This document shows, one piece after another, positions 1 through 64,000 of a stretch of DNA of 64,000 nt (its first letter is position 1; every line of letters starts with the position of its first letter). Source of the DNA: a virus; IMG/VR virus record IMGVR_UViG_3300009514_000001, positions 47,894 to 111,893 of that record; one strand, given 5' to 3'. The notes under the pieces are model-generated. The model worked only from the letters and a program-made list of their open reading frames with translations. It was not told the DNA's origin and made no database searches. Made by a program: the position numbers and the translations under genes.

Positions 1-1
1 G

Positions 2-478
2 ATGGCTGACTCCAAGGAGTTCTCGGCCGGCCTCGGCCTCCGGGAGTTCGAGTTCGAGGTGTGGCGAAAGGTCATGTATGACTCCTGGGAGGTCACCGAC
101 GAGGGGGTCATCATCCTCAAGTACGTCGACAACCAGGCCTCCCGCCTGGCGAAGAAGGCGGTCTTGGTCGAGATCAACGGACAGCGGATGTGGATGGTCA
201 ACGCCACCAACCACGCCAGCGAGATTGGCCATCTCCTGTGTGCTCGCGAGGATGACGTCGGGGTCGCAATGATTTGGTTCTACGAGGCCCAGAAGAGTAG
301 GGCACGGGTGTGCTCTCTTCGGTCTCGCAAGGGCGGGGTTGATGTGGGTGCCTTCGCGGCCTCGTTCCGCAAAGACAACCCGGAGAAGGTACTCTCGGGG
401 GGTGGTCACCAGGCAGCCGCAGGGTTCGTCTGGAAAGGTCCTATCGAGGACCTGGTCACCTTCATTGATGACGAGTGA
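2..478 (+). CDS. DHH/DHHA1-family phosphoesterase, C-terminal part (probably truncated by the window edge)
   Basis: SLRSR...VDVGAFA...GGGHQAAAGF is the typical DHHA1 motif. Confidence 0.8.
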   Translation: MADSKEFSAGLGLREFEFEVWRKVMYDSWEVTDEGVIILKYVDNQASRLAKKAVLVEINGQRMWMVNATNHASEIGHLLCAREDDVGVAMIWFYEAQKSRARVCSLRSRKGGVDVGAFAASFRKDNPEKVLSGGGHQAAAGFVWKGPIEDLVTFIDDE

Positions 479-956
479 GCGAACGATGGACAGGCTGCAC
501 CACTACGGACGAGATGACTCCGGGGCTCTCTACGAGCTGGCGGTAATCTCTCGTCGTAGGGGTGACCGGGCGCCTTGGGGCGTCGCTGTCAGCCGTCTCG
601 TCGTTCTTGAGCAGTGGAATCTGCTCGCCGATGCCTTTTTGGGGAGTCCACTTCCCTGGCTCCGGTCGTATTATCCAGTAACAGGGCGCTGTGCCTCCTC
701 ATGGAAAGTGGCAGCACGGTGCCTCCGGGCCCTAGAAGGCCCGGACTGGTGGCTCTGGCTCCAACAGCATTCACTGGACTCTTGCGTCGCCGGTATCCTA
801 CATGGCGACGACCGGGACCTCAGCGAGGCTGTCAGGGCCGACTGGAACCGGCTTCTTGCCGAAGGCGTCAGCCAAAGGATTCTCGCCAAGGGCAAGAGAG
901 GACCGGTTCTCTGGGTTCGAGTCCCAGTTCCTTCACTGGACACGAGGATGCGATGA
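468..956 (+). CDS. hypothetical protein
   Basis: ATG at 468 (alternative 486) overlaps the upstream stop; its stop overlaps the next start (ATGA). Confidence 0.6.
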   Translation: MTSERTMDRLHHYGRDDSGALYELAVISRRRGDRAPWGVAVSRLVVLEQWNLLADAFLGSPLPWLRSYYPVTGRCASSWKVAARCLRALEGPDWWLWLQQHSLDSCVAGILHGDDRDLSEAVRADWNRLLAEGVSQRILAKGKRGPVLWVRVPVPSLDTRMR

Positions 957-1687
957 AACACGTTCTGCCCGAAGACACGACCGAGAAAGAGTTCCCCCGC
1001 CAGTTGGCCGCCATCCTGGCGAAAGCCTCGGACGGTGACGAGATCGAGCTGCCGACCAATGAGCTGTGCCAGGTGGCCGCCGAGACCCTCAGGGAGGACT
1101 ACCCCAACAAGCAGAATATCCGCCTGATCAGCCAAGAACCAATTCCCGTGTTCCAAGCCCCGGGCGGCGGACCCATGGTGCTCATCGGACCACCGCCGTG
1201 GCTCCAGGGAGAGGGAGACAACGACACTCCCCTGGCCGGCTCACCTCTCAGAGACTACGACGCCTGGATTCAAAAGCTCCAGGAGGACGGCCGGGTCCCA
1301 AGCGAAGAGGACGTCCAGGAGTGGCGGGAAAGGGAGGCGAGCATCCGAGGCCACGAGACCTGGATGGCCGGCTGGTTCGACAGCATGATTCACGGGTTCA
1401 TCATGGCGGGCAGGGAGGAAGGGACCAACGAGTTCCTCGACCGAACCCGCGTCCTTGTCCACCAGAGCGCCCTCGTTGTAGGACACCTGATGGAACTGGC
1501 TCGCCAGGCTGCCAACCGGGAGGAAGGAAAGGGACCCGAAGTCCTTCAGGAGCTTCGGGACCTGATGCGCGACGGTATCCGTTCGGGCATCTCGGACACC
1601 TCCAACTGCCAGTGCCCGAGCTGCGTTCAGCGACGCGAGGAAGAAGCCCGCGCCGCCGAAGCCGCTCTGGATGAGGATGGGGATTGA
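953..1687 (+). CDS. hypothetical protein with C-terminal CxCxxC motif
   Basis: ATGA coupling at 953; protein-like sequence MKHVLPED...CQCPSC. Confidence 0.7.
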   Translation: MKHVLPEDTTEKEFPRQLAAILAKASDGDEIELPTNELCQVAAETLREDYPNKQNIRLISQEPIPVFQAPGGGPMVLIGPPPWLQGEGDNDTPLAGSPLRDYDAWIQKLQEDGRVPSEEDVQEWREREASIRGHETWMAGWFDSMIHGFIMAGREEGTNEFLDRTRVLVHQSALVVGHLMELARQAANREEGKGPEVLQELRDLMRDGIRSGISDTSNCQCPSCVQRREEEARAAEAALDEDGD

Positions 1688-1697
1688 CAGGTTGTCG

Positions 1698-1842
1698 CAG
1701 AGTCCGCGCGAGCGGAGATGAGCCCGACCCCTGCTGCGGGACCGGTGGGATGCTCGCGCCTACCCCACATGCGTGGGGATGAGCCCGTACCCTGGTCTGA
1801 TGCGAAGCCCGAGTCCGCTCCGCACACGCGGAGATGATCCCC
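1698..1842 (+). CRISPR. degenerate type I-E-like CRISPR mini-array (3 repeats, 2 spacers); no cas genes in the window
   Basis: 29-nt repeats at 1698-1726, 1759-1787 and 1814-1842, each with a 5-6 bp GC stem, a 4-nt loop and a GATGA(G/T)CCC 3' end; first period 61 nt (29+32), second spacer 26 nt. Confidence 0.65.
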
Positions 1843-1844
1843 TC

Positions 1845-2873
1845 CTAGAGGTCGCCGAAGATTTGGCCCCACCAGGGAGCGATATCCCACTTGGTCTTCA
1901 CCACATGGTGGTGGCCGATGACACCGCGGAACGTGCTGGCTCCGCCTTTGCCCGTGAGAGCCTCACGGGGGATGACCCCGTGGTAGGGCTCGCCCGTCTC
2001 CTCCAGGCCGTCCTTGCCCCTGGGGATGCGGAACGGGATGCCGAGCGCGGCACAGAGGTCCTCTGTCAGCTCCCTGGCCGCCTTGGCCAGTCGGGGCTCC
2101 AGGGTGACGATCTTGTCTCGACCCCGAGGATTGGGGTTGTCGACCAGCTCGACGTTCCACCCCTTCTTCTTGAGCTTCTTGAGCCACTTCTCCGTCGGCT
2201 GCTGACAGATGTCCAGACCGACGGACCGGCTGTTGGCCCCCGCCGCGTGCCAGGCCCGGTGGATGGTGTCTAGGAACTGGTAGAAGTAGACCTGGTCCTC
2301 CGCGACCTGCAAGTCCAGGCCGCCGTGGGAGGACACGTTGCGCTTGTCCGAGACGATGTTGCCCTTCTTGTCGAACTTGGCGTTCTCGAAGACGTTGAAC
2401 AGGGACTGGGCTGAAAAGGCGCCCCAGTGCCAGACGATGTAGTCGATGCCCTGACCCAGCTTACGGCCCTCGTTGTAGTCCTTCTCCCGGTGCAGGTCGA
2501 GGCCGCCCCCATCATTGAAGTTGATGAACTGGTAGCTGCGGCCCTCGGGAAGGGCGATCTCCTGTCCGTCGTGAATCAGACGGTTCACCCACGGACCCAC
2601 TTGTTTGAGGTGGTCGCCGTAGTTGTCCTTGATGGCCCTCCAGGTCCCGTTACCGAGTTTGCCGTCCCAGTCCTCCTCGTCCTCGAACACGGCCCTCTGG
2701 ATGTCGTGGACGGCCTCGGCGAACGCGAGACTACTCGGGTCCTGGGCAAGGTCTGGAAAGGCCTCCAGAGCCGCAAGGGGCATCTTGTCGTAGAAGTTCA
2801 GCTTGGCTTCGGCGCGCTCGTTGAAGTCGGCGGCCTTCTTCGGGTCGTACCCGAATTCCATCAGGTCACTCAT
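1845..2873 (-). CDS. N-acetylmuramoyl-L-alanine amidase (Amidase_2-like) with a peptidoglycan-binding-like motif; putative endolysin
   Basis: IVWHW, SSH, AWHAAGANSRSVGLD, VIGHHHV..K.D motifs; DGKLGNGT motif. Confidence 0.8.
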   Translation of the reverse strand: MSDLMEFGYDPKKAADFNERAEAKLNFYDKMPLAALEAFPDLAQDPSSLAFAEAVHDIQRAVFEDEEDWDGKLGNGTWRAIKDNYGDHLKQVGPWVNRLIHDGQEIALPEGRSYQFINFNDGGGLDLHREKDYNEGRKLGQGIDYIVWHWGAFSAQSLFNVFENAKFDKKGNIVSDKRNVSSHGGLDLQVAEDQVYFYQFLDTIHRAWHAAGANSRSVGLDICQQPTEKWLKKLKKKGWNVELVDNPNPRGRDKIVTLEPRLAKAARELTEDLCAALGIPFRIPRGKDGLEETGEPYHGVIPREALTGKGGASTFRGVIGHHHVVKTKWDIAPWWGQIFGDL

Positions 2874-2878
2874 CTCTC

Positions 2879-3379
2879 TCACCCTCGTTGGAGTTCTCGG
2901 AGGCTCTTCAGACGGTACTCGTCGAAGAGTCTCCATACGGGATCGACATAGGGGCGGACGAGAACCCTCTCCGCCTCCTCACGAGTTTCTACTCCTGGCT
3001 TGACTCTCTGCCTGGCCATGAAATAGAAGCTATAGGCAACCTCCGGACTAGACTGACACCAGACAACGACCGGCAACCCTTCGAGCCGAATGTCGTCGGT
3101 GTCGGGAACCCGGAATAGGGCTCTCGCCGTGGCTGCTACCTCAGCCGAACTGTAGTGCTTAGGTCTCTCCTCCTCGTAGAGGTCAAAGAGAGGACGCCAG
3201 ACACCCTCCTCGTAGGGTGACGCCAGATAGTTCGCCCCATGGGCAAGCCAGAAGGTGTAGCGGCCGTCCTTGACGAAGGCGTCGACCTTGGTCTTTGACA
3301 GTATACCCTTCCGAGGAGGTCTCCGTGACCGGACCCGGTCCTTGCGCTTCCTCTGTTTCTTGCGCTTCTGTCTGCCCAT
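2879..3379 (-). CDS. hypothetical protein with basic N-terminus
   Basis: 166-aa ORF abutting the amidase gene. Confidence 0.65.
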   Translation of the reverse strand: MGRQKRKKQRKRKDRVRSRRPPRKGILSKTKVDAFVKDGRYTFWLAHGANYLASPYEEGVWRPLFDLYEEERPKHYSSAEVAATARALFRVPDTDDIRLEGLPVVVWCQSSPEVAYSFYFMARQRVKPGVETREEAERVLVRPYVDPVWRLFDEYRLKSLRELQRG

Positions 3380-3562
3380 GACTTTCCGTCAGCAGATTGT
3401 TGAGTGCGTGGCGGCTCGCCACCTAATCCTCAAAACAACCCACCACCCATCCCTCGAATTACCCCTCTCCACCTTACCCACCTTAGACACCGCCACGCAC
3501 TCCTCTCGTTGTTCCTTCGATACTTGCGCCTAGCGTAGTCGACCTCAGAGGAGCGTACCCAG

Positions 3563-3919
3563 ATGAAACTACTCAGGCCCTCCCGTTGCAGCCAGTGCGG
3601 ACGCACCATCCAGGTTCCAGGGCGCGGTTCCTACCGCATCGCCTGTGAGTGTGGCCACCTCAACGAATACCGCGGCACCCCCTCCCGGAAGTGGGAGAAG
3701 CCAACGCCTCCGCGAGAGCCGGCCCCCAGGATTGTGCCCGAGCCTCGACCGGCACCGGAGCCGGAACCAGAGCCTCTCCCCGAGTGGAACAGCAGGATGC
3801 TCAAGGCCGAGCTGTTCACCACCGCCACGGAGTGGTCCCTGGATGTCAGCACTGACAGCACCAAGGCAGAAATCATCGAGGCCCTCAAAGACCTCGAAGC
3901 CAGCCGGAGCGGAGAATGA
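3563..3919 (+). CDS. Zn-ribbon protein with Pro/Glu linker and C-terminal HeH/Rho_N-like domain
   Basis: CSQC...CECG; KAELFTTA...TKAEIIEAL; GAGGAG RBS upstream. Confidence 0.75.
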   Translation: MKLLRPSRCSQCGRTIQVPGRGSYRIACECGHLNEYRGTPSRKWEKPTPPREPAPRIVPEPRPAPEPEPEPLPEWNSRMLKAELFTTATEWSLDVSTDSTKAEIIEALKDLEASRSGE

Positions 3920-6105
3920 CAGCCATGAATCCTCGCCTCCAACTGGAGAGGTTGTCGCAAAAGGTCTCGCGTGAGTTCCTCCGGGCTCTTGACCGGGACG
4001 AGTACGAGGAGGCTAACAACATTCTGCGGGAGTTCTCTCGCAAGGCCCTTCCTATCCTGCAATCTCTCGACAAGGAGTTGACTGGAAGGAACGATAGCAG
4101 ACTCACGGAGAAAGGACTGTATGAGGCCTTGTTCGAAGGGTCCGGCTCCTATGTCTACTACCTGAGCGACGGGGGCTACAGCCGGTTGGTGTTTGACATC
4201 ATGCAGACAATGGGCTCCTCTTCGCTCCCGTTTGGCATCGAAAGAGGCCTGGCAACAGCCAGGACGCTCTCCCGTTGGGACGAGATGAGAAAGGCGAGCG
4301 GAGGTCTTCTGGCCGAGCTTGAGAGGAGAGTGGAAGCTCTCCTCTCTGAGGCGGAAAGTAGGGAGGGCAAAATCACCTACGAGGAAGCCAAAGAGATAGG
4401 AGGACCCTTCAAGGAGTGGTTCCTGGCCACATTCCTCATCGAGAGGAGTACCACCCCGAGGGGAGGAAAGAAGGTCAAGGAAGAGGCAAGGAAACTCCTC
4501 TGGGCGCTGACGAACGGCATCTACATAGGAGGGGGGTGGACAATCCAATCGGTCCGCGCCGCTTGGGGACAATTCCGGCCTCTGGCACCCACCCTTGTCA
4601 AGCTCTTCTCAGATGAAGGGAAAGACAAGGACCACCTCCGCGAGAAGAAGACCTCCCTCGCGACCTACGTCAACCAAAGGGGGTTGTCGAACAAGACCTT
4701 CCTCAAGTACGTGGGGGTTATCGAAGCCGTCATAGGCAACCTCAAAGGGTGGCGCCGCAAGGCCCTGGGGAGGGGATTGAGAGTCATCCTCGCCAGTCCC
4801 GACCACTTTCGCGGAACAGCCTCCGGGAAATATCGAAGAGAGGAGGATGCTCTCTACGTTCGAGCCACGCCCAAGGTCCTGAAGAGGACTTCTGGGGCGT
4901 ATGCGTCCCCCGAATACATCATCGTCCACGAACTGGGTCACAGGTACGAGTACAAACAGCGAGTCCCCCTGGACTTCGACAGGACCCCTTGGACAACAAC
5001 CAGGTACTCCCGCACGGAAGGCGAGGCCTTCGCGGAACTGTTCGCTCTCGGCCACTTCGGATATCCAGAGTACAGCGACATCCTAGTCAAGTTTGAGGAA
5101 GTCATGACGGGGAAGAAAAAGAGGCGAGCAACGATGGGCCCCAGAGCAATCGCCCGTAGCATCGCCGAGCGTCTCTCCTGCGGACCTCACCCATGCCAGT
5201 GTGGTGGGGCCTGTCAGTGTGGCGGCACCTGCCGGTCCAAGGGCGCCGACCAGGCCAAGGACGCTGAGCAGATGGTCTACTTCGACGCTGACCACATCGA
5301 CGTCGACGTGACCATCGGTGAGGTCGAAATCGAGAACAAGGGTGGACAGCCGGACATGATAGGCGGATTAAAGGGGGAGTACTACGGAGACATCCCGTTC
5401 TCCGAAACTTACGGAGACTTGGGTGCCAAGCTCCAGTTCGGTTCCTGTTTCAATGAGGTTGCCCAGGCGGAAAATAGCTTGGTTCTCGCTAGTAATAACC
5501 ACCCTTGCGACGGCGGATTTTACGGTTGTGAACCAACCCCCTATCCGCCCAGGACTCACGTCCTCTCCGCAGGCTGTAACACCGATGAACTACCGGCTGA
5601 GCCCAAACATAGAGACCCTGTCAGACCTCGTCAAGGGGACTCCTGGAAGCTCGCCGGCTGGGATCGAGGTCTCACTGTGGACCAGGTCGAGTTGAAGCTC
5701 TCCTACGCCGACAGAGAGGCCTACGTCCCTTTTGTACCGGGCGCTCGACCTGACCTGCAAGACCAGCAGGAAGAGCGCCCTTTCAACGAGTACATCCACC
5801 CCGACGCCCTCCCGAACGACGACGAGAGCGAGGCTCACCCAGCCACTCCGACGCCGGCGGAGGTCCTCATTCGCAAGGCATCAGCCGGCAGAGTCAGACC
5901 CTACCTCCTCAAGTACCTGAAGATTCTCGGCGAGAAGATTCGCCCTAAGATCAAGATTCGGGGTCGAGGTGGTTGGGCCAAACCCTGTGGACCAGCAGAG
6001 ATCCTGGCACCACCACGATTGTCCTCCAGAAGCGCATCCTCGACGACCCGTCCACCCTGGAAAGGGTCGTTGCCCATGAGGTGGTCCACCACGTTGAGTT
6101 CATGA
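3916..6105 (+). CDS. large modular protein with HExxH zinc-peptidase-like domain and Cys-rich segment; true frame probably shifts near 5960
   Basis: IVHELGH...EAFAELFA; CQCGGACQCGGTC; sequence after 5963 looks out of frame. Confidence 0.7.
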   Translation: MTAMNPRLQLERLSQKVSREFLRALDRDEYEEANNILREFSRKALPILQSLDKELTGRNDSRLTEKGLYEALFEGSGSYVYYLSDGGYSRLVFDIMQTMGSSSLPFGIERGLATARTLSRWDEMRKASGGLLAELERRVEALLSEAESREGKITYEEAKEIGGPFKEWFLATFLIERSTTPRGGKKVKEEARKLLWALTNGIYIGGGWTIQSVRAAWGQFRPLAPTLVKLFSDEGKDKDHLREKKTSLATYVNQRGLSNKTFLKYVGVIEAVIGNLKGWRRKALGRGLRVILASPDHFRGTASGKYRREEDALYVRATPKVLKRTSGAYASPEYIIVHELGHRYEYKQRVPLDFDRTPWTTTRYSRTEGEAFAELFALGHFGYPEYSDILVKFEEVMTGKKKRRATMGPRAIARSIAERLSCGPHPCQCGGACQCGGTCRSKGADQAKDAEQMVYFDADHIDVDVTIGEVEIENKGGQPDMIGGLKGEYYGDIPFSETYGDLGAKLQFGSCFNEVAQAENSLVLASNNHPCDGGFYGCEPTPYPPRTHVLSAGCNTDELPAEPKHRDPVRPRQGDSWKLAGWDRGLTVDQVELKLSYADREAYVPFVPGARPDLQDQQEERPFNEYIHPDALPNDDESEAHPATPTPAEVLIRKASAGRVRPYLLKYLKILGEKIRPKIKIRGRGGWAKPCGPAEILAPPRLSSRSASSTTRPPWKGSLPMRWSTTLSS

Positions 6106-6875
6106 GCGTGGCGCGGGAAGACATCAAGAGGATGAAGTACCATCCCGAGCACGGGAAAATGTTCCTGGATTTGGCTGCCAAGGTAAATGCAGCGATGGGC
6201 TCCGGCTTCGTGACCGTCACATCAGACCAGACATACGTCGAGACTGAGAACACCCGCGAGTTCTACCTCCTGGTAGAACCTCTCCCCTACAGAGGAGAGA
6301 CCCGATACGGCTGGGCGTGGGGAGCCAGGATGACCAAGCGCACCAAGGCGAAGGTGGAGCGCTCCATAAGGAGTGGTGGGAAGCTGGTTCGGACCCGGGA
6401 TGGACGGTGGCTAAACGGGGCCAAGCTCAGTCAAGGGGGGTACTCCCTTGCCAAGCCGGGAAGCCCCGAGGAAGATGAGATCAAACACATCCTGGGCATC
6501 AAGCCGGAAAAGCACGCCAGTGCCAGGAGAACGGTGGTTCTGCCCAAGGGTTTCCGCAAGGCGGTCGAGAAGCACGCCAGTGGCGTGTTCGTCATCCTGG
6601 GTGGCAAGAAGTACAAGCTCGTCAAGAAGGGTCACAGCGGAGCCTGGGAGGTCGAGGGAGTGCCCGGTCGACGAGGCGGCGGTCCTCATGTCGGCGAGAG
6701 ATACATGCTCAGGGCCAAGCCCTCAAACACGATGTTGTCAGCCTCCCCAGGTGAGTCCCGGACGCCGAGGAGAGTCTACCTCTCCCCGACGACAAGCCGA
6801 GGCACGGCAGACAGGGGGAGCGACGAGAAGGTCTACTTCCCGTTCGACGAGATGGTCCTCTTGCTTCCTCGCTAG
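5973..6875 (+). CDS. SprT-like zinc metalloprotease domain protein (probably continuous with the upstream ORF)
   Basis: VAHEVVH...HGKMF matches the SprT HExxH..HG..F pattern. Confidence 0.7.
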   Translation: MGQTLWTSRDPGTTTIVLQKRILDDPSTLERVVAHEVVHHVEFMSVAREDIKRMKYHPEHGKMFLDLAAKVNAAMGSGFVTVTSDQTYVETENTREFYLLVEPLPYRGETRYGWAWGARMTKRTKAKVERSIRSGGKLVRTRDGRWLNGAKLSQGGYSLAKPGSPEEDEIKHILGIKPEKHASARRTVVLPKGFRKAVEKHASGVFVILGGKKYKLVKKGHSGAWEVEGVPGRRGGGPHVGERYMLRAKPSNTMLSASPGESRTPRRVYLSPTTSRGTADRGSDEKVYFPFDEMVLLLPR

Positions 6876-8872
6876 ATCCCTAACAGGTCCATCAGCTCAT
6901 CGACCTGGCGTTGCTCCTCGGGGCTCATGGACTTGCGCTCCACTTCTTCGACCACGGTCTTGATGGCCTTCGGAGAGACCGTCGGGGCCACGTCTGGCTG
7001 CGGGAACTTGGTCACTCGACCTGTGTGGAAGTGGAACTCCACCGGGACCGGGATGCGGAGCTTCTCAGCGATGGCCAGACGGTGGTTGCCTTCGGCGACC
7101 TTGGCAGAGCCGTCACGGCCGATGTGGAAGTGCAGCGGCTCCTTCGGGTTCCACCCGTTGCGCCGCATGTCCTCCACCAGAGCGTCCCACTTCATTGGTC
7201 CTTCGAGCCAGACGCTCTTGCCCCCGACCTTGGCGTAGCCTGAGCGGCTGTTATCTCGGGTCCAGCGATACTCCTTGTGAGGGGCCATCTCCCGAGGCTT
7301 GAACGGTTGGGGCATCGAATCGTCGAGAGCCTTATCTCCGTCCTCGGACCATCGTCGGATGACCTCGTCGACGGACACGCCGCGGCGGAGACGGTAGTAA
7401 CCGGCCACCCGCTGCATGTACTCGCCGGCGACCCTCTGGGCCATCTGGGACTGAATCAGCTCATCATTCTCCCGTTCTATCCAGAGACGTCGGACCCCAT
7501 CCAGAAGTTTATGGGAGGGGTAGCTCTGCCCAAGCTGTTTGGGGGTCGTGCCCATTGCGTTACAGAAGTCGACCAACCACTGCGAGCGCTTTGCGGCGTA
7601 CCCAGGGTCCCTCCCGTAGGGCCCGAAACAGAACTCGAAAACCGCTCGCATCTCCTCGGGGTGAGGGGGCCGCCCCCAGACCAGATTGTACTCGGTGATG
7701 ATTCTGCCCAGGGCGTCGCCCATGATGTCGGCCGGACCATCGCCGTTGTACATCGCCTCATCGGCAGGGTCGACACCTGGGAAGGCGTTGAGCAGGCCAC
7801 CCTTGTCGACCGGCGGAGGGGAGATGCCTGGGTTGCCCGGTGTGATGGCCCACCAGCCGGCGACCTTGTTCGCCAGTCTCCTCTCACCCTCGGCGACCAA
7901 CTCCATGCTCTTGACTGGGGCCGGCTCGACGCCGACAACCTGGTAGTCCCGGAGACGACCTCGGTCGAGCGTCTTCATGAGGCTCTGCTCATTGATGACC
8001 ACCCGCCACAGGTCGCGAATCTCGCCGCCTCCCAGGTCGCTGGCGATGCCGTAGGCCCGGTCGGCGTCCGTCGTCAGGAAGATGCCTGGAGGAACCGTCC
8101 GTGCGTTCTCGTAGTGGCGCCTGTCACGCGTCGGGCGGGCCGTCCATAGGAGGAGCCACTTGCCAGGCTTCGAGGTGCTCCCAGGGCTCTCCAGCTCCCT
8201 CACGAGGCCGAAGTAGTCTGACTCGTCTGCGGAGTTCTGGAAGAAGTAGGAGTCCTGGCCCTCCAGGACCTCCATCACCACGACCTTGCTACCTTCAAGG
8301 TAGGCTGAGAATCCCATCAGGTCGCCGAGGCGGACATAGCCACCGGTGACCGGAGTGGTCAGGCCCGTCTCCTCATTGTACATCGGCTCGACCACCACAT
8401 CGTGGACGCCGGACCAAGTCTTGAACCGCTTGGTGGCTTTCTCGATGTGGCCCACGAGAGTATCCAGGTTGACCTTGCTCTCGTCGATTACCTTCTGAGC
8501 CGAGGGGCGATAGTTCTCGTAGAGCTGGTCCTCGGTCATGCTAAGCTCTTCGACTCCCTGGAGCTGGTCGAGGTAGTCGTAGACCTTACGCCAGGTGCTG
8601 AACAGCTCCGTGGGGACGCGGTCGAATAGACCCCGGTCCACCACCATCAAGCTGATCTCAGAGGCGTTGCCGTCTCTCAGGGCCTGGGCGTAGTTCGAGC
8701 CGATGTGGGGCTCCAGAAGGTCTGCCAGGTCGACCCCGTTGATGCGGTTCTGACGGAGGCGCTCGTACCTCTTCCAGGCATACCGAGCCCCCTCGGCCAG
8801 GTCAGCGTCCAGGTCGTCGAGGTACTTCTTCGCGTCAATAGTGACTCGGCCCATGGCCTTAGTCCACGGCAA
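6872..8872 (-). CDS. modular protein with C-terminal ParB/Srx-like domain
   Basis: LVEDMRRNGW...PL...EGNHRLAIA motif; internal LANKVA and AQRVA peptides. Confidence 0.7.
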   Translation of the reverse strand: MPWTKAMGRVTIDAKKYLDDLDADLAEGARYAWKRYERLRQNRINGVDLADLLEPHIGSNYAQALRDGNASEISLMVVDRGLFDRVPTELFSTWRKVYDYLDQLQGVEELSMTEDQLYENYRPSAQKVIDESKVNLDTLVGHIEKATKRFKTWSGVHDVVVEPMYNEETGLTTPVTGGYVRLGDLMGFSAYLEGSKVVVMEVLEGQDSYFFQNSADESDYFGLVRELESPGSTSKPGKWLLLWTARPTRDRRHYENARTVPPGIFLTTDADRAYGIASDLGGGEIRDLWRVVINEQSLMKTLDRGRLRDYQVVGVEPAPVKSMELVAEGERRLANKVAGWWAITPGNPGISPPPVDKGGLLNAFPGVDPADEAMYNGDGPADIMGDALGRIITEYNLVWGRPPHPEEMRAVFEFCFGPYGRDPGYAAKRSQWLVDFCNAMGTTPKQLGQSYPSHKLLDGVRRLWIERENDELIQSQMAQRVAGEYMQRVAGYYRLRRGVSVDEVIRRWSEDGDKALDDSMPQPFKPREMAPHKEYRWTRDNSRSGYAKVGGKSVWLEGPMKWDALVEDMRRNGWNPKEPLHFHIGRDGSAKVAEGNHRLAIAEKLRIPVPVEFHFHTGRVTKFPQPDVAPTVSPKAIKTVVEEVERKSMSPEEQRQVDELMDLLGI

Positions 8873-9812
8873 GGTAGTAGTGGAAGTTAATACCCAGGTC
8901 GCTCATGACCTTGGTGACGTCGCGGAACGACATCTTGGGGATGTCGGACTCGTTCTGGCGGGCCCACTCGTAGAACTTCTTGGTGCCCGTCCGCTTGCGC
9001 TTGCGGGGGATGGCCGTCGGCTCGTTGATCTTGTCGGTCAGGTCCCTGACCATGAAGCTCTGCGGTTCGGCAACGACCCTGACCTTGGGGCCGGAGACGT
9101 CGACAGGGTCCATCCCTACCGGGTCGATGCGAATGCCCTTGTGAGTGCGTTCGTCGAGCATCAGGCGGTAGCTGAGGCCCAGGACTGACTTGGCCATGCG
9201 AAGGGCCTTCGTGTAGTCCGCCGAGTAGAGAGAGGAGGACACGTAGTCCAGGAGAGCCTTGCCGAGGCCATCCAGGTACGTCTGGGACCCCAAGCTGAAC
9301 TGGTCGACCTTCTTCCCCCGCTTGCCGGCGTAGGTGAGGTCCCAGACCTTCACCCAGTCCGCGAGACGCTGAACGCGGATGCGACCGTTCTCGAACTTCT
9401 CCCCGACGGCCAGGGGCTTCCCGGTCGCCCGCTGGACCTTCTTGATGAGTTCGGGGTGCCACTGGCCCTGGTCCCGTGTTCCATACTCCAGCTTCCGAAG
9501 CTCTCGGTACTTCTCGAACTCACGGTCGAGACTGCGAGCTTGTCTAAGGATGGGCAGAAGACGATCTCGAAGCTCCGGCTTGGCGTGAGCCAGACGGACC
9601 ACCTCGTCGAAGAGGGCGGCCTCCTTGTCCGGCTGCGGATGGATGTCGCGCTTGTCGAAGTCCTCGCGCTCAACACGCTCCTCTCCATCCTTGTCGAGGT
9701 CAGCGACCTGAGACGCCCGACGACCCAACCAGCTTCCTCTGGCCTCCTTGGTTGGGCCGCTGACCATCTGGTTCACGACTCGGCGAGCAATCTCCCTGGC
9801 GTCCATATTCAT
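8859..9812 (-). CDS. hypothetical modular protein (putative virion internal protein)
   Basis: GGAG RBS before MNMDAREIARRV; long clean ORF. Confidence 0.7.
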   Translation of the reverse strand: MNMDAREIARRVVNQMVSGPTKEARGSWLGRRASQVADLDKDGEERVEREDFDKRDIHPQPDKEAALFDEVVRLAHAKPELRDRLLPILRQARSLDREFEKYRELRKLEYGTRDQGQWHPELIKKVQRATGKPLAVGEKFENGRIRVQRLADWVKVWDLTYAGKRGKKVDQFSLGSQTYLDGLGKALLDYVSSSLYSADYTKALRMAKSVLGLSYRLMLDERTHKGIRIDPVGMDPVDVSGPKVRVVAEPQSFMVRDLTDKINEPTAIPRKRKRTGTKKFYEWARQNESDIPKMSFRDVTKVMSDLGINFHYYLAVD

Positions 9813-9974
9813 CTCCCAATTGGTCCGCACTGGCTGTCCAATACTCCGGTTGTATAGGAGGCATATCATGCCAGCAGATTCCACATTTGAACAACGACGC
9901 ATCGCCCGCCGAGTGGCGGACGCCTACTTCAGAGCCCATCCCGCTGCGCCACGTGACAACAGGGCCATGCTCAG

Positions 9975-10235
9975 GAGTCAAGGTTATCGAAGCGGACCGA
10001 TGGTTTCCCAGCTCGAAGACGTGTTCTGGGTGCGGGGAAGTAAAGTCTGACTTGAGTTTGTCGGACCGGACGTACGAATGTTCGGGGTGCGGTCTCAAAC
10101 TAGATCGAGACCTGAACGCCGCAATCAATTTGAAGCAGTTGGCCGGGAGTTCGGCGGTATCAGCCTGTGGAGAGGACGTAAGACCATCAGGAGAGCTTGC
10201 TCACCTGATGGCGACCTCGATGAAGCAGGAACCGG
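9975..10235 (+). mobile_element. tnpB: IS200/IS605-family tnpB remnant (C-terminal zinc finger and RuvC-III) with probable omegaRNA/right-end region
   Basis: DRWFPSSKTCSGCG...YECSGCGLKLDRDLNAAINL; GCCTGTGGAG...GAAGCAGGAA tail; 5' part of the gene absent. Confidence 0.85.
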
Positions 10236-10260
10236 ACAGAGGAAAAAGTTCTGGAGAACG

Positions 10261-10288
10261 GGTCCAGTTGACTCCTCGCGGTCGTATA
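10261..10288 (+). promoter_or_regulatory. putative promoter, GGTCC-N14-GGTCGTATR
   Basis: same motif and spacing at 17185-17212 and 32414-32441, each shortly upstream of a start codon. Confidence 0.7.
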
Positions 10289-10324
10289 TAGGTATAAGAC
10301 CTATTCCGTCGCAAGGAGAAGACG

Positions 10325-11065
10325 ATGACGAACGCCAACAGTACCCTCACAGCCGCCGCTCTTTCTGATGCAGACAACGATGCGCTCACCCGCATCATCA
10401 CGCGCAAGAAAGGCATCTCCCGAGGCAAGGGAAACAACCGCAAAGTCTACGGAGACGACCTGGTCGAAGTCCTCGTGGTGACCGGCTTCGACTATCACGA
10501 GGTCGTCGAGCGCTCCTGGCAGGAGCTGAAGAACCTCGACATCAACGACGTCGTTGGAGAGCTTTCCGGACGTCTCGACGGCGAAGGCAACCCCATCACC
10601 CGAGACGACATCGGCGCCGCGATGAAGGAGCTGCAAGCCAGCTTCTCGGCCAGCCTCGACGGCCGCAACCACGCCTCGACAGAGGGTAACTTCGAGACCC
10701 TGGAGGTCGACGGACAGAAGGTTCGAACAGTCAAGGTCTACAAGGGCCCGAAGACGGGGCAGAAGCGGGCCACCGAGGGTCTGGCACCGGGGACCATCTA
10801 CATCCACGGCCTCAAACTCTCAGAGAAGGTCCTGGAGCCAGCAGCCAATGGGCCCAAGCCCAAGAGCAATTCCTCGGCGAAAACCATCGCCAAGCGGTTC
10901 GTTCGTGGTAAGCTCTCGGTGGGTTCCTACGTGAGCTACGAGCTGCCTCCCGAAGGCAAGCCGTTCATCGTTCGTCCAGGAGGGACGACCCCGTTCCATT
11001 CGGACGGCAGTCGCATCCGGTTCCGCAACGCCACCGTCGAAACCCTCTTCGGTATTGCAGGGTGA
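10325..11065 (+). CDS. hypothetical protein
   Basis: AAGGAG RBS; 246-aa ORF downstream of the promoter motif. Confidence 0.8.
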   Translation: MTNANSTLTAAALSDADNDALTRIITRKKGISRGKGNNRKVYGDDLVEVLVVTGFDYHEVVERSWQELKNLDINDVVGELSGRLDGEGNPITRDDIGAAMKELQASFSASLDGRNHASTEGNFETLEVDGQKVRTVKVYKGPKTGQKRATEGLAPGTIYIHGLKLSEKVLEPAANGPKPKSNSSAKTIAKRFVRGKLSVGSYVSYELPPEGKPFIVRPGGTTPFHSDGSRIRFRNATVETLFGIAG

Positions 11066-11096
11066 GTACGACCCCGCATGAGCGGGGATGTTCCCA
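11066..11096 (+). CRISPR. solitary type I-E-like CRISPR repeat unit
   Basis: GTACGACCCCGCATGAGCGGGGATGTTCCC: CCCCGC/GCGGGG stem, 4-nt loop, GATGnnCCC end. Confidence 0.55.
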
Positions 11097-11106
11097 AACG
11101 GGAACA

Positions 11107-11196
11107 GGTCATTGACCGCTATTGACCTCCTCCGCGAGCACGGAGATTCCCGGTCATTGACCGCTATTGACCTCCTCCGCGAGCACGGAGATTCCC
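11107..11196. repeat. perfect 45-bp tandem duplication containing a degenerate repeat-like hairpin
   Basis: GGTCATTGACCGCTATTGACCTCCTCCGCGAGCACGGAGATTCCC x2. Confidence 0.95.
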
Positions 11197-11206
11197 AAAG
11201 GAGCAC

Positions 11207-11740
11207 ATGACAGACACCATTCTTTTCCAAAATCGCTGGGTCAAGGTCATCGACCGTGACGGCTACACCATGGTCCACGGGGCCGGGAATGCCGTCGCGG
11301 TTCTCCCCTTTCGAGGGGCGGTCGGCCAAGCCACAACCGCTGACGTGGAGTTCCTGGCTCGCATCGAGCCCTGTCCTCCCCACGGACCGAAGCCCCACCT
11401 CTGTGGCATTACGGGGGGCATCGAGGGCCGGGAGAAGCCGGTCGACGCTGCGGTGAGGGAGACCTTCGAGGAGTCTGGGTTCCGGGTCACCAGGGAACAA
11501 CTGGTTCGCCTGGGCATGGTATGGCCGAGCAAGATGTCGACCACCATCATGCACCTGTTCGCCGTCGATGTGTCCAGCGTCCCCTGGGAGACTCCCCCGG
11601 GGGACGGGACCGTCTACGAGGCCCAGTCGATGACTGTGTGGCTCCCTTACGAGAAGTCCGCCCTGGTCCCAGACGCAGTCTACTGCTCGATGATGCTACG
11701 CCTGGGACGGTTCTTCCGTGAGGGCCTCTGGGGCGGGTGA
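11207..11740 (+). CDS. NUDIX hydrolase
   Basis: Nudix box GGIEGREKPVDAAVRETFEESG; AAGGAG RBS. Confidence 0.9.
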   Translation: MTDTILFQNRWVKVIDRDGYTMVHGAGNAVAVLPFRGAVGQATTADVEFLARIEPCPPHGPKPHLCGITGGIEGREKPVDAAVRETFEESGFRVTREQLVRLGMVWPSKMSTTIMHLFAVDVSSVPWETPPGDGTVYEAQSMTVWLPYEKSALVPDAVYCSMMLRLGRFFREGLWGG

Positions 11741-12853
11741 GTCTCCGAAGAGGTCGAGTATGCCGCCCTCGGAGGGCGCCGCGGAACGTTCTTCGTTGAG
11801 TTGGAAGAGTCGGTCGAGTAGTTCATCCTCGACTGGTCGTGTCCAGCATAGCTCGGAACGTCGAGGTCGTCCCACCCGTAGCTTCTGAGGACCTCCATCT
11901 CTTCGTGGAGCTGTTGAAGCGGGTAGTTCGCCGGCCTTGATAGTGTTGTAGAGCTTGATAGTGTTGTAGAGCTTCGTCAGGACCTGGTTCCTACGTCCTG
12001 AATGTGGACGGATTCACGCTGGCTCCGGAAGAGCGTGACGCCCTTATCGACAAGGACCCGAGGAACGCCCAAAGAATCTTCCCCTACATCGGAGGAAAAG
12101 AGGTCAATAGCTCACCGACTCAAGACTTCCATCGATACATCATCAACTTCGGCCAGATGTCGCTGGAAGAGGCCGAACAGTGGTCAGACCTGGTTGAGCG
12201 GCTGAGAAGACTCGTCAAACCGGAGAGAGATAAGCTCAAAAGAGACAATTACCGACTACTCTGGTGGAGGTTTGGAGAGCCCCAAGTAGGCCTCTACCGC
12301 GCCCTCTCCGGACTACATCGTTGTTTGGTTACGGCTGCGACTTCGAAGCATGTGATGTTCTCGTTTCAGCCGGCGGGGAGGGTGTTCGGTCACGTCCTCT
12401 ACGTGTTCCCTTTGGAGTCGTGGACGGCCTTCGCGGTGCTCCAGTCTCGGGTCCACGAGTACTGGGCTCGCATCATGGGCTCTTCTCTTCAAGGAACTTC
12501 CCGCTATACGGCGGAGACCTGCTTTCGAACCTTCCCCTTTCCTCGTGAGGACCCCAAAGAGGTCATCCTCTCGGAAGGCATCGGACAGCGGCTCTATGCC
12601 GCCCGAGCCGAGTGGATGACCTCGAATCAGAAACGAAACTCAGACCCTTGTTGGCCCCCAACGGGAGGGGGTCCGGGCGCTCCGGAGCCCGACGTAGACG
12701 AGAGTTCAGCGCGGCCGTCACTGGGTCCGGGCGCTCCGGAGCCCGACGTAGACGAGAGTTCAGCGCGGCCGTCACTGCGGCCGTCACTGGGTCCGGGCGC
12801 TCCGGAGCCCGACGTAGACGAGAGTTCAGCGCGGCCGTCACTGCGGCCGTCAC
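11741..12853. pseudogene. rearranged copy of the stand-alone MmeI-like TRD gene: N- and C-termini on the minus strand, central part (about 11983-12633) inverted onto the plus strand
   Basis: piecewise high similarity to 48658-49632; the C-terminal part has indels and has lost its stop codon. Confidence 0.85.
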
Positions 12854-12855
12854 TG
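12669..12855. repeat. three tandem copies of a 54-bp unit with nested 12-bp duplications (encodes VTAALNSRLRRAPERPDP on the minus strand)
   Basis: units start at 12669, 12723 and 12789. Confidence 0.95.
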
Positions 12856-13557
12856 AAGGGTCTGTCGAGATTCCGCCAGGTCACTCCTGGTCCTAACCAC
12901 CCATTCCACCACTTCGGCAACCAGCTCGTCCTGGGTCTTCGTGGCATCCAGAATGACCCTCCCTTTGCGGGGAGTGTTCGAGTAGGGGCCTTCGACCAGG
13001 TCGAGATAGGCCTGGCGGTACTGGGCGAGCTGGTCAGGAGTCTCGAATGAATCCGCTTTTCGACCGGCCTGGATGCGCTCGTAGGCCACCTCTGGAGCCA
13101 GGTCCATGACCAGGAGGAGGTCGGGAACTGGGCAAATCTGCGTGGCCTCGAACCAGATGCGCTGCCGCAGACCGTATATCCCTCCTTGGGCCGGCATGCG
13201 CAACGCCTGATAGACGATGGTGCTGTGGTAGTAGCGGTCCGTGACGATGACTTCGCCGCGCTCCAGGGCCGGACGGATGACCCGACGGGCGTGCTCGGCA
13301 CGGTCGAGCATGAACAGCCAGTACTCCTCCAAGGGGGAGTAGCGCTCGTCCCTGCTCTCACAGAGAAGCCTGCCGAACTTCCCGTCGCGGGTCGGCTCCC
13401 TTGTCTGGGATGCTGGAAGGCCCTTTTCCCGGAGGGCGGGGACCAGGTTGTCCACGAGGGTGCTCTTGCCCGCGCCGTCCATACCCTCAACCACGACCAA
13501 CATGCCGTGGCCCACGACACCGGCAGGAACCGGCTGACCCGTCTTCATCATCGCCAT
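12850..13557 (-). CDS. tmk: thymidylate kinase
   Basis: VVEGMDGAGKST P-loop, TREP, DRAEH, DRYYHSTIVYQ, PDL. Confidence 0.95.
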   Translation of the reverse strand: MAMMKTGQPVPAGVVGHGMLVVVEGMDGAGKSTLVDNLVPALREKGLPASQTREPTRDGKFGRLLCESRDERYSPLEEYWLFMLDRAEHARRVIRPALERGEVIVTDRYYHSTIVYQALRMPAQGGIYGLRQRIWFEATQICPVPDLLLVMDLAPEVAYERIQAGRKADSFETPDQLAQYRQAYLDLVEGPYSNTPRKGRVILDATKTQDELVAEVVEWVVRTRSDLAESRQTLQ

Positions 13558-13567
13558 CTTCTCTCCT

Positions 13568-14569
13568 TCACATCTTGAACGACTTGGGGGCAGGACCCTT
13601 GAACCCCTCCCACGAGGTGATGTGGTCCCACCTCGACTCTTTACCATACCCACCCTCGCTCTGGGGTGTCTCGTAAGTCAAGCGCAGGACCTCCATAGCA
13701 CTCGCGCCCTTGCCTGCCTTCTCCTTTCCTACGCGGGTTCGCTTGTAAGCGGACCCACTGTTCTGGATACGGATGCAGGCGGCCAGTATCTGACCTCCAT
13801 TCGGTCCGTCGAGATCGGAAGTCCACCCGAAGTTCCGGGCCATCTTGAGGCCCTTGGCTCCATACTTCTTGAGCCACACCTCTGCCTGGAACTTCATCGC
13901 CTCCGGCTTGCGGGCCGCCCACCACCAGCCGGCACAAAGCCAGTTGTAGCGAGCCTGATGCCTGCGCTCTCCTTGTTTGGCCCGGACTCGTTCACGAATC
14001 CAGTCGTGGTCGCGCATATTCTCCGCCGTCTCAGCTCCCCAGGCCTGAGCTGACAGCTCCGGAAGGGCTCGAACGAACGAGGCCAGGAAGGGCGGCGCTG
14101 TCCCCGCCCAGTAATGGGCGATGCCGATACTGAACTCGTCCACAGAAACCCAGCTCTTGGGGTCTCGGCTGAACTTGCCCCCCGGCCTCCATCCGCTGAC
14201 CAAACGGAACATGGCGTCGTGCCACCTACCGTGTGAGGTGAAGGACTCCCAAGCTGGGGCCCTGATGGGATACCTGAGGTCTCCGGGTTCTTGGGCATGG
14301 TCGTACCCCCAGCGAGGGACGAAGATGGGCATGGGATGGAGGGTGAGCATCTCCTCGGAGAACGGTCCGTACCGGTGAACCAGCTCCTCTTGAGTGCCCG
14401 GTCCAAGCATCCCGTCAACGGTCAGCCTGAGGGCCTTCTGTTGCATCTCCACCCAGGCGACGCCGGCGAGAGTCGTCGGGTCAACCATGACACCGGTGGA
14501 CTGGCAGAGGAAAGGACCGGGAGCGCGCTTGCGGTTGTAGGCAATGGCCTTGTCGACATTGACAGCCAT
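13568..14569 (-). CDS. protein with N-terminal peptidoglycan-binding motif; possible lysin
   Basis: QKALRLTVDGMLGPGT; AGGAGG RBS. Confidence 0.65.
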   Translation of the reverse strand: MAVNVDKAIAYNRKRAPGPFLCQSTGVMVDPTTLAGVAWVEMQQKALRLTVDGMLGPGTQEELVHRYGPFSEEMLTLHPMPIFVPRWGYDHAQEPGDLRYPIRAPAWESFTSHGRWHDAMFRLVSGWRPGGKFSRDPKSWVSVDEFSIGIAHYWAGTAPPFLASFVRALPELSAQAWGAETAENMRDHDWIRERVRAKQGERRHQARYNWLCAGWWWAARKPEAMKFQAEVWLKKYGAKGLKMARNFGWTSDLDGPNGGQILAACIRIQNSGSAYKRTRVGKEKAGKGASAMEVLRLTYETPQSEGGYGKESRWDHITSWEGFKGPAPKSFKM

Positions 14570-14577
14570 GGAGACCT

Positions 14578-14604
14578 CCTGTGGTGAAGTGTCTTCACCA
14601 CAGG
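14578..14604 (-). promoter_or_regulatory. perfect 12-bp hairpin overlapping the RBS of the putative lysin
   Basis: CCTGTGGTGAAG-TGT-CTTCACCACAGG. Confidence 0.65.
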
Positions 14605-14633
14605 CGATTTCATAGGCTGGCTAGTGTCTCAGT

Positions 14634-15016
14634 TCAGTCTCCAAAGAGGTCGAGTATGCCGCCCTCGGAGGGCGCTGTAGTCCGTTCATTCAACACGAAG
14701 AGCCGGTCCAGCACTCCGTCCTCGAAATTCTGGTCGTGTTCGGTGTAGGGCGGGACGTCTAGGTCACCCCACCCGTAGGCTTTGAGGACCTCTCGGTCCA
14801 TCTCTTCGTGAAGCTGTTGGAGTTCGGGCAGCTCACCGGCCTTGATGGTGTTGTACAACTTCGTCAGGCCTTTCTGGTTCGAGGCCATCCACTTGGCCCG
14901 GGCCGCATAGAGACGCTGAGAACGGTGGAGCCCTGATGAATTGACCCTTCGTTGGCCTCTAGGGGCAAGGGGTCCGGACGCTCAGGACCTCGACGTAGAC
15001 GGGAGTTCAACGTCAT
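14634..15016 (-). pseudogene. internally deleted copy of the stand-alone MmeI-like TRD gene
   Basis: MTLNSRLRRGPERPDPLPLEANEG joined out of frame to QRLYAARAKWM...GGILDLFGD. Confidence 0.85.
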
Positions 15017-15306
15017 GCTGCGTTCCTCTCCGTGTGATGTCCGCCTCGTGGCCAGACCTTGGTCACAGGCTTCCTGCGCTGTCGAGTGTACCTCACCGTC
15101 GACCAGGTGTCAGGCGGGTGGACGACGATGAAGAACCCCAGTTCTCTGGCGATGCTGTGGGCCTGCTCGTCGGCCCCGACACAATCTCCATGGTGGAAGA
15201 CGGGCTGTGTGTTGCAGCGCTCTACGATGCGTCTGAGGAGCTTGTAGAGGGTCTGTCGCTGGAGGTCCGTCAGACCATCCCGTGTGCCAGTGAACCCTAC
15301 GTGCAT
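15013..15306 (-). CDS. small SLOG/YspA-like (DUF2493-like) protein, possibly truncated
   Basis: VGFTGTR...FHHGDCVGADEQAH. Confidence 0.65.
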   Translation of the reverse strand: MHVGFTGTRDGLTDLQRQTLYKLLRRIVERCNTQPVFHHGDCVGADEQAHSIARELGFFIVVHPPDTWSTVRYTRQRRKPVTKVWPRGGHHTERNAA

Positions 15307-15983
15307 CGCCTCGGCGGGACCAAAACCTCGAAGGAGTAGTCCTCCACCCCGAGGTGTTCGAGATAGAGGTCACAGACCCGAGTGAACCCCTTGTGGACAA
15401 GAACCCGCAGACGCTTCACGACCTGCCAGGTGGCTGGGTACTTGGACGCCAGTTGGCGGTCGCTCGAAAAGGGAGCCTTGGGCTTGAAGAAGTCCGGGTG
15501 GAGCTTGAGGGCCTTGACGATCTCTGCGCCCAGGAACTTGAGGGCGTCCTGAGTCTGCTTTGTCGCGGCCACCAGCAAGGAACCGTCCGTCAGAAGGGCT
15601 CGTTGCTCGCAGAGTTGAATGGCCTGGAAGAGGAATGGCTCTTCACTAAACTTGAAGTTTAGAATCTTGCCACCGGGGAGAAGGTTCTCCGTCGGCTTCA
15701 CAACCTGGAGCCCGTCCGACGGAGATGTAGAGACCCTCAGCTTGACCGTGCCGTAGAGCAACATCTGTTTGACCAGATGCCCCGAGAGCGTGGTGAACTC
15801 CTCGTTGAACCTGGCCAGGCCCCCTGCCACGGACTTGTCCGGGGACTCCGTCCACTGGTAGCGAGGGCGAGTGGCCAGGTTGAGCTGCAAGGTCAGGGCT
15901 CGAAGGCGGTCAACAGCCTGTCCGAGGATTGGATAGGTCTGGAGGGCCTGGTTGATGTGTTCGACTTGGTCCACAGCTCTCAC
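15297..15983 (-). CDS. hypothetical protein
   Basis: 228-aa ORF overlapping its neighbours in an operon-like way. Confidence 0.65.
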   Translation of the reverse strand: MRAVDQVEHINQALQTYPILGQAVDRLRALTLQLNLATRPRYQWTESPDKSVAGGLARFNEEFTTLSGHLVKQMLLYGTVKLRVSTSPSDGLQVVKPTENLLPGGKILNFKFSEEPFLFQAIQLCEQRALLTDGSLLVAATKQTQDALKFLGAEIVKALKLHPDFFKPKAPFSSDRQLASKYPATWQVVKRLRVLVHKGFTRVCDLYLEHLGVEDYSFEVLVPPRRCT

Positions 15984-16143
15984 CGGATTTCTTGGGACAC
16001 CACGACGGCTTCTCCCCTCCTACCTTAGGGTATTTTCCACCAAAGCGTGCACGTTGCGCTGCGTCCTTGTGTCGGCATTGCCCGAAAGCTCTCTTGTGCT
16101 GGCCATTGAACGATACAAAGAAAGAACACTTTGTGCAGGTCAT
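15910..16143 (-). CDS. small Cys-rich hypothetical protein
   Basis: CTKC...C...PSWCP; ATGA coupling with the upstream gene. Confidence 0.5.
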   Translation of the reverse strand: MTCTKCSFFVSFNGQHKRAFGQCRHKDAAQRARFGGKYPKVGGEKPSWCPKKSGESCGPSRTHQPGPPDLSNPRTGC

Positions 16144-17156
16144 TCCTCTCCTCGCATTCGGTAGGTTCGCCCCTCCACCTTACCCAGGGACTCGTCGCCG
16201 CGCTTGTACGGCTTGATATATCGGAATTGGTAGCGGGGGTCGTCCCGAGGACCGCACGGAACCCACCGGCCGTGACCTCGGACCCAGTGCTCCCGAAACC
16301 CCTTTCCGGCCTCATGGCGGACGTCGGACAGCTCGCTCTCGATGCCGGGACCCACGTAGGTGATGGTCGTGGGTGGAGGCATCTTGTCCTGGAGACGACT
16401 CCTGGCAGACCGTCCGGGACGCATGCTGGCCATGCGCTTCTGGAGCTTCTGCCGCCGCTTCTGATTCGGTTGGGTGATTTTGAGATCGGGATTGTCGGTC
16501 CCGATGTAAAGCATCATGTTGAACACCGTCCGGATGACCTTGCGACAAGTCCCATCGAGGATCTTGTCAATCTCGGGGTTGGTCTTTTCGAAGGAGACGT
16601 AGCCCTTGTGGACAGGACGATGTCCCGGAGCCCCCAAAATGAGGTCGACAACGGCCTCCAGATTGCCAAGCTCAGAGGCGTTATCCATGTCCATAGTCAT
16701 CCACAAGGTGGCGTCGTCCCCCAGGTCTTTGGACCTCTCATTCGGCTCCCCCCAGAACAGGAGATGGAGGACCCGTCGGTCTTCCTCATCGAACCTCTCA
16801 GCCATGTAGACACCACGGACCTTGTGCCACTGACTCCGAGAGCCTCCCCAGAGCAACCACTCGCAATCGGGTAAGGCCACGTAGAAGCCCTGATATGGGA
16901 TGCTCAGGGTGTCGACGGGAACCCTGGCAATAGACGTCTGGGAGAACATCTCCTGAAGCTCGGACCCCACACAGAACACCTGGTGGCCGTTTCGACGGTA
17001 CATCCAGATGGCGAAGAGAAGCTCGAATGCCGAACGGTCCTGGCTGTTCGCCTCGATGATTTGCAAGGCATGGTCTGCGGGTAGTGTCTTCAGTGCGTCC
17101 AGAGTCGAGCTGGCCTGGGGCTGAACCCTACGGAACATGTCGTCGTGTGGCTTCAT
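16140..17156 (-). CDS. phage hypothetical protein with C-terminal HxVRGH basic motif
   Basis: REHWVRGHGRWVPCGP...IKPYKRG. Confidence 0.75.
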   Translation of the reverse strand: MKPHDDMFRRVQPQASSTLDALKTLPADHALQIIEANSQDRSAFELLFAIWMYRRNGHQVFCVGSELQEMFSQTSIARVPVDTLSIPYQGFYVALPDCEWLLWGGSRSQWHKVRGVYMAERFDEEDRRVLHLLFWGEPNERSKDLGDDATLWMTMDMDNASELGNLEAVVDLILGAPGHRPVHKGYVSFEKTNPEIDKILDGTCRKVIRTVFNMMLYIGTDNPDLKITQPNQKRRQKLQKRMASMRPGRSARSRLQDKMPPPTTITYVGPGIESELSDVRHEAGKGFREHWVRGHGRWVPCGPRDDPRYQFRYIKPYKRGDESLGKVEGRTYRMRGEE

Positions 17157-17184
17157 GGTTGCCTCTGTGTGCTCTCTGCCGTTA

Positions 17185-17212
17185 CATACGACCCCTGACC
17201 AACAATAGGACC
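17185..17212 (-). promoter_or_regulatory. putative promoter, GGTCC-N14-GGTCGTATR
   Basis: second copy of the motif, 28 nt upstream of the ATG at 17156. Confidence 0.7.
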
Positions 17213-17227
17213 TACCTCACTTGCAAA

Positions 17228-17712
17228 GACCACCCTCGGAAAGTGAAACGACTGCTGAGAGAGCGATACCGTTCTAAACGGGACAGTTCCTTGGGAGTCG
17301 TCCAGCGGCGCAAGCCGCCTAACGCGCCCCACCGTTGGGCCGGAAGCTTACTACCAGGGTACGACCGCCAGGTCGGACTGGCACAGCTTCAAATTCGATA
17401 CCTAGCTTTGCCTAGGTTTTGAAGAACGGTTGGAAGGGGTTGCCCTCAGCCTCACGAAGTCACGTCTGACGGTACTTTTCGAGGCCGAGGACTTGTAAGG
17501 GGGGTCGGCAAACCCTCCGCCAACTAAAAGTCACCCCCTCTGACCCCATGCAGAATTAGTAGGCAAACCCCCTCTAGACCCCCACGGCCTAGTTCGCCTT
17601 TGTTTCTAGAGACTTACAACACAGGAAGATCCGAAAAGTCGTCTCACTAAGTCGAGGTGGCTTCTCCGGGTCGTTTCGGGCATATTGCCTCAAAACCGCC
17701 AGGGGCAAGGGC
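17228..17712 (+). ncRNA. candidate large structured non-coding RNA of unknown class
   Basis: about 590-nt gap without a credible ORF; many nested complementary segments and GNRA-like loops (see findings). Confidence 0.65.
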
Positions 17713-17718
17713 ACACCG

Positions 17719-17740
17719 TTGTGTCAGTCTTCTGACACAA
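17719..17740. terminator. hairpin between the candidate ncRNA and the convergent gene; possible terminator
   Basis: TTGTGTCAG-TCTT-CTGACACAA. Confidence 0.4.
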
Positions 17741-17750
17741 GCTGACACAA

Positions 17751-18014
17751 CTACAGGTCGTCCTTCAGCTCCTTCAGCCCCCTCAGTAACTCCGTCATGT
17801 CGTTCTGGAGGGCTCTCACCCTTGACTGACCCTTCCTCGCTTCATACTCCGAGGCCACCATCACCAGGGCCTTTGCCAGGTCTGGGGGCACGCGCTCCAG
17901 GACTACACCGGGACGCATGGCGGGGAGAATGTCACACCACCTCTGGTCGTCCTCCTCATAGAAGAACATAATCCAGGGCGGCTCGTGATACTGGGGCTTC
18001 GGCCGGTCGTCCAT
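17751..18014 (-). CDS. hypothetical protein
   Basis: 87-aa ORF with coiled-coil-like C-terminus. Confidence 0.6.
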   Translation of the reverse strand: MDDRPKPQYHEPPWIMFFYEEDDQRWCDILPAMRPGVVLERVPPDLAKALVMVASEYEARKGQSRVRALQNDMTELLRGLKELKDDL

Positions 18015-18017
18015 GGG

Positions 18018-18130
18018 TTACCTGAAAGAGAAGCAGTTTCGGCAGAGGGCCTCGTATGCCTCAGAGCCTCCGATGCGAACCTCTGAGCCGGCCTTCTGAC
18101 CCTTGTAGTGTGTGGTGTGCTGGAAGTGTA
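18018..18130 (-). pseudogene. thymidine kinase C-terminal remnant
   Basis: VRIGGSEAYEALCRNCF matches the TK lasso/zinc C-terminus; no room for the rest of the gene. Confidence 0.65.
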
Positions 18131-18157
18131 CACCAGGGAGGGGAGGGGGGGAACCGA

Positions 18158-18880
18158 TCAGTCGCTGAAAGCCTGAGACACCGACTTGAGGATATAGCGG
18201 CGGTTCTTCTCTGTCAGGTGAGGACTGACTCGGAGCCACGCCTGGCTCGTCCTCATGAACAGCTTGAACCCCTTGGTCGGACCGAGCAACCGCAGGAACT
18301 TGTCCCACTTGTCGCGGTGCCTCTCCAGCTCGTGGATGATTTCCTGGAGGTACGCCCGCACCTCGGTCGGCTGGTTGTAATAGTCCTCCAGGCTCGTCTC
18401 GGCCTCAGAGGGAACGTCGGAGCCTCCACTGGCATAGCCCTCCGCCGGGTCCGCGATGTGGGTCAGCTCGTGCATCAAGACCTTCTCGACCTCTTTCTTG
18501 ACGAAGTCGCCAGTGGAGCGGGCGAACCCGCTCCACTGCGAGGGCGACCACGACCCATTCAGAATGACGACCACTACCGGCTGTCCCGTCCTCTTCACGG
18601 TGCCGGCTCCGCCCGACAACACCGGCTCTTTGGACCGAGGTGCGGGAGAGGTCTCCAGACGCACCAGGATGTCGAGAGTGCGACCGTCCGCCGTGTCGAT
18701 GGTGAACGGCATGCCTCGATGCAAGACCTTACGCCCCCAGGGCCTGTCGGAAGCGGGGAGGCGGACCAGGAACTTGTTGATGTCGTCAGACAGGACAGAG
18801 ATACGCCTCTTTGGGATTCGGATGGCTCGGGCGCACACCGAGTAAGCAATGGCCACCCGTCTGGCGATGTGGTGTCTCAT
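18158..18880 (-). CDS. HExxH zinc-metallopeptidase-like protein with N-terminal IARRVA peptide
   Basis: LMHELTH...YYNQPTEVRAY; start coupled to the upstream stop. Confidence 0.75.
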   Translation of the reverse strand: MRHHIARRVAIAYSVCARAIRIPKRRISVLSDDINKFLVRLPASDRPWGRKVLHRGMPFTIDTADGRTLDILVRLETSPAPRSKEPVLSGGAGTVKRTGQPVVVVILNGSWSPSQWSGFARSTGDFVKKEVEKVLMHELTHIADPAEGYASGGSDVPSEAETSLEDYYNQPTEVRAYLQEIIHELERHRDKWDKFLRLLGPTKGFKLFMRTSQAWLRVSPHLTEKNRRYILKSVSQAFSD

Positions 18881-21126
18881 AGTCCGTAGTCGTCCATCTT
18901 GCGATGGAGGAGGTCGATCTGTCGGTCGGTAGGCCAGTCGCGGCCACCTTCCGTGAGCTGTTTGCCCACACTGGCGACGAACTCCATCGTCCACTGGGCG
19001 TCCTTCTCTCGGCGGGGGTCCTTGGTCGACTCGGACCGCTTCTTGGCAGCCACCCACAGCTTGCGCATGTCCCCCAGGAGAGCCTTTCGGCGCTCCTCCT
19101 GGGCCGAGTCCTTCGCGGGAGCCTGGGGTTCGGGGGCGGGTGCTGCGGGTGCTGCCGGCCCCGCCTCTACCGCGGTATCAACGGTCGCATACAGCTCTTC
19201 GAGTTCGCGGTCGCCACCGCCACTGTCCCGGAACCTCTTGTGAGCCTCTGTGACGGCGGGGACTCGTTCTACCCAATCCGGAAACTCCCCGTCGCGAAGC
19301 CAGGTGTCCCAGACCCGTTTGAACTCCGCACGCTCTCCTTTCCTCCCCCTCTCCTCTGCCTCCTGCTCTTCATTGCGGCGGGGAACACCCCGAAGGGCAT
19401 CCTGGACACGCCCCTCCATGTCGGTCTTCTCCCGGAGGGTCAGGACGCCGCCCCTCTGGACCTTGTAGTAGTACCTACGGAGGTCGTCGTCGCCATCCCA
19501 TCCGGGGACCTGGTCGATGGCCGTGAGAATGGTCGAGGTGTACTTCTCTTTGTCGGCCCGGGAAGGTCCGATCTCAGCGAGAGCCTCATAGAAGGGCTGG
19601 CTGTCGAGGTAGGTCGACTTGAATGCCTTGGCTGCCTTGAGGAGGGTCGTCCGCCAGTTCTTCGTGCGCTTGAAGTGACTCTTGCCCTGGGCCTTCTTGT
19701 TCAGGGTCCGCCCCGTCAGAAGACTCACCAGACGCATCTGCATCGAGCCCTTGGCGTAGCCCACGGACTTGCCCGACTGGGCCTGACTGGAGCCCACCTC
19801 GATGCAGACGCCCTTACTCAGGTGGATGCGGTAGACGCCTCGGGTGCCCGGCTTGACGTCCCACTTCTTGCCGACGGCGCGTGTGGCGTCGGCTACCCAG
19901 TCTTCGAACTCCTCGCGGCTGATGTCAACGTAGGTCGTTGCCGCGTCTCGCCACTGGGAACCTTCGTCCCAGAGTTGCTCCAGGGTCTTGGCGGACTTTT
20001 TAACCGTTCGCCACCCCTTGAGTAGGGCATTTTGGACTTCCTTGAGATCGAGACCAGGATTCAAGTTGGACTGCCTGACCCAGACACCGCTATAGGCACT
20101 TTGGAGCCATCTCTTGAGGTCCTGCTCTGTCCACCCTTTCCGCTTGGCCTGTCCACCGACGGCGTAGGCCACGTCTTCCGAAGTCCTGGCCGGGTCGGAG
20201 GAACGAAACATTGAGAAGGCTTGGACCGCCACTTGGGTCAACCACTTCTCGTCCGGAGCACTCTTGGGCAGGCTGCCCTTCTTCCCCAACACAATTTCTT
20301 GAAGAAGACCAAACCAGGGCGCATACCTGGACTTCAACTCAGATGGATTCAGGAACAGGGCGGCAAAAGCGTCGGCGAAAGCCTCCTCCGCATTGAACTG
20401 GCCGTATGGAAGGGACGGTGTGTCCCAAACGTCGATGCCATACTCCGGGGCCTTCGCGGTGTATTTGCGATATCCGTACTCGGAGAGAAAGTAATGGCCG
20501 ATCTCATGAGCCATAACCCAGGTCTGCGCCTCAAAGTCGAGGTCCCAGAACTTAGGGTAAATCTTGATGGAGCGTCCTTGTTGACGCGCCTCGGGATGAC
20601 TTCCACCACCGCCACTCACTTCTCGGATGTCCTTGGGAGCAAATTTGCGAAGGCGGCTGTTCCGGCGAAAGAACTCCTTCAGAAAGGAGTCCAGACGATT
20701 GCTAGAGGCTTCGACCTTCCTGTCGACCACAACAGAACCTTCCACAACAACCTCCTCTGAGAAAGGGAGCGAGCCCCTCGACCAGTAATCCCTCGCGAGG
20801 GACTCAATCGACTCCCAGTCACCTTTTCGAGCACGCTCCACGGCCATCGTATAGTACTCTGGGTTGGCTACATGTGTCTTCCCCCTCACAGACACCTCGA
20901 ACACACCCCCCGGAGCAAACAGACTATCATCAGGACGACAAAAACCCTCTGATTTGCGACACACGAACCGAGCGCCGAGACGAGAGGGTTTTGAAGGATA
21001 TTGCTCTCGTCGAACAGCCTCGAACACCTCGTCAACTTTGGCTTGAATACCCGTCGGAGACCAACCCGGCACCCGGAACCCTGGTCTTACGGGGTCTGTC
21101 TTTGAGGCTCTCCAGAAATACCTCAT
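18877..21126 (-). CDS. modular protein: DUF2441/ART-like N-terminus, HExxH peptidase-like domain, further unknown domains
   Basis: FEAVRREQYPSKPSRLGARFV; MAHEIGH...EEAFADAFA. Confidence 0.7.
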   Translation of the reverse strand: MRYFWRASKTDPVRPGFRVPGWSPTGIQAKVDEVFEAVRREQYPSKPSRLGARFVCRKSEGFCRPDDSLFAPGGVFEVSVRGKTHVANPEYYTMAVERARKGDWESIESLARDYWSRGSLPFSEEVVVEGSVVVDRKVEASSNRLDSFLKEFFRRNSRLRKFAPKDIREVSGGGGSHPEARQQGRSIKIYPKFWDLDFEAQTWVMAHEIGHYFLSEYGYRKYTAKAPEYGIDVWDTPSLPYGQFNAEEAFADAFAALFLNPSELKSRYAPWFGLLQEIVLGKKGSLPKSAPDEKWLTQVAVQAFSMFRSSDPARTSEDVAYAVGGQAKRKGWTEQDLKRWLQSAYSGVWVRQSNLNPGLDLKEVQNALLKGWRTVKKSAKTLEQLWDEGSQWRDAATTYVDISREEFEDWVADATRAVGKKWDVKPGTRGVYRIHLSKGVCIEVGSSQAQSGKSVGYAKGSMQMRLVSLLTGRTLNKKAQGKSHFKRTKNWRTTLLKAAKAFKSTYLDSQPFYEALAEIGPSRADKEKYTSTILTAIDQVPGWDGDDDLRRYYYKVQRGGVLTLREKTDMEGRVQDALRGVPRRNEEQEAEERGRKGERAEFKRVWDTWLRDGEFPDWVERVPAVTEAHKRFRDSGGGDRELEELYATVDTAVEAGPAAPAAPAPEPQAPAKDSAQEERRKALLGDMRKLWVAAKKRSESTKDPRREKDAQWTMEFVASVGKQLTEGGRDWPTDRQIDLLHRKMDDYGL

Positions 21127-21229
21127 GACCCACTCCAGGTCGACGTGACAGCCATCTCCTGGCCGTCAAACGTCGTTGTTGTCGGAGGGGCCGCCCCCAG
21201 CCTCCATGCCTCATTGCAGTGTTCGCAGG

Positions 21230-24200
21230 TCACATGTCCTCCGGGAGGAACTCGCCCCACTTGGCCCTCAGTTCCTCGGGACCATTTTGGCGTGAGGAGA
21301 AGCGACTCAGGATGTCCTCTGAGGGCCACTCGACGTCTGGTAGGTCTTGGGCCAGGAGCTGGTCCGCCTCGACGTCAGAAAGCCACGAGGACGTCCTCTC
21401 GGTGAAGTCTTCGCTGGGGATGCAACCCTCGGTGACGAACCGACTGGGCTTGCTCCTAATCGTAACCCCCTTCTTGGTGGTACCCAAAACGTCGGGCCGG
21501 ACAATGGTCACCGAATCCTCGCCGCGGGTTACGGCCACGTAGGCCAGGCGGCGCTCGGACGCGATGTCTTCCTCAGACTCCGAATTCGGGTGTGGGAAGC
21601 CGCCGTGCCCAGGACCACCCCCCTCCCACATGGGGACGAACAGATGGGGAGCCTCCAGGCCCTTCCATCCGTGGACGGTGTCGAGCTGAACGGCATTGAC
21701 CGCAGCGTCGAAATCGGGGTCATTCGGGTTGTCAGACTTCTGGAGCTTGGCGTTGGCTCGCTCCAGTTCCGACATGTAGGACGCGAACTCGTCGATACTG
21801 GGGTATGACGAAGCGGCTGTCTTCAGGATGGTCAGAGGGCCTAGAGCATAGTCCTCAATGGCCTGCTCCAGGGTGACATCCTCAGTCCCCTTGAGTGCGC
21901 TGGCCGAGACATCCTCCATCGCCTTAGCGTCGTTCTTGACCCGCTCGACGAGGTTGTCGGTGATGCTCTTGTCGTCCTGACCACCCTTGCGGTCAAGGAT
22001 GTAGTTGAGCAGCCCCTGGGTGTCGAGAGGAGTGTCTCGATCTTTGCTGCTGAGGAGAGTAATCTCCTGGAGATAGTCGGCGAAGGGCTTGACGTACTCC
22101 CGGTTGCGTCGCCGTGCACGGCCGACGTAGACCTCATCCCAACCGCCACCGAGGAGCCAGGCCAGGAGGTTCTTACCTCTCGCCTTGGAAGCCGCCTTCT
22201 TGAAGGTGTTGATTGAGATGCCCCAGTTCAAAGACCTGAGGGCATCCAGGACCAGGGGGTCGACCCTCTTGGCCGGCTCCGTGAGAGCCGAAGCCCCCAT
22301 ATTGGAGAGTTGCATCAGACTCAGGACGGACTTGGCCGGGCCCTTGAAGAAGTTGTACTTGGACCGGAACGGGATGCCGAGCTGAATCATGGCAACCCCG
22401 TACTCGTAGGCCTCGCGGTTGGTCCTCACGGCAATGCCGAAGTCCCGGGCCTTGAGAGAAGCATCGTCACCCTGAACCTGGTCGGCGATGGCCTGAGCAA
22501 CGTAGGGACCGAGGGCCTCCCGGGACGGAACCGTGACCTCTCGGATGCTGCCCTCACCCTTGCGTTCGACGTTCGCCTGGCAGACCATCTTGATCTGCTT
22601 CTCGTTGTGGGCAATCATCTGGTTCGCCGCGTCGACGATGGCCGAGCCGGACCGATAGTTCATCCGCAGAATCTTCGTCTCGAACCCTTCGCCGCCGGGA
22701 GTCAGGTCCGACTTCTCGATGAAGAGGTCGGGGTCAGCTCCGCGGAAGCTGTAAATAGAGTTGTGTGAGAGGATGCCGTTGGCGAAGAAGTTGGAGGCGT
22801 CTTCAACATCCAGGTCGACGAACTTGGTGTCCTCCGTCCGATTTACGGCGACCACCTTCTCTTGGACGATGGTGTACTGGGCACCTTCCGGAAGGTTGGG
22901 TCCGCTGATGGCCCTCCCCTTGAACATGGGGACCAACACCGGAACTGTCATACCGGGCTTGACCGCGGACGCCGTCACCAACCTCATCGGTCCCTCAGGG
23001 GTGCTCAAGCGCCGGGACAGCATTGCCCCGGTCCGTTGCACGACGTCCTGGGCAAATGCGAGCGCGTCGCGATAGTTGGCGAACCACCGGCGAAGACGGT
23101 TGCGTCCTTGGGCGGTCCTCACAAACCGCACCCCCTCCAGGCAGTCGTCCAGGTCGTAGCCGGTCCACTCCATCGCTACCTGAGTGTTCGCTCCAGAGTG
23201 GGCAATCATGTTGAGGGTACGACGCTTTCGTCCGTGTTTTGTGTAGCTCCGTGACATCCAGTTGGGCAGGTCGAAGCTCAGGTTGCGTGCTTCTAGTAGC
23301 CTCCCGCCGTTCCTTCCGAACTCCCGGAACAAGGTCTCGATACGGTCCTGGTTGAGACCCCTATGCACTCCGTTGAACACTGCGGTGGGGATTCCGTAAC
23401 GGAGACTGTACTGAGTCTCTTTCAGGAGGGCCTTTTCGCGGTCCTCACAGACATCGATGACCCAGAGCTTCTCGGCCTTCTCCAGAAAAGCTCTCCCACC
23501 GAAATGGTTGAGGTACTGGGTGTCCTTACCTTTGTTGGTGACACCTACCCGGAACCCCATATCCCGGCGCCACATCAGATAGACGATGTGCTGGCCGCCC
23601 TCAGTGATGATGTCTCCGACCCACAGCTTATGGTTGGGTGACATCAGGAGGTGCTGTCCACCCTCGGTGATGACATCCAACCCCCAGGTCCACGACGATT
23701 TCACAGCATGACGTACCTTCTGGGGGACGACTTTGCCGTTGCGGTAGGAAAGGACCACGTCCCCCGGCTGAATAGCCGAGGCGTGCTTGCTGTTTCCTCC
23801 TGGTGTTGCAATGACCGAGTTGGCGGCCACGCACTGCTTGTCGTCTCCAATCAACGCCAGGGTGTCGGCTGTCATGTCTCCGTCTTCCCGTGGCTCCTGT
23901 GTTTCAGGGTCGTAATACCCAGCAACCAGGCCGACAAATAGGTGTTGGCTGTTGTGCGAGAGGATGTCTCCTCCGAAGAAATTGGACGCTCTCTCGACCT
24001 CAATATCGAAGAACTCACCTCCATCGACGAGGGCAACCTCCTCAATTATCTCCAGCTCCACAGAGGATTCGCGCAGAGGAGGCAACGGGTCCTCGGCCCT
24101 TCTAAGCTGCTCTTTCCGCATTAGAGTGTGAAATTTTTCTCTCGCCCCCTTACCCATCCCCGAGCAGTCAATGCCGAGACGAGAGGCCAGTCTTCGGTAC

Positions 24201-27200
24201 TCGGACAAGGGGAGGAGTTCGGAATACCTAACATCTACCAACCCGCCAGTCTTCACTACCGGAACGGCCATGCCAGGGAACAGAGAGGAGGCTGTGGTAA
24301 GGGGGAGTTTTTCTCCTCCAATCCTTAGGTTGTCCAGAAGAAAGGAACCGTTTGTCTCAGCGACTTTCTCTGCCAGCTTACGAGCTTCGACATAGGAAGG
24401 AACCAACTTGTTAAAGGTACGACGACCCCCTTTGACCACATAGGTTGCTAGCCCGCAGCTATCTACGTCGTCTCCAGACCATGACATCGAGACCCTAGAA
24501 CCGACTTGATACCGGACAGACCGATGAGCATTGAGAGAAACGACCCTTCGAACCTCCTTGCCCCTAGTACTCGTCTGATTGACCCAATGAGGGTAGTCAA
24601 AGTAGAGATCATGGGCCTCCAGTATCCGTCGTCCGTTATGTCCGAACTCCAAGAACACCCCGTTGATACGCTCCTGGTTACACCCCCGAACAGAGCCCCG
24701 AACAGAGCCCTCGTAGAGGTAGGTCGGAACCTGGTAGCGAAGGGAGTAGAGCTGTTCCTTGAGGAGAATGTCCTCCTCTTCACCCACTTCCAAGAGCCAA
24801 GCGCGATCTGCCCTTTCTGAACCAGCCCTACTTGAGGAGCCTCCCGCACTTCGAGAAAAAGGACGAGTCGAGGCACCGATACGAAAACCGAGGTCCTCCC
24901 GGTACATGAGGTAAAGACCCATTTGACCCTCGGGAAGGAGGCCTCGGAAAGGGGTCGCATAGATGCGGTGGTTGGGGGACATCACCAGCTCACGTCCAGA
25001 GGAGGTGGTGATACGATATCCCCTCGACCAGTTGCTCTTTTTCTTGGCCAACACCCTGTTGTAGACCACCTTTCCATTCTCGAACGAGAGGACTGAGCCG
25101 CCCACCTGGACATCACGGATGGCCTTCTCCCCTTCCGGAGTGTAGACGAGGGTCGACCCTAGGACGCAAGCATTCAAATCCTGAGCTTCGTCGACGACGA
25201 CCATTTTGAACCGACGTTGGATGCGAGTCCGCACGTTGCGGTTCTCAATCATCATCTTCGAGGCGCCGATGAGCATGTCATCGAAGTCGCCCTGGCCCTC
25301 GTACTCGCTGGCGTTTCCCTTGAGCCACTCGTAGGCCCCGTAGACTGCCGCATAGATGGAGGCGTTAGACTGGCTGAGTGCCCCGTCTCTGGCCCCATCC
25401 TGAACAGCCTTGCCGTGTTCCTCGTGAGCCGCCTTGCCAGGGGCCAGAAGCTGGCCCTTGGTCTTTGAGACGTAGAGGGCGAAACGACCAATGGGGATGG
25501 CCGACTTGGAGTCGCCGGACCCTTCATGGAAGTCATCGTCCCAGGAGGCCCCCAAGTTGAACCACTGGTTCGCCGGCTGCTCTCCCCAGATGGGATTCTT
25601 GCTCTTGACCCGACCTGACCACGGGGGCTCGTCGGTTTCATCACGGGCGGTCCTTAGGACCGAACTTGTAGTCGCCACAGAAGCGAGCTTGTAGTGGCCC
25701 CACCCCCGACGTTGGAGGGCTCGACGGGTACCTCCGCGCTCATTCTGGTCGGAGGTGACGGCATAGCCCAAGGCACGGTTGATGAAGTCCTTCTGCTTCT
25801 GAGTCATCTTGGTGGGGTCGACAGGACTCGACTTCCACTTCTGAATGATGGATTGGGACTGGCGGTTCCACCTACTTGGACCGTACTTGCCTTCGTTCCA
25901 TTTCAGGAAGTCCATGACGGCAAGAAACACTGAAGAAAGCTCGTCGATTCGCTCTTGGGACTCGTCGACATCGCCCTGCACCTTGGGGAAGAAGGTGGCT
26001 TCCGCGTCGGGCTGGGGCCAGGAGTCCTGCGAGGGCATCATGAGAACCTGGAGGATGGACAGACGAACCAGCTCGGCCTGGTCATATCCTGAGATGATCT
26101 TGCCACCTCTCCTCTTGCCGTAGGTCATACCCATCTTCAGAGCGACGCTGTGGGTCGTCCCGAAGCCTGACTTGCCCTGGCGGTCGGCGTCGATATCGCC
26201 GCCGTAGTTCTTGACGCGCTCAATAAGCTCGGCGCTCGACTTCTTCGTGAAGGAGCAGGCCAGAATCTGGTTGGCCGTCAGACCCACCTCGTTCATATGG
26301 TAGACGATCTTGCCCGCCAGAACTCTCGTGTTGTGAGAGACAACACCGTTCGCAAGGAAGCTGTGCGTTGTCGGGACCGTGAAGTCATAGACCCGGTGGG
26401 TACCCTCCACACGACGCACCGACACCACCTCGTCAAGGCACATGTCGGAGAGCTTATGGAGAATAGCCGCCTCTGGTCCTTCTGCACCTTTCACGAGACG
26501 TTTGAGTTGCGCCCTTGACGGAGTTCGGTTGCCGAGCAAGTAGTGCTTGACCTGGACCCATCGGTCATCCATCAACAGCGACTGAGACTTCCCGTGCCAT
26601 CTACCGGCTTGCTTCCACCACTCTCGGACACCTTTGAGAAGGTCTCCTACATGGGGTACTCCGATGTTGGGGTTGCAGTCCTTTGCGCACAGACTATTCA
26701 GGTCATCGGCCTTCTTGAAGTCGTATCGGAACCCAACGACCTCCCGGAACCCCCGGAGCTGGTCACCGCTGATGAGGATGCGCCAGTACGTGTGGTCGTA
26801 CCCCTCAACATGCTTGGGCTTGAGCATTCCTACAACGCCGAGGCCCAGGAGCATCTGGTGTACCTGACGGGCAAGCGTCTCTGAGGCTGACAACCACTCG
26901 AAAGAACGGTCTCCAGTAGCCGTGCCGTCTGTATCAAACAGACCCTGCAAAAACCTGATCCTCTCCGCGTCGGAAGAGGACAGGAGCCACGCTGGGACTA
27001 TCTTGTCTCGCGCGGAGGAGAAGAACATTCCCTGCTGACGGAGACGCTCCTGAAGTGAGGCACTCCAAAACGTGTGAGTAACGCTCTTCATGTCCTCTTT
27101 GGTTGTCTCTTTGGTTGTCTCTTTGGGTTGCTCGCCCCAGAATTTCTGGGCTAGGCGATAGAAGTGAGAAGGAAGGAAGTCGCCCCCACGAGACCAACAA

Positions 27201-28465
27201 ACTCTGGTCTTCTTCGAATCACACCAACCATCACCCATGAACATGCCCAGGAGGTATGCCTCTTCCGGGTCGACGTTCTCCTTTCCCGTGTCAAGAGCAT
27301 ACCCAGGCTTGAGGACTACGAACTGCCCCTCTTTCATGACATCGAGACGCGTCCACACGGATTGCCCGTCCCAAGTCAGGAGAGGGTGCTCTGGAGTCCC
27401 TCGTAGGCGGATGCCTGAACGAGTTTGGACTTCGATGACCTTGCTCTCCCCCATGTCGAGCCAGGTGGCCTTCTCCAGAGTTGTGTCCAGGGTTTCCGGA
27501 TTGACCGACTTGACCCAGTCCTTTCCACTACACTGATCTAGGCGGAAGGTACCACCCTCAAGTGCCACAAGGGCATCTCCCGTCAGGCATTTGCCCGATC
27601 CCGCCCCGGCTGCAATGACAGCCCGGCCCCGAACCAGCATCGCATCCTCCTGCTCCGGAGAGAGGTTGATGTGTTTGCCAGTCTGTGTCCTGAATTCCTG
27701 GGCGGGGGGGATGGACTTCGAGGCCGCCACAGCCGCTACTGAGGTAGGAGCTTGGCTCGTCTCGACGACCTCTTCGATGCGAGCGTTCAGGGCCGCTTTT
27801 CGCTCCTTGAGAGCTACGGAGCGAGCTTCTGTGGGGTCTGTGGAGGAGATGGCCTGCTTGACGTCTGCGACCTTCTCAGCCAGTATCGCAACCGTCTCGG
27901 CGTCCGACTGGGCCTCTTCGGTCTCGCTCAGTCCGGCGCCGAGGTTCTGTGCCGCGACCTTGACCCAGTTGCGTGGCTTGACGATGCCACTGACGGCCGG
28001 GATGGCTGCCAAGGCCCTCAGGACGGCCGCCGGGTCTTCCAGCTTCGAGGCATGGAGAACGCCCTTGACGGCGGCTCGGGAGCGACCCGTGAACACACTG
28101 CGTAGGACGTCTGCCTTGTTGACCAAACGACTGAGAGCTGTGGTCAGGAAGTCTACCTGAGCGAAGACGACGACGTCGGCGCGACCTTTGGCCCGCTTCG
28201 CCTTGTTCATCTTGCCCTTGACGCCACCAATGCGTCCCTCCTCGACCAAGGGATACATGTGCTTCTTTAGGTTGGCCTCCATCTCCTTGCGATAGAGACG
28301 GGCGATCTCAAAGCCCCGCTTGAGATGGTCGTCGCGACCGCGGGCTTCCATACCTCGGGCGTAAGCCCCGAACCCAACCCAGAAGACACTGAGGTCCACC
28401 AGGCGGTCTGGTGTAGTCACATGGTCGCTGCCTTTCTTCTTCGCCGCTGCTTCGCGAGTAGTCAT
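21230..28465 (-). CDS. uvrD: UvrD/PcrA-like SF1 helicase with three inteins and a long N-terminal extension
   Basis: AGAGSGK|T, SFTKK, VDEAQD, IGDDKQ|SIYSFRGA, NYRS, TVHGWKGLE, ERRLAYVAVTR. Confidence 0.92.
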   Translation of the reverse strand: MTTREAAAKKKGSDHVTTPDRLVDLSVFWVGFGAYARGMEARGRDDHLKRGFEIARLYRKEMEANLKKHMYPLVEEGRIGGVKGKMNKAKRAKGRADVVVFAQVDFLTTALSRLVNKADVLRSVFTGRSRAAVKGVLHASKLEDPAAVLRALAAIPAVSGIVKPRNWVKVAAQNLGAGLSETEEAQSDAETVAILAEKVADVKQAISSTDPTEARSVALKERKAALNARIEEVVETSQAPTSVAAVAASKSIPPAQEFRTQTGKHINLSPEQEDAMLVRGRAVIAAGAGSGKCLTGDALVALEGGTFRLDQCSGKDWVKSVNPETLDTTLEKATWLDMGESKVIEVQTRSGIRLRGTPEHPLLTWDGQSVWTRLDVMKEGQFVVLKPGYALDTGKENVDPEEAYLLGMFMGDGWCDSKKTRVCWSRGGDFLPSHFYRLAQKFWGEQPKETTKETTKEDMKSVTHTFWSASLQERLRQQGMFFSSARDKIVPAWLLSSSDAERIRFLQGLFDTDGTATGDRSFEWLSASETLARQVHQMLLGLGVVGMLKPKHVEGYDHTYWRILISGDQLRGFREVVGFRYDFKKADDLNSLCAKDCNPNIGVPHVGDLLKGVREWWKQAGRWHGKSQSLLMDDRWVQVKHYLLGNRTPSRAQLKRLVKGAEGPEAAILHKLSDMCLDEVVSVRRVEGTHRVYDFTVPTTHSFLANGVVSHNTRVLAGKIVYHMNEVGLTANQILACSFTKKSSAELIERVKNYGGDIDADRQGKSGFGTTHSVALKMGMTYGKRRGGKIISGYDQAELVRLSILQVLMMPSQDSWPQPDAEATFFPKVQGDVDESQERIDELSSVFLAVMDFLKWNEGKYGPSRWNRQSQSIIQKWKSSPVDPTKMTQKQKDFINRALGYAVTSDQNERGGTRRALQRRGWGHYKLASVATTSSVLRTARDETDEPPWSGRVKSKNPIWGEQPANQWFNLGASWDDDFHEGSGDSKSAIPIGRFALYVSKTKGQLLAPGKAAHEEHGKAVQDGARDGALSQSNASIYAAVYGAYEWLKGNASEYEGQGDFDDMLIGASKMMIENRNVRTRIQRRFKMVVVDEAQDLNACVLGSTLVYTPEGEKAIRDVQVGGSVLSFENGKVVYNRVLAKKKSNWSRGYRITTSSGRELVMSPNHRIYATPFRGLLPEGQMGLYLMYREDLGFRIGASTRPFSRSAGGSSSRAGSERADRAWLLEVGEEEDILLKEQLYSLRYQVPTYLYEGSVRGSVRGCNQERINGVFLEFGHNGRRILEAHDLYFDYPHWVNQTSTRGKEVRRVVSLNAHRSVRYQVGSRVSMSWSGDDVDSCGLATYVVKGGRRTFNKLVPSYVEARKLAEKVAETNGSFLLDNLRIGGEKLPLTTASSLFPGMAVPVVKTGGLVDVRYSELLPLSEYRRLASRLGIDCSGMGKGAREKFHTLMRKEQLRRAEDPLPPLRESSVELEIIEEVALVDGGEFFDIEVERASNFFGGDILSHNSQHLFVGLVAGYYDPETQEPREDGDMTADTLALIGDDKQCVAANSVIATPGGNSKHASAIQPGDVVLSYRNGKVVPQKVRHAVKSSWTWGLDVITEGGQHLLMSPNHKLWVGDIITEGGQHIVYLMWRRDMGFRVGVTNKGKDTQYLNHFGGRAFLEKAEKLWVIDVCEDREKALLKETQYSLRYGIPTAVFNGVHRGLNQDRIETLFREFGRNGGRLLEARNLSFDLPNWMSRSYTKHGRKRRTLNMIAHSGANTQVAMEWTGYDLDDCLEGVRFVRTAQGRNRLRRWFANYRDALAFAQDVVQRTGAMLSRRLSTPEGPMRLVTASAVKPGMTVPVLVPMFKGRAISGPNLPEGAQYTIVQEKVVAVNRTEDTKFVDLDVEDASNFFANGILSHNSIYSFRGADPDLFIEKSDLTPGGEGFETKILRMNYRSGSAIVDAANQMIAHNEKQIKMVCQANVERKGEGSIREVTVPSREALGPYVAQAIADQVQGDDASLKARDFGIAVRTNREAYEYGVAMIQLGIPFRSKYNFFKGPAKSVLSLMQLSNMGASALTEPAKRVDPLVLDALRSLNWGISINTFKKAASKARGKNLLAWLLGGGWDEVYVGRARRRNREYVKPFADYLQEITLLSSKDRDTPLDTQGLLNYILDRKGGQDDKSITDNLVERVKNDAKAMEDVSASALKGTEDVTLEQAIEDYALGPLTILKTAASSYPSIDEFASYMSELERANAKLQKSDNPNDPDFDAAVNAVQLDTVHGWKGLEAPHLFVPMWEGGGPGHGGFPHPNSESEEDIASERRLAYVAVTRGEDSVTIVRPDVLGTTKKGVTIRSKPSRFVTEGCIPSEDFTERTSSWLSDVEADQLLAQDLPDVEWPSEDILSRFSSRQNGPEELRAKWGEFLPEDM
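22760..23833 (-). mobile_element. intein 3 in UvrD (motif III), 358 aa, non-LAGLIDADG insert
   Basis: CVAANS...SPNH...SHN|S. Confidence 0.92.
23951..25168 (-). mobile_element. intein 2 in UvrD (after Walker B), 406 aa, non-LAGLIDADG insert
   Basis: CVLGST...SPNH...SHN|S. Confidence 0.92.
26330..27589 (-). mobile_element. intein 1 in UvrD (Walker A), LAGLIDADG type, 420 aa
   Basis: CLTGD...SHN|T; LLGMFMGDG and FLQGLFDTDG blocks. Confidence 0.95.
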
Positions 28466-28568
28466 CCGCTGGCCTCAATCAAGGTCAAACCGTACGAGGA
28501 GGTCTCTCTCTCTTACAAGATATCGACTTTCTATCGACCCACTAGATCACACAAAGGCGCAGGGGTCT

Positions 28569-29156
28569 TTAGTCGGGCATCTCCAGGACGCTCTCAGCCT
28601 TGGCCTGGACAACTTGTCTCTGGCTGTCTTTCCGGGCCAGCTTCTCAGAGCGTCGCATATGCTCGAAAACACGTTGGGTGCTCCCTTTGAGATGCCGGTT
28701 CCCCTCTCGGGTCGTGAGCCCCACCGCGCCGGTCTTGATGTCCTTAACCAGGGAGGGCTCCATGTTCTGGATAGTGATGGTCCACTCGAAGGGCATCACG
28801 TCGCCGGCCCCAATCCAGAGAGCCCCTCCGTCCCCGCCGCGGACGACCTCAGTCTTCTTGAAAAGGAGACGTCCCGGCTTCTTGATAGGGTCATCGGTGC
28901 GTAGTCGCAGCTCCAGGTCGAAGAAGGTGACCGGGATGCGAATCGCAGGAGAGGAGAAGGTCAGGGTGAATCGGAGCTTGAGGTTGGCGTCGCCCTTGAT
29001 GATCTCGTCGAAGGAGTTGACCACGCCCCACCCAACGACATGGATGACCATGGCATCCTTGTCGACCAGGCGATCGAGGACCTCCTGTTCATCCTCCGAC
29101 ATCGGGGCGTAGAGGAAGTTAGGGTTCCCACCACCAAACATGTTGCCGTCAGCCAT
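28569..29156 (-). CDS. hypothetical protein
   Basis: about 195-aa ORF overlapping the upstream stop. Confidence 0.75.
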   Translation of the reverse strand: MADGNMFGGGNPNFLYAPMSEDEQEVLDRLVDKDAMVIHVVGWGVVNSFDEIIKGDANLKLRFTLTFSSPAIRIPVTFFDLELRLRTDDPIKKPGRLLFKKTEVVRGGDGGALWIGAGDVMPFEWTITIQNMEPSLVKDIKTGAVGLTTREGNRHLKGSTQRVFEHMRRSEKLARKDSQRQVVQAKAESVLEMPD

Positions 29157-29601
29157 CGCCACCTCGATTGAGAATCCGTACGTGACAAGCCCGGGGATTG
29201 CCGTCTCTCAGACCAGGGTAGAACTCTACCTCGTCGCCGGGCTTCGGAACATGATTCTCTCGGACTTCACTTCGATGGAGGAAGAGCGATTGGTCCCCAC
29301 TCTGGATGAACCCGTACCCTCTGACAGTGTCAAACTTCTCGACACGACCCCGCACGGGGGTTGTGTCAGATAGTCTGATGACACGGTCCGCCCGGGGGGC
29401 CTTGCGGCCTGACCCGAGGTCGAAGTCTACATGAACCTCGACATGCTCACCAGCGATAGGCGGTGGTGGGTCATCTCCCCCACCTGGACCGTGTTCGAAA
29501 CACGCCAGGTGGAAGAAGGCCTCCCTGCCTTCCTCGTCGCGGAGGAATCCGTACATTTTCGCGACGAGATATCTGTGGATGTGCATGCGTACCGTGGCCA
29601 C
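29149..29601 (-). CDS. tandem cold-shock-domain protein
   Basis: YGFL...AFFH and RGYGFI...LFLHRSEV (RNP1/RNP2 twice). Confidence 0.85.
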   Translation of the reverse strand: MATVRMHIHRYLVAKMYGFLRDEEGREAFFHLACFEHGPGGGDDPPPPIAGEHVEVHVDFDLGSGRKAPRADRVIRLSDTTPVRGRVEKFDTVRGYGFIQSGDQSLFLHRSEVRENHVPKPGDEVEFYPGLRDGNPRACHVRILNRGGDG

Positions 29602-29608
29602 ACGAGCC

Positions 29609-29833
29609 TCACTCCGGAGCTTGGTTCAACGCGTCCAGAATCTCGGCTTTGGTGTTCCGACTGGTTACGTCCAGGCCGCGCTCCTGTGCAGCCTGTAGAA
29701 GCTCGGCCTTGGTGTTGCTCATGGAGAGCACCTCGGGTTCCGAGACGGGTTCTGGCACCGGGGCCGGGGACTCGGGGAACTTCCGAGCCCTTCTCTTCAT
29801 AAATGGGGGTGTCCACTGACTCATGGATGTCAT
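29609..29833 (-). CDS. small Pro/Glu-linker plus HeH/Rho_N-like protein (paralog of the 3563-3919 C-terminus)
   Basis: TKAELLQAA...TKAEILDAL; GAGGAG RBS. Confidence 0.7.
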   Translation of the reverse strand: MTSMSQWTPPFMKRRARKFPESPAPVPEPVSEPEVLSMSNTKAELLQAAQERGLDVTSRNTKAEILDALNQAPE

Positions 29834-29939
29834 CTCCTCAAGGACGAGTATCTGGCTGGGGGGCACTTTGCCAAGCGCGCCCTCTTCTTAGAGTACCTGG
29901 GTTTGGTCAAGTTCGCGAACAGCACCCGAGACCAGGGCC

Positions 29940-30335
29940 CTACTGGCTTTCCTCAGGACCATCCTTCCCCCTCAAGCTCGTGGCGACCCCGAGACTGGCA
30001 TTGATTTTGGCAATTCGGACAAATTTGTCGAGGGAGGCCTGACCCAGAATTGTGCCCGTTTGGACAAACCCGCTGACGATGATGATCCCCATCATCAGGC
30101 CCCATGCAAGGACAGAAAGATCCCGCCCATACACGAACAGCATGGCAGCCAGAATGGCCTTCCACCCCGCCTCTGCGATAAGGTAGGCAATGAACTTTTT
30201 GCTACTCAGAGGGGACTTCTCAAAGTTGTGGCCCTGTTCGTCCTCGGACTCTGGCCCGGGCTCCACCTCGTCGACGACGATATCGATGTCGTCGGGGTCC
30301 ACCATCTCTGGGTCCATCGGTTCGTGGTCTGACAT
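29940..30335 (-). CDS. small membrane protein, possible holin
   Basis: acidic N-terminus, SKKF then two hydrophobic segments. Confidence 0.6.
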   Translation of the reverse strand: MSDHEPMDPEMVDPDDIDIVVDEVEPGPESEDEQGHNFEKSPLSSKKFIAYLIAEAGWKAILAAMLFVYGRDLSVLAWGLMMGIIIVSGFVQTGTILGQASLDKFVRIAKINASLGVATSLRGKDGPEESQ

Positions 30336-30787
30336 CAGGGTCCTCCGAAGTATCCACCGCGAGGACCAGTGGTGCGGATGCCAACCGTGTTGAACTTGCG
30401 CATGAGGTCGTCCGCTTCGTCGCGGGTGTCCTTGGCAGGTGTGAACACGAACGGACAGCGGGTGCGCAGATTGTTGAGTCTGTCCTGCTCTTGAGGCAGG
30501 AGACTGGGGAGAACCTTCTCGAAGTCCTCCCGGGCCTTTGCAATGGTCCGGAGTGCATGGAGGATGAACCCATCCTCCAGGTGCATGGGGTTGGCAGGGT
30601 CGCCGGGGTTGCCGGAATTGTCGACCCAGGGGGTCGCTTCCTGACCCCACGTCAGGGCGTAACGCTGAGCCTCGAACTCGGCCCGGAACACAGTCCCGTC
30701 AGTTACTGTCCACTGCGGTGCCCCTCTGAGCGTGTTCTGCCCAGAGTCGTTCACCCACCAAATTCTCGCCAAATCGTCCGCCAGCAT
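30335..30787 (-). CDS. hypothetical protein
   Basis: GAGGAGG RBS; 150-aa ORF. Confidence 0.7.
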   Translation of the reverse strand: MLADDLARIWWVNDSGQNTLRGAPQWTVTDGTVFRAEFEAQRYALTWGQEATPWVDNSGNPGDPANPMHLEDGFILHALRTIAKAREDFEKVLPSLLPQEQDRLNNLRTRCPFVFTPAKDTRDEADDLMRKFNTVGIRTTGPRGGYFGGP

Positions 30788-30844
30788 ACCCCCTCCTCGG
30801 GCTCATACACTGACGGACAATATAGAAAGAACCGCAGACCGAGG

Positions 30845-31891
30845 TCAGTCCTCAATAAGAGCGTCGAACTCCGCCTCAGACAACCCAGCGTCTTCCAGGG
30901 CCTGGTTGGGGTCGATCTTGTCGGCGGTGTCGAGCATCTTGCCCATAAACCCCCCCGTCGTCCTCGGGATGACCTGCTTGACCTGCTTCGGCGGAGGAGA
31001 TTCTTCCACGTCCTCTTCCAAACCCTCGAAAAACTCCTCTCCAAGATCATCGTCTTGGCTGTCCGTGTCCAGCCCGTCCAGGAGACCTTTGGGGGCCCTC
31101 TTGATGCCGTTGGTCCCGGACGTCTTGGGTTTGGGCTTGGATGTCTTCACAATGGCCTTCCCGTTGGGTTTGGGCTCCTCGGCCTCGGCCTTCTTGGGTT
31201 CCTCGGCCTCGGCCTTCTTGGGCTCCTCGGCCTTCTTGGGTTCCTCGGCCTTCTTGGGTTCCTCGGCCTTCTTGGGTTCCTCGGCCTTCTTGGGTTCCTC
31301 GGCCTCGGCCTTCTTGGGCTCCTCGGCCTTCTTGGGCTCCTCGGCCTTCTTGGGCTCCTCGGCCTTCTTGGGCTCCTCGGCCTTCTTGGGCTCCTTGGTC
31401 GCTTCCTGACGAGCCGCCTCCGCGACGAGGAACGCCTGAATCTCTGTTCGTACCCGGCCCATGTGACTGATGTCCACTCCCAATTGCCGGGCCCACTGAC
31501 GAAGAGGCTCCATAAACATCGTCTTGTGGGTATAGGCCCTCTTGGCCGGGGGGTCGACCAGTGGAGACCTACCATCTTCCTGTGCGGGAACGGAAACGGC
31601 GACACCCTCAAGGATAACCCACAACAAACCATCCGCGTCAACTCGGATGTTTGTGCCTCCTTCGCTCTCCGCCGCCATCTTGGTGAAGGGATTGTTGGGA
31701 AGACCGCGAGTCGCTTCCTTGACCGCCTCTTCGAGTTGTCTCCGACACCGAACCAGGTTGGACCATATAGTGTGGGAGGTCGCCGGGTCGGGGTGGTAGG
31801 CCTTGCTCGGCGCACTCAAGAGATGTTGGGCCAACTTTTGAGGCAAGGGGCGGCGGTTGCCACCATCGCGGTCATCGTCATCATCGCTCAT
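30845..31891 (-). CDS. low-complexity protein with EPKKAE repeats and HeH-like segment
   Basis: MSDDDDD start; 11 PKKA(EA)EE units; acidic tail. Confidence 0.7.
   Translation of the reverse strand: MSDDDDDRDGGNRRPLPQKLAQHLLSAPSKAYHPDPATSHTIWSNLVRCRRQLEEAVKEATRGLPNNPFTKMAAESEGGTNIRVDADGLLWVILEGVAVSVPAQEDGRSPLVDPPAKRAYTHKTMFMEPLRQWARQLGVDISHMGRVRTEIQAFLVAEAARQEATKEPKKAEEPKKAEEPKKAEEPKKAEEPKKAEAEEPKKAEEPKKAEEPKKAEEPKKAEEPKKAEAEEPKKAEAEEPKPNGKAIVKTSKPKPKTSGTNGIKRAPKGLLDGLDTDSQDDDLGEEFFEGLEEDVEESPPPKQVKQVIPRTTGGFMGKMLDTADKIDPNQALEDAGLSEAEFDALIED
31169..31396. repeat. coding tandem repeat of 18/24-bp units
   Basis: CCTCGGCCTTCTTGGG(C/T)T units, 11 copies. Confidence 0.95.
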
Positions 31892-31895
31892 GACA

Positions 31896-32381
31896 TCAAC
31901 CCCCCTCAAGCTCGAAAGACACCCTCTCCAACTCGACGAACTCCCCTTCGACGAAGGACACGCGCCCACTGACGTTCATCCGGAAGGGACGGGACTTCTT
32001 GAACTGCTCGATGAGGCGGGTGTCCGTCAGCCGGAACCCTCCGCGCCAACCGAGAAGACTGGCATACAGGAAATCCAAGGCGGTAGGCTCGGAAATCTCG
32101 GCCACATGACAGACTAGAAGGGGAACGTCCTTGACGTCGGCCCCTCGCTCAGGAACCTCGATCTTGCCCTCCGAGGCCTTCAGGCGTGACCTAGCTTCCA
32201 GGTAGTCGGCCTGGAAGCGGAGACTCTCCTGTTCCCCCTTCGAGAGTCCAGTCCCCTGCGCAATCTTGTCGACGTACAGGGTCTCAATCCGCATGTCCGG
32301 GTAGGACTCCAGCGCCCACGCCAGGCGGGGGTTGTCCGAAGCCCAGGATTCGTACGCCTCAGTTTTCTTCATGTCACTCAA
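31896..32381 (-). CDS. hypothetical protein
   Basis: AAGGAGG RBS and promoter motif upstream. Confidence 0.75.
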   Translation of the reverse strand: MSDMKKTEAYESWASDNPRLAWALESYPDMRIETLYVDKIAQGTGLSKGEQESLRFQADYLEARSRLKASEGKIEVPERGADVKDVPLLVCHVAEISEPTALDFLYASLLGWRGGFRLTDTRLIEQFKKSRPFRMNVSGRVSFVEGEFVELERVSFELEGG

Positions 32382-32413
32382 GGTCGCCTCCTTTCGACGG
32401 TTCTCTAGCCTTT

Positions 32414-32441
32414 CATACGACCGGCGAGACCAGAGTGGACC
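32414..32441 (-). promoter_or_regulatory. putative promoter, GGTCC-N14-GGTCGTATR
   Basis: third copy of the motif with identical spacing. Confidence 0.7.
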
Positions 32442-32444
32442 CCC

Positions 32445-33251
32445 CTAGTCTCCGAACAGGTCCAGAATTCCGAAGGAGTCCTCCGGACGAGTCCGCGTCG
32501 ACGGCACATGGGGAGCACGTCTCCCATAGGCGGTTAGGGCGTCTTTTTCGACGTCGAATCCGATGAATCTGCGCCCCAGACCCTCCGCAGCGACCAGGGT
32601 GGTCCCGCTGCCGGCAAAGGGGTCGACGACGATATCACCGGGATGACTCGCCTGTCGAATCATGACCTCCATCAGCTCAACCGGCTTCTGGGTCGGATAG
32701 AGATCGTCGCCTCGGGGGGCCTTGAAAGGGAGGACATCCCGCACACCTCTGTCCTCCGCCATAGGACGCTTGCCTTTCTCGGCGAAGAGAATCATCTCGT
32801 AGGACCCCCGGTACGGGTACCCCATGCCCATTGAGCCTTCGGAAAGGACGGCCCCTCCCATTGAACCACAGACAGAGCACTCGGTACCGCTCATCCTCCC
32901 AACCTTCTGCCAGATGAGAGGCTTGCGCAGCTCGAATCCCACCTCCAGAACCATCGGGACCATGGCCAAGAAGGCCTGGTACTCGCACATGATGTACAGG
33001 TGCGTCTTGTTCTTGAGGACCCGATAACACTCCCGAAGCACCTCTTCCAGGTACTCGGCCGGGACCACCGGGAACCACTTGTTCGAGCTTCCCTTCGACT
33101 CCTTCAGTCGGGTCGTCGTGCCCAGGGCCCGCCACTTCTCCATCGAGTCGTAGGCCGGGTCCATGAGGATGAGATCGACCACCCCGTCGTCCAGGGAGCG
33201 GAGACCCTCCAGGGCTCCTATGAGGTGCATTCGGTCCAGTTTGAGACTCAT
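32445..33251 (-). CDS. orphan N4-C/N6-A DNA methyltransferase (beta class)
   Basis: DPAY (motif IV), PTQKPVEL, VVDPFAGSGTT (motif I). Confidence 0.92.
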   Translation of the reverse strand: MSLKLDRMHLIGALEGLRSLDDGVVDLILMDPAYDSMEKWRALGTTTRLKESKGSSNKWFPVVPAEYLEEVLRECYRVLKNKTHLYIMCEYQAFLAMVPMVLEVGFELRKPLIWQKVGRMSGTECSVCGSMGGAVLSEGSMGMGYPYRGSYEMILFAEKGKRPMAEDRGVRDVLPFKAPRGDDLYPTQKPVELMEVMIRQASHPGDIVVDPFAGSGTTLVAAEGLGRRFIGFDVEKDALTAYGRRAPHVPSTRTRPEDSFGILDLFGD

Positions 33252-33724
33252 GAGGACCTCTCGGGACAGGTGGACTTGTCAGCGGCGGCCTTCCGGATTC
33301 TCATCGCGGCTTCGAGCTGGTGTACGTTCCAGTCGTCGAGGCCACAGGTATTCTCCGTGCCGGGATTGTAGAAGAAGCACTGAGGACACTGCGCCGTCCT
33401 CCAGGCCGTCGCTCCCATCGCTCCCATAATACGCATCCTCTCCTCCTTGAGTTGGTCCGTCTCCGGCTGTCCATACACTTGGACCAAACACCCACGATTC
33501 GTCAAGAGGCCCTCAAGACGAGCCGTCTGAGCGGCCGTGAGAACTACCTTCCAAAGGGTGAACCCGCCGTCATGGACCAGGGGAGGCCCGTTGGATACCT
33601 CCAAGGCCGTGGGCTCGCCTCCCGCGACCTGAAAGGTCCATAGACGCTGGCGCTGCTCCCCGTCGGCCATCACCGGCAAACCAGTGAAGGGGTCGGTCAC
33701 GAACTTGTTGTCGTTAGACGTCAC
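33248..33724 (-). CDS. hypothetical protein with Cys cluster (start uncertain)
   Basis: CPQC...C...C; coupled to the methyltransferase start. Confidence 0.65.
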   Translation of the reverse strand: MTSNDNKFVTDPFTGLPVMADGEQRQRLWTFQVAGGEPTALEVSNGPPLVHDGGFTLWKVVLTAAQTARLEGLLTNRGCLVQVYGQPETDQLKEERMRIMGAMGATAWRTAQCPQCFFYNPGTENTCGLDDWNVHQLEAAMRIRKAAADKSTCPERSS

Positions 33725-34827
33725 TAACCACACCGGTGGAGGGATGCCGACCACCCGACCTGGCGGTCCGAGTATCTATCCACCGTTCCTAGGCGAAGGA
33801 CCACCGACCCTGTGGCCTCCGGAAGACCCTGAACCAGGTTGGTGTGGAGGGCCGAGATGGCGGTACCCAGGGGGGAGAACTTGGACTGAATCTTCCGGGA
33901 AACGATGGTCATCGTCCACTCGGCTGACGAGACCACCGCATCACCCTGAGCGGCCCCGGAGACCACCTTGACACCACTCGCCAGGAGACGGTCCGTCAGG
34001 TGTTTGCGTAGAGCTGGGAGGCTGCTGCGGCGACCTTGGGTCGTCCCTACTGCCGCGAAGGCAAACTTCTCGCTCTCCCCCTCCGACAAGCTCGCCAGAG
34101 CACTCCCCGTCGAAGACTCGACTCGGCGAAGGGCCGGCAAACGACCTCTCTCATACCCCTGGGGGTCCGTCGCCGGATTCTCCCTGACAGTCATCTTCCC
34201 TGGAGGAGACTTCACCAGGTTGCCGAACCTGTCGACCTCTGGAGCCTCCTCGATTTGGGCCGCCTGGGACACTTCCTGCTCTAGGGCGTGCTGGATCTCG
34301 TCGGAGGCTGTGCTGAGCATCGAGCCGATGGCTACTGGGTTCAGAGCATCCGTCTCCACAGGGACGGCTGGTGTCGCCTGTCGAGGCATGGGGCCGTGAC
34401 GAAGCTCCGGGGCGTCCCCGTCGAACTGGAGCCTCTCCATCATCCTGGCCATGTACATGGGATGGCCTTGAGGGAGACGCTCCGGGTTAGGCTGGAACAG
34501 GACAGAGCTAGGGTCTTGCAGGTCCGGCGGGGCCGAGGGCGCGGCAAGGTTGTGTCCCGTCGGTCTCGGACCGACGAAGTCCGCCTCGGACAACATATCC
34601 GTCACCTCCGGGCAGAGGGCGAGCTGGGCCAGCTCCATCATCGCGTCGCGCATGTTCAGCTCACCGGACTGGATGCGCTCCGCAATGGGCTTGGTCTTGT
34701 CTGCCAGGACCTTGAGATTCGGGTTGGCCTCGACGGCCTTCTCAAGGGCCTCGACATAGGTTCCGAGGTCGGCGTCCTCCATAAGAAGCTGCTGAAGGGC
34801 GAGTTCTGGTCGTTCGATGTCAGTCAT
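33724..34827 (-). CDS. hypothetical protein
   Basis: 367-aa ORF in the operon. Confidence 0.75.
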   Translation of the reverse strand: MTDIERPELALQQLLMEDADLGTYVEALEKAVEANPNLKVLADKTKPIAERIQSGELNMRDAMMELAQLALCPEVTDMLSEADFVGPRPTGHNLAAPSAPPDLQDPSSVLFQPNPERLPQGHPMYMARMMERLQFDGDAPELRHGPMPRQATPAVPVETDALNPVAIGSMLSTASDEIQHALEQEVSQAAQIEEAPEVDRFGNLVKSPPGKMTVRENPATDPQGYERGRLPALRRVESSTGSALASLSEGESEKFAFAAVGTTQGRRSSLPALRKHLTDRLLASGVKVVSGAAQGDAVVSSAEWTMTIVSRKIQSKFSPLGTAISALHTNLVQGLPEATGSVVLRLGTVDRYSDRQVGWSASLHRCG

Positions 34828-35785
34828 CTTTCTTCCCCACTGTGATACGGACCCCAGACTCTACCTTGCGGACCGCGTTCTTCGGACTCCAAGGGTCTCC
34901 GCTCGGGAGAAGGCTCCGGGCAGGACCTCCGTCGACCATCTGGCCACCAGGATGAACCGGAACGTTCTGGAGACGTGGTGGCTGGCGTGGTTCCGAAGGA
35001 CTGGGAGGTGTCTGTGGTGACGGGGACCTCTCGGGCTCCGATTCCTGGGATGGCTTCGGAGGTGCCGGAGCGTAGAACGGGTCGCCCAGGTCCTTCACCT
35101 GGTCCTGGAACTGCGCCTGACGGGTAAGGATACGCTCAGCCCACGAAAGGTGCTTGCACTTGCGGTCGTACTTCCCGGCATTGCAGGTACAGGCGACGGC
35201 CTTGCCGTCGTCGTCGAGGCTGACCTCGTAGATGGTCCCAGGATTGGACTCGGACTCGACCTCGATGACCCGATACTCCGGACCCTCGTCGTCCTCGACG
35301 GGGACGGGAACAGGAGCCTCGCCTTCGGTCTCCTCGTCGTGGCTGGGACCCGAGCCGTCCCCCCACTCCTTCCGGAGGGCTTTGACGGCGTCCTCGACAA
35401 TACTCCGGTCCTCGACGGACTCCTCGTCCATGGGGAGGTGGTCGACGAGCATATCGAGGCCCTCGTCCTCGCCTGGAACCATCCAGTCGCCACGACGGTC
35501 GGCAACCTCCAGACGGATGGCCTCCCGAATCAGGGAGGGGAAGTCGATAGCACGCATGTGTTTCCAGCGGGGATCGTCCAGGGAGGCAGTCTGTCTCAGG
35601 GGACCGAACATGCGGTCGACCTGGGTCCGCATGCGCTGTTCCCATTCGAGGTTCGCCAGCTTCGCGTAGTCACAGGTGTGGTTGCGGCAGGCCTGGCAGA
35701 AGGTCTGCCGAAGCTCCATCTCTGAGACCTTCTTCCCAGCCTGTTTGCTGAGGTCCTCAAGACACCCTGATGTCAGGTCCGGCAT
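34820..35785 (-). CDS. SWIM zinc-finger protein
   Basis: YEVSL...ACTCNAG....CKH; N-terminal Cys cluster. Confidence 0.8.
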   Translation of the reverse strand: MPDLTSGCLEDLSKQAGKKVSEMELRQTFCQACRNHTCDYAKLANLEWEQRMRTQVDRMFGPLRQTASLDDPRWKHMRAIDFPSLIREAIRLEVADRRGDWMVPGEDEGLDMLVDHLPMDEESVEDRSIVEDAVKALRKEWGDGSGPSHDEETEGEAPVPVPVEDDEGPEYRVIEVESESNPGTIYEVSLDDDGKAVACTCNAGKYDRKCKHLSWAERILTRQAQFQDQVKDLGDPFYAPAPPKPSQESEPERSPSPQTPPSPSEPRQPPRLQNVPVHPGGQMVDGGPARSLLPSGDPWSPKNAVRKVESGVRITVGKKDD

Positions 35786-36034
35786 CGTCTTCTCTCGTCT
35801 TGTCTATCTTCTCATCGAGAACGCGCAGGTGTCTCTCTTGCCTGGCAAGGGACTTCTCCTGGGCCCTGAGGGCACCATTGTGCACCTTACCGAGGGTGGC
35901 GCGGATTCGTTCCACGCGCCTCTCGACGAGACGAGCCCCTCCCTGCACTCAGCGAGGTCACCTGGACACTCGGACGAAGGTCCAATACCCAGAGCGGCCT
36001 CCAAGACAGCTAGGCGTCTTTGGGTGTCATCCAT
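35757..36034 (-). other. small coiled-coil gene apparently split by a frameshift near 35936-35939
   Basis: MDDTQRRLAVLEAAL...ECRE continues best as ARLVERRVERIR in the -1 frame at a G4 run. Confidence 0.45.
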
Positions 36035-39000
36035 CCATCAACTCGACGAAACGACCGCGGTCGACCAGGACCGGCTCGGGGAACCATCCGTCAAGGGGTA
36101 CCCCATCGGGGGCGAACAGCTCCAACCGGAACCCTTCGGGGTCGTGGGACCCTACGATGGCCTGGGCGATTCTCTCCCCCTCCTCCTCGTCTACCTTCGA
36201 GAGTCGGTACGGGATGACTCGGCTTTCCAGAGAATCCTCCGCGGGTCCCTTTGGGACTCCCTGGGAACCCGAATGGAACATGTCCCAGGCCCTCGCCAGA
36301 GCCGCTTTCTCCTCCTCTGTCAGAGGGTTCTCGCGGTCGTGTCTGCCGCTCTCGAAGTAAGGTTCGAGGGTCGGTGGCCACCTGATGTCCTCGAAGGACC
36401 CAAACTTCCCTTTGACGTCCTCAGAGTTTCCGTAGAACCCACGGACACGACGTAGGAGGGCCCAAATCTGGTCGTCGTCGAGCCCTGGCTGCTGAAGCTC
36501 TCTGCGCAGGCCGACAGCATACCGGAAGGCCGTCATGTTGTGTTTGACCGTCCAGTTCGGACCAAGCTCGACGTCCACAGTAAGGGGGACCGCCCAATTT
36601 CTGCCTAGGATGATCGGGTTGGATACCATCAACCCGGAGAACAAGTCGCAGGCTTCCTCAAGGATGTCATTGCGGATCTCAAACACCAGCTCATCGTGCA
36701 TGGTGATGATCATCCGAACCTTGTCCTGCCACTTTCTCCTGCGGACCTCCTTGTAAATGAGACCCATCGCCAGTTTGGTGATGTCAGCGCTCGACCCCTG
36801 AATCGGGCTGTTCACTGCGTTGCGTTCCGCCTTGGCCCGGATGAACCTCTCTTCGTGCTTGATATCGGGGAGCGGGAACTTGCGCTGGAACGCCGTGATG
36901 ACGTAGCCGTGGTCCTTGGCGAACTTACGGGTTCTCTTCCACCACTCTTGGAGGGAGGTATATGCCTTCTTGAACTGGTTGGCGATGCGGTAGGCCTCGT
37001 TCTCACCACACCCGGTGTTGCGGTGGATGGCCTTCGGCCCACCCCCATACGAGAGGGCGAAGTTGGCGCTGTTGTGGACCACCAGGCCATTGGTCCAGTA
37101 GACGTTGGGTTCCGCAACATGAAGGTCGACGACGTTCGACGTGCCAGCAGGCAGGATGACCCTGACCTTATTTGCCCCTGTCGCGGACTTGTATTCCTTG
37201 GCCTCGCGGAGACGACTCCGCTTCATCGGGTGGCGAAGATAGGCGTAGAGCCCCCAGGCCTGTGAGGCCCGAATGTGTGTCCGCACATACCACCTCTGAT
37301 AGGTCTTGTTGAACGTCGGTTCCACACACGGAGTCATACCAAGGGCGTGACACACTGCGACCAACTGACCCGAGAACACGAAGTCCTTGGAGGTCCATGA
37401 CATGCGGCCGTCCTCTCCGACCGTCCCATCCGTGTCGACCAGACCGCCGAGGAAAGACCACAAGGCTGTGGGTCCGCGACCCAGAACCCAGTCCGGAATC
37501 CGAAGGCATCTCTTACCCTCGACTCCTTCGACGAGCCCAAGAGCAGACAGGAAGCGCATCGTGTGACGACTGCCCAAGTAGACCAGCTGGTCCTTTCGAG
37601 TCGGCAGGAATCCCACCTTCTCGCAGGACTCGACGATAATGTCCTGCCAGGTCTTGTAGGGCAGTCCGAGCTGGTCGACCTTGTCGACGTGGCCATGAGT
37701 GATTGACACGGAAGTCGACCCCTGCTTCGCCCCGTCGCCAGAGAACATGCCGGCGAAATAGGCCATGTCGGGGGACAATGACACCCCCATCTCAGGCAGG
37801 TTCTTGTAGGGTCGATACCCGACTCTACGCCAGGGTTTCGTCTCCACATAGGGAGTTCCAACGGGTTCTGCGAGGACATCGCCTGTGTCGAGGCCCTGTT
37901 CGATAGACTTGAACGTCCCATCGGCCAGGAGAAAACGATGCTGAGCGGTACAGGTCAAGAGGCCTCGACGGGAGACCACATGGTAGACCTCTTGCTCCCC
38001 TCCCTGGTAGGTCTCCAAAAGACGCAGCTCATCCTCTTCGCCGTCCTGGCCGGTAAACACCGTCCCAGGATACTTGAGGAACGTGTCGGGCTCCTCCGCG
38101 AACTTCAAGGAGCCGATGCGCCGGAGAGCCCCGCTCATACCGAGGATGCTGTCAGGGTGGACGCACTTGCCCTGTTTCCTCTTTTCTTTCCAGTCCTTAC
38201 GCCTCTGAGCGGACTCCCCGAAAATCTGAATGGCGGTCAGAGTGTGGATGTCCCCGATCTTGTCCTCGCCGCATTGGGGGCAGAAGAGGGGAGGGGCTGG
38301 GGGTGTGGTCTTGCCGTCTCCCCGGTCGAACTCCAGGTCACATGCACTGCACCGGAAAAACGCGTCAATCCACTTCTTCTCGCCGGAGAGATTGGCGGCC
38401 AAACGCAACTCGACGCCACCGAAATCGATAGCGACCATGGTCCACCCAGTGGGAGCCACGATACACTCACGAATCCTCAGCAGTGCCGGAGGCCTATTGG
38501 TGTCGTAGGTCGCAGGCATTGACTGGAGGTTGAACCGGGTCCCCCCTGTCTTCGCCGGCTCCCTCTCTCCCTTCGAGCTGAAACGTCCTGTCGCTGTAGC
38601 GAACTGGCGGAACCCGATCTTGAGAGTGTTGTCGTGGCGGTAGGTGTCCTCGAAGATGGCGTAGAGCTTACCGAGGGCGTTCTGGTTGCCGCGCATCCAC
38701 TTGATGCGATTGACGAATGGGTAGTCGTGGATTGAGTTCTCGATGACCTCTTCCAGGACTTCCTTGCCGGTAGCCACCTGGCCACTGGGGGTCTTCTTCA
38801 GACCTGGAACAGCCAGGTCCCACATGAGCGTCCCGAGCTGGGCCGGCGCAAGGACGTCGTAGCTGTCCTTCAGTTCGACGCCCTTGCGCGGGGGTGGTGC
38901 TTCCCGAGCAATCAGCTCGCCGAACTTCGGTGCGTCCAGGACGATGCGGAGACCTCCCTTTCCTGAGTGGTTGGCGACGGACACTTGGCCCGTCTGACAC

Positions 39001-40124
39001 ATCTTCAGGACGCCGAGGTCCTGTCGCTGGAACCGCTTTTGGAACTTCTTGGCCTCCCCCCGAAACCGGTCGACCATAGCCTGGAAGGTCTCTCCAGTGT
39101 CGTCCGTGACTGCCATCTCTGGGTTGGTCACCTCGATGTACAGGGACATGAGGTAGAACGACAGAGGCGTGATGTCGCGCTCCAGGATGTCGGAGGCCCC
39201 TCGATACACCTCCTTAACGGCCTTGTAGAGGTCCCCCTGGCCGAGCTGAATCAACTCAGCCACCTTGGCCAGGTCGATGTGGAGGCGATTGCGCTCCATC
39301 CAGCGGACACTAGGGAGGCAGAGCTTCTCGACCTTGTGGATGAACCCCTGGCTATGGGGTCGATTTGTGCTCTCGTTCTTGCTTGTCAGAGCAAGGGCCT
39401 TCTTCTTGAGCTTCTCATAGAGCTGGAGAGTGCAGATGGCGTCGGCCGCAGCGTACTCCAAGATGCCTGGGTCGGTGGGGTCCAACTCAGCGAAGTTCAG
39501 GTCCTTCGTCTTGGGCGGGAACAGCTCCTTCAGCTCGATTTGCTTCTTCCCCAGGAGGGCGTCTGACATCACCTTGAGGGTCTTCGCTCGACGGGTGCTG
39601 TCATCGAGGTAGGCCAGGATGAGGACGTCTTCCCAGGAGTCTGGGTTGTCCCACGTGCCGTACGGGAGACCCCCGTTGTAGGTCATCAACTCGCCCTCGA
39701 ACTTGCAGTTGAAGACGAGGGGGACTGACCTGTCCTTGCCCTTGCGCTTCATGCCCTCCATCAGTCGACGGACCTCGGCATCGAACTCGTGGAAAGGGAC
39801 GTTGTGCTCTGACGGCTCGTCGTTGGGGCAGTGACGGACTGGGATGTAGTAGCCGGTCTTGGTGTTCGGGGACAGACAAAGACCGACGATGTCGCAGTTG
39901 GTCTTGTACTGCGTCCCTTCTGGAGTCTCCCGAGGGAACACGCGGGTGTCGAGGCCTGTGGTCTCCAGGTCGAGGGCGTAGTAGGGCTTCGACAGACACT
40001 CGTCGATGACCTCGCGCAGCCTGGCGCCGGTCGTAACCAGCTCCATGCGGACCTTCTTCATCCACGGATGGAGGGCGACCTCAATCTTGGGCTTGTCCAG
40101 GAACCCGGCATCAAACAACGACAT
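36027..40124 (-). CDS. polA: family A DNA polymerase with 3'-5' exonuclease, zinc-finger insertion and one intein
   Basis: LDLETTGL, YAAADA, TATGRFSS, NLQSMP, DFGGVELR, K|SANFALSYG, NSPIQGSSADI, MHDELVF. Confidence 0.95.
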   Translation of the reverse strand: MSLFDAGFLDKPKIEVALHPWMKKVRMELVTTGARLREVIDECLSKPYYALDLETTGLDTRVFPRETPEGTQYKTNCDIVGLCLSPNTKTGYYIPVRHCPNDEPSEHNVPFHEFDAEVRRLMEGMKRKGKDRSVPLVFNCKFEGELMTYNGGLPYGTWDNPDSWEDVLILAYLDDSTRRAKTLKVMSDALLGKKQIELKELFPPKTKDLNFAELDPTDPGILEYAAADAICTLQLYEKLKKKALALTSKNESTNRPHSQGFIHKVEKLCLPSVRWMERNRLHIDLAKVAELIQLGQGDLYKAVKEVYRGASDILERDITPLSFYLMSLYIEVTNPEMAVTDDTGETFQAMVDRFRGEAKKFQKRFQRQDLGVLKMCQTGQVSVANHSGKGGLRIVLDAPKFGELIAREAPPPRKGVELKDSYDVLAPAQLGTLMWDLAVPGLKKTPSGQVATGKEVLEEVIENSIHDYPFVNRIKWMRGNQNALGKLYAIFEDTYRHDNTLKIGFRQFATATGRFSSKGEREPAKTGGTRFNLQSMPATYDTNRPPALLRIRECIVAPTGWTMVAIDFGGVELRLAANLSGEKKWIDAFFRCSACDLEFDRGDGKTTPPAPPLFCPQCGEDKIGDIHTLTAIQIFGESAQRRKDWKEKRKQGKCVHPDSILGMSGALRRIGSLKFAEEPDTFLKYPGTVFTGQDGEEDELRLLETYQGGEQEVYHVVSRRGLLTCTAQHRFLLADGTFKSIEQGLDTGDVLAEPVGTPYVETKPWRRVGYRPYKNLPEMGVSLSPDMAYFAGMFSGDGAKQGSTSVSITHGHVDKVDQLGLPYKTWQDIIVESCEKVGFLPTRKDQLVYLGSRHTMRFLSALGLVEGVEGKRCLRIPDWVLGRGPTALWSFLGGLVDTDGTVGEDGRMSWTSKDFVFSGQLVAVCHALGMTPCVEPTFNKTYQRWYVRTHIRASQAWGLYAYLRHPMKRSRLREAKEYKSATGANKVRVILPAGTSNVVDLHVAEPNVYWTNGLVVHNSANFALSYGGGPKAIHRNTGCGENEAYRIANQFKKAYTSLQEWWKRTRKFAKDHGYVITAFQRKFPLPDIKHEERFIRAKAERNAVNSPIQGSSADITKLAMGLIYKEVRRRKWQDKVRMIITMHDELVFEIRNDILEEACDLFSGLMVSNPIILGRNWAVPLTVDVELGPNWTVKHNMTAFRYAVGLRRELQQPGLDDDQIWALLRRVRGFYGNSEDVKGKFGSFEDIRWPPTLEPYFESGRHDRENPLTEEEKAALARAWDMFHSGSQGVPKGPAEDSLESRVIPYRLSKVDEEEGERIAQAIVGSHDPEGFRLELFAPDGVPLDGWFPEPVLVDRGRFVELMDG
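37071..38165 (-). mobile_element. LAGLIDADG intein in polymerase motif B, 365 aa
   Basis: CVHPD...VHN|S; FAGMFSGDG, FLGGLVDTDG. Confidence 0.95.
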
Positions 40125-40133
40125 ACACACCCC

Positions 40134-40568
40134 TTACTCTTCCGTATCTTCCTCGAACACGATGACGTAACACCCATCCCGCCAAGCGAGTACGACCAAC
40201 GTCGCTGCCCAGGACACCTTCCGGGAACCCGGAGCCTCGTAGCAGTCGAGGAGATTCCTCCCAGGCCGACACGAGGGCTTTCGCATCGCACAGGACTTGT
40301 CCTGGAGGAGGCGACACGCACCCTCCGAGTGCGGAACTCGTCGAGCCAACTCCTCCGGAGGGAGGCCCAACTCGCGCTCCAGAGGCATAGTATGCCCCCG
40401 CAGAGCATGCTGGAGCAACTCCTCAGACACATCAGGGATGAGATCACCCCAGGGAGTGCCCCTCAGAGGAGCCAGAACGCCCCAGGAGTCCCCGTCGCGA
40501 GGGAGGGGGCGGGCGATGGTCTGGAACCCCCAGGGAAGGTCCAGAGAGAGTCTACTAAGACCCTTCAT
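40134..40568 (-). CDS. hypothetical Cys-containing protein
   Basis: ATGA-coupled ORF between the primase zinc finger and polA. Confidence 0.65.
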   Translation of the reverse strand: MKGLSRLSLDLPWGFQTIARPLPRDGDSWGVLAPLRGTPWGDLIPDVSEELLQHALRGHTMPLERELGLPPEELARRVPHSEGACRLLQDKSCAMRKPSCRPGRNLLDCYEAPGSRKVSWAATLVVLAWRDGCYVIVFEEDTEE

Positions 40569-41161
40569 GCAGCCGAAGCCGCTAGGCTGATGACCTGTTC
40601 CCTCATCTCCGCGAGGCGTTGTCGCCCTTCCTTCTCCGACCAAGTCTCTTGACGGACTTCCCAGTTGATGTGGTCGAACCTCTCCCACAAGGAGAGCATT
40701 TTCGACAGGGAGAGATCCTTGCCCTTGGTCTGACTCAGGAGAAGTTTCTCGGTCCGCTTACGGTCCTCCTTGAAAGACCCCTCCTCGGGCACGGCGATGA
40801 CTGATCTAGGGTCCTTGGGCTCAGGACGAGGACGGTAGGTTGTCTTCCACCGCGGAAGGTCGTAGCGCTCTTCCAGAATGCCACAGGCCTTCCAGAACTC
40901 GACTCCCTCCTTAGCCTTGACCGTTTCGATGGCGTCACGCTGCTCTCCGCAACCGAAGCAGTAGAAGTGGTTGCTGTCGGGATAGACACGAGCCGAAGGC
41001 TTGTTGTCCATGCCGCTACCATGAAGGTCGCAGCGGAACTGCTGAGGGACGTCGTAGTCCTGCACCTCGTACCCATAGTCGATGAGTACCTGGAGGATGG
41101 ACACCTTCTCGTTGATGCGGTCGGCCCTCTCTCGGGCAGCGTTATGGTCGTCGTCACTCAT
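40565..41161 (-). CDS. stand-alone CHC2 (DnaG-type) zinc-finger protein
   Basis: CDLH...DNKPS...FYCFGCG...DAI...FWKA; no TOPRIM domain. Confidence 0.88.
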   Translation of the reverse strand: MSDDDHNAARERADRINEKVSILQVLIDYGYEVQDYDVPQQFRCDLHGSGMDNKPSARVYPDSNHFYCFGCGEQRDAIETVKAKEGVEFWKACGILEERYDLPRWKTTYRPRPEPKDPRSVIAVPEEGSFKEDRKRTEKLLLSQTKGKDLSLSKMLSLWERFDHINWEVRQETWSEKEGRQRLAEMREQVISLAASAA

Positions 41162-41786
41162 GGAATAGCTCGTTGTAGCGTTTCAGGAGACGCCCCTTGG
41201 CCTCCTTCCAGGGAAGCGGGACAATGTAGTCCGAGAACCACCCTGTGTGAATGTTGGTGGCGAACAAGCGCCCGTTGACGGGCCGAGGAAGAGGTTGTCC
41301 CCCCACTTCCTCGGGGAGGTCCCACGACTTCACCGGGTCCCTATCCCCGAAGAAGCTGTGAATCTCCAGAACCAAAGCCGCCAGGTCTGCCCACCGTACA
41401 CTGGGAGGCATCTCCGGGACATCCGGGTCGAAGGGAATGCCCAGGGCGCTCCATATGGTCTGGGTGGTCTCCCACTCCACGTCGTCGAACCAAGTGATTC
41501 CGTCCTGTCTCATCCTGTGCTTGATGGGCTCTCCGAGGTCCCCCAGGTAGGCCTCGGCGAAGTCATGGGTGAGTCCTTTCCTGGCGTCCTCGGGGGCGCA
41601 TAGCTGACTCACCATGATACTGTGCTGGGCCACGGAGAAAGGCTCCGGGGTATGGCCGTTGTAGCGAGGCTGGGCGGACAGCGAGTGCACGATATCGAGG
41701 ATGTGAACGTCCTCTCGGGCGAGACGGTGGGGGTAGAGGAATCGGCGCTGGTAAGCGGTCTTGAGGCGTGGTTCTTTCTTTCTCAT
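41154..41786 (-). CDS. HD-domain phosphohydrolase (YfdR/YfbR-like)
   Basis: RYNGHT..FSVAQHS...HDFAEAYLGD...P.K. Confidence 0.88.
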   Translation of the reverse strand: MRKKEPRLKTAYQRRFLYPHRLAREDVHILDIVHSLSAQPRYNGHTPEPFSVAQHSIMVSQLCAPEDARKGLTHDFAEAYLGDLGEPIKHRMRQDGITWFDDVEWETTQTIWSALGIPFDPDVPEMPPSVRWADLAALVLEIHSFFGDRDPVKSWDLPEEVGGQPLPRPVNGRLFATNIHTGWFSDYIVPLPWKEAKGRLLKRYNELFHE

Positions 41787-44659
41787 CAGTCGTCGCTGCT
41801 CATGAAATCGGTGGATAGTTCCTCGGCCTTGCGCACGGTCTCTTCGGCCTTCTCTGCGTTGGCCAGGGCCTCGAAGTCTACCGGGTCCGTGCAGGTCATG
41901 ACGCGCCGACAACGCCAGTCAACGGCTGTGTAGAGAGGTTCGAACTTCTCGTCGTCTCTGGTCTTGATGCACTGGACTAGGAGACGATTGGTCTTCCGAA
42001 GGACATCATTGATGAACCCGGCCGTGATGACGTCGCTGGAGCGTTCGATCTCGTTGGAGTAACTGAGGTCGTAGGCCTCATAGATGCCCACGCGGCCTCC
42101 GTTCTTGCCCATGTTGGCGCGCTTGAACCCCTCGCGGCTGATCTGGAACAGGGCCACGACGGCGATGCCTTCCCCTCGGTTGAAGTTGTTGGACAGAATC
42201 TTGAGATCACGGACGACCTCATTGGCCCTGGCTGTCGTACTCGGGTTGTACTGCTTGGGGTCAACCAGGAGGACGTGGTCGACCACAATCATGTTGAACG
42301 GGCTCTGGCGATAGAGCAGCTCTGACTTGGACCGAATGTCGCTGACCCGGAAGCTGTCCTCATCCGGGTTGTACCCCACGAAGTGCATCTTGCCGTAGCC
42401 GTTGGCCGGGTCTTTCAGGTCTGGGAGGACGAACTGGGTGAGGAACTCCTCCTCGTTCGGCGGCAGACACCCATCCCGGAGGAAACGGTAACGAAGCCCC
42501 AGGTCAACCTCTCCCTGTCTCTGGATGGCCAGACGGAGGCGAGCCTCCCGGAACTTCGGGTGCATCGAGTGCATCGCGATAATGATGCGACGACATTGGT
42601 CGTAGGACATCTCCAGGGTGAAGTAGCAGGAGCTGTACTTGAACCAGATGGCCTGGTTGTAGACCCAGTTGAAGGCGACGCTGCTGTTGTGGACGATGAA
42701 CCCATCCGCGACGAAGTTCTCGGGTCCCGGGACGGACAAATCGTAGGTCATCTCCTCCCCGTCGTAGGTGACCTCATCCACCTGGGTCCACCAGACGTCA
42801 CCGTCGGCCTGCCGGAGCAGACCATCGTCCTGGGCCGCCTCTGCGAGACGACGAACCGTGTCCCGGTGAACTGACCGGCGCTCTTTCGCCCAACGCGCAT
42901 ATTGCCAACCCCCCTTGCGAGTCTGGGTGCGGACGTCATCACCAAGGTGGGCCAGAAGGGCCGTGGGCATCTTGTCGTCTTCGGTGCGGTCAGGGAGGTG
43001 TCCGAGAGCTTCCTCCACAGCATCCTCCACAGCATCCTCCACAGCATCCTCCTTGCCGAAGATAGTAGACCGCGTAAGGAACCGGCGCTTCGACTCCGTG
43101 GTCCGAACAGAGACGTTCCAAAAGACTCTCCTCTCCCCCTTGTACATAATCTGTACGGGGGAGAGAGTGGTCACTACCCCGACTCGTTGGAGGAGGAGTT
43201 GGATATCCGAGGCCAACTGACGGCTCTTACTCGTGTAGTAGATGTTGACCTGGTGGCGATCTTGCCGACCCTCACGTCGCCGGAACACGGACCCCACGGA
43301 CCCGTCCGTCGACCACAAGGCCGAGAGAAACAGCCACGTCTGGTCGTCGGTCATCGACCACAACTCACCCGGGACGAACTTGTCCTCGGAACCCTTATCC
43401 CAGAGACCAAGATCCTCAGCCAGGACACGAAGGGGGGAAGTCCATGGATGGTACTTACTTCGGCCAGTGGAAGTACTCAAATCAACCCTGTCCGAACGCT
43501 CTCGGAAATAAGCATATCGAGCCTTCCCTCCCTCCGGGGCACGCCTATACCCCATCCTGCGAAGACGGGCGATGAAGTCGGAGCGGATGCCTGGATTCGA
43601 TACGGATAGTTGCAGACACTCCCTCAGGCAGCCGTCCCCCAGGAGATATCCGAGACACACCACTTGGTCGTCACTCCACTCAGAGTCCTCGGGGGAAGTG
43701 GTCATGTGCTTGGCCAAACCCACCCAAGAGCCCTTCTGAAGACCATCCGCACGCACCCAACCTCCGGGGGTGAGGAACGGATGGTTCTCCGACACACGGA
43801 TGGTGTGGCCTGTCTTGGTTCGCACCTTGAGGATGGGCTTGACTCCGTTCTTCGCCACCCTACTCGTGCGGGTCTCCGCCAGCTTGACAGAGCCCTCGTC
43901 GAGGGCATGGAGCCGCGCGCAACGACGGCTCTTGTAAAGATCACCTATCGTTTTCAATTCTCCTGTGTAAGTGTCGAATATCTTTACGGAATTCGCGACG
44001 CATTTTAAGTGACCTGTAAAGCCAGCATGGGTCCAGAGCTGCTTCTTGCGGGCACCGCCGAGGGCGACGTCAATCTGCTTGATGCCCATGTACTGGCCGA
44101 TACCGAAGTTGGGGTCATCGCGCCGTCGTTTGTAATCCTCCCAGTAGTCTTCGGTGTCCTCAGTGACCTCGCCGTCTGTGCGCATCCCACCTGGTGGGCG
44201 ACCGATGAGGGAGGCCTCCCGCTGGAAGTAGGAAATGGCGTCACGAGGGCCCTTGAAGATGCGGTCCTTCCCGTCCTTCCCTGGGAGCTTGAGGCCCTGC
44301 ATATTGATGTGGTTGGCGTTTTGGAGACGCTCCTGGAGCTTGGCCTGGAGTCTCTCCTCTGAGCGTTCGTAGAGGCGGGCTCGGAAGTCGCCCCGGAACA
44401 GGGGTCGGAGCTGTTTGAGAATCTCAAGCTGGTCTACGATGTCGCTCTGCTTCTCCCGACGGAAGTGAGAGGTCAGGGTCGTGACGTCGGGGGCATGGTT
44501 GTGGGCACGGAAGAACTCTCTAACGTACTCCCAGATGGTCTGGTGCTCTGGGATGAGGAACTCAAGGCCCTCGGCCTGGGTGTCCAGGATGTTGGCCAGG
44601 AGGAGATCAGGGTCATCGGTATGGTCGACCCTGAACATGGACCGCAACAAAATCTTCAT
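41786..44659 (-). CDS. dnaB: DnaB-like replicative helicase with intein
   Basis: GIKQID..LGG, GFTGHLK|S, YFTLEMS, IVVDH, QISR, IERSSD, K.R. Confidence 0.88.
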   Translation of the reverse strand: MKILLRSMFRVDHTDDPDLLLANILDTQAEGLEFLIPEHQTIWEYVREFFRAHNHAPDVTTLTSHFRREKQSDIVDQLEILKQLRPLFRGDFRARLYERSEERLQAKLQERLQNANHINMQGLKLPGKDGKDRIFKGPRDAISYFQREASLIGRPPGGMRTDGEVTEDTEDYWEDYKRRRDDPNFGIGQYMGIKQIDVALGGARKKQLWTHAGFTGHLKCVANSVKIFDTYTGELKTIGDLYKSRRCARLHALDEGSVKLAETRTSRVAKNGVKPILKVRTKTGHTIRVSENHPFLTPGGWVRADGLQKGSWVGLAKHMTTSPEDSEWSDDQVVCLGYLLGDGCLRECLQLSVSNPGIRSDFIARLRRMGYRRAPEGGKARYAYFRERSDRVDLSTSTGRSKYHPWTSPLRVLAEDLGLWDKGSEDKFVPGELWSMTDDQTWLFLSALWSTDGSVGSVFRRREGRQDRHQVNIYYTSKSRQLASDIQLLLQRVGVVTTLSPVQIMYKGERRVFWNVSVRTTESKRRFLTRSTIFGKEDAVEDAVEDAVEEALGHLPDRTEDDKMPTALLAHLGDDVRTQTRKGGWQYARWAKERRSVHRDTVRRLAEAAQDDGLLRQADGDVWWTQVDEVTYDGEEMTYDLSVPGPENFVADGFIVHNSSVAFNWVYNQAIWFKYSSCYFTLEMSYDQCRRIIIAMHSMHPKFREARLRLAIQRQGEVDLGLRYRFLRDGCLPPNEEEFLTQFVLPDLKDPANGYGKMHFVGYNPDEDSFRVSDIRSKSELLYRQSPFNMIVVDHVLLVDPKQYNPSTTARANEVVRDLKILSNNFNRGEGIAVVALFQISREGFKRANMGKNGGRVGIYEAYDLSYSNEIERSSDVITAGFINDVLRKTNRLLVQCIKTRDDEKFEPLYTAVDWRCRRVMTCTDPVDFEALANAEKAEETVRKAEELSTDFMSSDD
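42686..44002 (-). mobile_element. LAGLIDADG intein in the DnaB Walker A, 439 aa
   Basis: CVANS...VHN|S; LGYLLGDG, FLSALWSTDG. Confidence 0.95.
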
Positions 44660-44674
44660 GAATGAGGCGCTCCG

Positions 44675-45613
44675 TTAGCTTCCTTGCTTCTTGCTCTTCT
44701 TCTTGGCCTTCTTTTTCTTCCACTCCTTCTCTGGGTCCCGATGAACCCGAAGTGAAGACTTCCGACTCTCTTTCACGAGGCCAGTCTTCGAGGGCAACTC
44801 CTGGTCGAACCCGACGGTCCCTGAGGTGACCGGAGACGGCATGTCGGGGTAGTCGGTCTCGCGGTCGTCACCCAGATCGATTCCGACGTACTCCCACATC
44901 TCGATGTGGTCCATCAGGTGGTCGGAGTAGCACAGATGGCCGGGAGCTAGGGGGGTGTGGGGCTGGTCGAAGAGCCAGGTGGGCTTGCCCTCGTGGAACC
45001 GGCTGCTCAGAGCCTCCCCCAACACCCCGGGCATCTCCTTGTTGTTCGCCGCCTTCATCCCCAGATGGATGATGAGCAGCTCTGGAGGAATCACCAGGTC
45101 CTGGAGGGTGTAGAAGGACATGGAGACCGGAGCGGCGTCCGAATCAAAAATCTCGCCACCCCCCAGAGGAACGGTCGCCAACCAGGCGGTTATCAGGTCA
45201 GTGTCGCTAGCGACCTTGAAAAACCACCGGCTCCCTTTGCGAATGGCGACATGACGGAGGTGCTCTCGGAACACCCTCGTCGGCGCCGTCACCCACACGT
45301 TCTTGTCGGTCAGGTCCCGCAAAGGCGAGGACTCGATGTTGGCGGCCCGACTCAGACCACGCCACCCGGCCTCGACGTTGTCGAGGATGTCCCGTGCGGC
45401 CATGCACTCACAGCGCATCCGTCCTGGGGGAATGGTGGAGTCGTCTTGAACGAACCCGTGACCGAAACATTGGGGGCAGTTGGGGTCCCCGGGACCCGTG
45501 TCGTCGACCTTCTCCCGATAGTCAGGGTGGTTGAGTCCTGACGTCTCTGCATCGAAAGCCACTCGACGTCTTTTGTAGTTGGAGCCGTAGCCGTCGTGGT
45601 CGTCGTCCTTCAC
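44675..45613 (-). CDS. DnaC/DnaI-like helicase-loader homolog with degenerate ATPase motifs
   Basis: CPQC.G.G...RCEC zinc module, PELLIIHLG, SR...KPTW; immediately upstream of dnaB. Confidence 0.6.
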   Translation of the reverse strand: MKDDDHDGYGSNYKRRRVAFDAETSGLNHPDYREKVDDTGPGDPNCPQCFGHGFVQDDSTIPPGRMRCECMAARDILDNVEAGWRGLSRAANIESSPLRDLTDKNVWVTAPTRVFREHLRHVAIRKGSRWFFKVASDTDLITAWLATVPLGGGEIFDSDAAPVSMSFYTLQDLVIPPELLIIHLGMKAANNKEMPGVLGEALSSRFHEGKPTWLFDQPHTPLAPGHLCYSDHLMDHIEMWEYVGIDLGDDRETDYPDMPSPVTSGTVGFDQELPSKTGLVKESRKSSLRVHRDPEKEWKKKKAKKKSKKQGS

Positions 45614-48600
45614 TTCTTCCTCCTTGATTTCCGCGCGTCCTCCAGAACGCCCTCGTAGATGGCCTTGAGGTCTCCGTCTGCGCTAATAGTGACTGGCTTG
45701 GACTCGCCCTTGATGCGCCGGCCGAGGACAGCTTCCACCAAATCCATCTTCTTGCGCAAGACCTGATTGACACGCATGTCGATGGAGCCGATGCCGCACA
45801 GGTGGATGGCATAGACCCGGTCGTGCTGACTGCCGATGCGGACCATCCGCCCCAGGAGCTGGAGGTAGTCACCGGCGCTCCAGGGGGTGTCGTAGCAGAT
45901 GAGGCCCTTGGCGGCTTGGAGGTTGATGGCGTCCGATCCCGCCGTCGTAATGACGATGACCTTGGTGTCTGAGTTGGGGTCCTGGAAGAGACGCTGCGCC
46001 TCTGCGCGCCTCTTCGGATTGCTGTCGTGCCCCGTGATACTCACCGCGTAGCGGTTCTTCCGCCGCTCGTCAGTGTTGTTGAGCGCGGGCATGATGAGCT
46101 TAACCATCTCGGCGAACCGGGTGAACACGATGACCTTCTCATCGGCCAGGTCGCCCTCTGACAAGAGGTCCTTGAGGAGGCTGAACTTCTTGGACTTGCC
46201 ATCCCTCCCCAACAGCTCTGGGTGGTTGACAATCTGCTGGAGGCGCGTACACGCCGTGAGGTGGTCGACCTCCTTCTGCTCCATCTCCCCCGTCTCTTTG
46301 TCCTGGACCCAGAGGAGGCCGGAGAGGGCTTCGCTGTACAGACGAGTCTGGTCGCCGTGCATCGAGAACTTGAGCATCCGGAAGGTCACGTTCGGAAGCT
46401 CTGTCGCGACCTCGTGCTTGGGCCGCCCCAGGAAGAACGGGTCTATCACCCGCCGGAACCTCTCGATGTCCTCGTCCCGGTATCCGATGATGACCGGAAT
46501 CTGTCGGCCGCTCTTGGGGAGCTTCTGCAAGCGGGTGATGCAGTAGTCCTTCATGAAAGAGGTCTTCGTCCCAAACAGCGGAGGCATGACGACCTTGTAG
46601 ATGCCATAGCCCTCGATGAGGTTGTTCTTGATGAGAGTCGCTGTCAGACCCCAAACCCAGGCAACCCCTTCCTTTTGGGCCAGGGCCTTGCAGACCTGGT
46701 GGATACGGGCTCTCGGATTCTTGAACGCAGTTGCCTCGTCGTAGACGACGACCCTGAAGTCGAGTTCACCGTGGATTTTAGTAAAGTCTGCCCTCGCCAG
46801 GGCATAGTTCATGACGATGACTGCCGGTCCTTTCTCGGCGAGAAACTCAGCGTATTGCTTCTCCCTCTTCTTCGGATTTCCTCCGGTCATCGCTGTGACG
46901 TGCACCCCTGTGGTGAACTTCTGAAACTCGCCGGCCCACTGGGGGACGGCTGACTTCGTCGTCAGGATGAGCGCCTTCTGGTCTGGGTTGGTCCTCCAGA
47001 GGACACAGAGGGAGGCGATGGTACTGAGCGTGTTGTGGTTGACAACCCCATTTCCGACATAGCAATGAGACGGGTCGTCGACTGTGATGTCGTACACCTC
47101 GGCCTCTCCCCTCTCGATATTCCTCACAGGATCGTAGAACCACTCTCTCTGACGAACCCGACTCAACTCTAGGAGGGAGGGGGAGTCTTGTGGCACTCCC
47201 ACCTCTAACGCAACCCCCAACATGGTATCGAGGAACGAATAGGAGACATTACGGCGCCCTGCCCGGACATGTCCAAGGGTGGTATAGAAAGCATTCCCGA
47301 ATCTCTTCGAAGTGCCTCCCCCCTTGTACCCCTGACGTCCACAACGAGCGTAAATCTCCTCCCGCAAGGCCTCCACCTCTGGCTTGAGATGGGGGACTAC
47401 ATCGTGGTTGGTGTTCTCCTTGTGCTGTGTCAGGGGAAGGATGGCGTCCCGCTTGCGTTGAGAGATGAGACCCACGTGCTCCATGAACACTCGGGCGTCC
47501 TCCCCCAGGATTGTCAGCCTCCAGTAGGTGTGGTCTCGCCCCTTAACCGCCTTCGGAGACCTACGGGACACAACCCCAAACCCCAGAAGGACAATCTGGA
47601 GCTGTTTGGCCAATTTCTCCGAGGCAGAACTGAACTCGATACCGTTCTTGGTAACGTGGCTCTCCGCATCCACTAAAGCCCGTACAAACTGACGCACGCA
47701 CTCCCGGTCTGCCCGAAGGACCGACCACGGGATACACTTGTCTTTGGCGACTCCTTTGGGGACACCTATCGCCTCCAGCCACCGAATCAGATAGGTGCTG
47801 GCTATGGGATAATCGTTCCCATGTTTTCGTACGGGATATTTGAACAGAGTGTCAATGAGGTATTCGATGTCCGCACTGGTCTCAGGATTACTAAGGGAGC
47901 ACTGGCTGATAGTAAAAAACCTTCCATCCTTGTGGTTAAACCACCCCTCTCCATCCTTGTGGTTAAACCACCCCTCTGCGATCAGATACCCCAGGAACCT
48001 GGCCAGCTCTGGAACCATCTTGAACTGGGTGGGGTACGTTTTCTCCCCATTCCGAGCGACCTCAGAGGGGAGGGACACGGGGACCCTTCCAAACTTGTAA
48101 GGGCTCCGATCAATGCAAAGGTAGTCCCCCTCACGAACCTCTGCGAGCTTAACCCAGACCTCACCTCCGCCACGACGAACCCGGACCGGGTGGACGAGAG
48201 ACCCTTCGATCTCAAAGCCGTGATGCGTCTGGACTTTCCGGGTAGGCTTCACACCTCCATGGTAGAACTGTGAGACCTGGAGTTCCTTCCCCCCGACCTG
48301 AACGCTCCAATGATCCACGGGAGCAAAGGTGTCTGGTTTCGTGATCCCTGGGTTGATATCCTCGATAGGGACCAACCCATTCGACCCCGTTCGAATCAGG
48401 GTGTCTCCTCTGGTGCACTTACCTAATCCGGTGTCGTCGCCCAGGATGAACCGCCCCATGGAAGCCATGTGCAGGATGCCGATGACCTGGTAGTCCCGAA
48501 TCTTGAGGGGGCGCTCCACCCCATCGAACCCGACGAAGGTCTCCCGGAGGTTCGGCGGCTTCCTCTTGATGGCCAGGCCCTTCTTCTTCCGAATGGCCGA

Positions 48601-48651
48601 GAGGCGCTTGTACCTCTTCTCGGTCGTCGGGTTCATCTTGTACTTGCTCAT
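45610..48651 (-). CDS. SNF2-family (SF2) helicase with intein
   Basis: DDTGLGK|T, DEA, LTATLIKN, KVIVFT, INLQAA, QLLGRMVRIG. Confidence 0.93.
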   Translation of the reverse strand: MSKYKMNPTTEKRYKRLSAIRKKKGLAIKRKPPNLRETFVGFDGVERPLKIRDYQVIGILHMASMGRFILGDDTGLGKCTRGDTLIRTGSNGLVPIEDINPGITKPDTFAPVDHWSVQVGGKELQVSQFYHGGVKPTRKVQTHHGFEIEGSLVHPVRVRRGGGEVWVKLAEVREGDYLCIDRSPYKFGRVPVSLPSEVARNGEKTYPTQFKMVPELARFLGYLIAEGWFNHKDGEGWFNHKDGRFFTISQCSLSNPETSADIEYLIDTLFKYPVRKHGNDYPIASTYLIRWLEAIGVPKGVAKDKCIPWSVLRADRECVRQFVRALVDAESHVTKNGIEFSSASEKLAKQLQIVLLGFGVVSRRSPKAVKGRDHTYWRLTILGEDARVFMEHVGLISQRKRDAILPLTQHKENTNHDVVPHLKPEVEALREEIYARCGRQGYKGGGTSKRFGNAFYTTLGHVRAGRRNVSYSFLDTMLGVALEVGVPQDSPSLLELSRVRQREWFYDPVRNIERGEAEVYDITVDDPSHCYVGNGVVNHNTLSTIASLCVLWRTNPDQKALILTTKSAVPQWAGEFQKFTTGVHVTAMTGGNPKKREKQYAEFLAEKGPAVIVMNYALARADFTKIHGELDFRVVVYDEATAFKNPRARIHQVCKALAQKEGVAWVWGLTATLIKNNLIEGYGIYKVVMPPLFGTKTSFMKDYCITRLQKLPKSGRQIPVIIGYRDEDIERFRRVIDPFFLGRPKHEVATELPNVTFRMLKFSMHGDQTRLYSEALSGLLWVQDKETGEMEQKEVDHLTACTRLQQIVNHPELLGRDGKSKKFSLLKDLLSEGDLADEKVIVFTRFAEMVKLIMPALNNTDERRKNRYAVSITGHDSNPKRRAEAQRLFQDPNSDTKVIVITTAGSDAINLQAAKGLICYDTPWSAGDYLQLLGRMVRIGSQHDRVYAIHLCGIGSIDMRVNQVLRKKMDLVEAVLGRRIKGESKPVTISADGDLKAIYEGVLEDARKSRRKK
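47032..48417 (-). mobile_element. LAGLIDADG intein in the SNF2 Walker A, 462 aa
   Basis: CTRGD...NHN|T; LGYLIAEG, FVRALVDAE. Confidence 0.95.
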
Positions 48652-48657
48652 CGTCTT

Positions 48658-49632
48658 CTAGTCTCCAAAGAGGTCGAGGATACCGCCCTCAGAGGGCGCT
48701 GTGGAGCGCTCTTCGTTCAAGACGAACAACCGGTCGAGGAGTTCGTCCTCGAAGTCCTGGTCGTGTCCAGCATAGTTCGGGACGTCAAGGTCGCTCCATC
48801 CGTAGCTTCTGAGGACCTCTCGGTCCATCTCTTCGTGGAGCTGTTGAAGTTCGGGTAGCTCACCGGCCTTGATAGCGTTGTAGAGCTTCGTCAGGCCTTT
48901 CTGGTTCTCGGTCATCCACTCGGCTCGGGCGGCATAGAGCCGCTGTCCGATGCCTTCCAGAGAGAGGACGACCTCTTTGGGGTCCTTTTGGGGAAAGGGG
49001 AACGTCTCAAAACACGTCTCCGCCGTATAGCGGGAAGTTCCTTGAAGAGAAGAGCCCATGATGCGAGCCCAGTACTCGTGAACTCTAGACTGGAGAACTG
49101 AAAACGCAGTCCAGGACTCCAGAGGGAACACGTAGAGTGCTTCAGAGAACACTCGTCCCGTCGGCTGGAAGGAGAACATCACATGCTTCGACACCCGACC
49201 CGTCACCAAACAACGATGGAAGGGGGCGAGGGAACGATAGAGCCCGGGACGTGGGTCTGAGTACTGCCACCAACGCTTGCAGCGAGCGTTTGTCCTCTCC
49301 CTTTCTGGTTTGACCAGCCTGCGAACCCTCTCAAGCAGGTCGGGCCACTGTTCGGCATCCTCCAATGACATCTGGTCGAAATTGATGACGTATCGGTAGA
49401 AATCTTGGGTAGGAGAGGAGTTGACCTCCTTCCCGCCGATGTAGGGGAAAATCCTTTCTCCGTTCTTCGGGTCCTTGTCGATGAGGGCATTTCGCTCCCT
49501 TGGGGTCAATGTGAACCCGTCCACATTCAGGACGAAGGAGCCGTTGAAACTCAGACCCTCATTGGCCTTGAGAGGCAACGGGTCTGGACGCTCCGGACGC
49601 TGACGTAGACGAGAGTTCAGGCCCGGGCTCAT
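48658..49632 (-). CDS. stand-alone target-recognition/C-terminal region of an MmeI-like type IIL/IIG RM enzyme (no methyltransferase or nuclease domain)
   Basis: PYIGGKEVN...RYVINF...VKPER...WWQY...SKH...LQSRVHEYW...RYT..CFETFPFP...LTKLYN...LHEEMDREV...YGW; no FxGxG or NPP motif. Confidence 0.85.
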   Translation of the reverse strand: MSPGLNSRLRQRPERPDPLPLKANEGLSFNGSFVLNVDGFTLTPRERNALIDKDPKNGERIFPYIGGKEVNSSPTQDFYRYVINFDQMSLEDAEQWPDLLERVRRLVKPERERTNARCKRWWQYSDPRPGLYRSLAPFHRCLVTGRVSKHVMFSFQPTGRVFSEALYVFPLESWTAFSVLQSRVHEYWARIMGSSLQGTSRYTAETCFETFPFPQKDPKEVVLSLEGIGQRLYAARAEWMTENQKGLTKLYNAIKAGELPELQQLHEEMDREVLRSYGWSDLDVPNYAGHDQDFEDELLDRLFVLNEERSTAPSEGGILDLFGD

Positions 49633-50177
49633 TCAGGCGGCTCCTCGTAGAACGGACACTCTTCCCCGCCGGCACAGTCTCCCGTCGTGTCCCCACAGTA
49701 GAGACAGACCCCCGGGTCCGGGTCTTCCGCCCTGGGCTTTGGAGTCCGGTCCCCCGAGGAAGCGACGAACACCCCCTCCGAGAGCATCCTCTTGAGTTTG
49801 GCGAGAGTGAGGTCCTGCATCGCGGCCAAGCTGTCCGCCTGTTCCTGGGTGATGTACTTGTCCTTGACGTACAGCTCCAGGCGCTGATGGACCGTCGCCG
49901 CCTCCTCGGGAGACACGACGACCTCCCCACCATCCTCGACACTTTCCTCGGCCTCCTCGGGCGAGAGGGTGTACTGGACCACAATCATCACCTCTGGTTG
50001 ACCCTCGAAAGAGAAGTGAACCACGTCGCGGACCATCCAGAAGCGTTCCCTCAAAGAGACCTTCTCCCCAATGCGGGGCACTGGTGGCTGCTCTCCAAAG
50101 AGGAACGCTTTGGACTCGAACCAGTCGCCAGCGTCGGCTCCGTGGTAGAAGTTGTAGTGGATTCGTCGCTTAGCCAT
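49629..50177 (-). CDS. hypothetical protein
   Basis: VPRIGEKV motif; C-terminal Cys cluster. Confidence 0.7.
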   Translation of the reverse strand: MAKRRIHYNFYHGADAGDWFESKAFLFGEQPPVPRIGEKVSLRERFWMVRDVVHFSFEGQPEVMIVVQYTLSPEEAEESVEDGGEVVVSPEEAATVHQRLELYVKDKYITQEQADSLAAMQDLTLAKLKRMLSEGVFVASSGDRTPKPRAEDPDPGVCLYCGDTTGDCAGGEECPFYEEPPE

Positions 50178-50997
50178 CGATATCTCCCCCGACATCGACT
50201 ACGACGCGTCCCGGGCCATCGATGACCAGTCCGACCCCGTGAGGGGTGCCCAAGGTCTTGACACCTCCGTGGGCTTCGATGGAGACCTGGCGACCTGGTA
50301 TAACCACGTGACCATGGACCCTGCTCAGACGGCGAGGAACCCCCGTAGAGTACTCTGAGAGTGCCTCTGCAATCTGCTCCAGCGTCATCCCCTTGAGACC
50401 TGCCTCCTGGACAGCAGCGGCCGTCCTGGGGCCGATGTAGCCGTCAACGGGACCAGGGTTGCGGCCGATCCTGTGGAGCTGGGCCTGGACGAACCTCTCC
50501 AGAGATCGGGTCCCCTCCCACTTGCCGACGTCAGCCTGGGCCGCAGCGACCACTGAGAGTTTGGCGACCTCTCCCCTCCCCTCTGCGATGAGACGCTCGT
50601 AGAGGACCTGCCAGGGGCCGTAGTAATAGAACACGGTCTGGAAGGGAGATGGAAGCGGGTCCCGGTCGTGGGGAACGAAGTTCAGGGGAACGACCACTGA
50701 CCAGAGGAGGCCGAGCTTGCGGACGTCAACCACCTCCTCCTCGAACACTGACTCGAACCGGACCTGTCGACCGGCCCGCAACATCGAGAGGTGGGTGGGA
50801 AAGGGGTCCTCGTCCGGGGCTGAGATGTCGATCTTGAATCCCAGGTCCTTCGTCGCTTCGATGACCCGGTCCAGGGCTTGGGCAGTGTCCCTGGTCACGA
50901 CCAAGCGGCCGTACCTAATGAGTGTCTCGCGTTGCACAGAGTCCTCCAGGGTCGTCAGATAGAGATACGACACGGGACCAGAAACTGGACCCCCCAA
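50170..50997 (-). CDS. peptidoglycan-binding domain protein (start uncertain)
   Basis: VQAQLHRIGRNPGPVDGYIGPRTAAAV. Confidence 0.75.
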   Translation of the reverse strand: MGGPVSGPVSYLYLTTLEDSVQRETLIRYGRLVVTRDTAQALDRVIEATKDLGFKIDISAPDEDPFPTHLSMLRAGRQVRFESVFEEEVVDVRKLGLLWSVVVPLNFVPHDRDPLPSPFQTVFYYYGPWQVLYERLIAEGRGEVAKLSVVAAAQADVGKWEGTRSLERFVQAQLHRIGRNPGPVDGYIGPRTAAAVQEAGLKGMTLEQIAEALSEYSTGVPRRLSRVHGHVVIPGRQVSIEAHGGVKTLGTPHGVGLVIDGPGRVVVDVGGDIDG

Positions 50998-51002
50998 ACG
51001 CG

Positions 51003-51026
51003 AAGAACCCGCCGGAGCGGGTTCTT
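51003..51026. terminator. probable intrinsic terminator hairpin
   Basis: AAGAACCCGC-CGGA-GCGGGTTCTT just downstream of the structural operon. Confidence 0.6.
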
Positions 51027-51045
51027 TGAGTGCGTCGGAGTTCGG

Positions 51046-51228
51046 CTAACTTCTGGCCTCTCGTATCTGCTCATCGATGCGCTCGATACGCTCCAAGACA
51101 GCTTCTCTCTGCTCGGCGGAGAGCGCTGGGTCGAAGAGTTGTTGGCGCAGTTGCCGACGCCTCTTTGTGAGGTGAGGAAGCCGAGTGGATCCCGGAATCT
51201 CACTCCGATGGATGAAGTACGCCATCAC
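51046..51228 (-). CDS. small hypothetical protein
   Basis: 60-aa helical ORF filling the gap. Confidence 0.55.
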   Translation of the reverse strand: MMAYFIHRSEIPGSTRLPHLTKRRRQLRQQLFDPALSAEQREAVLERIERIDEQIREARS

Positions 51229-51245
51229 AGGTCCAAGGTCAAACC

Positions 51246-54200
51246 TTACGGGTCGTTGCCGGGGAATACGGCCAGGGTCACCGAAGACGGGTCAGGAGTA
51301 GCTCGACTGAAGCCCGTGAACATCGGCTTGCCTTCACAGCGGTACCGGTCCGCCGCCGCGTACCCTTCACCATACCCCGTCGGTCCGATGACGCCATCGA
51401 GCTGGATGCCGTTGGTCTGACCCAGGCCATCTCCGAGGATGCCGTAGGTCAGGACAACCATCTGAATCTCGTCCCCGTGGCTCGTCGTGTTGACGGTCGC
51501 GAAGGCCTCCTCCTTGTAGTTGCGTACAAGCATGGCCTTGCAAGCCAGGATGCCTCCCTTGAGGACAGGGAGAACTGACGCCGGGAAGGACTCGCTGACC
51601 CAGTCGATGGGGCCACCAGGGTTCTGTCCAGAGAGGACGAAAGACGAGCCGCCGCCTCGGTACAAGCGGAACCGCTTGGTTCCCGTCGGGGCCGTGGATG
51701 CGTTGAACGCCTCATAGCGAAGGATGGCACCGTCGCTCATCGCGACGAGCTGCCCCGGGTCGCCCATGAACCGGTCGAAGCTGTCGCCGCCAGTAGTCAG
51801 AGGGAGGACCGTCTGCACCGGCCTGAGGCGAGGAGTCGCTGTCGCGAACGCGCTGGCCTGGTCGTTGAGGGGGTTCTCCCCGATGAAGTCCGAGTCCTGG
51901 AGCAGGATGCCCAGGGGCAGACGCTCCGTCATACCCGTGAGCTGGAGCTGGCTGGTGCCGTCTCCGGCATTGTTGACCAGGTCCCTGCCCCCCGCGAAAT
52001 TGGCTCGGGTGACCCGTGAGTTCTTCGGCTCGTTGAAGGGACCGACGTTGTCGAACGGAACCGCCAACGTGAGGGAGCGGTCGCTTCCTGTCCCCGGCGT
52101 CCACGAGACCTCAATGCCGTTGCCCCGGCTGCCATCCACCAGGGAAGTGAGGATGACGTTGTTGCCCTCCGCGTTGGCGTTCAGGGTGAAGCGAAGGTCA
52201 GGGTGGGCGCTAAGGACGGCAGCCAGATCTGCTGTCGTCGCCTCTCGATCTGCCGGAATCTCTCGGAACTCGGTGATGGTCGCAGGAGTCGTAGACACCC
52301 CCGTGAATGTAACGACGGTGCCGTCCAACTTGTGGATGGTGATTGTCGCTCCGATGAGGGAGAGATCCTCGCCGCCTTGGAGGGTGGCCCCCGAGACCAC
52401 GAGCTGGGCTGTCGAACTCACCAGGGTCACCGCATTGCCGACAGCTCCAGGGGCAAAGGCCGTTAGGATGACGACATCCCCGTTTCTCGTTGCGGTCACG
52501 GTTCCCGTGAATGAATTGGCTCCGTCGTTGAGGGCGGCCACGATGTCGGCCGCCGCGGTTGCCCCGCCGCCCGTCACATCGAAATCATCAGAACCCGGAG
52601 TCCTGGAGCCGGCAACGCCGGTCAGGGGGACACCACCAATCGTGAGGATGTCGCCGGGAAGAGGCGCCAGAACCTGGACGGTACCGGTCGCCTTGATGTC
52701 ACCAGGCGAGGCCACTGCGAGGGCCAGACCACCCCGGTCTACGCCCTCCTTCTGCCCCTCAGTGAAAGTCCTGGTCAGGACCCTGTTACTGGGGGTCGTC
52801 TGGCTCGGCGGGAGGCGGGAGGACGCGCTGACAGTGTCCTCCGTGTAGCCGGCGTCGAGAGGCGTTCCGGGGAACAGCTCGCCACCGACCTTGCCAGTGC
52901 CCAAGGTCGTGAAGAAGTCGATACTCGCCAGAACTTCGAAGGCCCTGGGGTTCGGGGTCTCGACCTGGAGGTCGCCGTTGGAGTCGAACTGCTCGATGGG
53001 CTCGTTCAGGAAGAACGCATCAGAGGTGGCGACCTGTCCGTAACGGGCCTCATAGTCCGAGGTCGTCCTCGTTGAACCCTCGCGGGACATGAAGGGGTCA
53101 CCCTGGTACGGCGTCCGGTTGAACCCGGCGTACCAGCGGTCGTTGAGCTGTGCCGCCGAGGGGACGGTCATCTGAATCAGCTCCAGCTCGGGGTTGGAAC
53201 CGTCCAGGACCAGAGCACCCGTGCCCGTGTGGCGTCGAGCGATGACGTAGTTGTTCTCGTTGATGAACCCCTGGGCGAACCCGAACACGGCCGCCTCGAC
53301 CACGTACTCGAAGTCCGTGAACTGGTCCTTCGAGCCCGAGACGAAGTTGGGGCTCAGGGAGACATCAAGGGCCTCCTGAGGGATGATGTAGGTGTGGTCA
53401 CCGTCCGTCAGGGTGAGGTCCTTGGCGCCGTCCTGGAGCACGAACAGCGTCTGCTGCTCCGCGTCCGTCTTGAGGAGGTTTGTCGGCGGGTCCGCCACTG
53501 CCGTCACACGGTCAGCCCCGAAGGTCAGACCGCCCTTGGCGATGAAGTCGTCGCGGTCGTAAACCCCGTAGAGACGGGCAATGCCAAGGTATGGCGGAAG
53601 CTGGATACCAACGAGACCCGCACCAAGGTCCGAAGACTGAACTGAGGCCAGACGGGCCGTGATATCCGCCGCCTCCGAGGTCAGGGTGCCGACAGTGGTA
53701 GTCAGACGAGCCTGGTAGGCCGCCGTGCCCGGACCGACGATGGTCCCGTAGACGGAGTAGGCGTGTCCACTGGTCGTTCCCGTCTGGAGGTAGAGAGGAA
53801 GGACCAGGTTGCCGGCACTGGTGTTGTCCTGACCACCGATGGCGCTGAACACCGGCAACGTCGGGTCGACGGCGTCAGTGAACAGGTGGTTGATGCCGTT
53901 GAGGAACGTGCCCGAGCCGACGCCGGTGATGTCGACATGGAAGGGGATGTCCTGGCGGCCGAACCGGGGCATATACTCCGAAGGCACCGGGAAGCCCATC
54001 TTGAGGCCGGTGGTGAGGATGCCCGCACCGTCCTTAGGGATGGCGCCCGGATAGGTCGTGCTGCCCAAGAGACTCGGGTCGGCCTCCGTGGTGATGGCTT
54101 TGAGGGTCATCGACTGGTCCTGGAACGGACGAATGACCAGGGTCTTCGACCCCTTGTCGACGAAGACCTCGTGCTCGCGGTCCTGCTCGCTGAAGGCTAC

Positions 54201-57074
54201 GACGTTGCCGCCAAAGTCCGTCGCCTTGGGGGAGCTGTTCTCCCCCAGGCCGAGAGACGGGAGGCGGTTCCAGAGACCGACAGGAGCCGTGTCGAAGAAC
54301 GTCTCCTGATCCGGGATGCCCGACTCCGAGGGGAACGAGGTGTCGACCGTGCCGATGGCCTGGCGCAGGTAGGTGTTGCCGCCCTGGACCAGGCTGACCC
54401 TCCAGAGGTCATCTGGGATGCGGGCCATGCCTCCGCGGCCGGGATGGTAGAGCAAAGCGCAGGATATTTGCAGCTTGCTCGCAATCTGGCTCGGGATGCT
54501 GTGGTCGAACCCAGTTCCGGCACCGAGGTTGGTGGAGTTCCATGGGTTCGCCGTATCCAGCACCGAACCCTGGATGTCCGTGAGGACAACGGCCAGGGCT
54601 GGGTCGGAGGCAGCGAAGCCGGAACCGTCTTCGGCGTTCGTGATCTGGCTTCGGAATTCAGCCGTGAGCGTCTCGCCCGCAGCGATGGTGAAGTCCGTCA
54701 CACCCGCACTCAGGGGCTCTACAACGACGCTGGTGGCGTTCGAGGCATCCTGAGTCGTGTATCCCGCTGTACCCGCTCCGACGACCTTGAAGCAGCCGTT
54801 GTTCTCCCTGAAGGCCGTGTCTCCATAGAGGACGATGTAGACCTCGGAGCTGCGCCCCGTGTTGTCCCGCCCGCCGTTGGTGAGCATGTCGAACAGGGTT
54901 CTCTGATTTCGCAGGAGAGCCGTGGTGACGGCCGTGGGGTCGTTGGCGAAGTTGCCAGAGCCGTCCAGAGTGTAGAACCCTCCCAGGACATCGAAATCGA
55001 TGCCCAGGTCAATCTCCGGACCGGCGACAAGGCCAGGGGACGCACTGCCGACAGAGTCGGAGTCCAGACCCGCAATCTTGAGTGAGGAGTCCAACAGGCC
55101 GCCAAGCACGATGAATGGCCGTTCGAAGTTGGTCTCTCGTAGGGGGTAGAACGGCCCCGGGTGCTTCGCATCCGCCGCCGGGTCTGCGGTCAGCTCGCCA
55201 GGCGCCAGGGGGTGTTGGGCGTACTGGTCGAGGGCCCTGATGGACACCGGGTGCTGGAGGCCGGTACCGTCATCGGGGAAGCTCGTCTTCCAGTACTCTG
55301 CCGGGGCCACGAAACGGACAGCGCGCTCACTGCCATCTCGGAACGTCGCTCGGGCACCCTGGGTGCCGTTGTCGCCTCCGATATGAAGGAAGAACACCGA
55401 GCCGTCGCCGAAGCTGCCGGTAGCGCCGAGGTTGTTTACGAAGCCTGAAGGCTTGAAGTCGGCTCCGACGTCCCAAGAGACTGTGCTGTCGAACTGGTCC
55501 GTCGTAAACCCGCCAGTGAGGGCAGCGTCGTTGTCGCAGAGGACGGTGACGTCCGTCTGCAAAGAGGCGCTGTCAGAGAACACCGTGCGAATGCCGTCAG
55601 GGCCATCCACGGGTTCGGTCTGGTTGAGGGCTGCCGTAGTTCCATCAGCATGGAGAAGGTCGACCTCGACCACACTCGGTCCCTGGGTGTCGCCCACTGC
55701 ACTCTTCTTCCAAGAGGAGCGGAGGCGGTTCTCAGCGAGAGCAGCGATGTTGTGGAGGAGAATGCGCTGGTAGTCCCACTCGCCCGGAGTTACCGAGCGA
55801 CGCAGGTCATGGATGTCCCGCCCCCCAACCTCGTCGGCGAACAGGCCGTCGGGACGGGCGCTGAAGAACTCAATGATGGCACCCGCCTCGTGGCGGGTTG
55901 CCCGAGTAGCCCCTCGACCGCGGCCACCTGACGGGATGGTGATGGTTCCTGGAGTAGGGGCGGAGTCGACCGACGAGACGCCGATGATTTCGCCGTCGAT
56001 GACCATGAAGACGTTGGACAGGATATGCTTCGGGTCGTCGAAGCCGCTGTCGACCAGGTTGTCCACCTGGATGACGCCCGTAGCCGTCGGACTCAGGGCA
56101 TTCGTCAGAGTTGCCGTCGCCAGGGTCTTGGCGCCCTCTCTCGGGTCCGTCAGGAAGCTCGCCGAGGGGTTGCGGTTGAACGCGCCGTTCTGGTTCGGGT
56201 TGCCAGCGAGGTTGGCCGCCGTGAACGTGCTGGTGTTGCGTCGGAACACAACGCACAGAGGGATGGCGTAGACGTAGCCGTCAGCCGTACCCAGGGCACT
56301 GTTCGAGTTGCCGTCGCCGGCACGCCAGAGGCTGGGGTCTCCCAACTCGTCTCGCATGTTGGAGAAGGCGAACCCAGTGACTGGAGAGGTCGACGTCCCC
56401 TGTCCGAGCACGTTGGGATCTCCGAGGCCATCCGGGTAGACATCCAGAGCCACACTGGAGCCCAGACCTTCTCCCGAGCCGAAGACACGAAGGCGGTACT
56501 GAAGCTGAACTCGACGGGTCGTCTCGAACCCGATGGCCGGATCTTGGAGATCGTCATCGAGATTCGCTTGACCAAATTCGACGTTGCCAAACTTCCAAAT
56601 CTTGTCCGCAGCGGGCTTGTTGGTCGTCGCGGGGTTGGGTTGGATCAGAGCGAGCCAGGCCTCCAAGAACACGAAGTCAGTGCGGCTGTCGGACGACGGA
56701 GGGGGGCTGAGGCGGATGCGATTACTGACGTCACCAGTGGTAGAAAGCTGGGTGCCTCCGACTGGAATGAGCCATCCATTGATGTTGGCCCACAGCACTG
56801 GAGTGGTCTCCTCCGCAGCCGGGTTACCGACCTTGAAGAAGTTCGACCAGCTCTTGTCGGTCAGGAAGTCCTGACTGGCCAGGGTCGGGTCGATAAGCCA
56901 TCCAGAGGGCATCACCCGACGAACGTAGTTCGAGAGGGACTCGAACTGGACCTGTTGGGCCAGGTTGAATTCGTGGTCGAGGGGTGGCTTACCCCTCTGG
57001 GCGACCACAGTGATGAACTGTCGCTGCTCTGGGGTCAGCGTCCGTGCAACGCCGTTGCCAAGATTGATGCTCAT
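51246..57074 (-). CDS. very large putative virion structural (baseplate/tail) protein
   Basis: 1942 aa, G/T/S/D-rich; N-terminal QRGKPPLDHEFN and RTDFVFLEAW segments resemble jumbo-phage tail proteins. Confidence 0.75.
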   Translation of the reverse strand: MSINLGNGVARTLTPEQRQFITVVAQRGKPPLDHEFNLAQQVQFESLSNYVRRVMPSGWLIDPTLASQDFLTDKSWSNFFKVGNPAAEETTPVLWANINGWLIPVGGTQLSTTGDVSNRIRLSPPPSSDSRTDFVFLEAWLALIQPNPATTNKPAADKIWKFGNVEFGQANLDDDLQDPAIGFETTRRVQLQYRLRVFGSGEGLGSSVALDVYPDGLGDPNVLGQGTSTSPVTGFAFSNMRDELGDPSLWRAGDGNSNSALGTADGYVYAIPLCVVFRRNTSTFTAANLAGNPNQNGAFNRNPSASFLTDPREGAKTLATATLTNALSPTATGVIQVDNLVDSGFDDPKHILSNVFMVIDGEIIGVSSVDSAPTPGTITIPSGGRGRGATRATRHEAGAIIEFFSARPDGLFADEVGGRDIHDLRRSVTPGEWDYQRILLHNIAALAENRLRSSWKKSAVGDTQGPSVVEVDLLHADGTTAALNQTEPVDGPDGIRTVFSDSASLQTDVTVLCDNDAALTGGFTTDQFDSTVSWDVGADFKPSGFVNNLGATGSFGDGSVFFLHIGGDNGTQGARATFRDGSERAVRFVAPAEYWKTSFPDDGTGLQHPVSIRALDQYAQHPLAPGELTADPAADAKHPGPFYPLRETNFERPFIVLGGLLDSSLKIAGLDSDSVGSASPGLVAGPEIDLGIDFDVLGGFYTLDGSGNFANDPTAVTTALLRNQRTLFDMLTNGGRDNTGRSSEVYIVLYGDTAFRENNGCFKVVGAGTAGYTTQDASNATSVVVEPLSAGVTDFTIAAGETLTAEFRSQITNAEDGSGFAASDPALAVVLTDIQGSVLDTANPWNSTNLGAGTGFDHSIPSQIASKLQISCALLYHPGRGGMARIPDDLWRVSLVQGGNTYLRQAIGTVDTSFPSESGIPDQETFFDTAPVGLWNRLPSLGLGENSSPKATDFGGNVVAFSEQDREHEVFVDKGSKTLVIRPFQDQSMTLKAITTEADPSLLGSTTYPGAIPKDGAGILTTGLKMGFPVPSEYMPRFGRQDIPFHVDITGVGSGTFLNGINHLFTDAVDPTLPVFSAIGGQDNTSAGNLVLPLYLQTGTTSGHAYSVYGTIVGPGTAAYQARLTTTVGTLTSEAADITARLASVQSSDLGAGLVGIQLPPYLGIARLYGVYDRDDFIAKGGLTFGADRVTAVADPPTNLLKTDAEQQTLFVLQDGAKDLTLTDGDHTYIIPQEALDVSLSPNFVSGSKDQFTDFEYVVEAAVFGFAQGFINENNYVIARRHTGTGALVLDGSNPELELIQMTVPSAAQLNDRWYAGFNRTPYQGDPFMSREGSTRTTSDYEARYGQVATSDAFFLNEPIEQFDSNGDLQVETPNPRAFEVLASIDFFTTLGTGKVGGELFPGTPLDAGYTEDTVSASSRLPPSQTTPSNRVLTRTFTEGQKEGVDRGGLALAVASPGDIKATGTVQVLAPLPGDILTIGGVPLTGVAGSRTPGSDDFDVTGGGATAAADIVAALNDGANSFTGTVTATRNGDVVILTAFAPGAVGNAVTLVSSTAQLVVSGATLQGGEDLSLIGATITIHKLDGTVVTFTGVSTTPATITEFREIPADREATTADLAAVLSAHPDLRFTLNANAEGNNVILTSLVDGSRGNGIEVSWTPGTGSDRSLTLAVPFDNVGPFNEPKNSRVTRANFAGGRDLVNNAGDGTSQLQLTGMTERLPLGILLQDSDFIGENPLNDQASAFATATPRLRPVQTVLPLTTGGDSFDRFMGDPGQLVAMSDGAILRYEAFNASTAPTGTKRFRLYRGGGSSFVLSGQNPGGPIDWVSESFPASVLPVLKGGILACKAMLVRNYKEEAFATVNTTSHGDEIQMVVLTYGILGDGLGQTNGIQLDGVIGPTGYGEGYAAADRYRCEGKPMFTGFSRATPDPSSVTLAVFPGNDP

Positions 57075-57174
57075 CGATACGTCCTCAGCGCTCTGTCAGC
57101 AGATGTCCGTCGGTCAGGTTCGGAGCACTCTCCTAGCCTCAACCATAGACAGGCTAGCGACAACCATACAGCGC

Positions 57175-57957
57175 TCAGAACAGGACAGCATAGGCCCCCA
57201 GGTAGACCTTGTCCGAACCTGTGTTGGTGAAGGCCAGACGCAACTCTGTACTGGGGGCACAGTTGGTGAGAGGTTCCAGGAAGCCTACAGGCATGAAGGA
57301 GGCTCCGTCATCGAGACTCAGAGCCACCACAATCTCCGGGGCCTCCTGGTCGATCTCTTCGATAGACCTTACCGCGGGCTGGTTGATTCCGTTGAACACT
57401 CCGAACGACGACATGATGTCCTGGCTGGTCGAGTACCTGTAGACCTTCCAGTAGACCATGAACTCGGTAGCCCCCGAAGGAGCTATGGCCGAGATATCGA
57501 TGGTGTCCGTGATGATAAGCCCAGGCCTCGGAGGGGTCGTCTGGTTGTTCGGTGCCAGGACGGCAGTCGAACCAGGGGTCAACCCTGTCTGGGGACCCGA
57601 ACCCCTCCCGGTCTGGAATCGAGGAGAGAAGGACCCCGTGAACGGTGCCGCAATGACCTGGTTGGTCGTGTTGTCGAGCACCGCCGACGGGTCGAGGTCT
57701 GCCGCGTCGCCCGCCTCCAAGAGGGGATTGAACACGATGTTCTCGAACATCGGGAACCGGGCCAGAAGCTCCTGCATCGCCAAGCTGGTGAAGTCGCCTC
57801 CATCTACAGGGAGGACGTAAGAGGAGCTGTCCACGGTGATAGACCCCGCCGGTGCCTCGATGGGGTACTTCCCATTGATCTGGGTGAAGTCTCCCACAGC
57901 CGGAGAGCGCTCCACCTGGAGGATTTCATTCGTTGGTAGGTCTACCAGGACTCTCAT
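57175..57957 (-). CDS. putative virion structural protein
   Basis: 260-aa beta-rich ORF between two giant structural ORFs. Confidence 0.7.
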   Translation of the reverse strand: MRVLVDLPTNEILQVERSPAVGDFTQINGKYPIEAPAGSITVDSSSYVLPVDGGDFTSLAMQELLARFPMFENIVFNPLLEAGDAADLDPSAVLDNTTNQVIAAPFTGSFSPRFQTGRGSGPQTGLTPGSTAVLAPNNQTTPPRPGLIITDTIDISAIAPSGATEFMVYWKVYRYSTSQDIMSSFGVFNGINQPAVRSIEEIDQEAPEIVVALSLDDGASFMPVGFLEPLTNCAPSTELRLAFTNTGSDKVYLGAYAVLF

Positions 57958-57960
57958 CTA

Positions 57961-60900
57961 TCAGCTCCCGTCGTCACCCAGGACATTCACGTTGTTGCTG
58001 TAGGCTGTGCCATCAGCAGTTTCGACATCGAACCCGACCTTTACAGCACCCACCCAACACCCGCTGGCGCTCGGGTCATCTTCCGCCGTACCCGCTGTCG
58101 GTTCCGGCTTCGCAGCGGGACCCGGCCCCACCGTCACCTCCAACCATACCCGGGCACCAGGCGGAAGCATCGAGCCCGAAGGCGTTGCGATACCGTATTT
58201 GTCCAGGATGTTGTCAAGCCAGTTACCGACCTTGAACGGACGGGCCTCAGGCTGCTTGTTGTAGGGACGAGTCGTCTCCAGCGTCCTTCCGTGGGTCGCC
58301 AGGGTCAGGCTTCCAGACGTCGGGGGTGTGGCCGGGTCTACTGCCACCCGGTTGCCACCGCCGTCCTTGGGCGTGTCGAAGAAGTCGCCGACCGGGGTCA
58401 GCGCCATCGTGAACGCGTGACTGCAAGTGCGTCCGCCGTAGGCCTCGGGGTTGCCGGCCACCGCACGGAACGAACCCGCGGTGCCCGACTGAGGCGCAGG
58501 GTACTGGGCCGAGTGAGTGACCGTGATGCCGGTCATCGTGGCCGCAGACAGAGAATCCGGAGCTGCTCGTCGGAACACCTCACCGTCCGCCACGAGACCG
58601 GAAGTGAACGCCGAGCGAACACCGCCGGAGACTCTTGAGTCACGGGGGTGGGGGGACGCAAGGACTCGACTGAATCCAGGAGCCGTGAACGGACCTCCAT
58701 TACCCGCGGTTGCGGTGTCGATACCACCCCACAAGACGGGCGTAGGCGGGTTGGCAAACAAACCAACGTCCTGATGGGAGTCTTGCGGGTTGCCGGCATC
58801 GCTACCTACACCGAAGCCGTACTCTGGGTCACCGAGGACCCAGTCTGCGGCAGGGTTGCTGCCTGCACCAGAGTCAGAGTTGTAGCGAGGCTCCGGGCCA
58901 CCGGTGATGAACCGCTCCATGACGTTCGGCATCAGGTCGCCGGCTTCTCGGTTAACGTACAGAGGTACGACCACCGTGCCTCCCGGCCAGATGTCATCCC
59001 CGGAGTTGTCCGGGTGGGTGTAACTCGCCGTGGGAGCGCGGTCTCCGAAAGGAAGACCGGAAGTGCCAGAGGCCTGGGAGCGGACGAGGGAGAACAGACC
59101 CGTTCGTCGGACCTGAGACCCCGGTATCTCCACGACCAGGTTGAAGCACATGTAGAATTCGTCCAGGATATCGTTGACTGTCCCGCCCGTATTGTAGCCG
59201 GGGAGGTCGTCCTGGTTGCGGCTCGGGACGTCGTTGCCCCAGACGCCGAAGTTGACCCAGAGACGGGTCAGGCGAGCCCCCTTCGGAGCCTTGCCCGGGA
59301 ACGGACTGTTGATACCACCACCAGGCTGCATGGCCTGGGTGAAAGCCTCCGACAGGTCGATGCGCAGCGTAGGCGGCGGCACCGAGGCATCGTAAATCCA
59401 GGAGTCGCGGACGGCCTTGGGCCAGTAGAGCTGCCACCACTCACCAGCTGGCGTCCAGCTGTAGGTGCTGTCCGCCAAAGTGGCCGGGAACGTGGAGGGT
59501 GCCAGGCTGTTGGCGTTGTGCAGCTCGGTGTGAGAACCGTAGTCGTTGCCGGCGCCGAACTGGTCCGCAAACCAGCCGTTCGCTATGAGACGAAGGTCTC
59601 CGACACGGCTCCTCGTTGCCCGGTGTCGGTCCATAAGGACCCAAGGCTCTGCGATGCCCAGAGGAGTCGACTCACGGGAGTCGACGACACCGACGGAGTC
59701 GACCATGGACACGGCCTTACCCATGCCGTCAGGACCGATGCCACTCGGGTTGTCGCTTGAGTGGCCGAGGATGACCGAGGACTTGGCGTGGCGGGGAGAC
59801 ACCGTGACGATGCGCTCGCGCCCAATCGGCTGCAAGGCATACTGAGGAGGACGATTGTTCGCCCCCGTACTTGGAAGGTCCCCAGTGACGGTGTCTTGCC
59901 AGCTTCCCAGGACTCCCAGCGGGGAGTAGAGAATGACCTTCTCGGACAGGAGGGTCGCCCCTCCATCGACAGGACTCTGGTTGGGGAAGAAAATCTCGCA
60001 GTCGCCGCCGAGCACAATGTGGCCCGTGTTGGGACAGCGATTGATGCGGTAGAGATCGGTTTTGAGGGTCTCCACATCACCGCTTCTCGGCCAGCCCGAG
60101 GTCCACGCCTGGGTGTTTGGCAGAGTGCCTCCAAACCCGGAGTCGTCCTGGCTGCTGAGCTGGACACCGAACCGATGTAGGGCGGGCTTGATCAGGTGCA
60201 GGTACGACCCGACGTTCTCCTCCAGCAGGGGGGCGCTGAAGACCCAACGAATACCCCGAGCTGCGGAGTACGCCTCGTAGTCGCCACCACTGTTCGGGTT
60301 GTTGGGGGCCGGAGAGCTGATGAACGCGGCGTTGTTTCGGTCGCCCGCACCGCGGTCAATCTGGGAGTTGTGTCCCTTGTAGCTGTAGAACCCAATGGAG
60401 AGAGCCGTGTCCTGGGTGCTGTGGTCGCGTCCGGCCCCGAGGTTGGCATCCATCGTCAGGAACTGAATGCGTAGTGTAGCGTCCTCTCCGGTGACCTCGG
60501 CCTGCTGAGTAGCGTCCAAGAGGGAGAGGTCATAGGTGACCTCCAGAGAGACACCCAGGGGGTGCATGGGGTTCGTGATTGCCGTCCAGACAATCCACCC
60601 CGCAACCGGACCACCCGTCAGACTGACGTTGTTACCGTTGAGGCGCACGTCACCGTTTGCGAACGTCGCGAGGGCGTCGCAGTCCGTGATGGTGGCCCCG
60701 TCAATCTCAGCGGCTGTGACAACCACGCTGAGAATGTTGGTTCCATCACTCTTCGTGACTTCCATGGTCAGGTCAGAGACCGAACCCGTCACGTTATCCC
60801 AGAGGGGAGCGGCACCATTGCTTGCTTCCGAGGCGTCGTTCCACTGGGTGTCTGCTACCGCGCGAATCAGAGGTGATCTCTCTACCAGAGGGAGGGCTCC

Positions 60901-63900
60901 GTCGAACGTCGCAGAGTCGCGGAGGGCACCACTGGAATCACGGCGCCACTTGCGGAGGACAGCGACATCGCGTTGGACCGTGCTGTTGCCCTCGGACAGG
61001 ACCTTGTTGGCCAGGACATCGATGATGTACCACCACCCCGTGTAACGGTAGTTGTGCGTACCACAGATGTAGATGAACCGGCCGATGTCGGTGACGTTGA
61101 AGTTGTAGCTCGTGGCCCCGATAGAGTAGAAGATGGCGTCGGCGTCGGGGATAAGGTTGTCCGAGTTGTCCCGCGGCGGAAGAAGACCACCGTCGACACC
61201 GCGAGGACCGAGCACCGGAACGAACTCAACGTTCGGGGTGATACGGATTCGGTGTCCCGAGAGCGGCCGACGAACATCCCCATTGTCCACGCGGTCCCCA
61301 AACCCGTTGGAGATAGTCGTCGTCGGGTCAACCAGGGGGTCCGTGTGTTGGTTGAGGTCGTAAAAGATTTCCTGCTCCCTGGGGGAGCCTGCGTTGTTGA
61401 GGTTGCTGGCCGGGGAGAGGCTGAACGCAGCACCGTTCGAGGTCGACCAGGAGATAGTATCCGCGGACCCACGCCACCCGATCTTGCGAGCGATGACGTT
61501 TACGACAGCACCCGGAGCCGGGAGGTTGGCCGCAATGACGCGAGGGACGTTGGCGTTGATGACCGGGGCCAGGTTGGCCGCCGTGGTGGCGACCGCGCCA
61601 CCGATGCCGAACTCCGTCCCCAGAGTAGGCACGGCCCGGGCCGTAAGAACCACGCCGTCGATGGTGACCGTGTCTCCGTCGCCTGGGAGGAGGGAGACCG
61701 TGATGGTTCCGTCCTGGTGCCGACCGCCACTGACTGAAATCGTCCCGTTTGTGGAACTACGGAACCCGTCGCCGGGCTGTCCAAGTCCAGTGGCTGTATT
61801 GGCGTCAGTAGAGCCGGAGTCCTGGAACGTTTTCCAGCGACCGACATCGCCGACTGTGTAGAAGGTGCCGTTGTCGACATCCTCGATGACCATGCCAGGG
61901 AGCAGCCTCATCTGTTCTTCGACATCGAAAAAGATGTCGGAGAAGTTCCCGTCATATCCGTAAGTCAGGCCGTTCTCCTGACTCAAGGCATGGCGGTAGG
62001 AGACTGAGACATTGCCCGGGACGCCCAGATGGCGACCATCTCCCGCCGCCGGAGAAGCCCCTACAGGGTCTGTGTTGAATACTGGCGTCGGGTCAATAGG
62101 GAAGAAGGGGGAGAGGTGAGTACGTCCTCTCGGCCCATTCGAGAACTCATACATCGGGACGTCCAGGGGCGTCCTTCCCGTACTCGAAGATCCGAAGTCG
62201 GCCGTCCCACTACCCTTGAGGGTGGGCGGGCCCTTCGGGAGGAGCATGACCTCTCCGAAAGCCGGAACCTCCATGCCCTTGATGCCGCCTTTGGCCGGCC
62301 GCCCTCGGAACGAGGAGAGAGCCGCATTGCCGCCCGTCGCATCCAGGGGGCGGAAGGGGCGCTCGTACACCAACGAACCCGGGGTACCCATCCTGAGACC
62401 AGAGGTCCCGAAGGGGAACAAGGCGTCGTTCGGGTTCAGGGTGAGGGCCGAAGACTGGGGTGCGTCGAGGTCCTGGCGGTGATCCGCCAGGATGGCCGGG
62501 GAAGCCCAGCTCTGAGCCGCTGCCACATTCTCACGGAGCCTGAACAGAGGTCCGTGGGAGGCCCTAGAGTCCTCGAAAGTGAGTGTCGCGTTGGGGGACA
62601 CCACCGTGATGTCGTCGTGGAACTCGGAGCGGTTGAACGTCGAGACGACATCGACCCCGGGCTTGTCTACCAGGTCCTTCTGGAAGTTCGGAAGAGGGTC
62701 TGCGGCGCCATGGCCCCAGACCGTCAGAGAACCGAGGGTGTCTGTGACGATACTCCTCGGATTCGCACGAAAAGCAGTTGCCTGAACAGTGCCCAGACCC
62801 CCGTCAATCAGGACACCCTGACTCAACCGAGCAGGGTGGCCGACGAAGGTCACACGACCCGCATCGTCCCGCTGGAACTCTCCCCTTGTGTGGGCCAAGG
62901 AGACTTCGTCGAGGCGGTCCGCACGTTCAGCCGAGTAGATGACCAGGCGGGCATAGGCTTTCGGGAGGAGGTCCGTGGTCGGCGTCCCCGCCGCGTCCAT
63001 GGCGAAATACGCCACGGAAGTGTACCTGCCCTTGGAGTCGGCATTCTCGTGGATGCCCAGGAGGCGTCCGCGGCCCGTGAACTTGAACTGGGCTGTCGGG
63101 TCAGAGTTGGTGAACACCGACACGAGGTCCATGGGCAAGGATCCTCGACCGGAACCGATGGCCGCCGGATTGATGCTCAGACCTCGCAGAGAAGTCGGAG
63201 AACCCGTCGGAGAGCCCCCAGGATCCACTACGTCGGCGACGTAGATGGGGCGTGTTGCGCTCTCGTCGTAGTAGATAGTCCACGGGTGGCCGTCATCGTC
63301 TTCCGTAATCTGCTGCTCGAAGAACAGATTCGGGAGACGGGCGAACTTCTCAACCCGGAGCTGGAGGTAGCCGACGATGGTTGCCGCAGGGGCATGTCCA
63401 GCCACGTCCGTGCCCGAGGCTACGAAGTCAACATTGAGACCGTCACCAACTGTCGGGTTGAGTGGCGTGTGGGGGAAGAATTCGCTGGGGGTGACGCTCG
63501 ACGGGTTGACGAAGCTGTCCACCACCGACTGGGTCAGCAGAGGAGCGCCGACGATGCGCCAGACACCTTCGTTCGCAGCGTCGTTCGGGCCTGGGCTGGC
63601 AAAGTTGGCCGTACCCAGCTCGATGTAGCACCCCTTGAGGAACGGGACGAACATCGGAAGCGAACCGGCGCGAGCCGACTGGGCCATCCGGAAGGATGCG
63701 GTACCCGGGTCTGTCGTGCTGAACACGTCGTCGCCGACGCCATCTCCGGGCCACTCGATGTTTCCGACCGCCGACTGGAACGCCACCCAGTCCGACTGGG
63801 TGAGGGCAACAGAGACGACGGCCTCCATCTGAACGTCATCGGCAAGGACACGAGCTGGGTGGAACGCACCAGCCTGGGGAGAGTGCCCAGAACCAGGGCC

Positions 63901-63999
63901 TTCATCCAGACGATTCGTCGGGTCAGTCCTGCGGATGACGGCCGTCGTGAGATCTGTTCCCAGGAGGCGGAGGTTGGAAATCCAAACCTGTGTGTCGCC
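57961..63999 (-). CDS. very large putative virion structural protein, 5' end outside the window
   Basis: frame stays open from 63828 to the window end; over 2000 aa, G/T/S/P-rich. Confidence 0.75.
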   Translation of the reverse strand, partial: GDTQVWISNLRLLGTDLTTAVIRRTDPTNRLDEGPGSGHSPQAGAFHPARVLADDVQMEAVVSVALTQSDWVAFQSAVGNIEWPGDGVGDDVFSTTDPGTASFRMAQSARAGSLPMFVPFLKGCYIELGTANFASPGPNDAANEGVWRIVGAPLLTQSVVDSFVNPSSVTPSEFFPHTPLNPTVGDGLNVDFVASGTDVAGHAPAATIVGYLQLRVEKFARLPNLFFEQQITEDDDGHPWTIYYDESATRPIYVADVVDPGGSPTGSPTSLRGLSINPAAIGSGRGSLPMDLVSVFTNSDPTAQFKFTGRGRLLGIHENADSKGRYTSVAYFAMDAAGTPTTDLLPKAYARLVIYSAERADRLDEVSLAHTRGEFQRDDAGRVTFVGHPARLSQGVLIDGGLGTVQATAFRANPRSIVTDTLGSLTVWGHGAADPLPNFQKDLVDKPGVDVVSTFNRSEFHDDITVVSPNATLTFEDSRASHGPLFRLRENVAAAQSWASPAILADHRQDLDAPQSSALTLNPNDALFPFGTSGLRMGTPGSLVYERPFRPLDATGGNAALSSFRGRPAKGGIKGMEVPAFGEVMLLPKGPPTLKGSGTADFGSSSTGRTPLDVPMYEFSNGPRGRTHLSPFFPIDPTPVFNTDPVGASPAAGDGRHLGVPGNVSVSYRHALSQENGLTYGYDGNFSDIFFDVEEQMRLLPGMVIEDVDNGTFYTVGDVGRWKTFQDSGSTDANTATGLGQPGDGFRSSTNGTISVSGGRHQDGTITVSLLPGDGDTVTIDGVVLTARAVPTLGTEFGIGGAVATTAANLAPVINANVPRVIAANLPAPGAVVNVIARKIGWRGSADTISWSTSNGAAFSLSPASNLNNAGSPREQEIFYDLNQHTDPLVDPTTTISNGFGDRVDNGDVRRPLSGHRIRITPNVEFVPVLGPRGVDGGLLPPRDNSDNLIPDADAIFYSIGATSYNFNVTDIGRFIYICGTHNYRYTGWWYIIDVLANKVLSEGNSTVQRDVAVLRKWRRDSSGALRDSATFDGALPLVERSPLIRAVADTQWNDASEASNGAAPLWDNVTGSVSDLTMEVTKSDGTNILSVVVTAAEIDGATITDCDALATFANGDVRLNGNNVSLTGGPVAGWIVWTAITNPMHPLGVSLEVTYDLSLLDATQQAEVTGEDATLRIQFLTMDANLGAGRDHSTQDTALSIGFYSYKGHNSQIDRGAGDRNNAAFISSPAPNNPNSGGDYEAYSAARGIRWVFSAPLLEENVGSYLHLIKPALHRFGVQLSSQDDSGFGGTLPNTQAWTSGWPRSGDVETLKTDLYRINRCPNTGHIVLGGDCEIFFPNQSPVDGGATLLSEKVILYSPLGVLGSWQDTVTGDLPSTGANNRPPQYALQPIGRERIVTVSPRHAKSSVILGHSSDNPSGIGPDGMGKAVSMVDSVGVVDSRESTPLGIAEPWVLMDRHRATRSRVGDLRLIANGWFADQFGAGNDYGSHTELHNANSLAPSTFPATLADSTYSWTPAGEWWQLYWPKAVRDSWIYDASVPPPTLRIDLSEAFTQAMQPGGGINSPFPGKAPKGARLTRLWVNFGVWGNDVPSRNQDDLPGYNTGGTVNDILDEFYMCFNLVVEIPGSQVRRTGLFSLVRSQASGTSGLPFGDRAPTASYTHPDNSGDDIWPGGTVVVPLYVNREAGDLMPNVMERFITGGPEPRYNSDSGAGSNPAADWVLGDPEYGFGVGSDAGNPQDSHQDVGLFANPPTPVLWGGIDTATAGNGGPFTAPGFSRVLASPHPRDSRVSGGVRSAFTSGLVADGEVFRRAAPDSLSAATMTGITVTHSAQYPAPQSGTAGSFRAVAGNPEAYGGRTCSHAFTMALTPVGDFFDTPKDGGGNRVAVDPATPPTSGSLTLATHGRTLETTRPYNKQPEARPFKVGNWLDNILDKYGIATPSGSMLPPGARVWLEVTVGPGPAAKPEPTAGTAEDDPSASGCWVGAVKVGFDVETADGTAYSNNVNVLGDDGS

Positions 64000-64000
64000 C

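Follow-up and report, generated by a model that had tools for sequence, protein, structure and literature searches.

Viral CRISPR arrays that turn host Cascade on its own expression are a published strategy, described only lately and demonstrated for the most part in a small number of cultured genera. Cracr arrays redirect host Cascade to cas promoters and titrate Cascade; 16 two-spacer arrays of type I-E are reported, one Cracr array lowers casA mRNA by about 30% and allows phage to plate again, and the reported target phyla are Pseudomonadota, Bacillota and Actinomycetota (Liu et al., 10.1101/2024.10.29.618823). Among the mini-arrays of Shmakov et al. (10.1101/2023.03.03.530964), an array from a prophage of M. 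osloensis contains three repeats along with a pair of spacers that are mostly identical. Racrs are defined as single repeats with no partial repeat within 100 bp, and I-E members have been tested (PMC10651486). Huge phages with type I-C systems lacking cas1 are known (PMC7162821; PMC11656645), and cas-less phage arrays with host-like repeats have been noted in huge phages (PMC7162821). Type I-E is among the CRISPR subtypes of myxobacteria, with no such array described in the available part of a myxophage preprint (10.64898/2026.09.14.751636).

The locus compared here lies in a window (the whole stretch of DNA analysed, 64,000 nucleotides) that corresponds to bases 47,894-111,893 of a 222,005-base virus record. 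Like Cracr arrays, its mini-array is phage-borne and has three I-E repeat-like units with 8-nt handles, two spacers of which at least one is shortened, and no cognate cas genes; unlike them, it yielded no CreR or promoter match and belongs to a 222-kb phage with its own type I-C system. It differs from the Salmonella Cracr array (24- and 21-nt spacers) in that its first spacer, S1, is of full length at 32 nt; the words 'jumbo' and 'Myxococc' do not occur in the portions of the Cracr text available (10.1101/2024.10.29.618823). With the viral mini-arrays of Shmakov et al. (10.1101/2023.03.03.530964) it shares stem-loops that are kept while the sequence varies, a truncated phage spacer and a place like theirs behind Acr genes, and with the M. 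osloensis prophage case the three repeats and two related spacers; the worked cases of that study, as far as it was available, are of types I-B and I-F1 with predicted targets, whereas this array is of type I-E, has spacers that are 17/26 alike and 6 nt apart in length, and gave no target. Racrs resemble it in that they mimic repeats from intergenic positions and lack cognate cas genes, a number of them sitting directly behind an ORF, but are solitary, in contrast to an array with spacers and full handles (PMC10651486); here three repeats stand within 145 nt. The likeness to huge-phage CRISPR-Cas (PMC7162821) concerns the neighbouring I-C locus without cas1, not the I-E mini-array; in this phage Cas3 keeps an HD-type motif and there are 24 I-C repeats.

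Because the general strategy has already been published, the surprise is limited; what goes beyond the published kind is the neighbouring I-C system, a second element, and a pair of kindred guides whose lengths differ by 6 nt. If confirmed, the locus would bring such arrays to a 222-kb phage whose host group is likely a different one, and a single genome would hold CRISPR-Cas of one subtype alongside RNAs that inhibit another; this combination was not found in the available portions of the literature searched, whose supplementary tables may hold a case. The related pair of 32- and 26-nt guides also offers a ready test of guide length against Cascade size, and of silencing against cutting.

The mini-array, its repeats and a second element

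The first-pass annotation had placed three 29-nt hairpin repeats, separated by spacers of 32 and 26 nt, in the gap between two convergent genes, and the repeats with the stems read there, both spacer lengths and the position between a + strand stop at 1687 and a - strand gene end at 1845 are all borne out. The layout stands as described; the register does not, since the correct one lies one base to the left, with R1 starting at 1697. The features of the mini-array and of a second element are as follows:

953..1687, + strand: 244-aa orphan ORF; stop 9 nt before R1; 7 relatives at E<=0.001
1697..1725, + strand: R1, I-E-type repeat; 5-bp stem (5/6 pairs), 4-nt loop, handle ATGAGCCC
1726..1757, + strand: S1, 32-nt spacer, homologous to S2
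1758..1786, + strand: R2, I-E-type repeat; 6-bp stem with an A-U pair, handle ATGAGCCC
1787..1812, + strand: S2, 26-nt spacer, aligning to S1 at 17/26 with one 6-nt gap
1813..1841, + strand: R3, I-E repeat with the exact sequence of one from a natural array; handle ATGATCCC
1845..2873, - strand: Amidase_2 gene (PF01510, E 1.7e-8), converging on the array and ending 3 nt after R3
11067..11095, + strand: R4, I-E-type repeat; starts 1 nt behind the stop codon of an orphan ORF (246 aa, 10325-11065)
11096..11124, + strand: S4, 29-nt spacer; holds GGTCATTGACC
11125-11151 and 11170-11196, + strand: a degenerate 27-nt repeat in two identical copies, its handle 6 nt long, flanking an 18-nt copy of the end of S4

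The repeats follow the type I-E plan of 29 nt with a 6-bp stem, a 4-nt loop and an 8-nt 3' handle, R1 having 5/6 pairs; the handle is ATGAGCCC twice and ATGATCCC once. R1-R3 are only 19-20/29 identical to one another, and the hairpin is kept despite this change of sequence, as had been claimed, with 17/18 stem positions paired and a 5-bp stem in R1. The repeats fold into stems of 5-6 bp with a 4-nt loop at z of -2.2 to -3.0; the hairpin probability in the precursor is 0.97 for R2 and 0.19 for R1 (0.59 in its own unit), a low value that is ordinary, as 26% of 222 natural units fall below 0.3. From a canonical I-E array the locus departs in the dissimilarity of its repeats, the relatedness of its spacers, the 9-nt gap to the upstream stop and the lack of I-E genes. 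A degenerate repeat pattern matches the window four times against 0.11 expected, and a hairpin-plus-handle scan finds four sites at two places in 222 kb and none in each of 20 Markov controls; both patterns were written with the repeats already known, so these scans show rarity and not identity, and independent support comes from the match to real arrays.

That match is exact for R3, which agrees at 29/29 with 13/18 repeats of one metagenome contig (L157) and 4/5 of another (L172), both with regular 61-nt arrays; the identity extends to 10 positions that the search pattern had left free, and no cas genes were seen in the fetched DNA of these two contigs. Variants of R3 at 28/29 lie upstream of I-E-type cas3 in 8 loci, and one at 25/29 adjoins Cas6e (L136). 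These loci belong to a metagenome scan with the stem variant common to R1 and R3, which returned 86 loci; 20 of them have a repeat at least 24/29 like R3, and most others are single, chance-looking sites. R2 is 22/29 identical to a repeat beside an annotated Thermus I-E operon, and R1 is 16-21/29 identical to the repeats of six regular arrays; BLAST against plasmids gave 52 records and 319 places (30 Streptomyces, 11 Thermus). Rfam reports no CRISPR-repeat family at the array, and nothing at gathering score in 113,505 bases. In a stem alignment of the four phage repeats and ten natural ones, with rows chosen by hand, stem cells are paired at 98.7% over 13 distinct repeats, and both paired stem changes of the phage repeats are also used by natural arrays; the differences between the phage repeats are thus natural I-E variants and not random decay.

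On sequence grounds the array is a real one of three type I-E repeats, and the earlier type I-E-like label is sustained by the identity of R3 to repeats of regular natural arrays. An intrinsic terminator was considered and rejected, as no terminator-like site or U-tailed hairpin occurs at the array; a REP-like element was likewise rejected, the four full sites lying at two places in 222 kb and R3 being an exact CRISPR repeat. The sole viral match to the R1/R3 pattern (L021) falls inside an ORF and was discarded. Other mini-arrays whose I-E-type repeats diverge, none with a cas gene visible close by, occur at L104:3880-4120 (about four repeats) and, with about three repeats, in L124 (- strand, near 1110-1190) and L129, where one neighbour gene is named Bifidobacterium; in L108, L122 and L171 a second short array with a different repeat stands in opposite orientation, head to head with the main I-E array, between that array and cas3.

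R4 was absent from the first-pass annotation and emerged as the fourth window match of the degenerate pattern. The second element spans 11067-11196 and contains a 45-nt tandem duplication, which may be real or an assembly artefact; a degenerate repeat follows R4 at 29 nt downstream, and 7 bp of pairing are possible between the start of S4 and its own handle (p about 0.04). Both elements stand behind orphan ORFs that are placed like acr genes, and the 244-aa ORF at 953..1687 is an Acr candidate by its position only; it has no Pfam, PADLOC, NCBIfam or PHROG match. The two orphan proteins (244 and 246 aa) show no kinship to each other, and neither gave a usable Atlas match. Since no promoter-like site was found directly before either element, and a sequence scan found no promoter or leader belonging to the mini-array, the transcript of the 244-aa ORF likely covers the array by read-through.

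Spacer kinship and target searches

S1 and S2 are identical at 17/26 bases with one 6-nt gap, a score reached in about 6-7 of 10,000 cases in three nulls: 29/50,000 phage 26-mers, 34/50,000 GC-matched 26-mers and 51/69,430 pairs of natural I-E spacers. Over five aligner settings p ranges from 0.001 to 0.011, for a kinship noticed after the fact among three possible spacer pairs; seven of the first ten bases are identical (p about 0.005), and S4 shows no kinship to S1 or S2. Spacers acquired by Cas1-Cas2 are normally unrelated to each other, so the simplest reading of the pair is a duplicated, diverged guide unit. The length of Cascade changes in steps of one Cas7 subunit per 6 nt. With a 32-nt spacer the complex takes up six Cas7 subunits, and around shortened guides fewer of them come together (PMC5159557). 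The 26-nt spacer had been offered as one that could suit repression or decoy activity rather than interference; this argument fails, as spacers longer than 20 nt still support interference by E. coli Cascade (PMC5159557), and spacer length alone therefore cannot exclude cutting. The kinship of S1 and S2, which the first-pass annotation had not noticed, is a better argument for a regulatory role than the length of S2.

The check named in the first-pass annotation, a search for the targets of S1 and S2 with PAM inspection, found none. In the phage genome itself the best matches are 21/32 for S1 and 20/26 for S2, and PAM-filtered self-matches reach 8-9 counted bases at best, none of them at the phage's own cas locus. 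A 10-nt match of S2 with GAG upstream, in a 164-nt intergenic element, was taken as chance (about 0.6 expected); a second copy of that element lacks the GAG PAM at the S2 match. Viral contigs gave nine loci for S1, the best at 23/32 and none with an AAN PAM, and no loci for S2; cultured phages gave only short spacer matches at chance level. These blank searches weigh little, having been run without a known host genome, and the coverage of the viral collection is poor, since even the I-C array matched no cultured phage.

Host counterparts were sought by a scan of GTDB for a CreR with the handle plus the shared seed, which returned seven loci, of which six lack a hairpin and the remaining one is an ordinary spacer of a Streptomyces array; among 401 genomes of the phylum of that Streptomyces genome there were two matches and no CreR (the same spacer, and one site without a hairpin). 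In 21 loci with I-E-type repeats (148,576 nt) no seed match at an AAN PAM stood out from background; seed runs reached at most 8 for S1 and S4, and at most 11 for S2, at a site that lacks an AAN PAM. One of the natural loci (L134:3995-4150) holds a CreR-like two-repeat unit of the same repeat family upstream of cas3-cse1, and its spacer matches an AAC-flanked site 91 nt downstream over the first 11 bases with a mismatch at position 6; the seed test works where a target exists, as it does there.

The type I-C neighbour and the likely role of the array

The mini-array had been described as Cas-less, which does not hold for the phage: a type I-C locus lies just outside the window, and the suggested look for cas genes elsewhere on the contig recovered cas3, cas5c, cas8c and cas7c by Pfam and PADLOC:

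L002:18979 to L003:7473 (G000:C1 about 37,980-45,470), left of the window: type I-C locus

The cas genes occupy genome bases of about 37,980-43,610 and are followed by 24 repeats of 36 nt; this array ends about 4.1 kb before R1, and cas5c-cas8c-cas7c lie about 6 kb from the mini-array, and GroES is encoded in the interval that separates the I-C array from the window. The I-C spacers mostly have lengths of 34-38 nt, the oddities being one spacer of 7 nt, one of 47 nt and one repeat with an internal deletion. The spacers have no match in cultured phages, and the I-C repeat pattern has no locus in the viral collection. The Cas7 closest to that of the phage is at most 39% identical. In Cas3 the strings HDLGK and GKT are kept, DENQ stands at Walker B, and QxxGRxxR is lacking; we take this to mean that the HD-type motif is present and helicase motif VI is not recognisable. 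No cas1 was found in the phage genome by a family search whose control was positive in 9/14. The I-C repeat agrees with R1-R4 at only 12-15/29, and with this match and most spacers at 34-38 nt the I-C system is an unlikely partner of the mini-array.

The cognate machinery of type I-E appears to be absent, in line with the earlier claim: Pfam gave no I-E match among 150 of 154 ORFs of at least 90 aa (the remaining four being very long ORFs that cross locus ends), and six-frame tblastn of the genome with eight Thermus I-E proteins gave nothing at E<0.3, with Streptomyces controls positive for 5/8. A Cas6e family search of the phage genome was also negative, a weak result as its control was positive in only 1/14 genomes. 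With I-E repeats and no I-E genes found in the phage, the borrowing or titration of host Cascade that had been proposed still seems to be the best reading of the sequence.

The mini-array is a candidate for a phage RNA anti-CRISPR array of the Cracr kind, an assignment given about an even chance. The fit lies in the hairpins kept at varying sequence, the spacers that are related and shortened, and the place right behind an orphan gene. The array is carried by a mobile element, with terminal repeats, outside a cognate CRISPR-Cas locus (only I-C cas genes were found), and has repeat-like units around at least two spacer-like units, often shortened in Cracrs (32 and 26 nt here, 29 nt in the second element). 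Cracrs are further defined by at least 9 PAM-proximal bases shared with a host CreR or CreA, or by a PAM-flanked match to a cas or toxin promoter, and neither was found in the GTDB, 401-genome and 21-locus searches. The full length of S1, the missing promoter target and CreR match, the failure to find a promoter of its own and the absence from distant relatives count against the Cracr reading. If it is correct, host Cas6e would cut at the base of the stems and release RNAs of 61 and 55 nt with 8-nt handles; the two guide-like RNAs would then be taken up by host I-E Cascade, the complex on S2 holding one Cas7 less, and the loaded Cascade would be steered to the promoter of host cas genes or of a CRISPR-guarded toxin, where partial pairing may permit binding without cutting. 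Cascade subunits would at the same time be drawn away from immune guides, the two spacer versions might cover two variants of one host promoter, and the phage's own I-C system would be spared, its repeat being different.

An anti-CRISPR role would also be served if the array were a pure decoy, its repeats soaking up host Cas6e and Cascade subunits in the manner of a Racr and its spacers only setting length. This alternative is unlikely, and jointly with the Cracr-like reading it makes an anti-CRISPR role fairly probable. A decoy would account for the absence of a target in every search and for repeats each of which is a natural I-E variant, as they could cover several Cas6e types; in the second element, seed and handle can pair with each other (7 bp, p about 0.04), and both elements stand just behind an ORF, as RacrIC1 stands 11 nt behind an acrIC5 homologue (PMC10651486). 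Racrs are, however, defined as solitary repeat units (PMC10651486), S1 and S2 share seven of their first ten bases (p about 0.005) as a kept seed would, and a missing target is weak evidence when the host genome is not at hand. Host I-E Cascade and Cas3 may instead be borrowed to cut competing phages or plasmids, which is a known use of viral mini-arrays (PMC11656645); S1 has the canonical length, 26 nt can still interfere in E. coli (PMC5159557), and the collections may lack the competitors of a phage that has not been cultured. Such inter-viral arrays have host-identical repeats (PMC11656645), though, whereas these are 9-10 bases apart and only R3 is identical to a natural repeat; the spacers are related to each other, the best viral match is 23/32 for S1 in nine loci with no AAN PAM and none for S2, and an I-C array of 24 repeats is already there for that job, all of which leaves this use decidedly unlikely.

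It is very improbable that the locus is the decaying remnant of a captured I-E array, perhaps serving now as a hairpin barrier between convergent genes. Decay would break pairs, yet 17/18 are kept and three handles are intact; R3 is a perfect natural repeat, acquired spacers are unrelated where S1 and S2 are related, and no U-tailed terminator stands at the site as a barrier. A remnant would nevertheless explain why there is no leader and no target, why the repeats are unlike each other and were not found in distant relatives, and why the second element ends in degenerate repeats and a tandem duplication, in a genome with other exact tandem duplications. The lowest probability of all is given to the phage's own I-C Cascade, with Cas5c as the nuclease, using the array RNAs to regulate phage or host genes. 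Binding without cutting would fit a Cas3 in which, presumably, helicase motif VI is not recognisable. The genes cas5c-cas8c-cas7c are about 6 kb away, and Cas5 processes crRNA in type I-C (PMC10651486), but the I-C repeat of 36 nt agrees with R1-R4 at 12-15/29, the spacers between its copies mostly measure 34-38 nt, and no seed match occurs at the phage's cas locus, the best PAM-filtered self-matches counting 8-9 bases.

A more elaborate form of the Cracr-like reading is quite unlikely as a whole. It would have the jumbo phage split CRISPR by subtype, running its own I-C system and disarming host I-E with two RNA loci; one guide family would have arisen by duplication, with the seed kept, natural Cas6e hairpins swapped and 6 nt (one Cas7 step) dropped, so that one transcript would give Cascades of two sizes on variants of one host promoter, and the upstream orphan genes would encode new Acr proteins working with these RNAs.

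Relatives, host and genomic setting

The virus record carries a 96-nt direct terminal repeat and has a CheckV completeness estimate of 42%; Pfam matches to Baseplate J, DNA polymerase A and DnaB suit a tailed phage of large size. The named neighbours of its glutamine synthetase are mostly Myxococcales, Myxococcota, Nannocystis, Bradymonadia and Deltaproteobacteria, and a Streptomyces glutamine synthetase is equally close (55% identical); genes near two R3-like repeats are named Bifidobacterium. The 267 spacers from arrays with R3-like repeats match the phage at 24/32 at best, within background. An alignment search with the amidase returned 75 loci at 23-39% identity, and the array repeats are present in 0/75 of these distant loci and 0/20 whole records; closer amidase relatives exist at 78% and 56% identity. 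The amidase alone or Cas7 alone as query gave no viral loci.

The first 39,000 bases of the genome (G000:C1 1-39,000; L001, L002) contain counter-defence and host-like genes: a PARP with a WGR domain, an ADP-ribosylglycohydrolase, SAM lyase-like, GmrSD-like and NYN genes, and genes for glutamine synthetase, HU/IHF and L7/L12. Two complete TnpB-like genes lie at L002:12273-13343 and L009:14037-15293, and a stretch just upstream of the ORF that precedes the second element (window 9887-10291, - strand) is, judged by its zinc-finger motifs, a likely tail fragment of a TnpB gene; besides the two TnpB-like proteins no type V effector was found among 30 ORFs scanned. The 164-nt intergenic element has short inverted ends and occurs in two copies with few differences (window 17268-17431, - strand; and across the genome ends); it has no Rfam match at gathering score and is possibly a small mobile element or a structured RNA. 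Exact or near-exact tandem duplications of 90, 66, 39 and 24 nt occur at L002:1808-1987, L001:8065-8196, L001:5578-5655 and L002:14805-14852, with further repeats near 12.6-12.9 kb of the window (12563-12900); some may be assembly artefacts. Inteins with LAGLIDADG domains interrupt the genes for UvrD, DnaB, SNF2 and a volactin-like actin (window 21233-28465, 41789-44638 and 45613-48651; L008:2446-4560).

Follow-up and report, generated by a model that had tools for sequence, protein, structure and literature searches.

A likely relic of an IS607-type TnpB transposon right end, with the helices of an omega-RNA scaffold, in a viral genome

Introduction

The closest described counterparts of the locus reported here are guide RNAs encoded at the right ends of TnpB transposons. 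In the IS200/IS605-type element ISDra2, the reRNA consists of the 3′ end of tnpB and the right end (RE), followed by about 16 nt of flanking DNA that serve as the guide (available excerpts of PMC8612924), and TnpB and Cas12 guides alike are described as sharing a conserved pseudoknot between the nexus and the RNA 3′ end that is essential to their activity (available excerpts of PMC10690162). The reRNA of the IS607-family element ISFba1 (RAGATH-18, Rfam RF03064) is a right-end guide RNA with multiple stem-loops and pseudoknots which, according to the accessible part of PMC11061315, is independent of the coding sequence, the corresponding TnpBs averaging 390 aa. HEARO, the omega-RNA of IscB, is likewise a transposon-encoded structured guide RNA of the OMEGA class, and GOLLD and ROOL are structured RNAs of phage DNA.

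The present locus lies in an IMG/VR virus record of 222,005 bp and ~60% G+C (hereafter G000), of which bases 47894-111893 were analyzed as a single stretch of 64,000 nt termed the window; coordinates refer to the window unless a record or locus is named. Its positions 17228-17712 had originally been predicted to encode a large, ornate RNA of 485 nt, of the GOLLD or ROOL type or of a new class, on the plus strand and antisense to the neighboring genes. Our analysis points to a more precise identity for this claimed new giant phage RNA, namely the guide-RNA end of an RNA-guided transposon.

As far as the excerpts of PMC8612924 allow the comparison, the module resembles the ISDra2 reRNA in being encoded by the tnpB 3′ end and the RE, with a scaffold that overlaps the ORF, and in that conservation stops at the RE while the flank supplies the guide; like the published TnpB reRNAs covered by the excerpts of PMC10690162, it has a loop-to-3′-end pseudoknot, which is predicted in our case. 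It departs from ISDra2 (PMC8612924, same excerpts) in that the parent family is assigned an IS607-type serine-recombinase TnpA and has TnpBs of ~475 aa, and in that the ~190-nt scaffold sits almost wholly inside the conserved C-terminal coding tail, the tnpB gene itself being gone from the window. With the ISFba1 reRNA it shares the nature of a right-end guide RNA of an IS607-family TnpB, built of multiple stem-loops with a pseudoknot, whereas its scaffold, unlike that of ISFba1, overlaps the ORF (PMC11061315, accessible part). It belongs with the HEARO/IscB omega-RNA to the transposon-encoded structured guide RNAs of the OMEGA class but has no Rfam match, and its partner family is TnpB (PF01385/PF07282) rather than IscB; with GOLLD and ROOL it has phage DNA and structure in common, but it again has no Rfam match and is a ~190-nt unit derived from a protein gene, with a known partner protein family.

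A TnpB omega-RNA or right end is therefore a known kind of feature, and what is described here is a scaffold family in the coding tail of ~475-aa IS607-type TnpBs for which Rfam holds no model; the supplements to the cited papers may contain related omega-RNA models. A limited literature search, like the accessible part of a 2026 OMEGA review (PMC13565253), yielded no right-end-only omega-RNA copies in phages.

Results

The intergenic gap and its neighbors

The long gap on which the original prediction was built is real: 594 bp without a credible gene (17157-17750) separate two minus-strand ORFs, 16140-17156 (338 aa) and 17751-18014 (87 aa), neither of which matched a Pfam family. No relative of the 338-aa protein was found in viral contigs and consequently no syntenic or empty-site allele could be found. 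A blastn search ('distant' setting) of 17100-17800 against phage and plasmid collections gave no match, no sigma-70-like promoter was predicted in 16900-18100, and a tRNA/tmRNA scan detected none. An Rfam search covering GOLLD, ROOL, OLE, HEARO, group I/II introns, RNase P and tmRNA returned no gathering-score match in the 64 kb; at E ≤ 10 only two noise matches appeared in 17000-17900 (RmaA, 17.7 bits, and HOXA11-AS1_5, 12.7 bits), and RAGATH-18 (RF03064) had no match there at this threshold.

A tnpB remnant ends at the same position in three copies

Homology to every other copy begins at about 17217 and stops at 17430. The segment thus bounded (17217-17430, 214 bases, plus strand) is the 3′ remnant of an IS607-family TnpB element and comprises tnpB codons ~408-472, frameshifted, and the RE. 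A second copy is present in the same record, where window positions 17268-17432 recur in inverted orientation across the contig junction (G000 221868-222005 and 1-124) with 91-93% identity. A third was found by an exact-pattern scan in the 86.6-kb viral contig G001 and is 89% identical over window 17217-17431; the 17-nt pattern had hit nine loci in viral contigs, of which only the G001 locus aligned past the seed, and two further patterns scanned in viral contigs found G001 alone. G000 has a 96-bp direct terminal repeat (1-96 and 221910-222005) and a CheckV completeness estimate of 42%; this repeat sits within the second orphan copy, so the repeat may have induced the circularization, and the actual genome may be larger.

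In G001 the copy forms the tail of a 121-aa ORF matching PF07282 (Cas12f1-like TNB, TnpB zinc ribbon; E = 1.2e-12). With this ORF as the query, 191 longer proteins were obtained at E ≤ 0.001 among 414 candidates; among the matches listed, proteins of 430-500 aa carrying PF01385 and/or PF07282 predominated, the best was 90% identical and most covered 83-100% of the query. Since the G001 ORF matches TnpBs, the region proposed as an RNA doubles as the conserved coding tail of a TnpB family. Residues D241, E324 and D392 were invariant when 40 of these proteins were aligned, and we take them to be the RuvC triad.

As judged from sequence comparison, 17217-17430 is homologous to the last ~65 codons and the right end of ~475-aa TnpB genes. 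A tblastn search with P0001, a TnpB of this cognate family, placed aa ~408-445 at 17216-17329 and aa 448-472 at 17335-17409, in two frames because of a 1-nt deletion near 17330. The reading frame of the window copy is thus broken, and everything upstream of codon ~408 is missing: the DNA upstream of 17217 is unrelated and includes a minus-strand gene. An intact tnpB overlapping the scaffold, present in the 57 relatives described below, is absent from the window.

Copy 2 retains tnpB aa 419-472 and the G001 copy aa 355-472 (P0001 numbering). The 5′ limit is accordingly not the same in every copy (17217 in copy 1, the equivalent of 17268 in copy 2, tnpB aa 355 in G001), and the 3′ end is fixed at 17430 in all of them. 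Copy 1 is antisense to its neighbors and copy 2 runs in the sense of its own; the genes flanking the orphan copies are not common to G000 and G001, from which it follows that the three copies occupy different sites. A search of the 222-kb record with P0001 matched aa 407-472 (copy 1) and aa 419-472 (copy 2) only and detected no cognate TnpB, including its N-terminal part. No Y1 transposase was found in G000 either, and the single Resolvase match (G000 29936-30355) adjoins a TnpB of another subfamily; none adjoins 17217-17430.

The parent element

The DNA of relatives comprised 80 genome-contig loci, five of them close (from Myxococcota, Actinomycetota, Altiarchaeales and Planctomycetota MAGs), and 79 metagenome-contig loci. 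The search covered 85 loci, i.e. the five close genome loci, the 79 metagenome loci and G001, all of which contain the C-terminal region. Enough 3′ sequence was available at 70 loci, the window and G001 not counted; seven exact duplicates were dropped, as were six loci whose aligned end was not ...CGGT owing to point changes or misaligned ends (L111, L137, L141, L158, L164 and L178), and the remaining 57 were aligned. All 57 end in ...(A/T)ACGGT and are unrelated from the next base onward, a common ...ACGGT end followed by divergence being the signature of a transposon right end.

Eight of the 16 ORFs tested upstream of intact relatives encode MerR-HTH and Resolvase domains and abut tnpB. Because of this arrangement the parent element is assigned, on its gene content, to the IS607 type with a serine-recombinase TnpA. 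No Rfam family, RF03064 included, was found at the right ends of the 11 family loci scanned (10 intact relatives and G001). Matches to RF03064 were sub-threshold only: one falls within tnpB at L157 and not at the right end, the other at L010, at the 3′ end of the G000 TnpB 219034-220383 discussed below, with 26.4 bits against a gathering score of 44.9.

Two further observations concern the intact elements. Four cognate-family TnpB copies (L107, L109, L112 and L118) lie on one metagenome contig of 528,282 bp, and others were seen on contigs of 499, 443 and 257 kb. At L165, three tandem tRNA genes (3367-3596) are located ~700 bp downstream of the right end of an intact element.

A covarying RNA structure in the coding tail

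In the intact relatives, the stretch homologous to the window segment carries an RNA structure with strong covariation, which ends at ...ACGGT and is followed by unrelated sequence. Its 3′ domain, delimited by covariance-model match and covariation, corresponds to window 17323-17430 on the plus strand and starts with a nexus-like hairpin GCCC/GGGC (17326-29/17337-40) whose loop contains ACCGU (17331-35); three helices (17342-48/17385-90, 17355-58/17378-81 and 17362-66/17371-75) and a terminal stem-loop (17394-17423) follow. Complementarity further predicts a pseudoknot between the ACCGU loop and the 3′-terminal ACGGU (17331-35/17426-30); its five pairs are standard in 56/56 distinct sequences but invariant, and thus speak through complementarity only, with no covariation of their own.

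Pairs of the 3′ domain were counted in a hand-written structure of seven helices, pseudoknot included, over the 56 distinct sequences from the 57 intact-locus relatives. Its 36 pairs were paired in 93.5% of 1982 cells and 25 of them changed on both sides (298 such cells). None of 500 shuffles reached any of the five measures used, and sliding the partners by 1-3 columns gave 24.6-51.4% paired. RNAalifold, run on the family, predicted 41 pairs, 28 of them with compensatory change.

The 5′ domain of this omega-RNA-like scaffold (17248-17301, plus strand) was checked by pair counts and folding. It consists of helix P1 (17248-17264/17286-17301) around the hairpin CCGUU-CUA-AACGG (17269-17281); the 13 bp of P1 were paired in 92.7% of cells over the 57 homologues, with 10 of the 13 pairs changing on both sides. 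The hairpin GCGGC-GCAA-GCCGC (17305-17318, plus strand), which had been listed in the original prediction, exists in the window and falls in a peripheral stretch of variable length among the homologues. Its loop (17310-17313) reads GCAA in the window versus UUGC in copy 2 and G001, an exact inversion as produced by hairpin-mediated flips.

A covariance model (R1; 114 positions, 31 pairs) was built for the 3′ domain only, from the 57 metagenome and MAG relatives and with no window sequence. It matched window 17323-17430 on the plus strand over its full length (model 1-114 of 114; 103.4 bits, E = 2.3e-22) and nothing else in the 64 kb. Copy 2 scored 103.8 bits (E = 1.8e-22; L002 1503-1611, minus strand), with two broken pairs in one hairpin, and the G001 copy 111 bits (E = 3.7e-24; L005 1607-1715, plus strand). 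The alignment and the model of this scaffold family can now be used for annotating such right ends.

The window copy keeps every helix of the family on the plus strand. Its segment 17236-17430 folds with a z-score of −3.80 on the plus strand (0/200 shuffles as good) versus −1.41 on the minus strand (19/200), and in the plus-strand minimum free energy (MFE) fold P1 and the nexus hairpin form together with the remaining helices supported by covariation. When the window and G001 were compared, all substitutions read at paired positions kept the pairing, three double compensatory changes among them: hairpin 17362-75 is CGACC/GGUCG in the window versus CCUCC/GGAGG in G001 (G-C to C-G and A-U to U-A), and hairpin 17269-81 is CCGUU/AACGG versus CCGUC/GGCGG (U-A to C-G).

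Fate of the complementary segments first listed

A conserved, covarying module on the plus strand, antisense to the neighboring genes as had been proposed, is thus borne out by pair counts, covariance model and folding, with a scaffold of ~190 nt in place of 485 nt. All complementary segments named at the outset could be read from the sequence at the positions first given, and several recur as inverted repeats: 17230-38/17653-60 and 17243-52/17638-47 (outer helices), 17254-59/17445-50, 17268-75/17423-30, 17305-18, 17343-48/17385-90, 17362-75 and 17401-16 (first domain), and 17475-81/17632-38, 17493-99/17613-19 and 17500-06/17577-83 ('domain 2'). Three inner hairpins of the first domain, GAAGCT/AGCTTC, CGACC/GGTCG and CCTAG/CTAGG, are conserved in the family. 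The segments exist, but their arrangement into a single nested architecture conflicts with the covariation-supported helices. The proposed helix ACCGTTCT/AGAACGGT (17268-75/17423-30) is paired in only 63.6% of cells, its central pairs being broken in 28-41 of the 57 homologues; in the homologues the ACCGTTCT arm is instead an arm of a variable, covarying local hairpin and the AGAACGGT arm is the pseudoknot partner. Likewise, the outer arm GTGAAACGAC (17243-52) shares bases with the covarying local helix P1, whose 5′ strand is 17248-17264. The expectation of folding better than shuffled sequence held for a part of the region only: the whole of 17228-17712 reached z-scores of −2.73 on the plus and −2.82 on the minus strand (1/100 shuffles as good on each), and the signal of 17236-17430 given above contrasts with that of the downstream flank.

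The flank downstream of the right end

Downstream of the right end, 17431-17750 folds with z = −1.93 on the plus strand (5/100 shuffles as good) and z = −3.09 on the minus strand, the sense of the neighboring genes (1/100). No second copy of it exists in G000, and one 22-nt 'domain 2' pattern had no match in viral contigs. The first bases past the end (17431-17450, plus strand) occupy the place of a guide of ~16-20 nt and are not conserved between the copies, which diverge right after ACGGT. The longest non-self matches of the would-be guides in the 222-kb record were 13 nt (for 17431-17450) and 11 nt versus ~11.6 expected by chance, and no target elsewhere in G000 was therefore found beyond chance.

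The rest of the intergenic DNA (17451-17750), with 'domain 2' and the right-hand outer arms, lies outside the element and likely belongs to the two minus-strand neighbors, as the 3′ UTR/terminator region of 17751-18014 and as upstream DNA of 16140-17156. We conclude that 17431-17712, 'domain 2' included, is ordinary flanking intergenic DNA. Two direct copies and one inverted copy of CTGACACAA lie in 17718-17751 and form a hairpin of 9-10 bp right after the stop of the minus-strand gene 17751-18014, a possible terminator, though one without a T-run after it.

Other TnpBs and remnants in the record

G000 encodes two intact TnpBs, at 31111-32346 (plus strand, 411 aa; L009 589-1824) and 219034-220383 (minus strand, 449 aa; L010 1366-2715). 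They belong to another subfamily, with 80% identity between the two and 23% identity to P0001. Their right ends finish in ...AAGTTTCGGAGAACGGT, the terminal ...AGAACGGT being common to them and to the orphan copies, and R1 matched the right end only of the second (L010 1351-1400, minus strand; 7.8 bits, E = 4.7). The Resolvase gene lies ~750 bp upstream of TnpB 31111-32346, with a 185-aa ORF between them. We had also considered AGAACGGT as a phage promoter motif and rejected it: most of its 18 occurrences in the genome fall within genes, and those that are informative are TnpB right ends.

A C-terminal remnant of this other subfamily is found at window ~9968-10265 (plus strand; aa 316-408, 71% identical), which ends in ...GGAGAACGGG. 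The tnpB body is missing upstream of it, which makes it a further right-end-only relic. All three tnpB remnants of G000 and the one of G001 have kept the right end, and no N-terminal-only remnant was found.

Discussion

We interpret 17217-17430 (plus strand) as a right-end fragment of an IS607-family TnpB transposon that encodes an omega-RNA (reRNA) scaffold and is likely an inert relic, a reading to which we give a probability of roughly 0.8. By analogy with published TnpB systems, TnpB would bind the transcript of an intact element, the loop-to-3′-end pseudoknot (ACCGU 17331-35 with ACGGU 17426-30) would form, and the 16-20 nt past the right end would guide cutting of the empty donor site, so that recombination could restore the transposon. 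If the plus strand of the window copy is transcribed, its RNA would be expected to fold into the scaffold with 17431-~17450 in the guide position; the rest of tnpB would have been lost, leaving the right-end piece behind as a relic. Since no cognate protein was found in G000, this RNA is most likely without function. That no cognate tnpB was detected is weaker evidence than it appears, because the completeness estimate is 42% and the terminal repeat falls within copy 2, and a complete element may be located off the contig.

The intact helices and the 89-93% likeness of the three orphan copies fit recent decay and would also fit selection on the RNA. A working stand-alone omega-RNA, used in trans by a TnpB of the host, of a co-infecting element or of the record itself and serving as a guide or, by tying up the nuclease, as a decoy, is unlikely in our view. 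It would account for the preservation of every scaffold helix in copy 1, for substitutions between copies that preserve pairing, for the retention of the right end by the three remnants of G000 and the one of G001 with no N-terminal-only counterpart, and for the ...AGAACGGT terminus shared with the resident TnpBs. However, the cognate TnpB was not found in G000, the resident TnpBs share just 23% identity with the cognate family and have a right end that scores 7.8 bits, one hairpin of copy 2 has two broken pairs, and the pair-keeping substitutions could all date from the time when the parent elements were active; moreover, no promoter-like site was predicted on the plus strand, and matches of the guides elsewhere in the record do not exceed chance. 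Cross-use of the scaffold by the two resident TnpBs may nevertheless occur, despite this low R1 score. Stand-alone omega-RNAs were reportedly noted by Altae-Tran et al. in 2021. That the phage keeps right-end-only modules as guide or decoy RNAs that exploit a TnpB in trans, from the host or from a co-infecting element, we regard as slightly more doubtful still; if true, the survival of right ends only (4/4 remnants) would reflect such selection, or else abortive guide-driven homing that copies inward from the right end.

A MITE-like non-autonomous transposon, with ACCGTTCT/AGAACGGT as the inverted repeat at the ends of a 163-bp core (17268-17430) that is mobilized as a unit, is very improbable: copy 2 does start and stop at exactly these repeats, and two copies lie in opposite orientation in one genome, but tnpB coding sequence extends beyond this 5′ limit by 51 nt in copy 1 and by ~215 nt in G001, so that only the 3′ end is fixed, and the left repeat is an arm of a variable local hairpin, the proposed pairing being broken in 28-41/57 homologues. 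Hardly credible, finally, and largely refuted is one multi-domain RNA of ~485 nt spanning 17228-17712, of a new or GOLLD/ROOL-like class, for even though all its complementary segments exist and the whole-region MFE fold uses the outer helices (z = −2.73), it has no Rfam match, homology in the three copies and the 57 relatives stops at 17430 and leaves 'domain 2' and the right-hand outer arms outside, outer arm 17243-52 clashes with P1, 'domain 2' has a plus-strand z of −1.93 with 5/100 shuffles as good, and over the whole region the two strands fold equally well.

Under the preferred reading, that of a decayed TnpB right end, a 222-kb record with two intact TnpBs and three right-end-only remnants raises the question of how TnpB elements decay or spread in phages.

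Additional features of the window

Two further loci of the window were noted in passing. A minus-strand ORF of 2411 aa (21230-28465) encodes a UvrD-type helicase split by intein sequences (Intein_splicing, LAGLIDADG_3 and Hint domains). At 12004-13050 (plus strand) and 14634-14888 (minus strand), a match to an MmeI target-recognition domain was noted; the two ORFs, on opposite strands, match consecutive parts of one PHROG of 1429 positions, phrog_25988, as would fit a restriction-modification-like gene that has been broken or rearranged.
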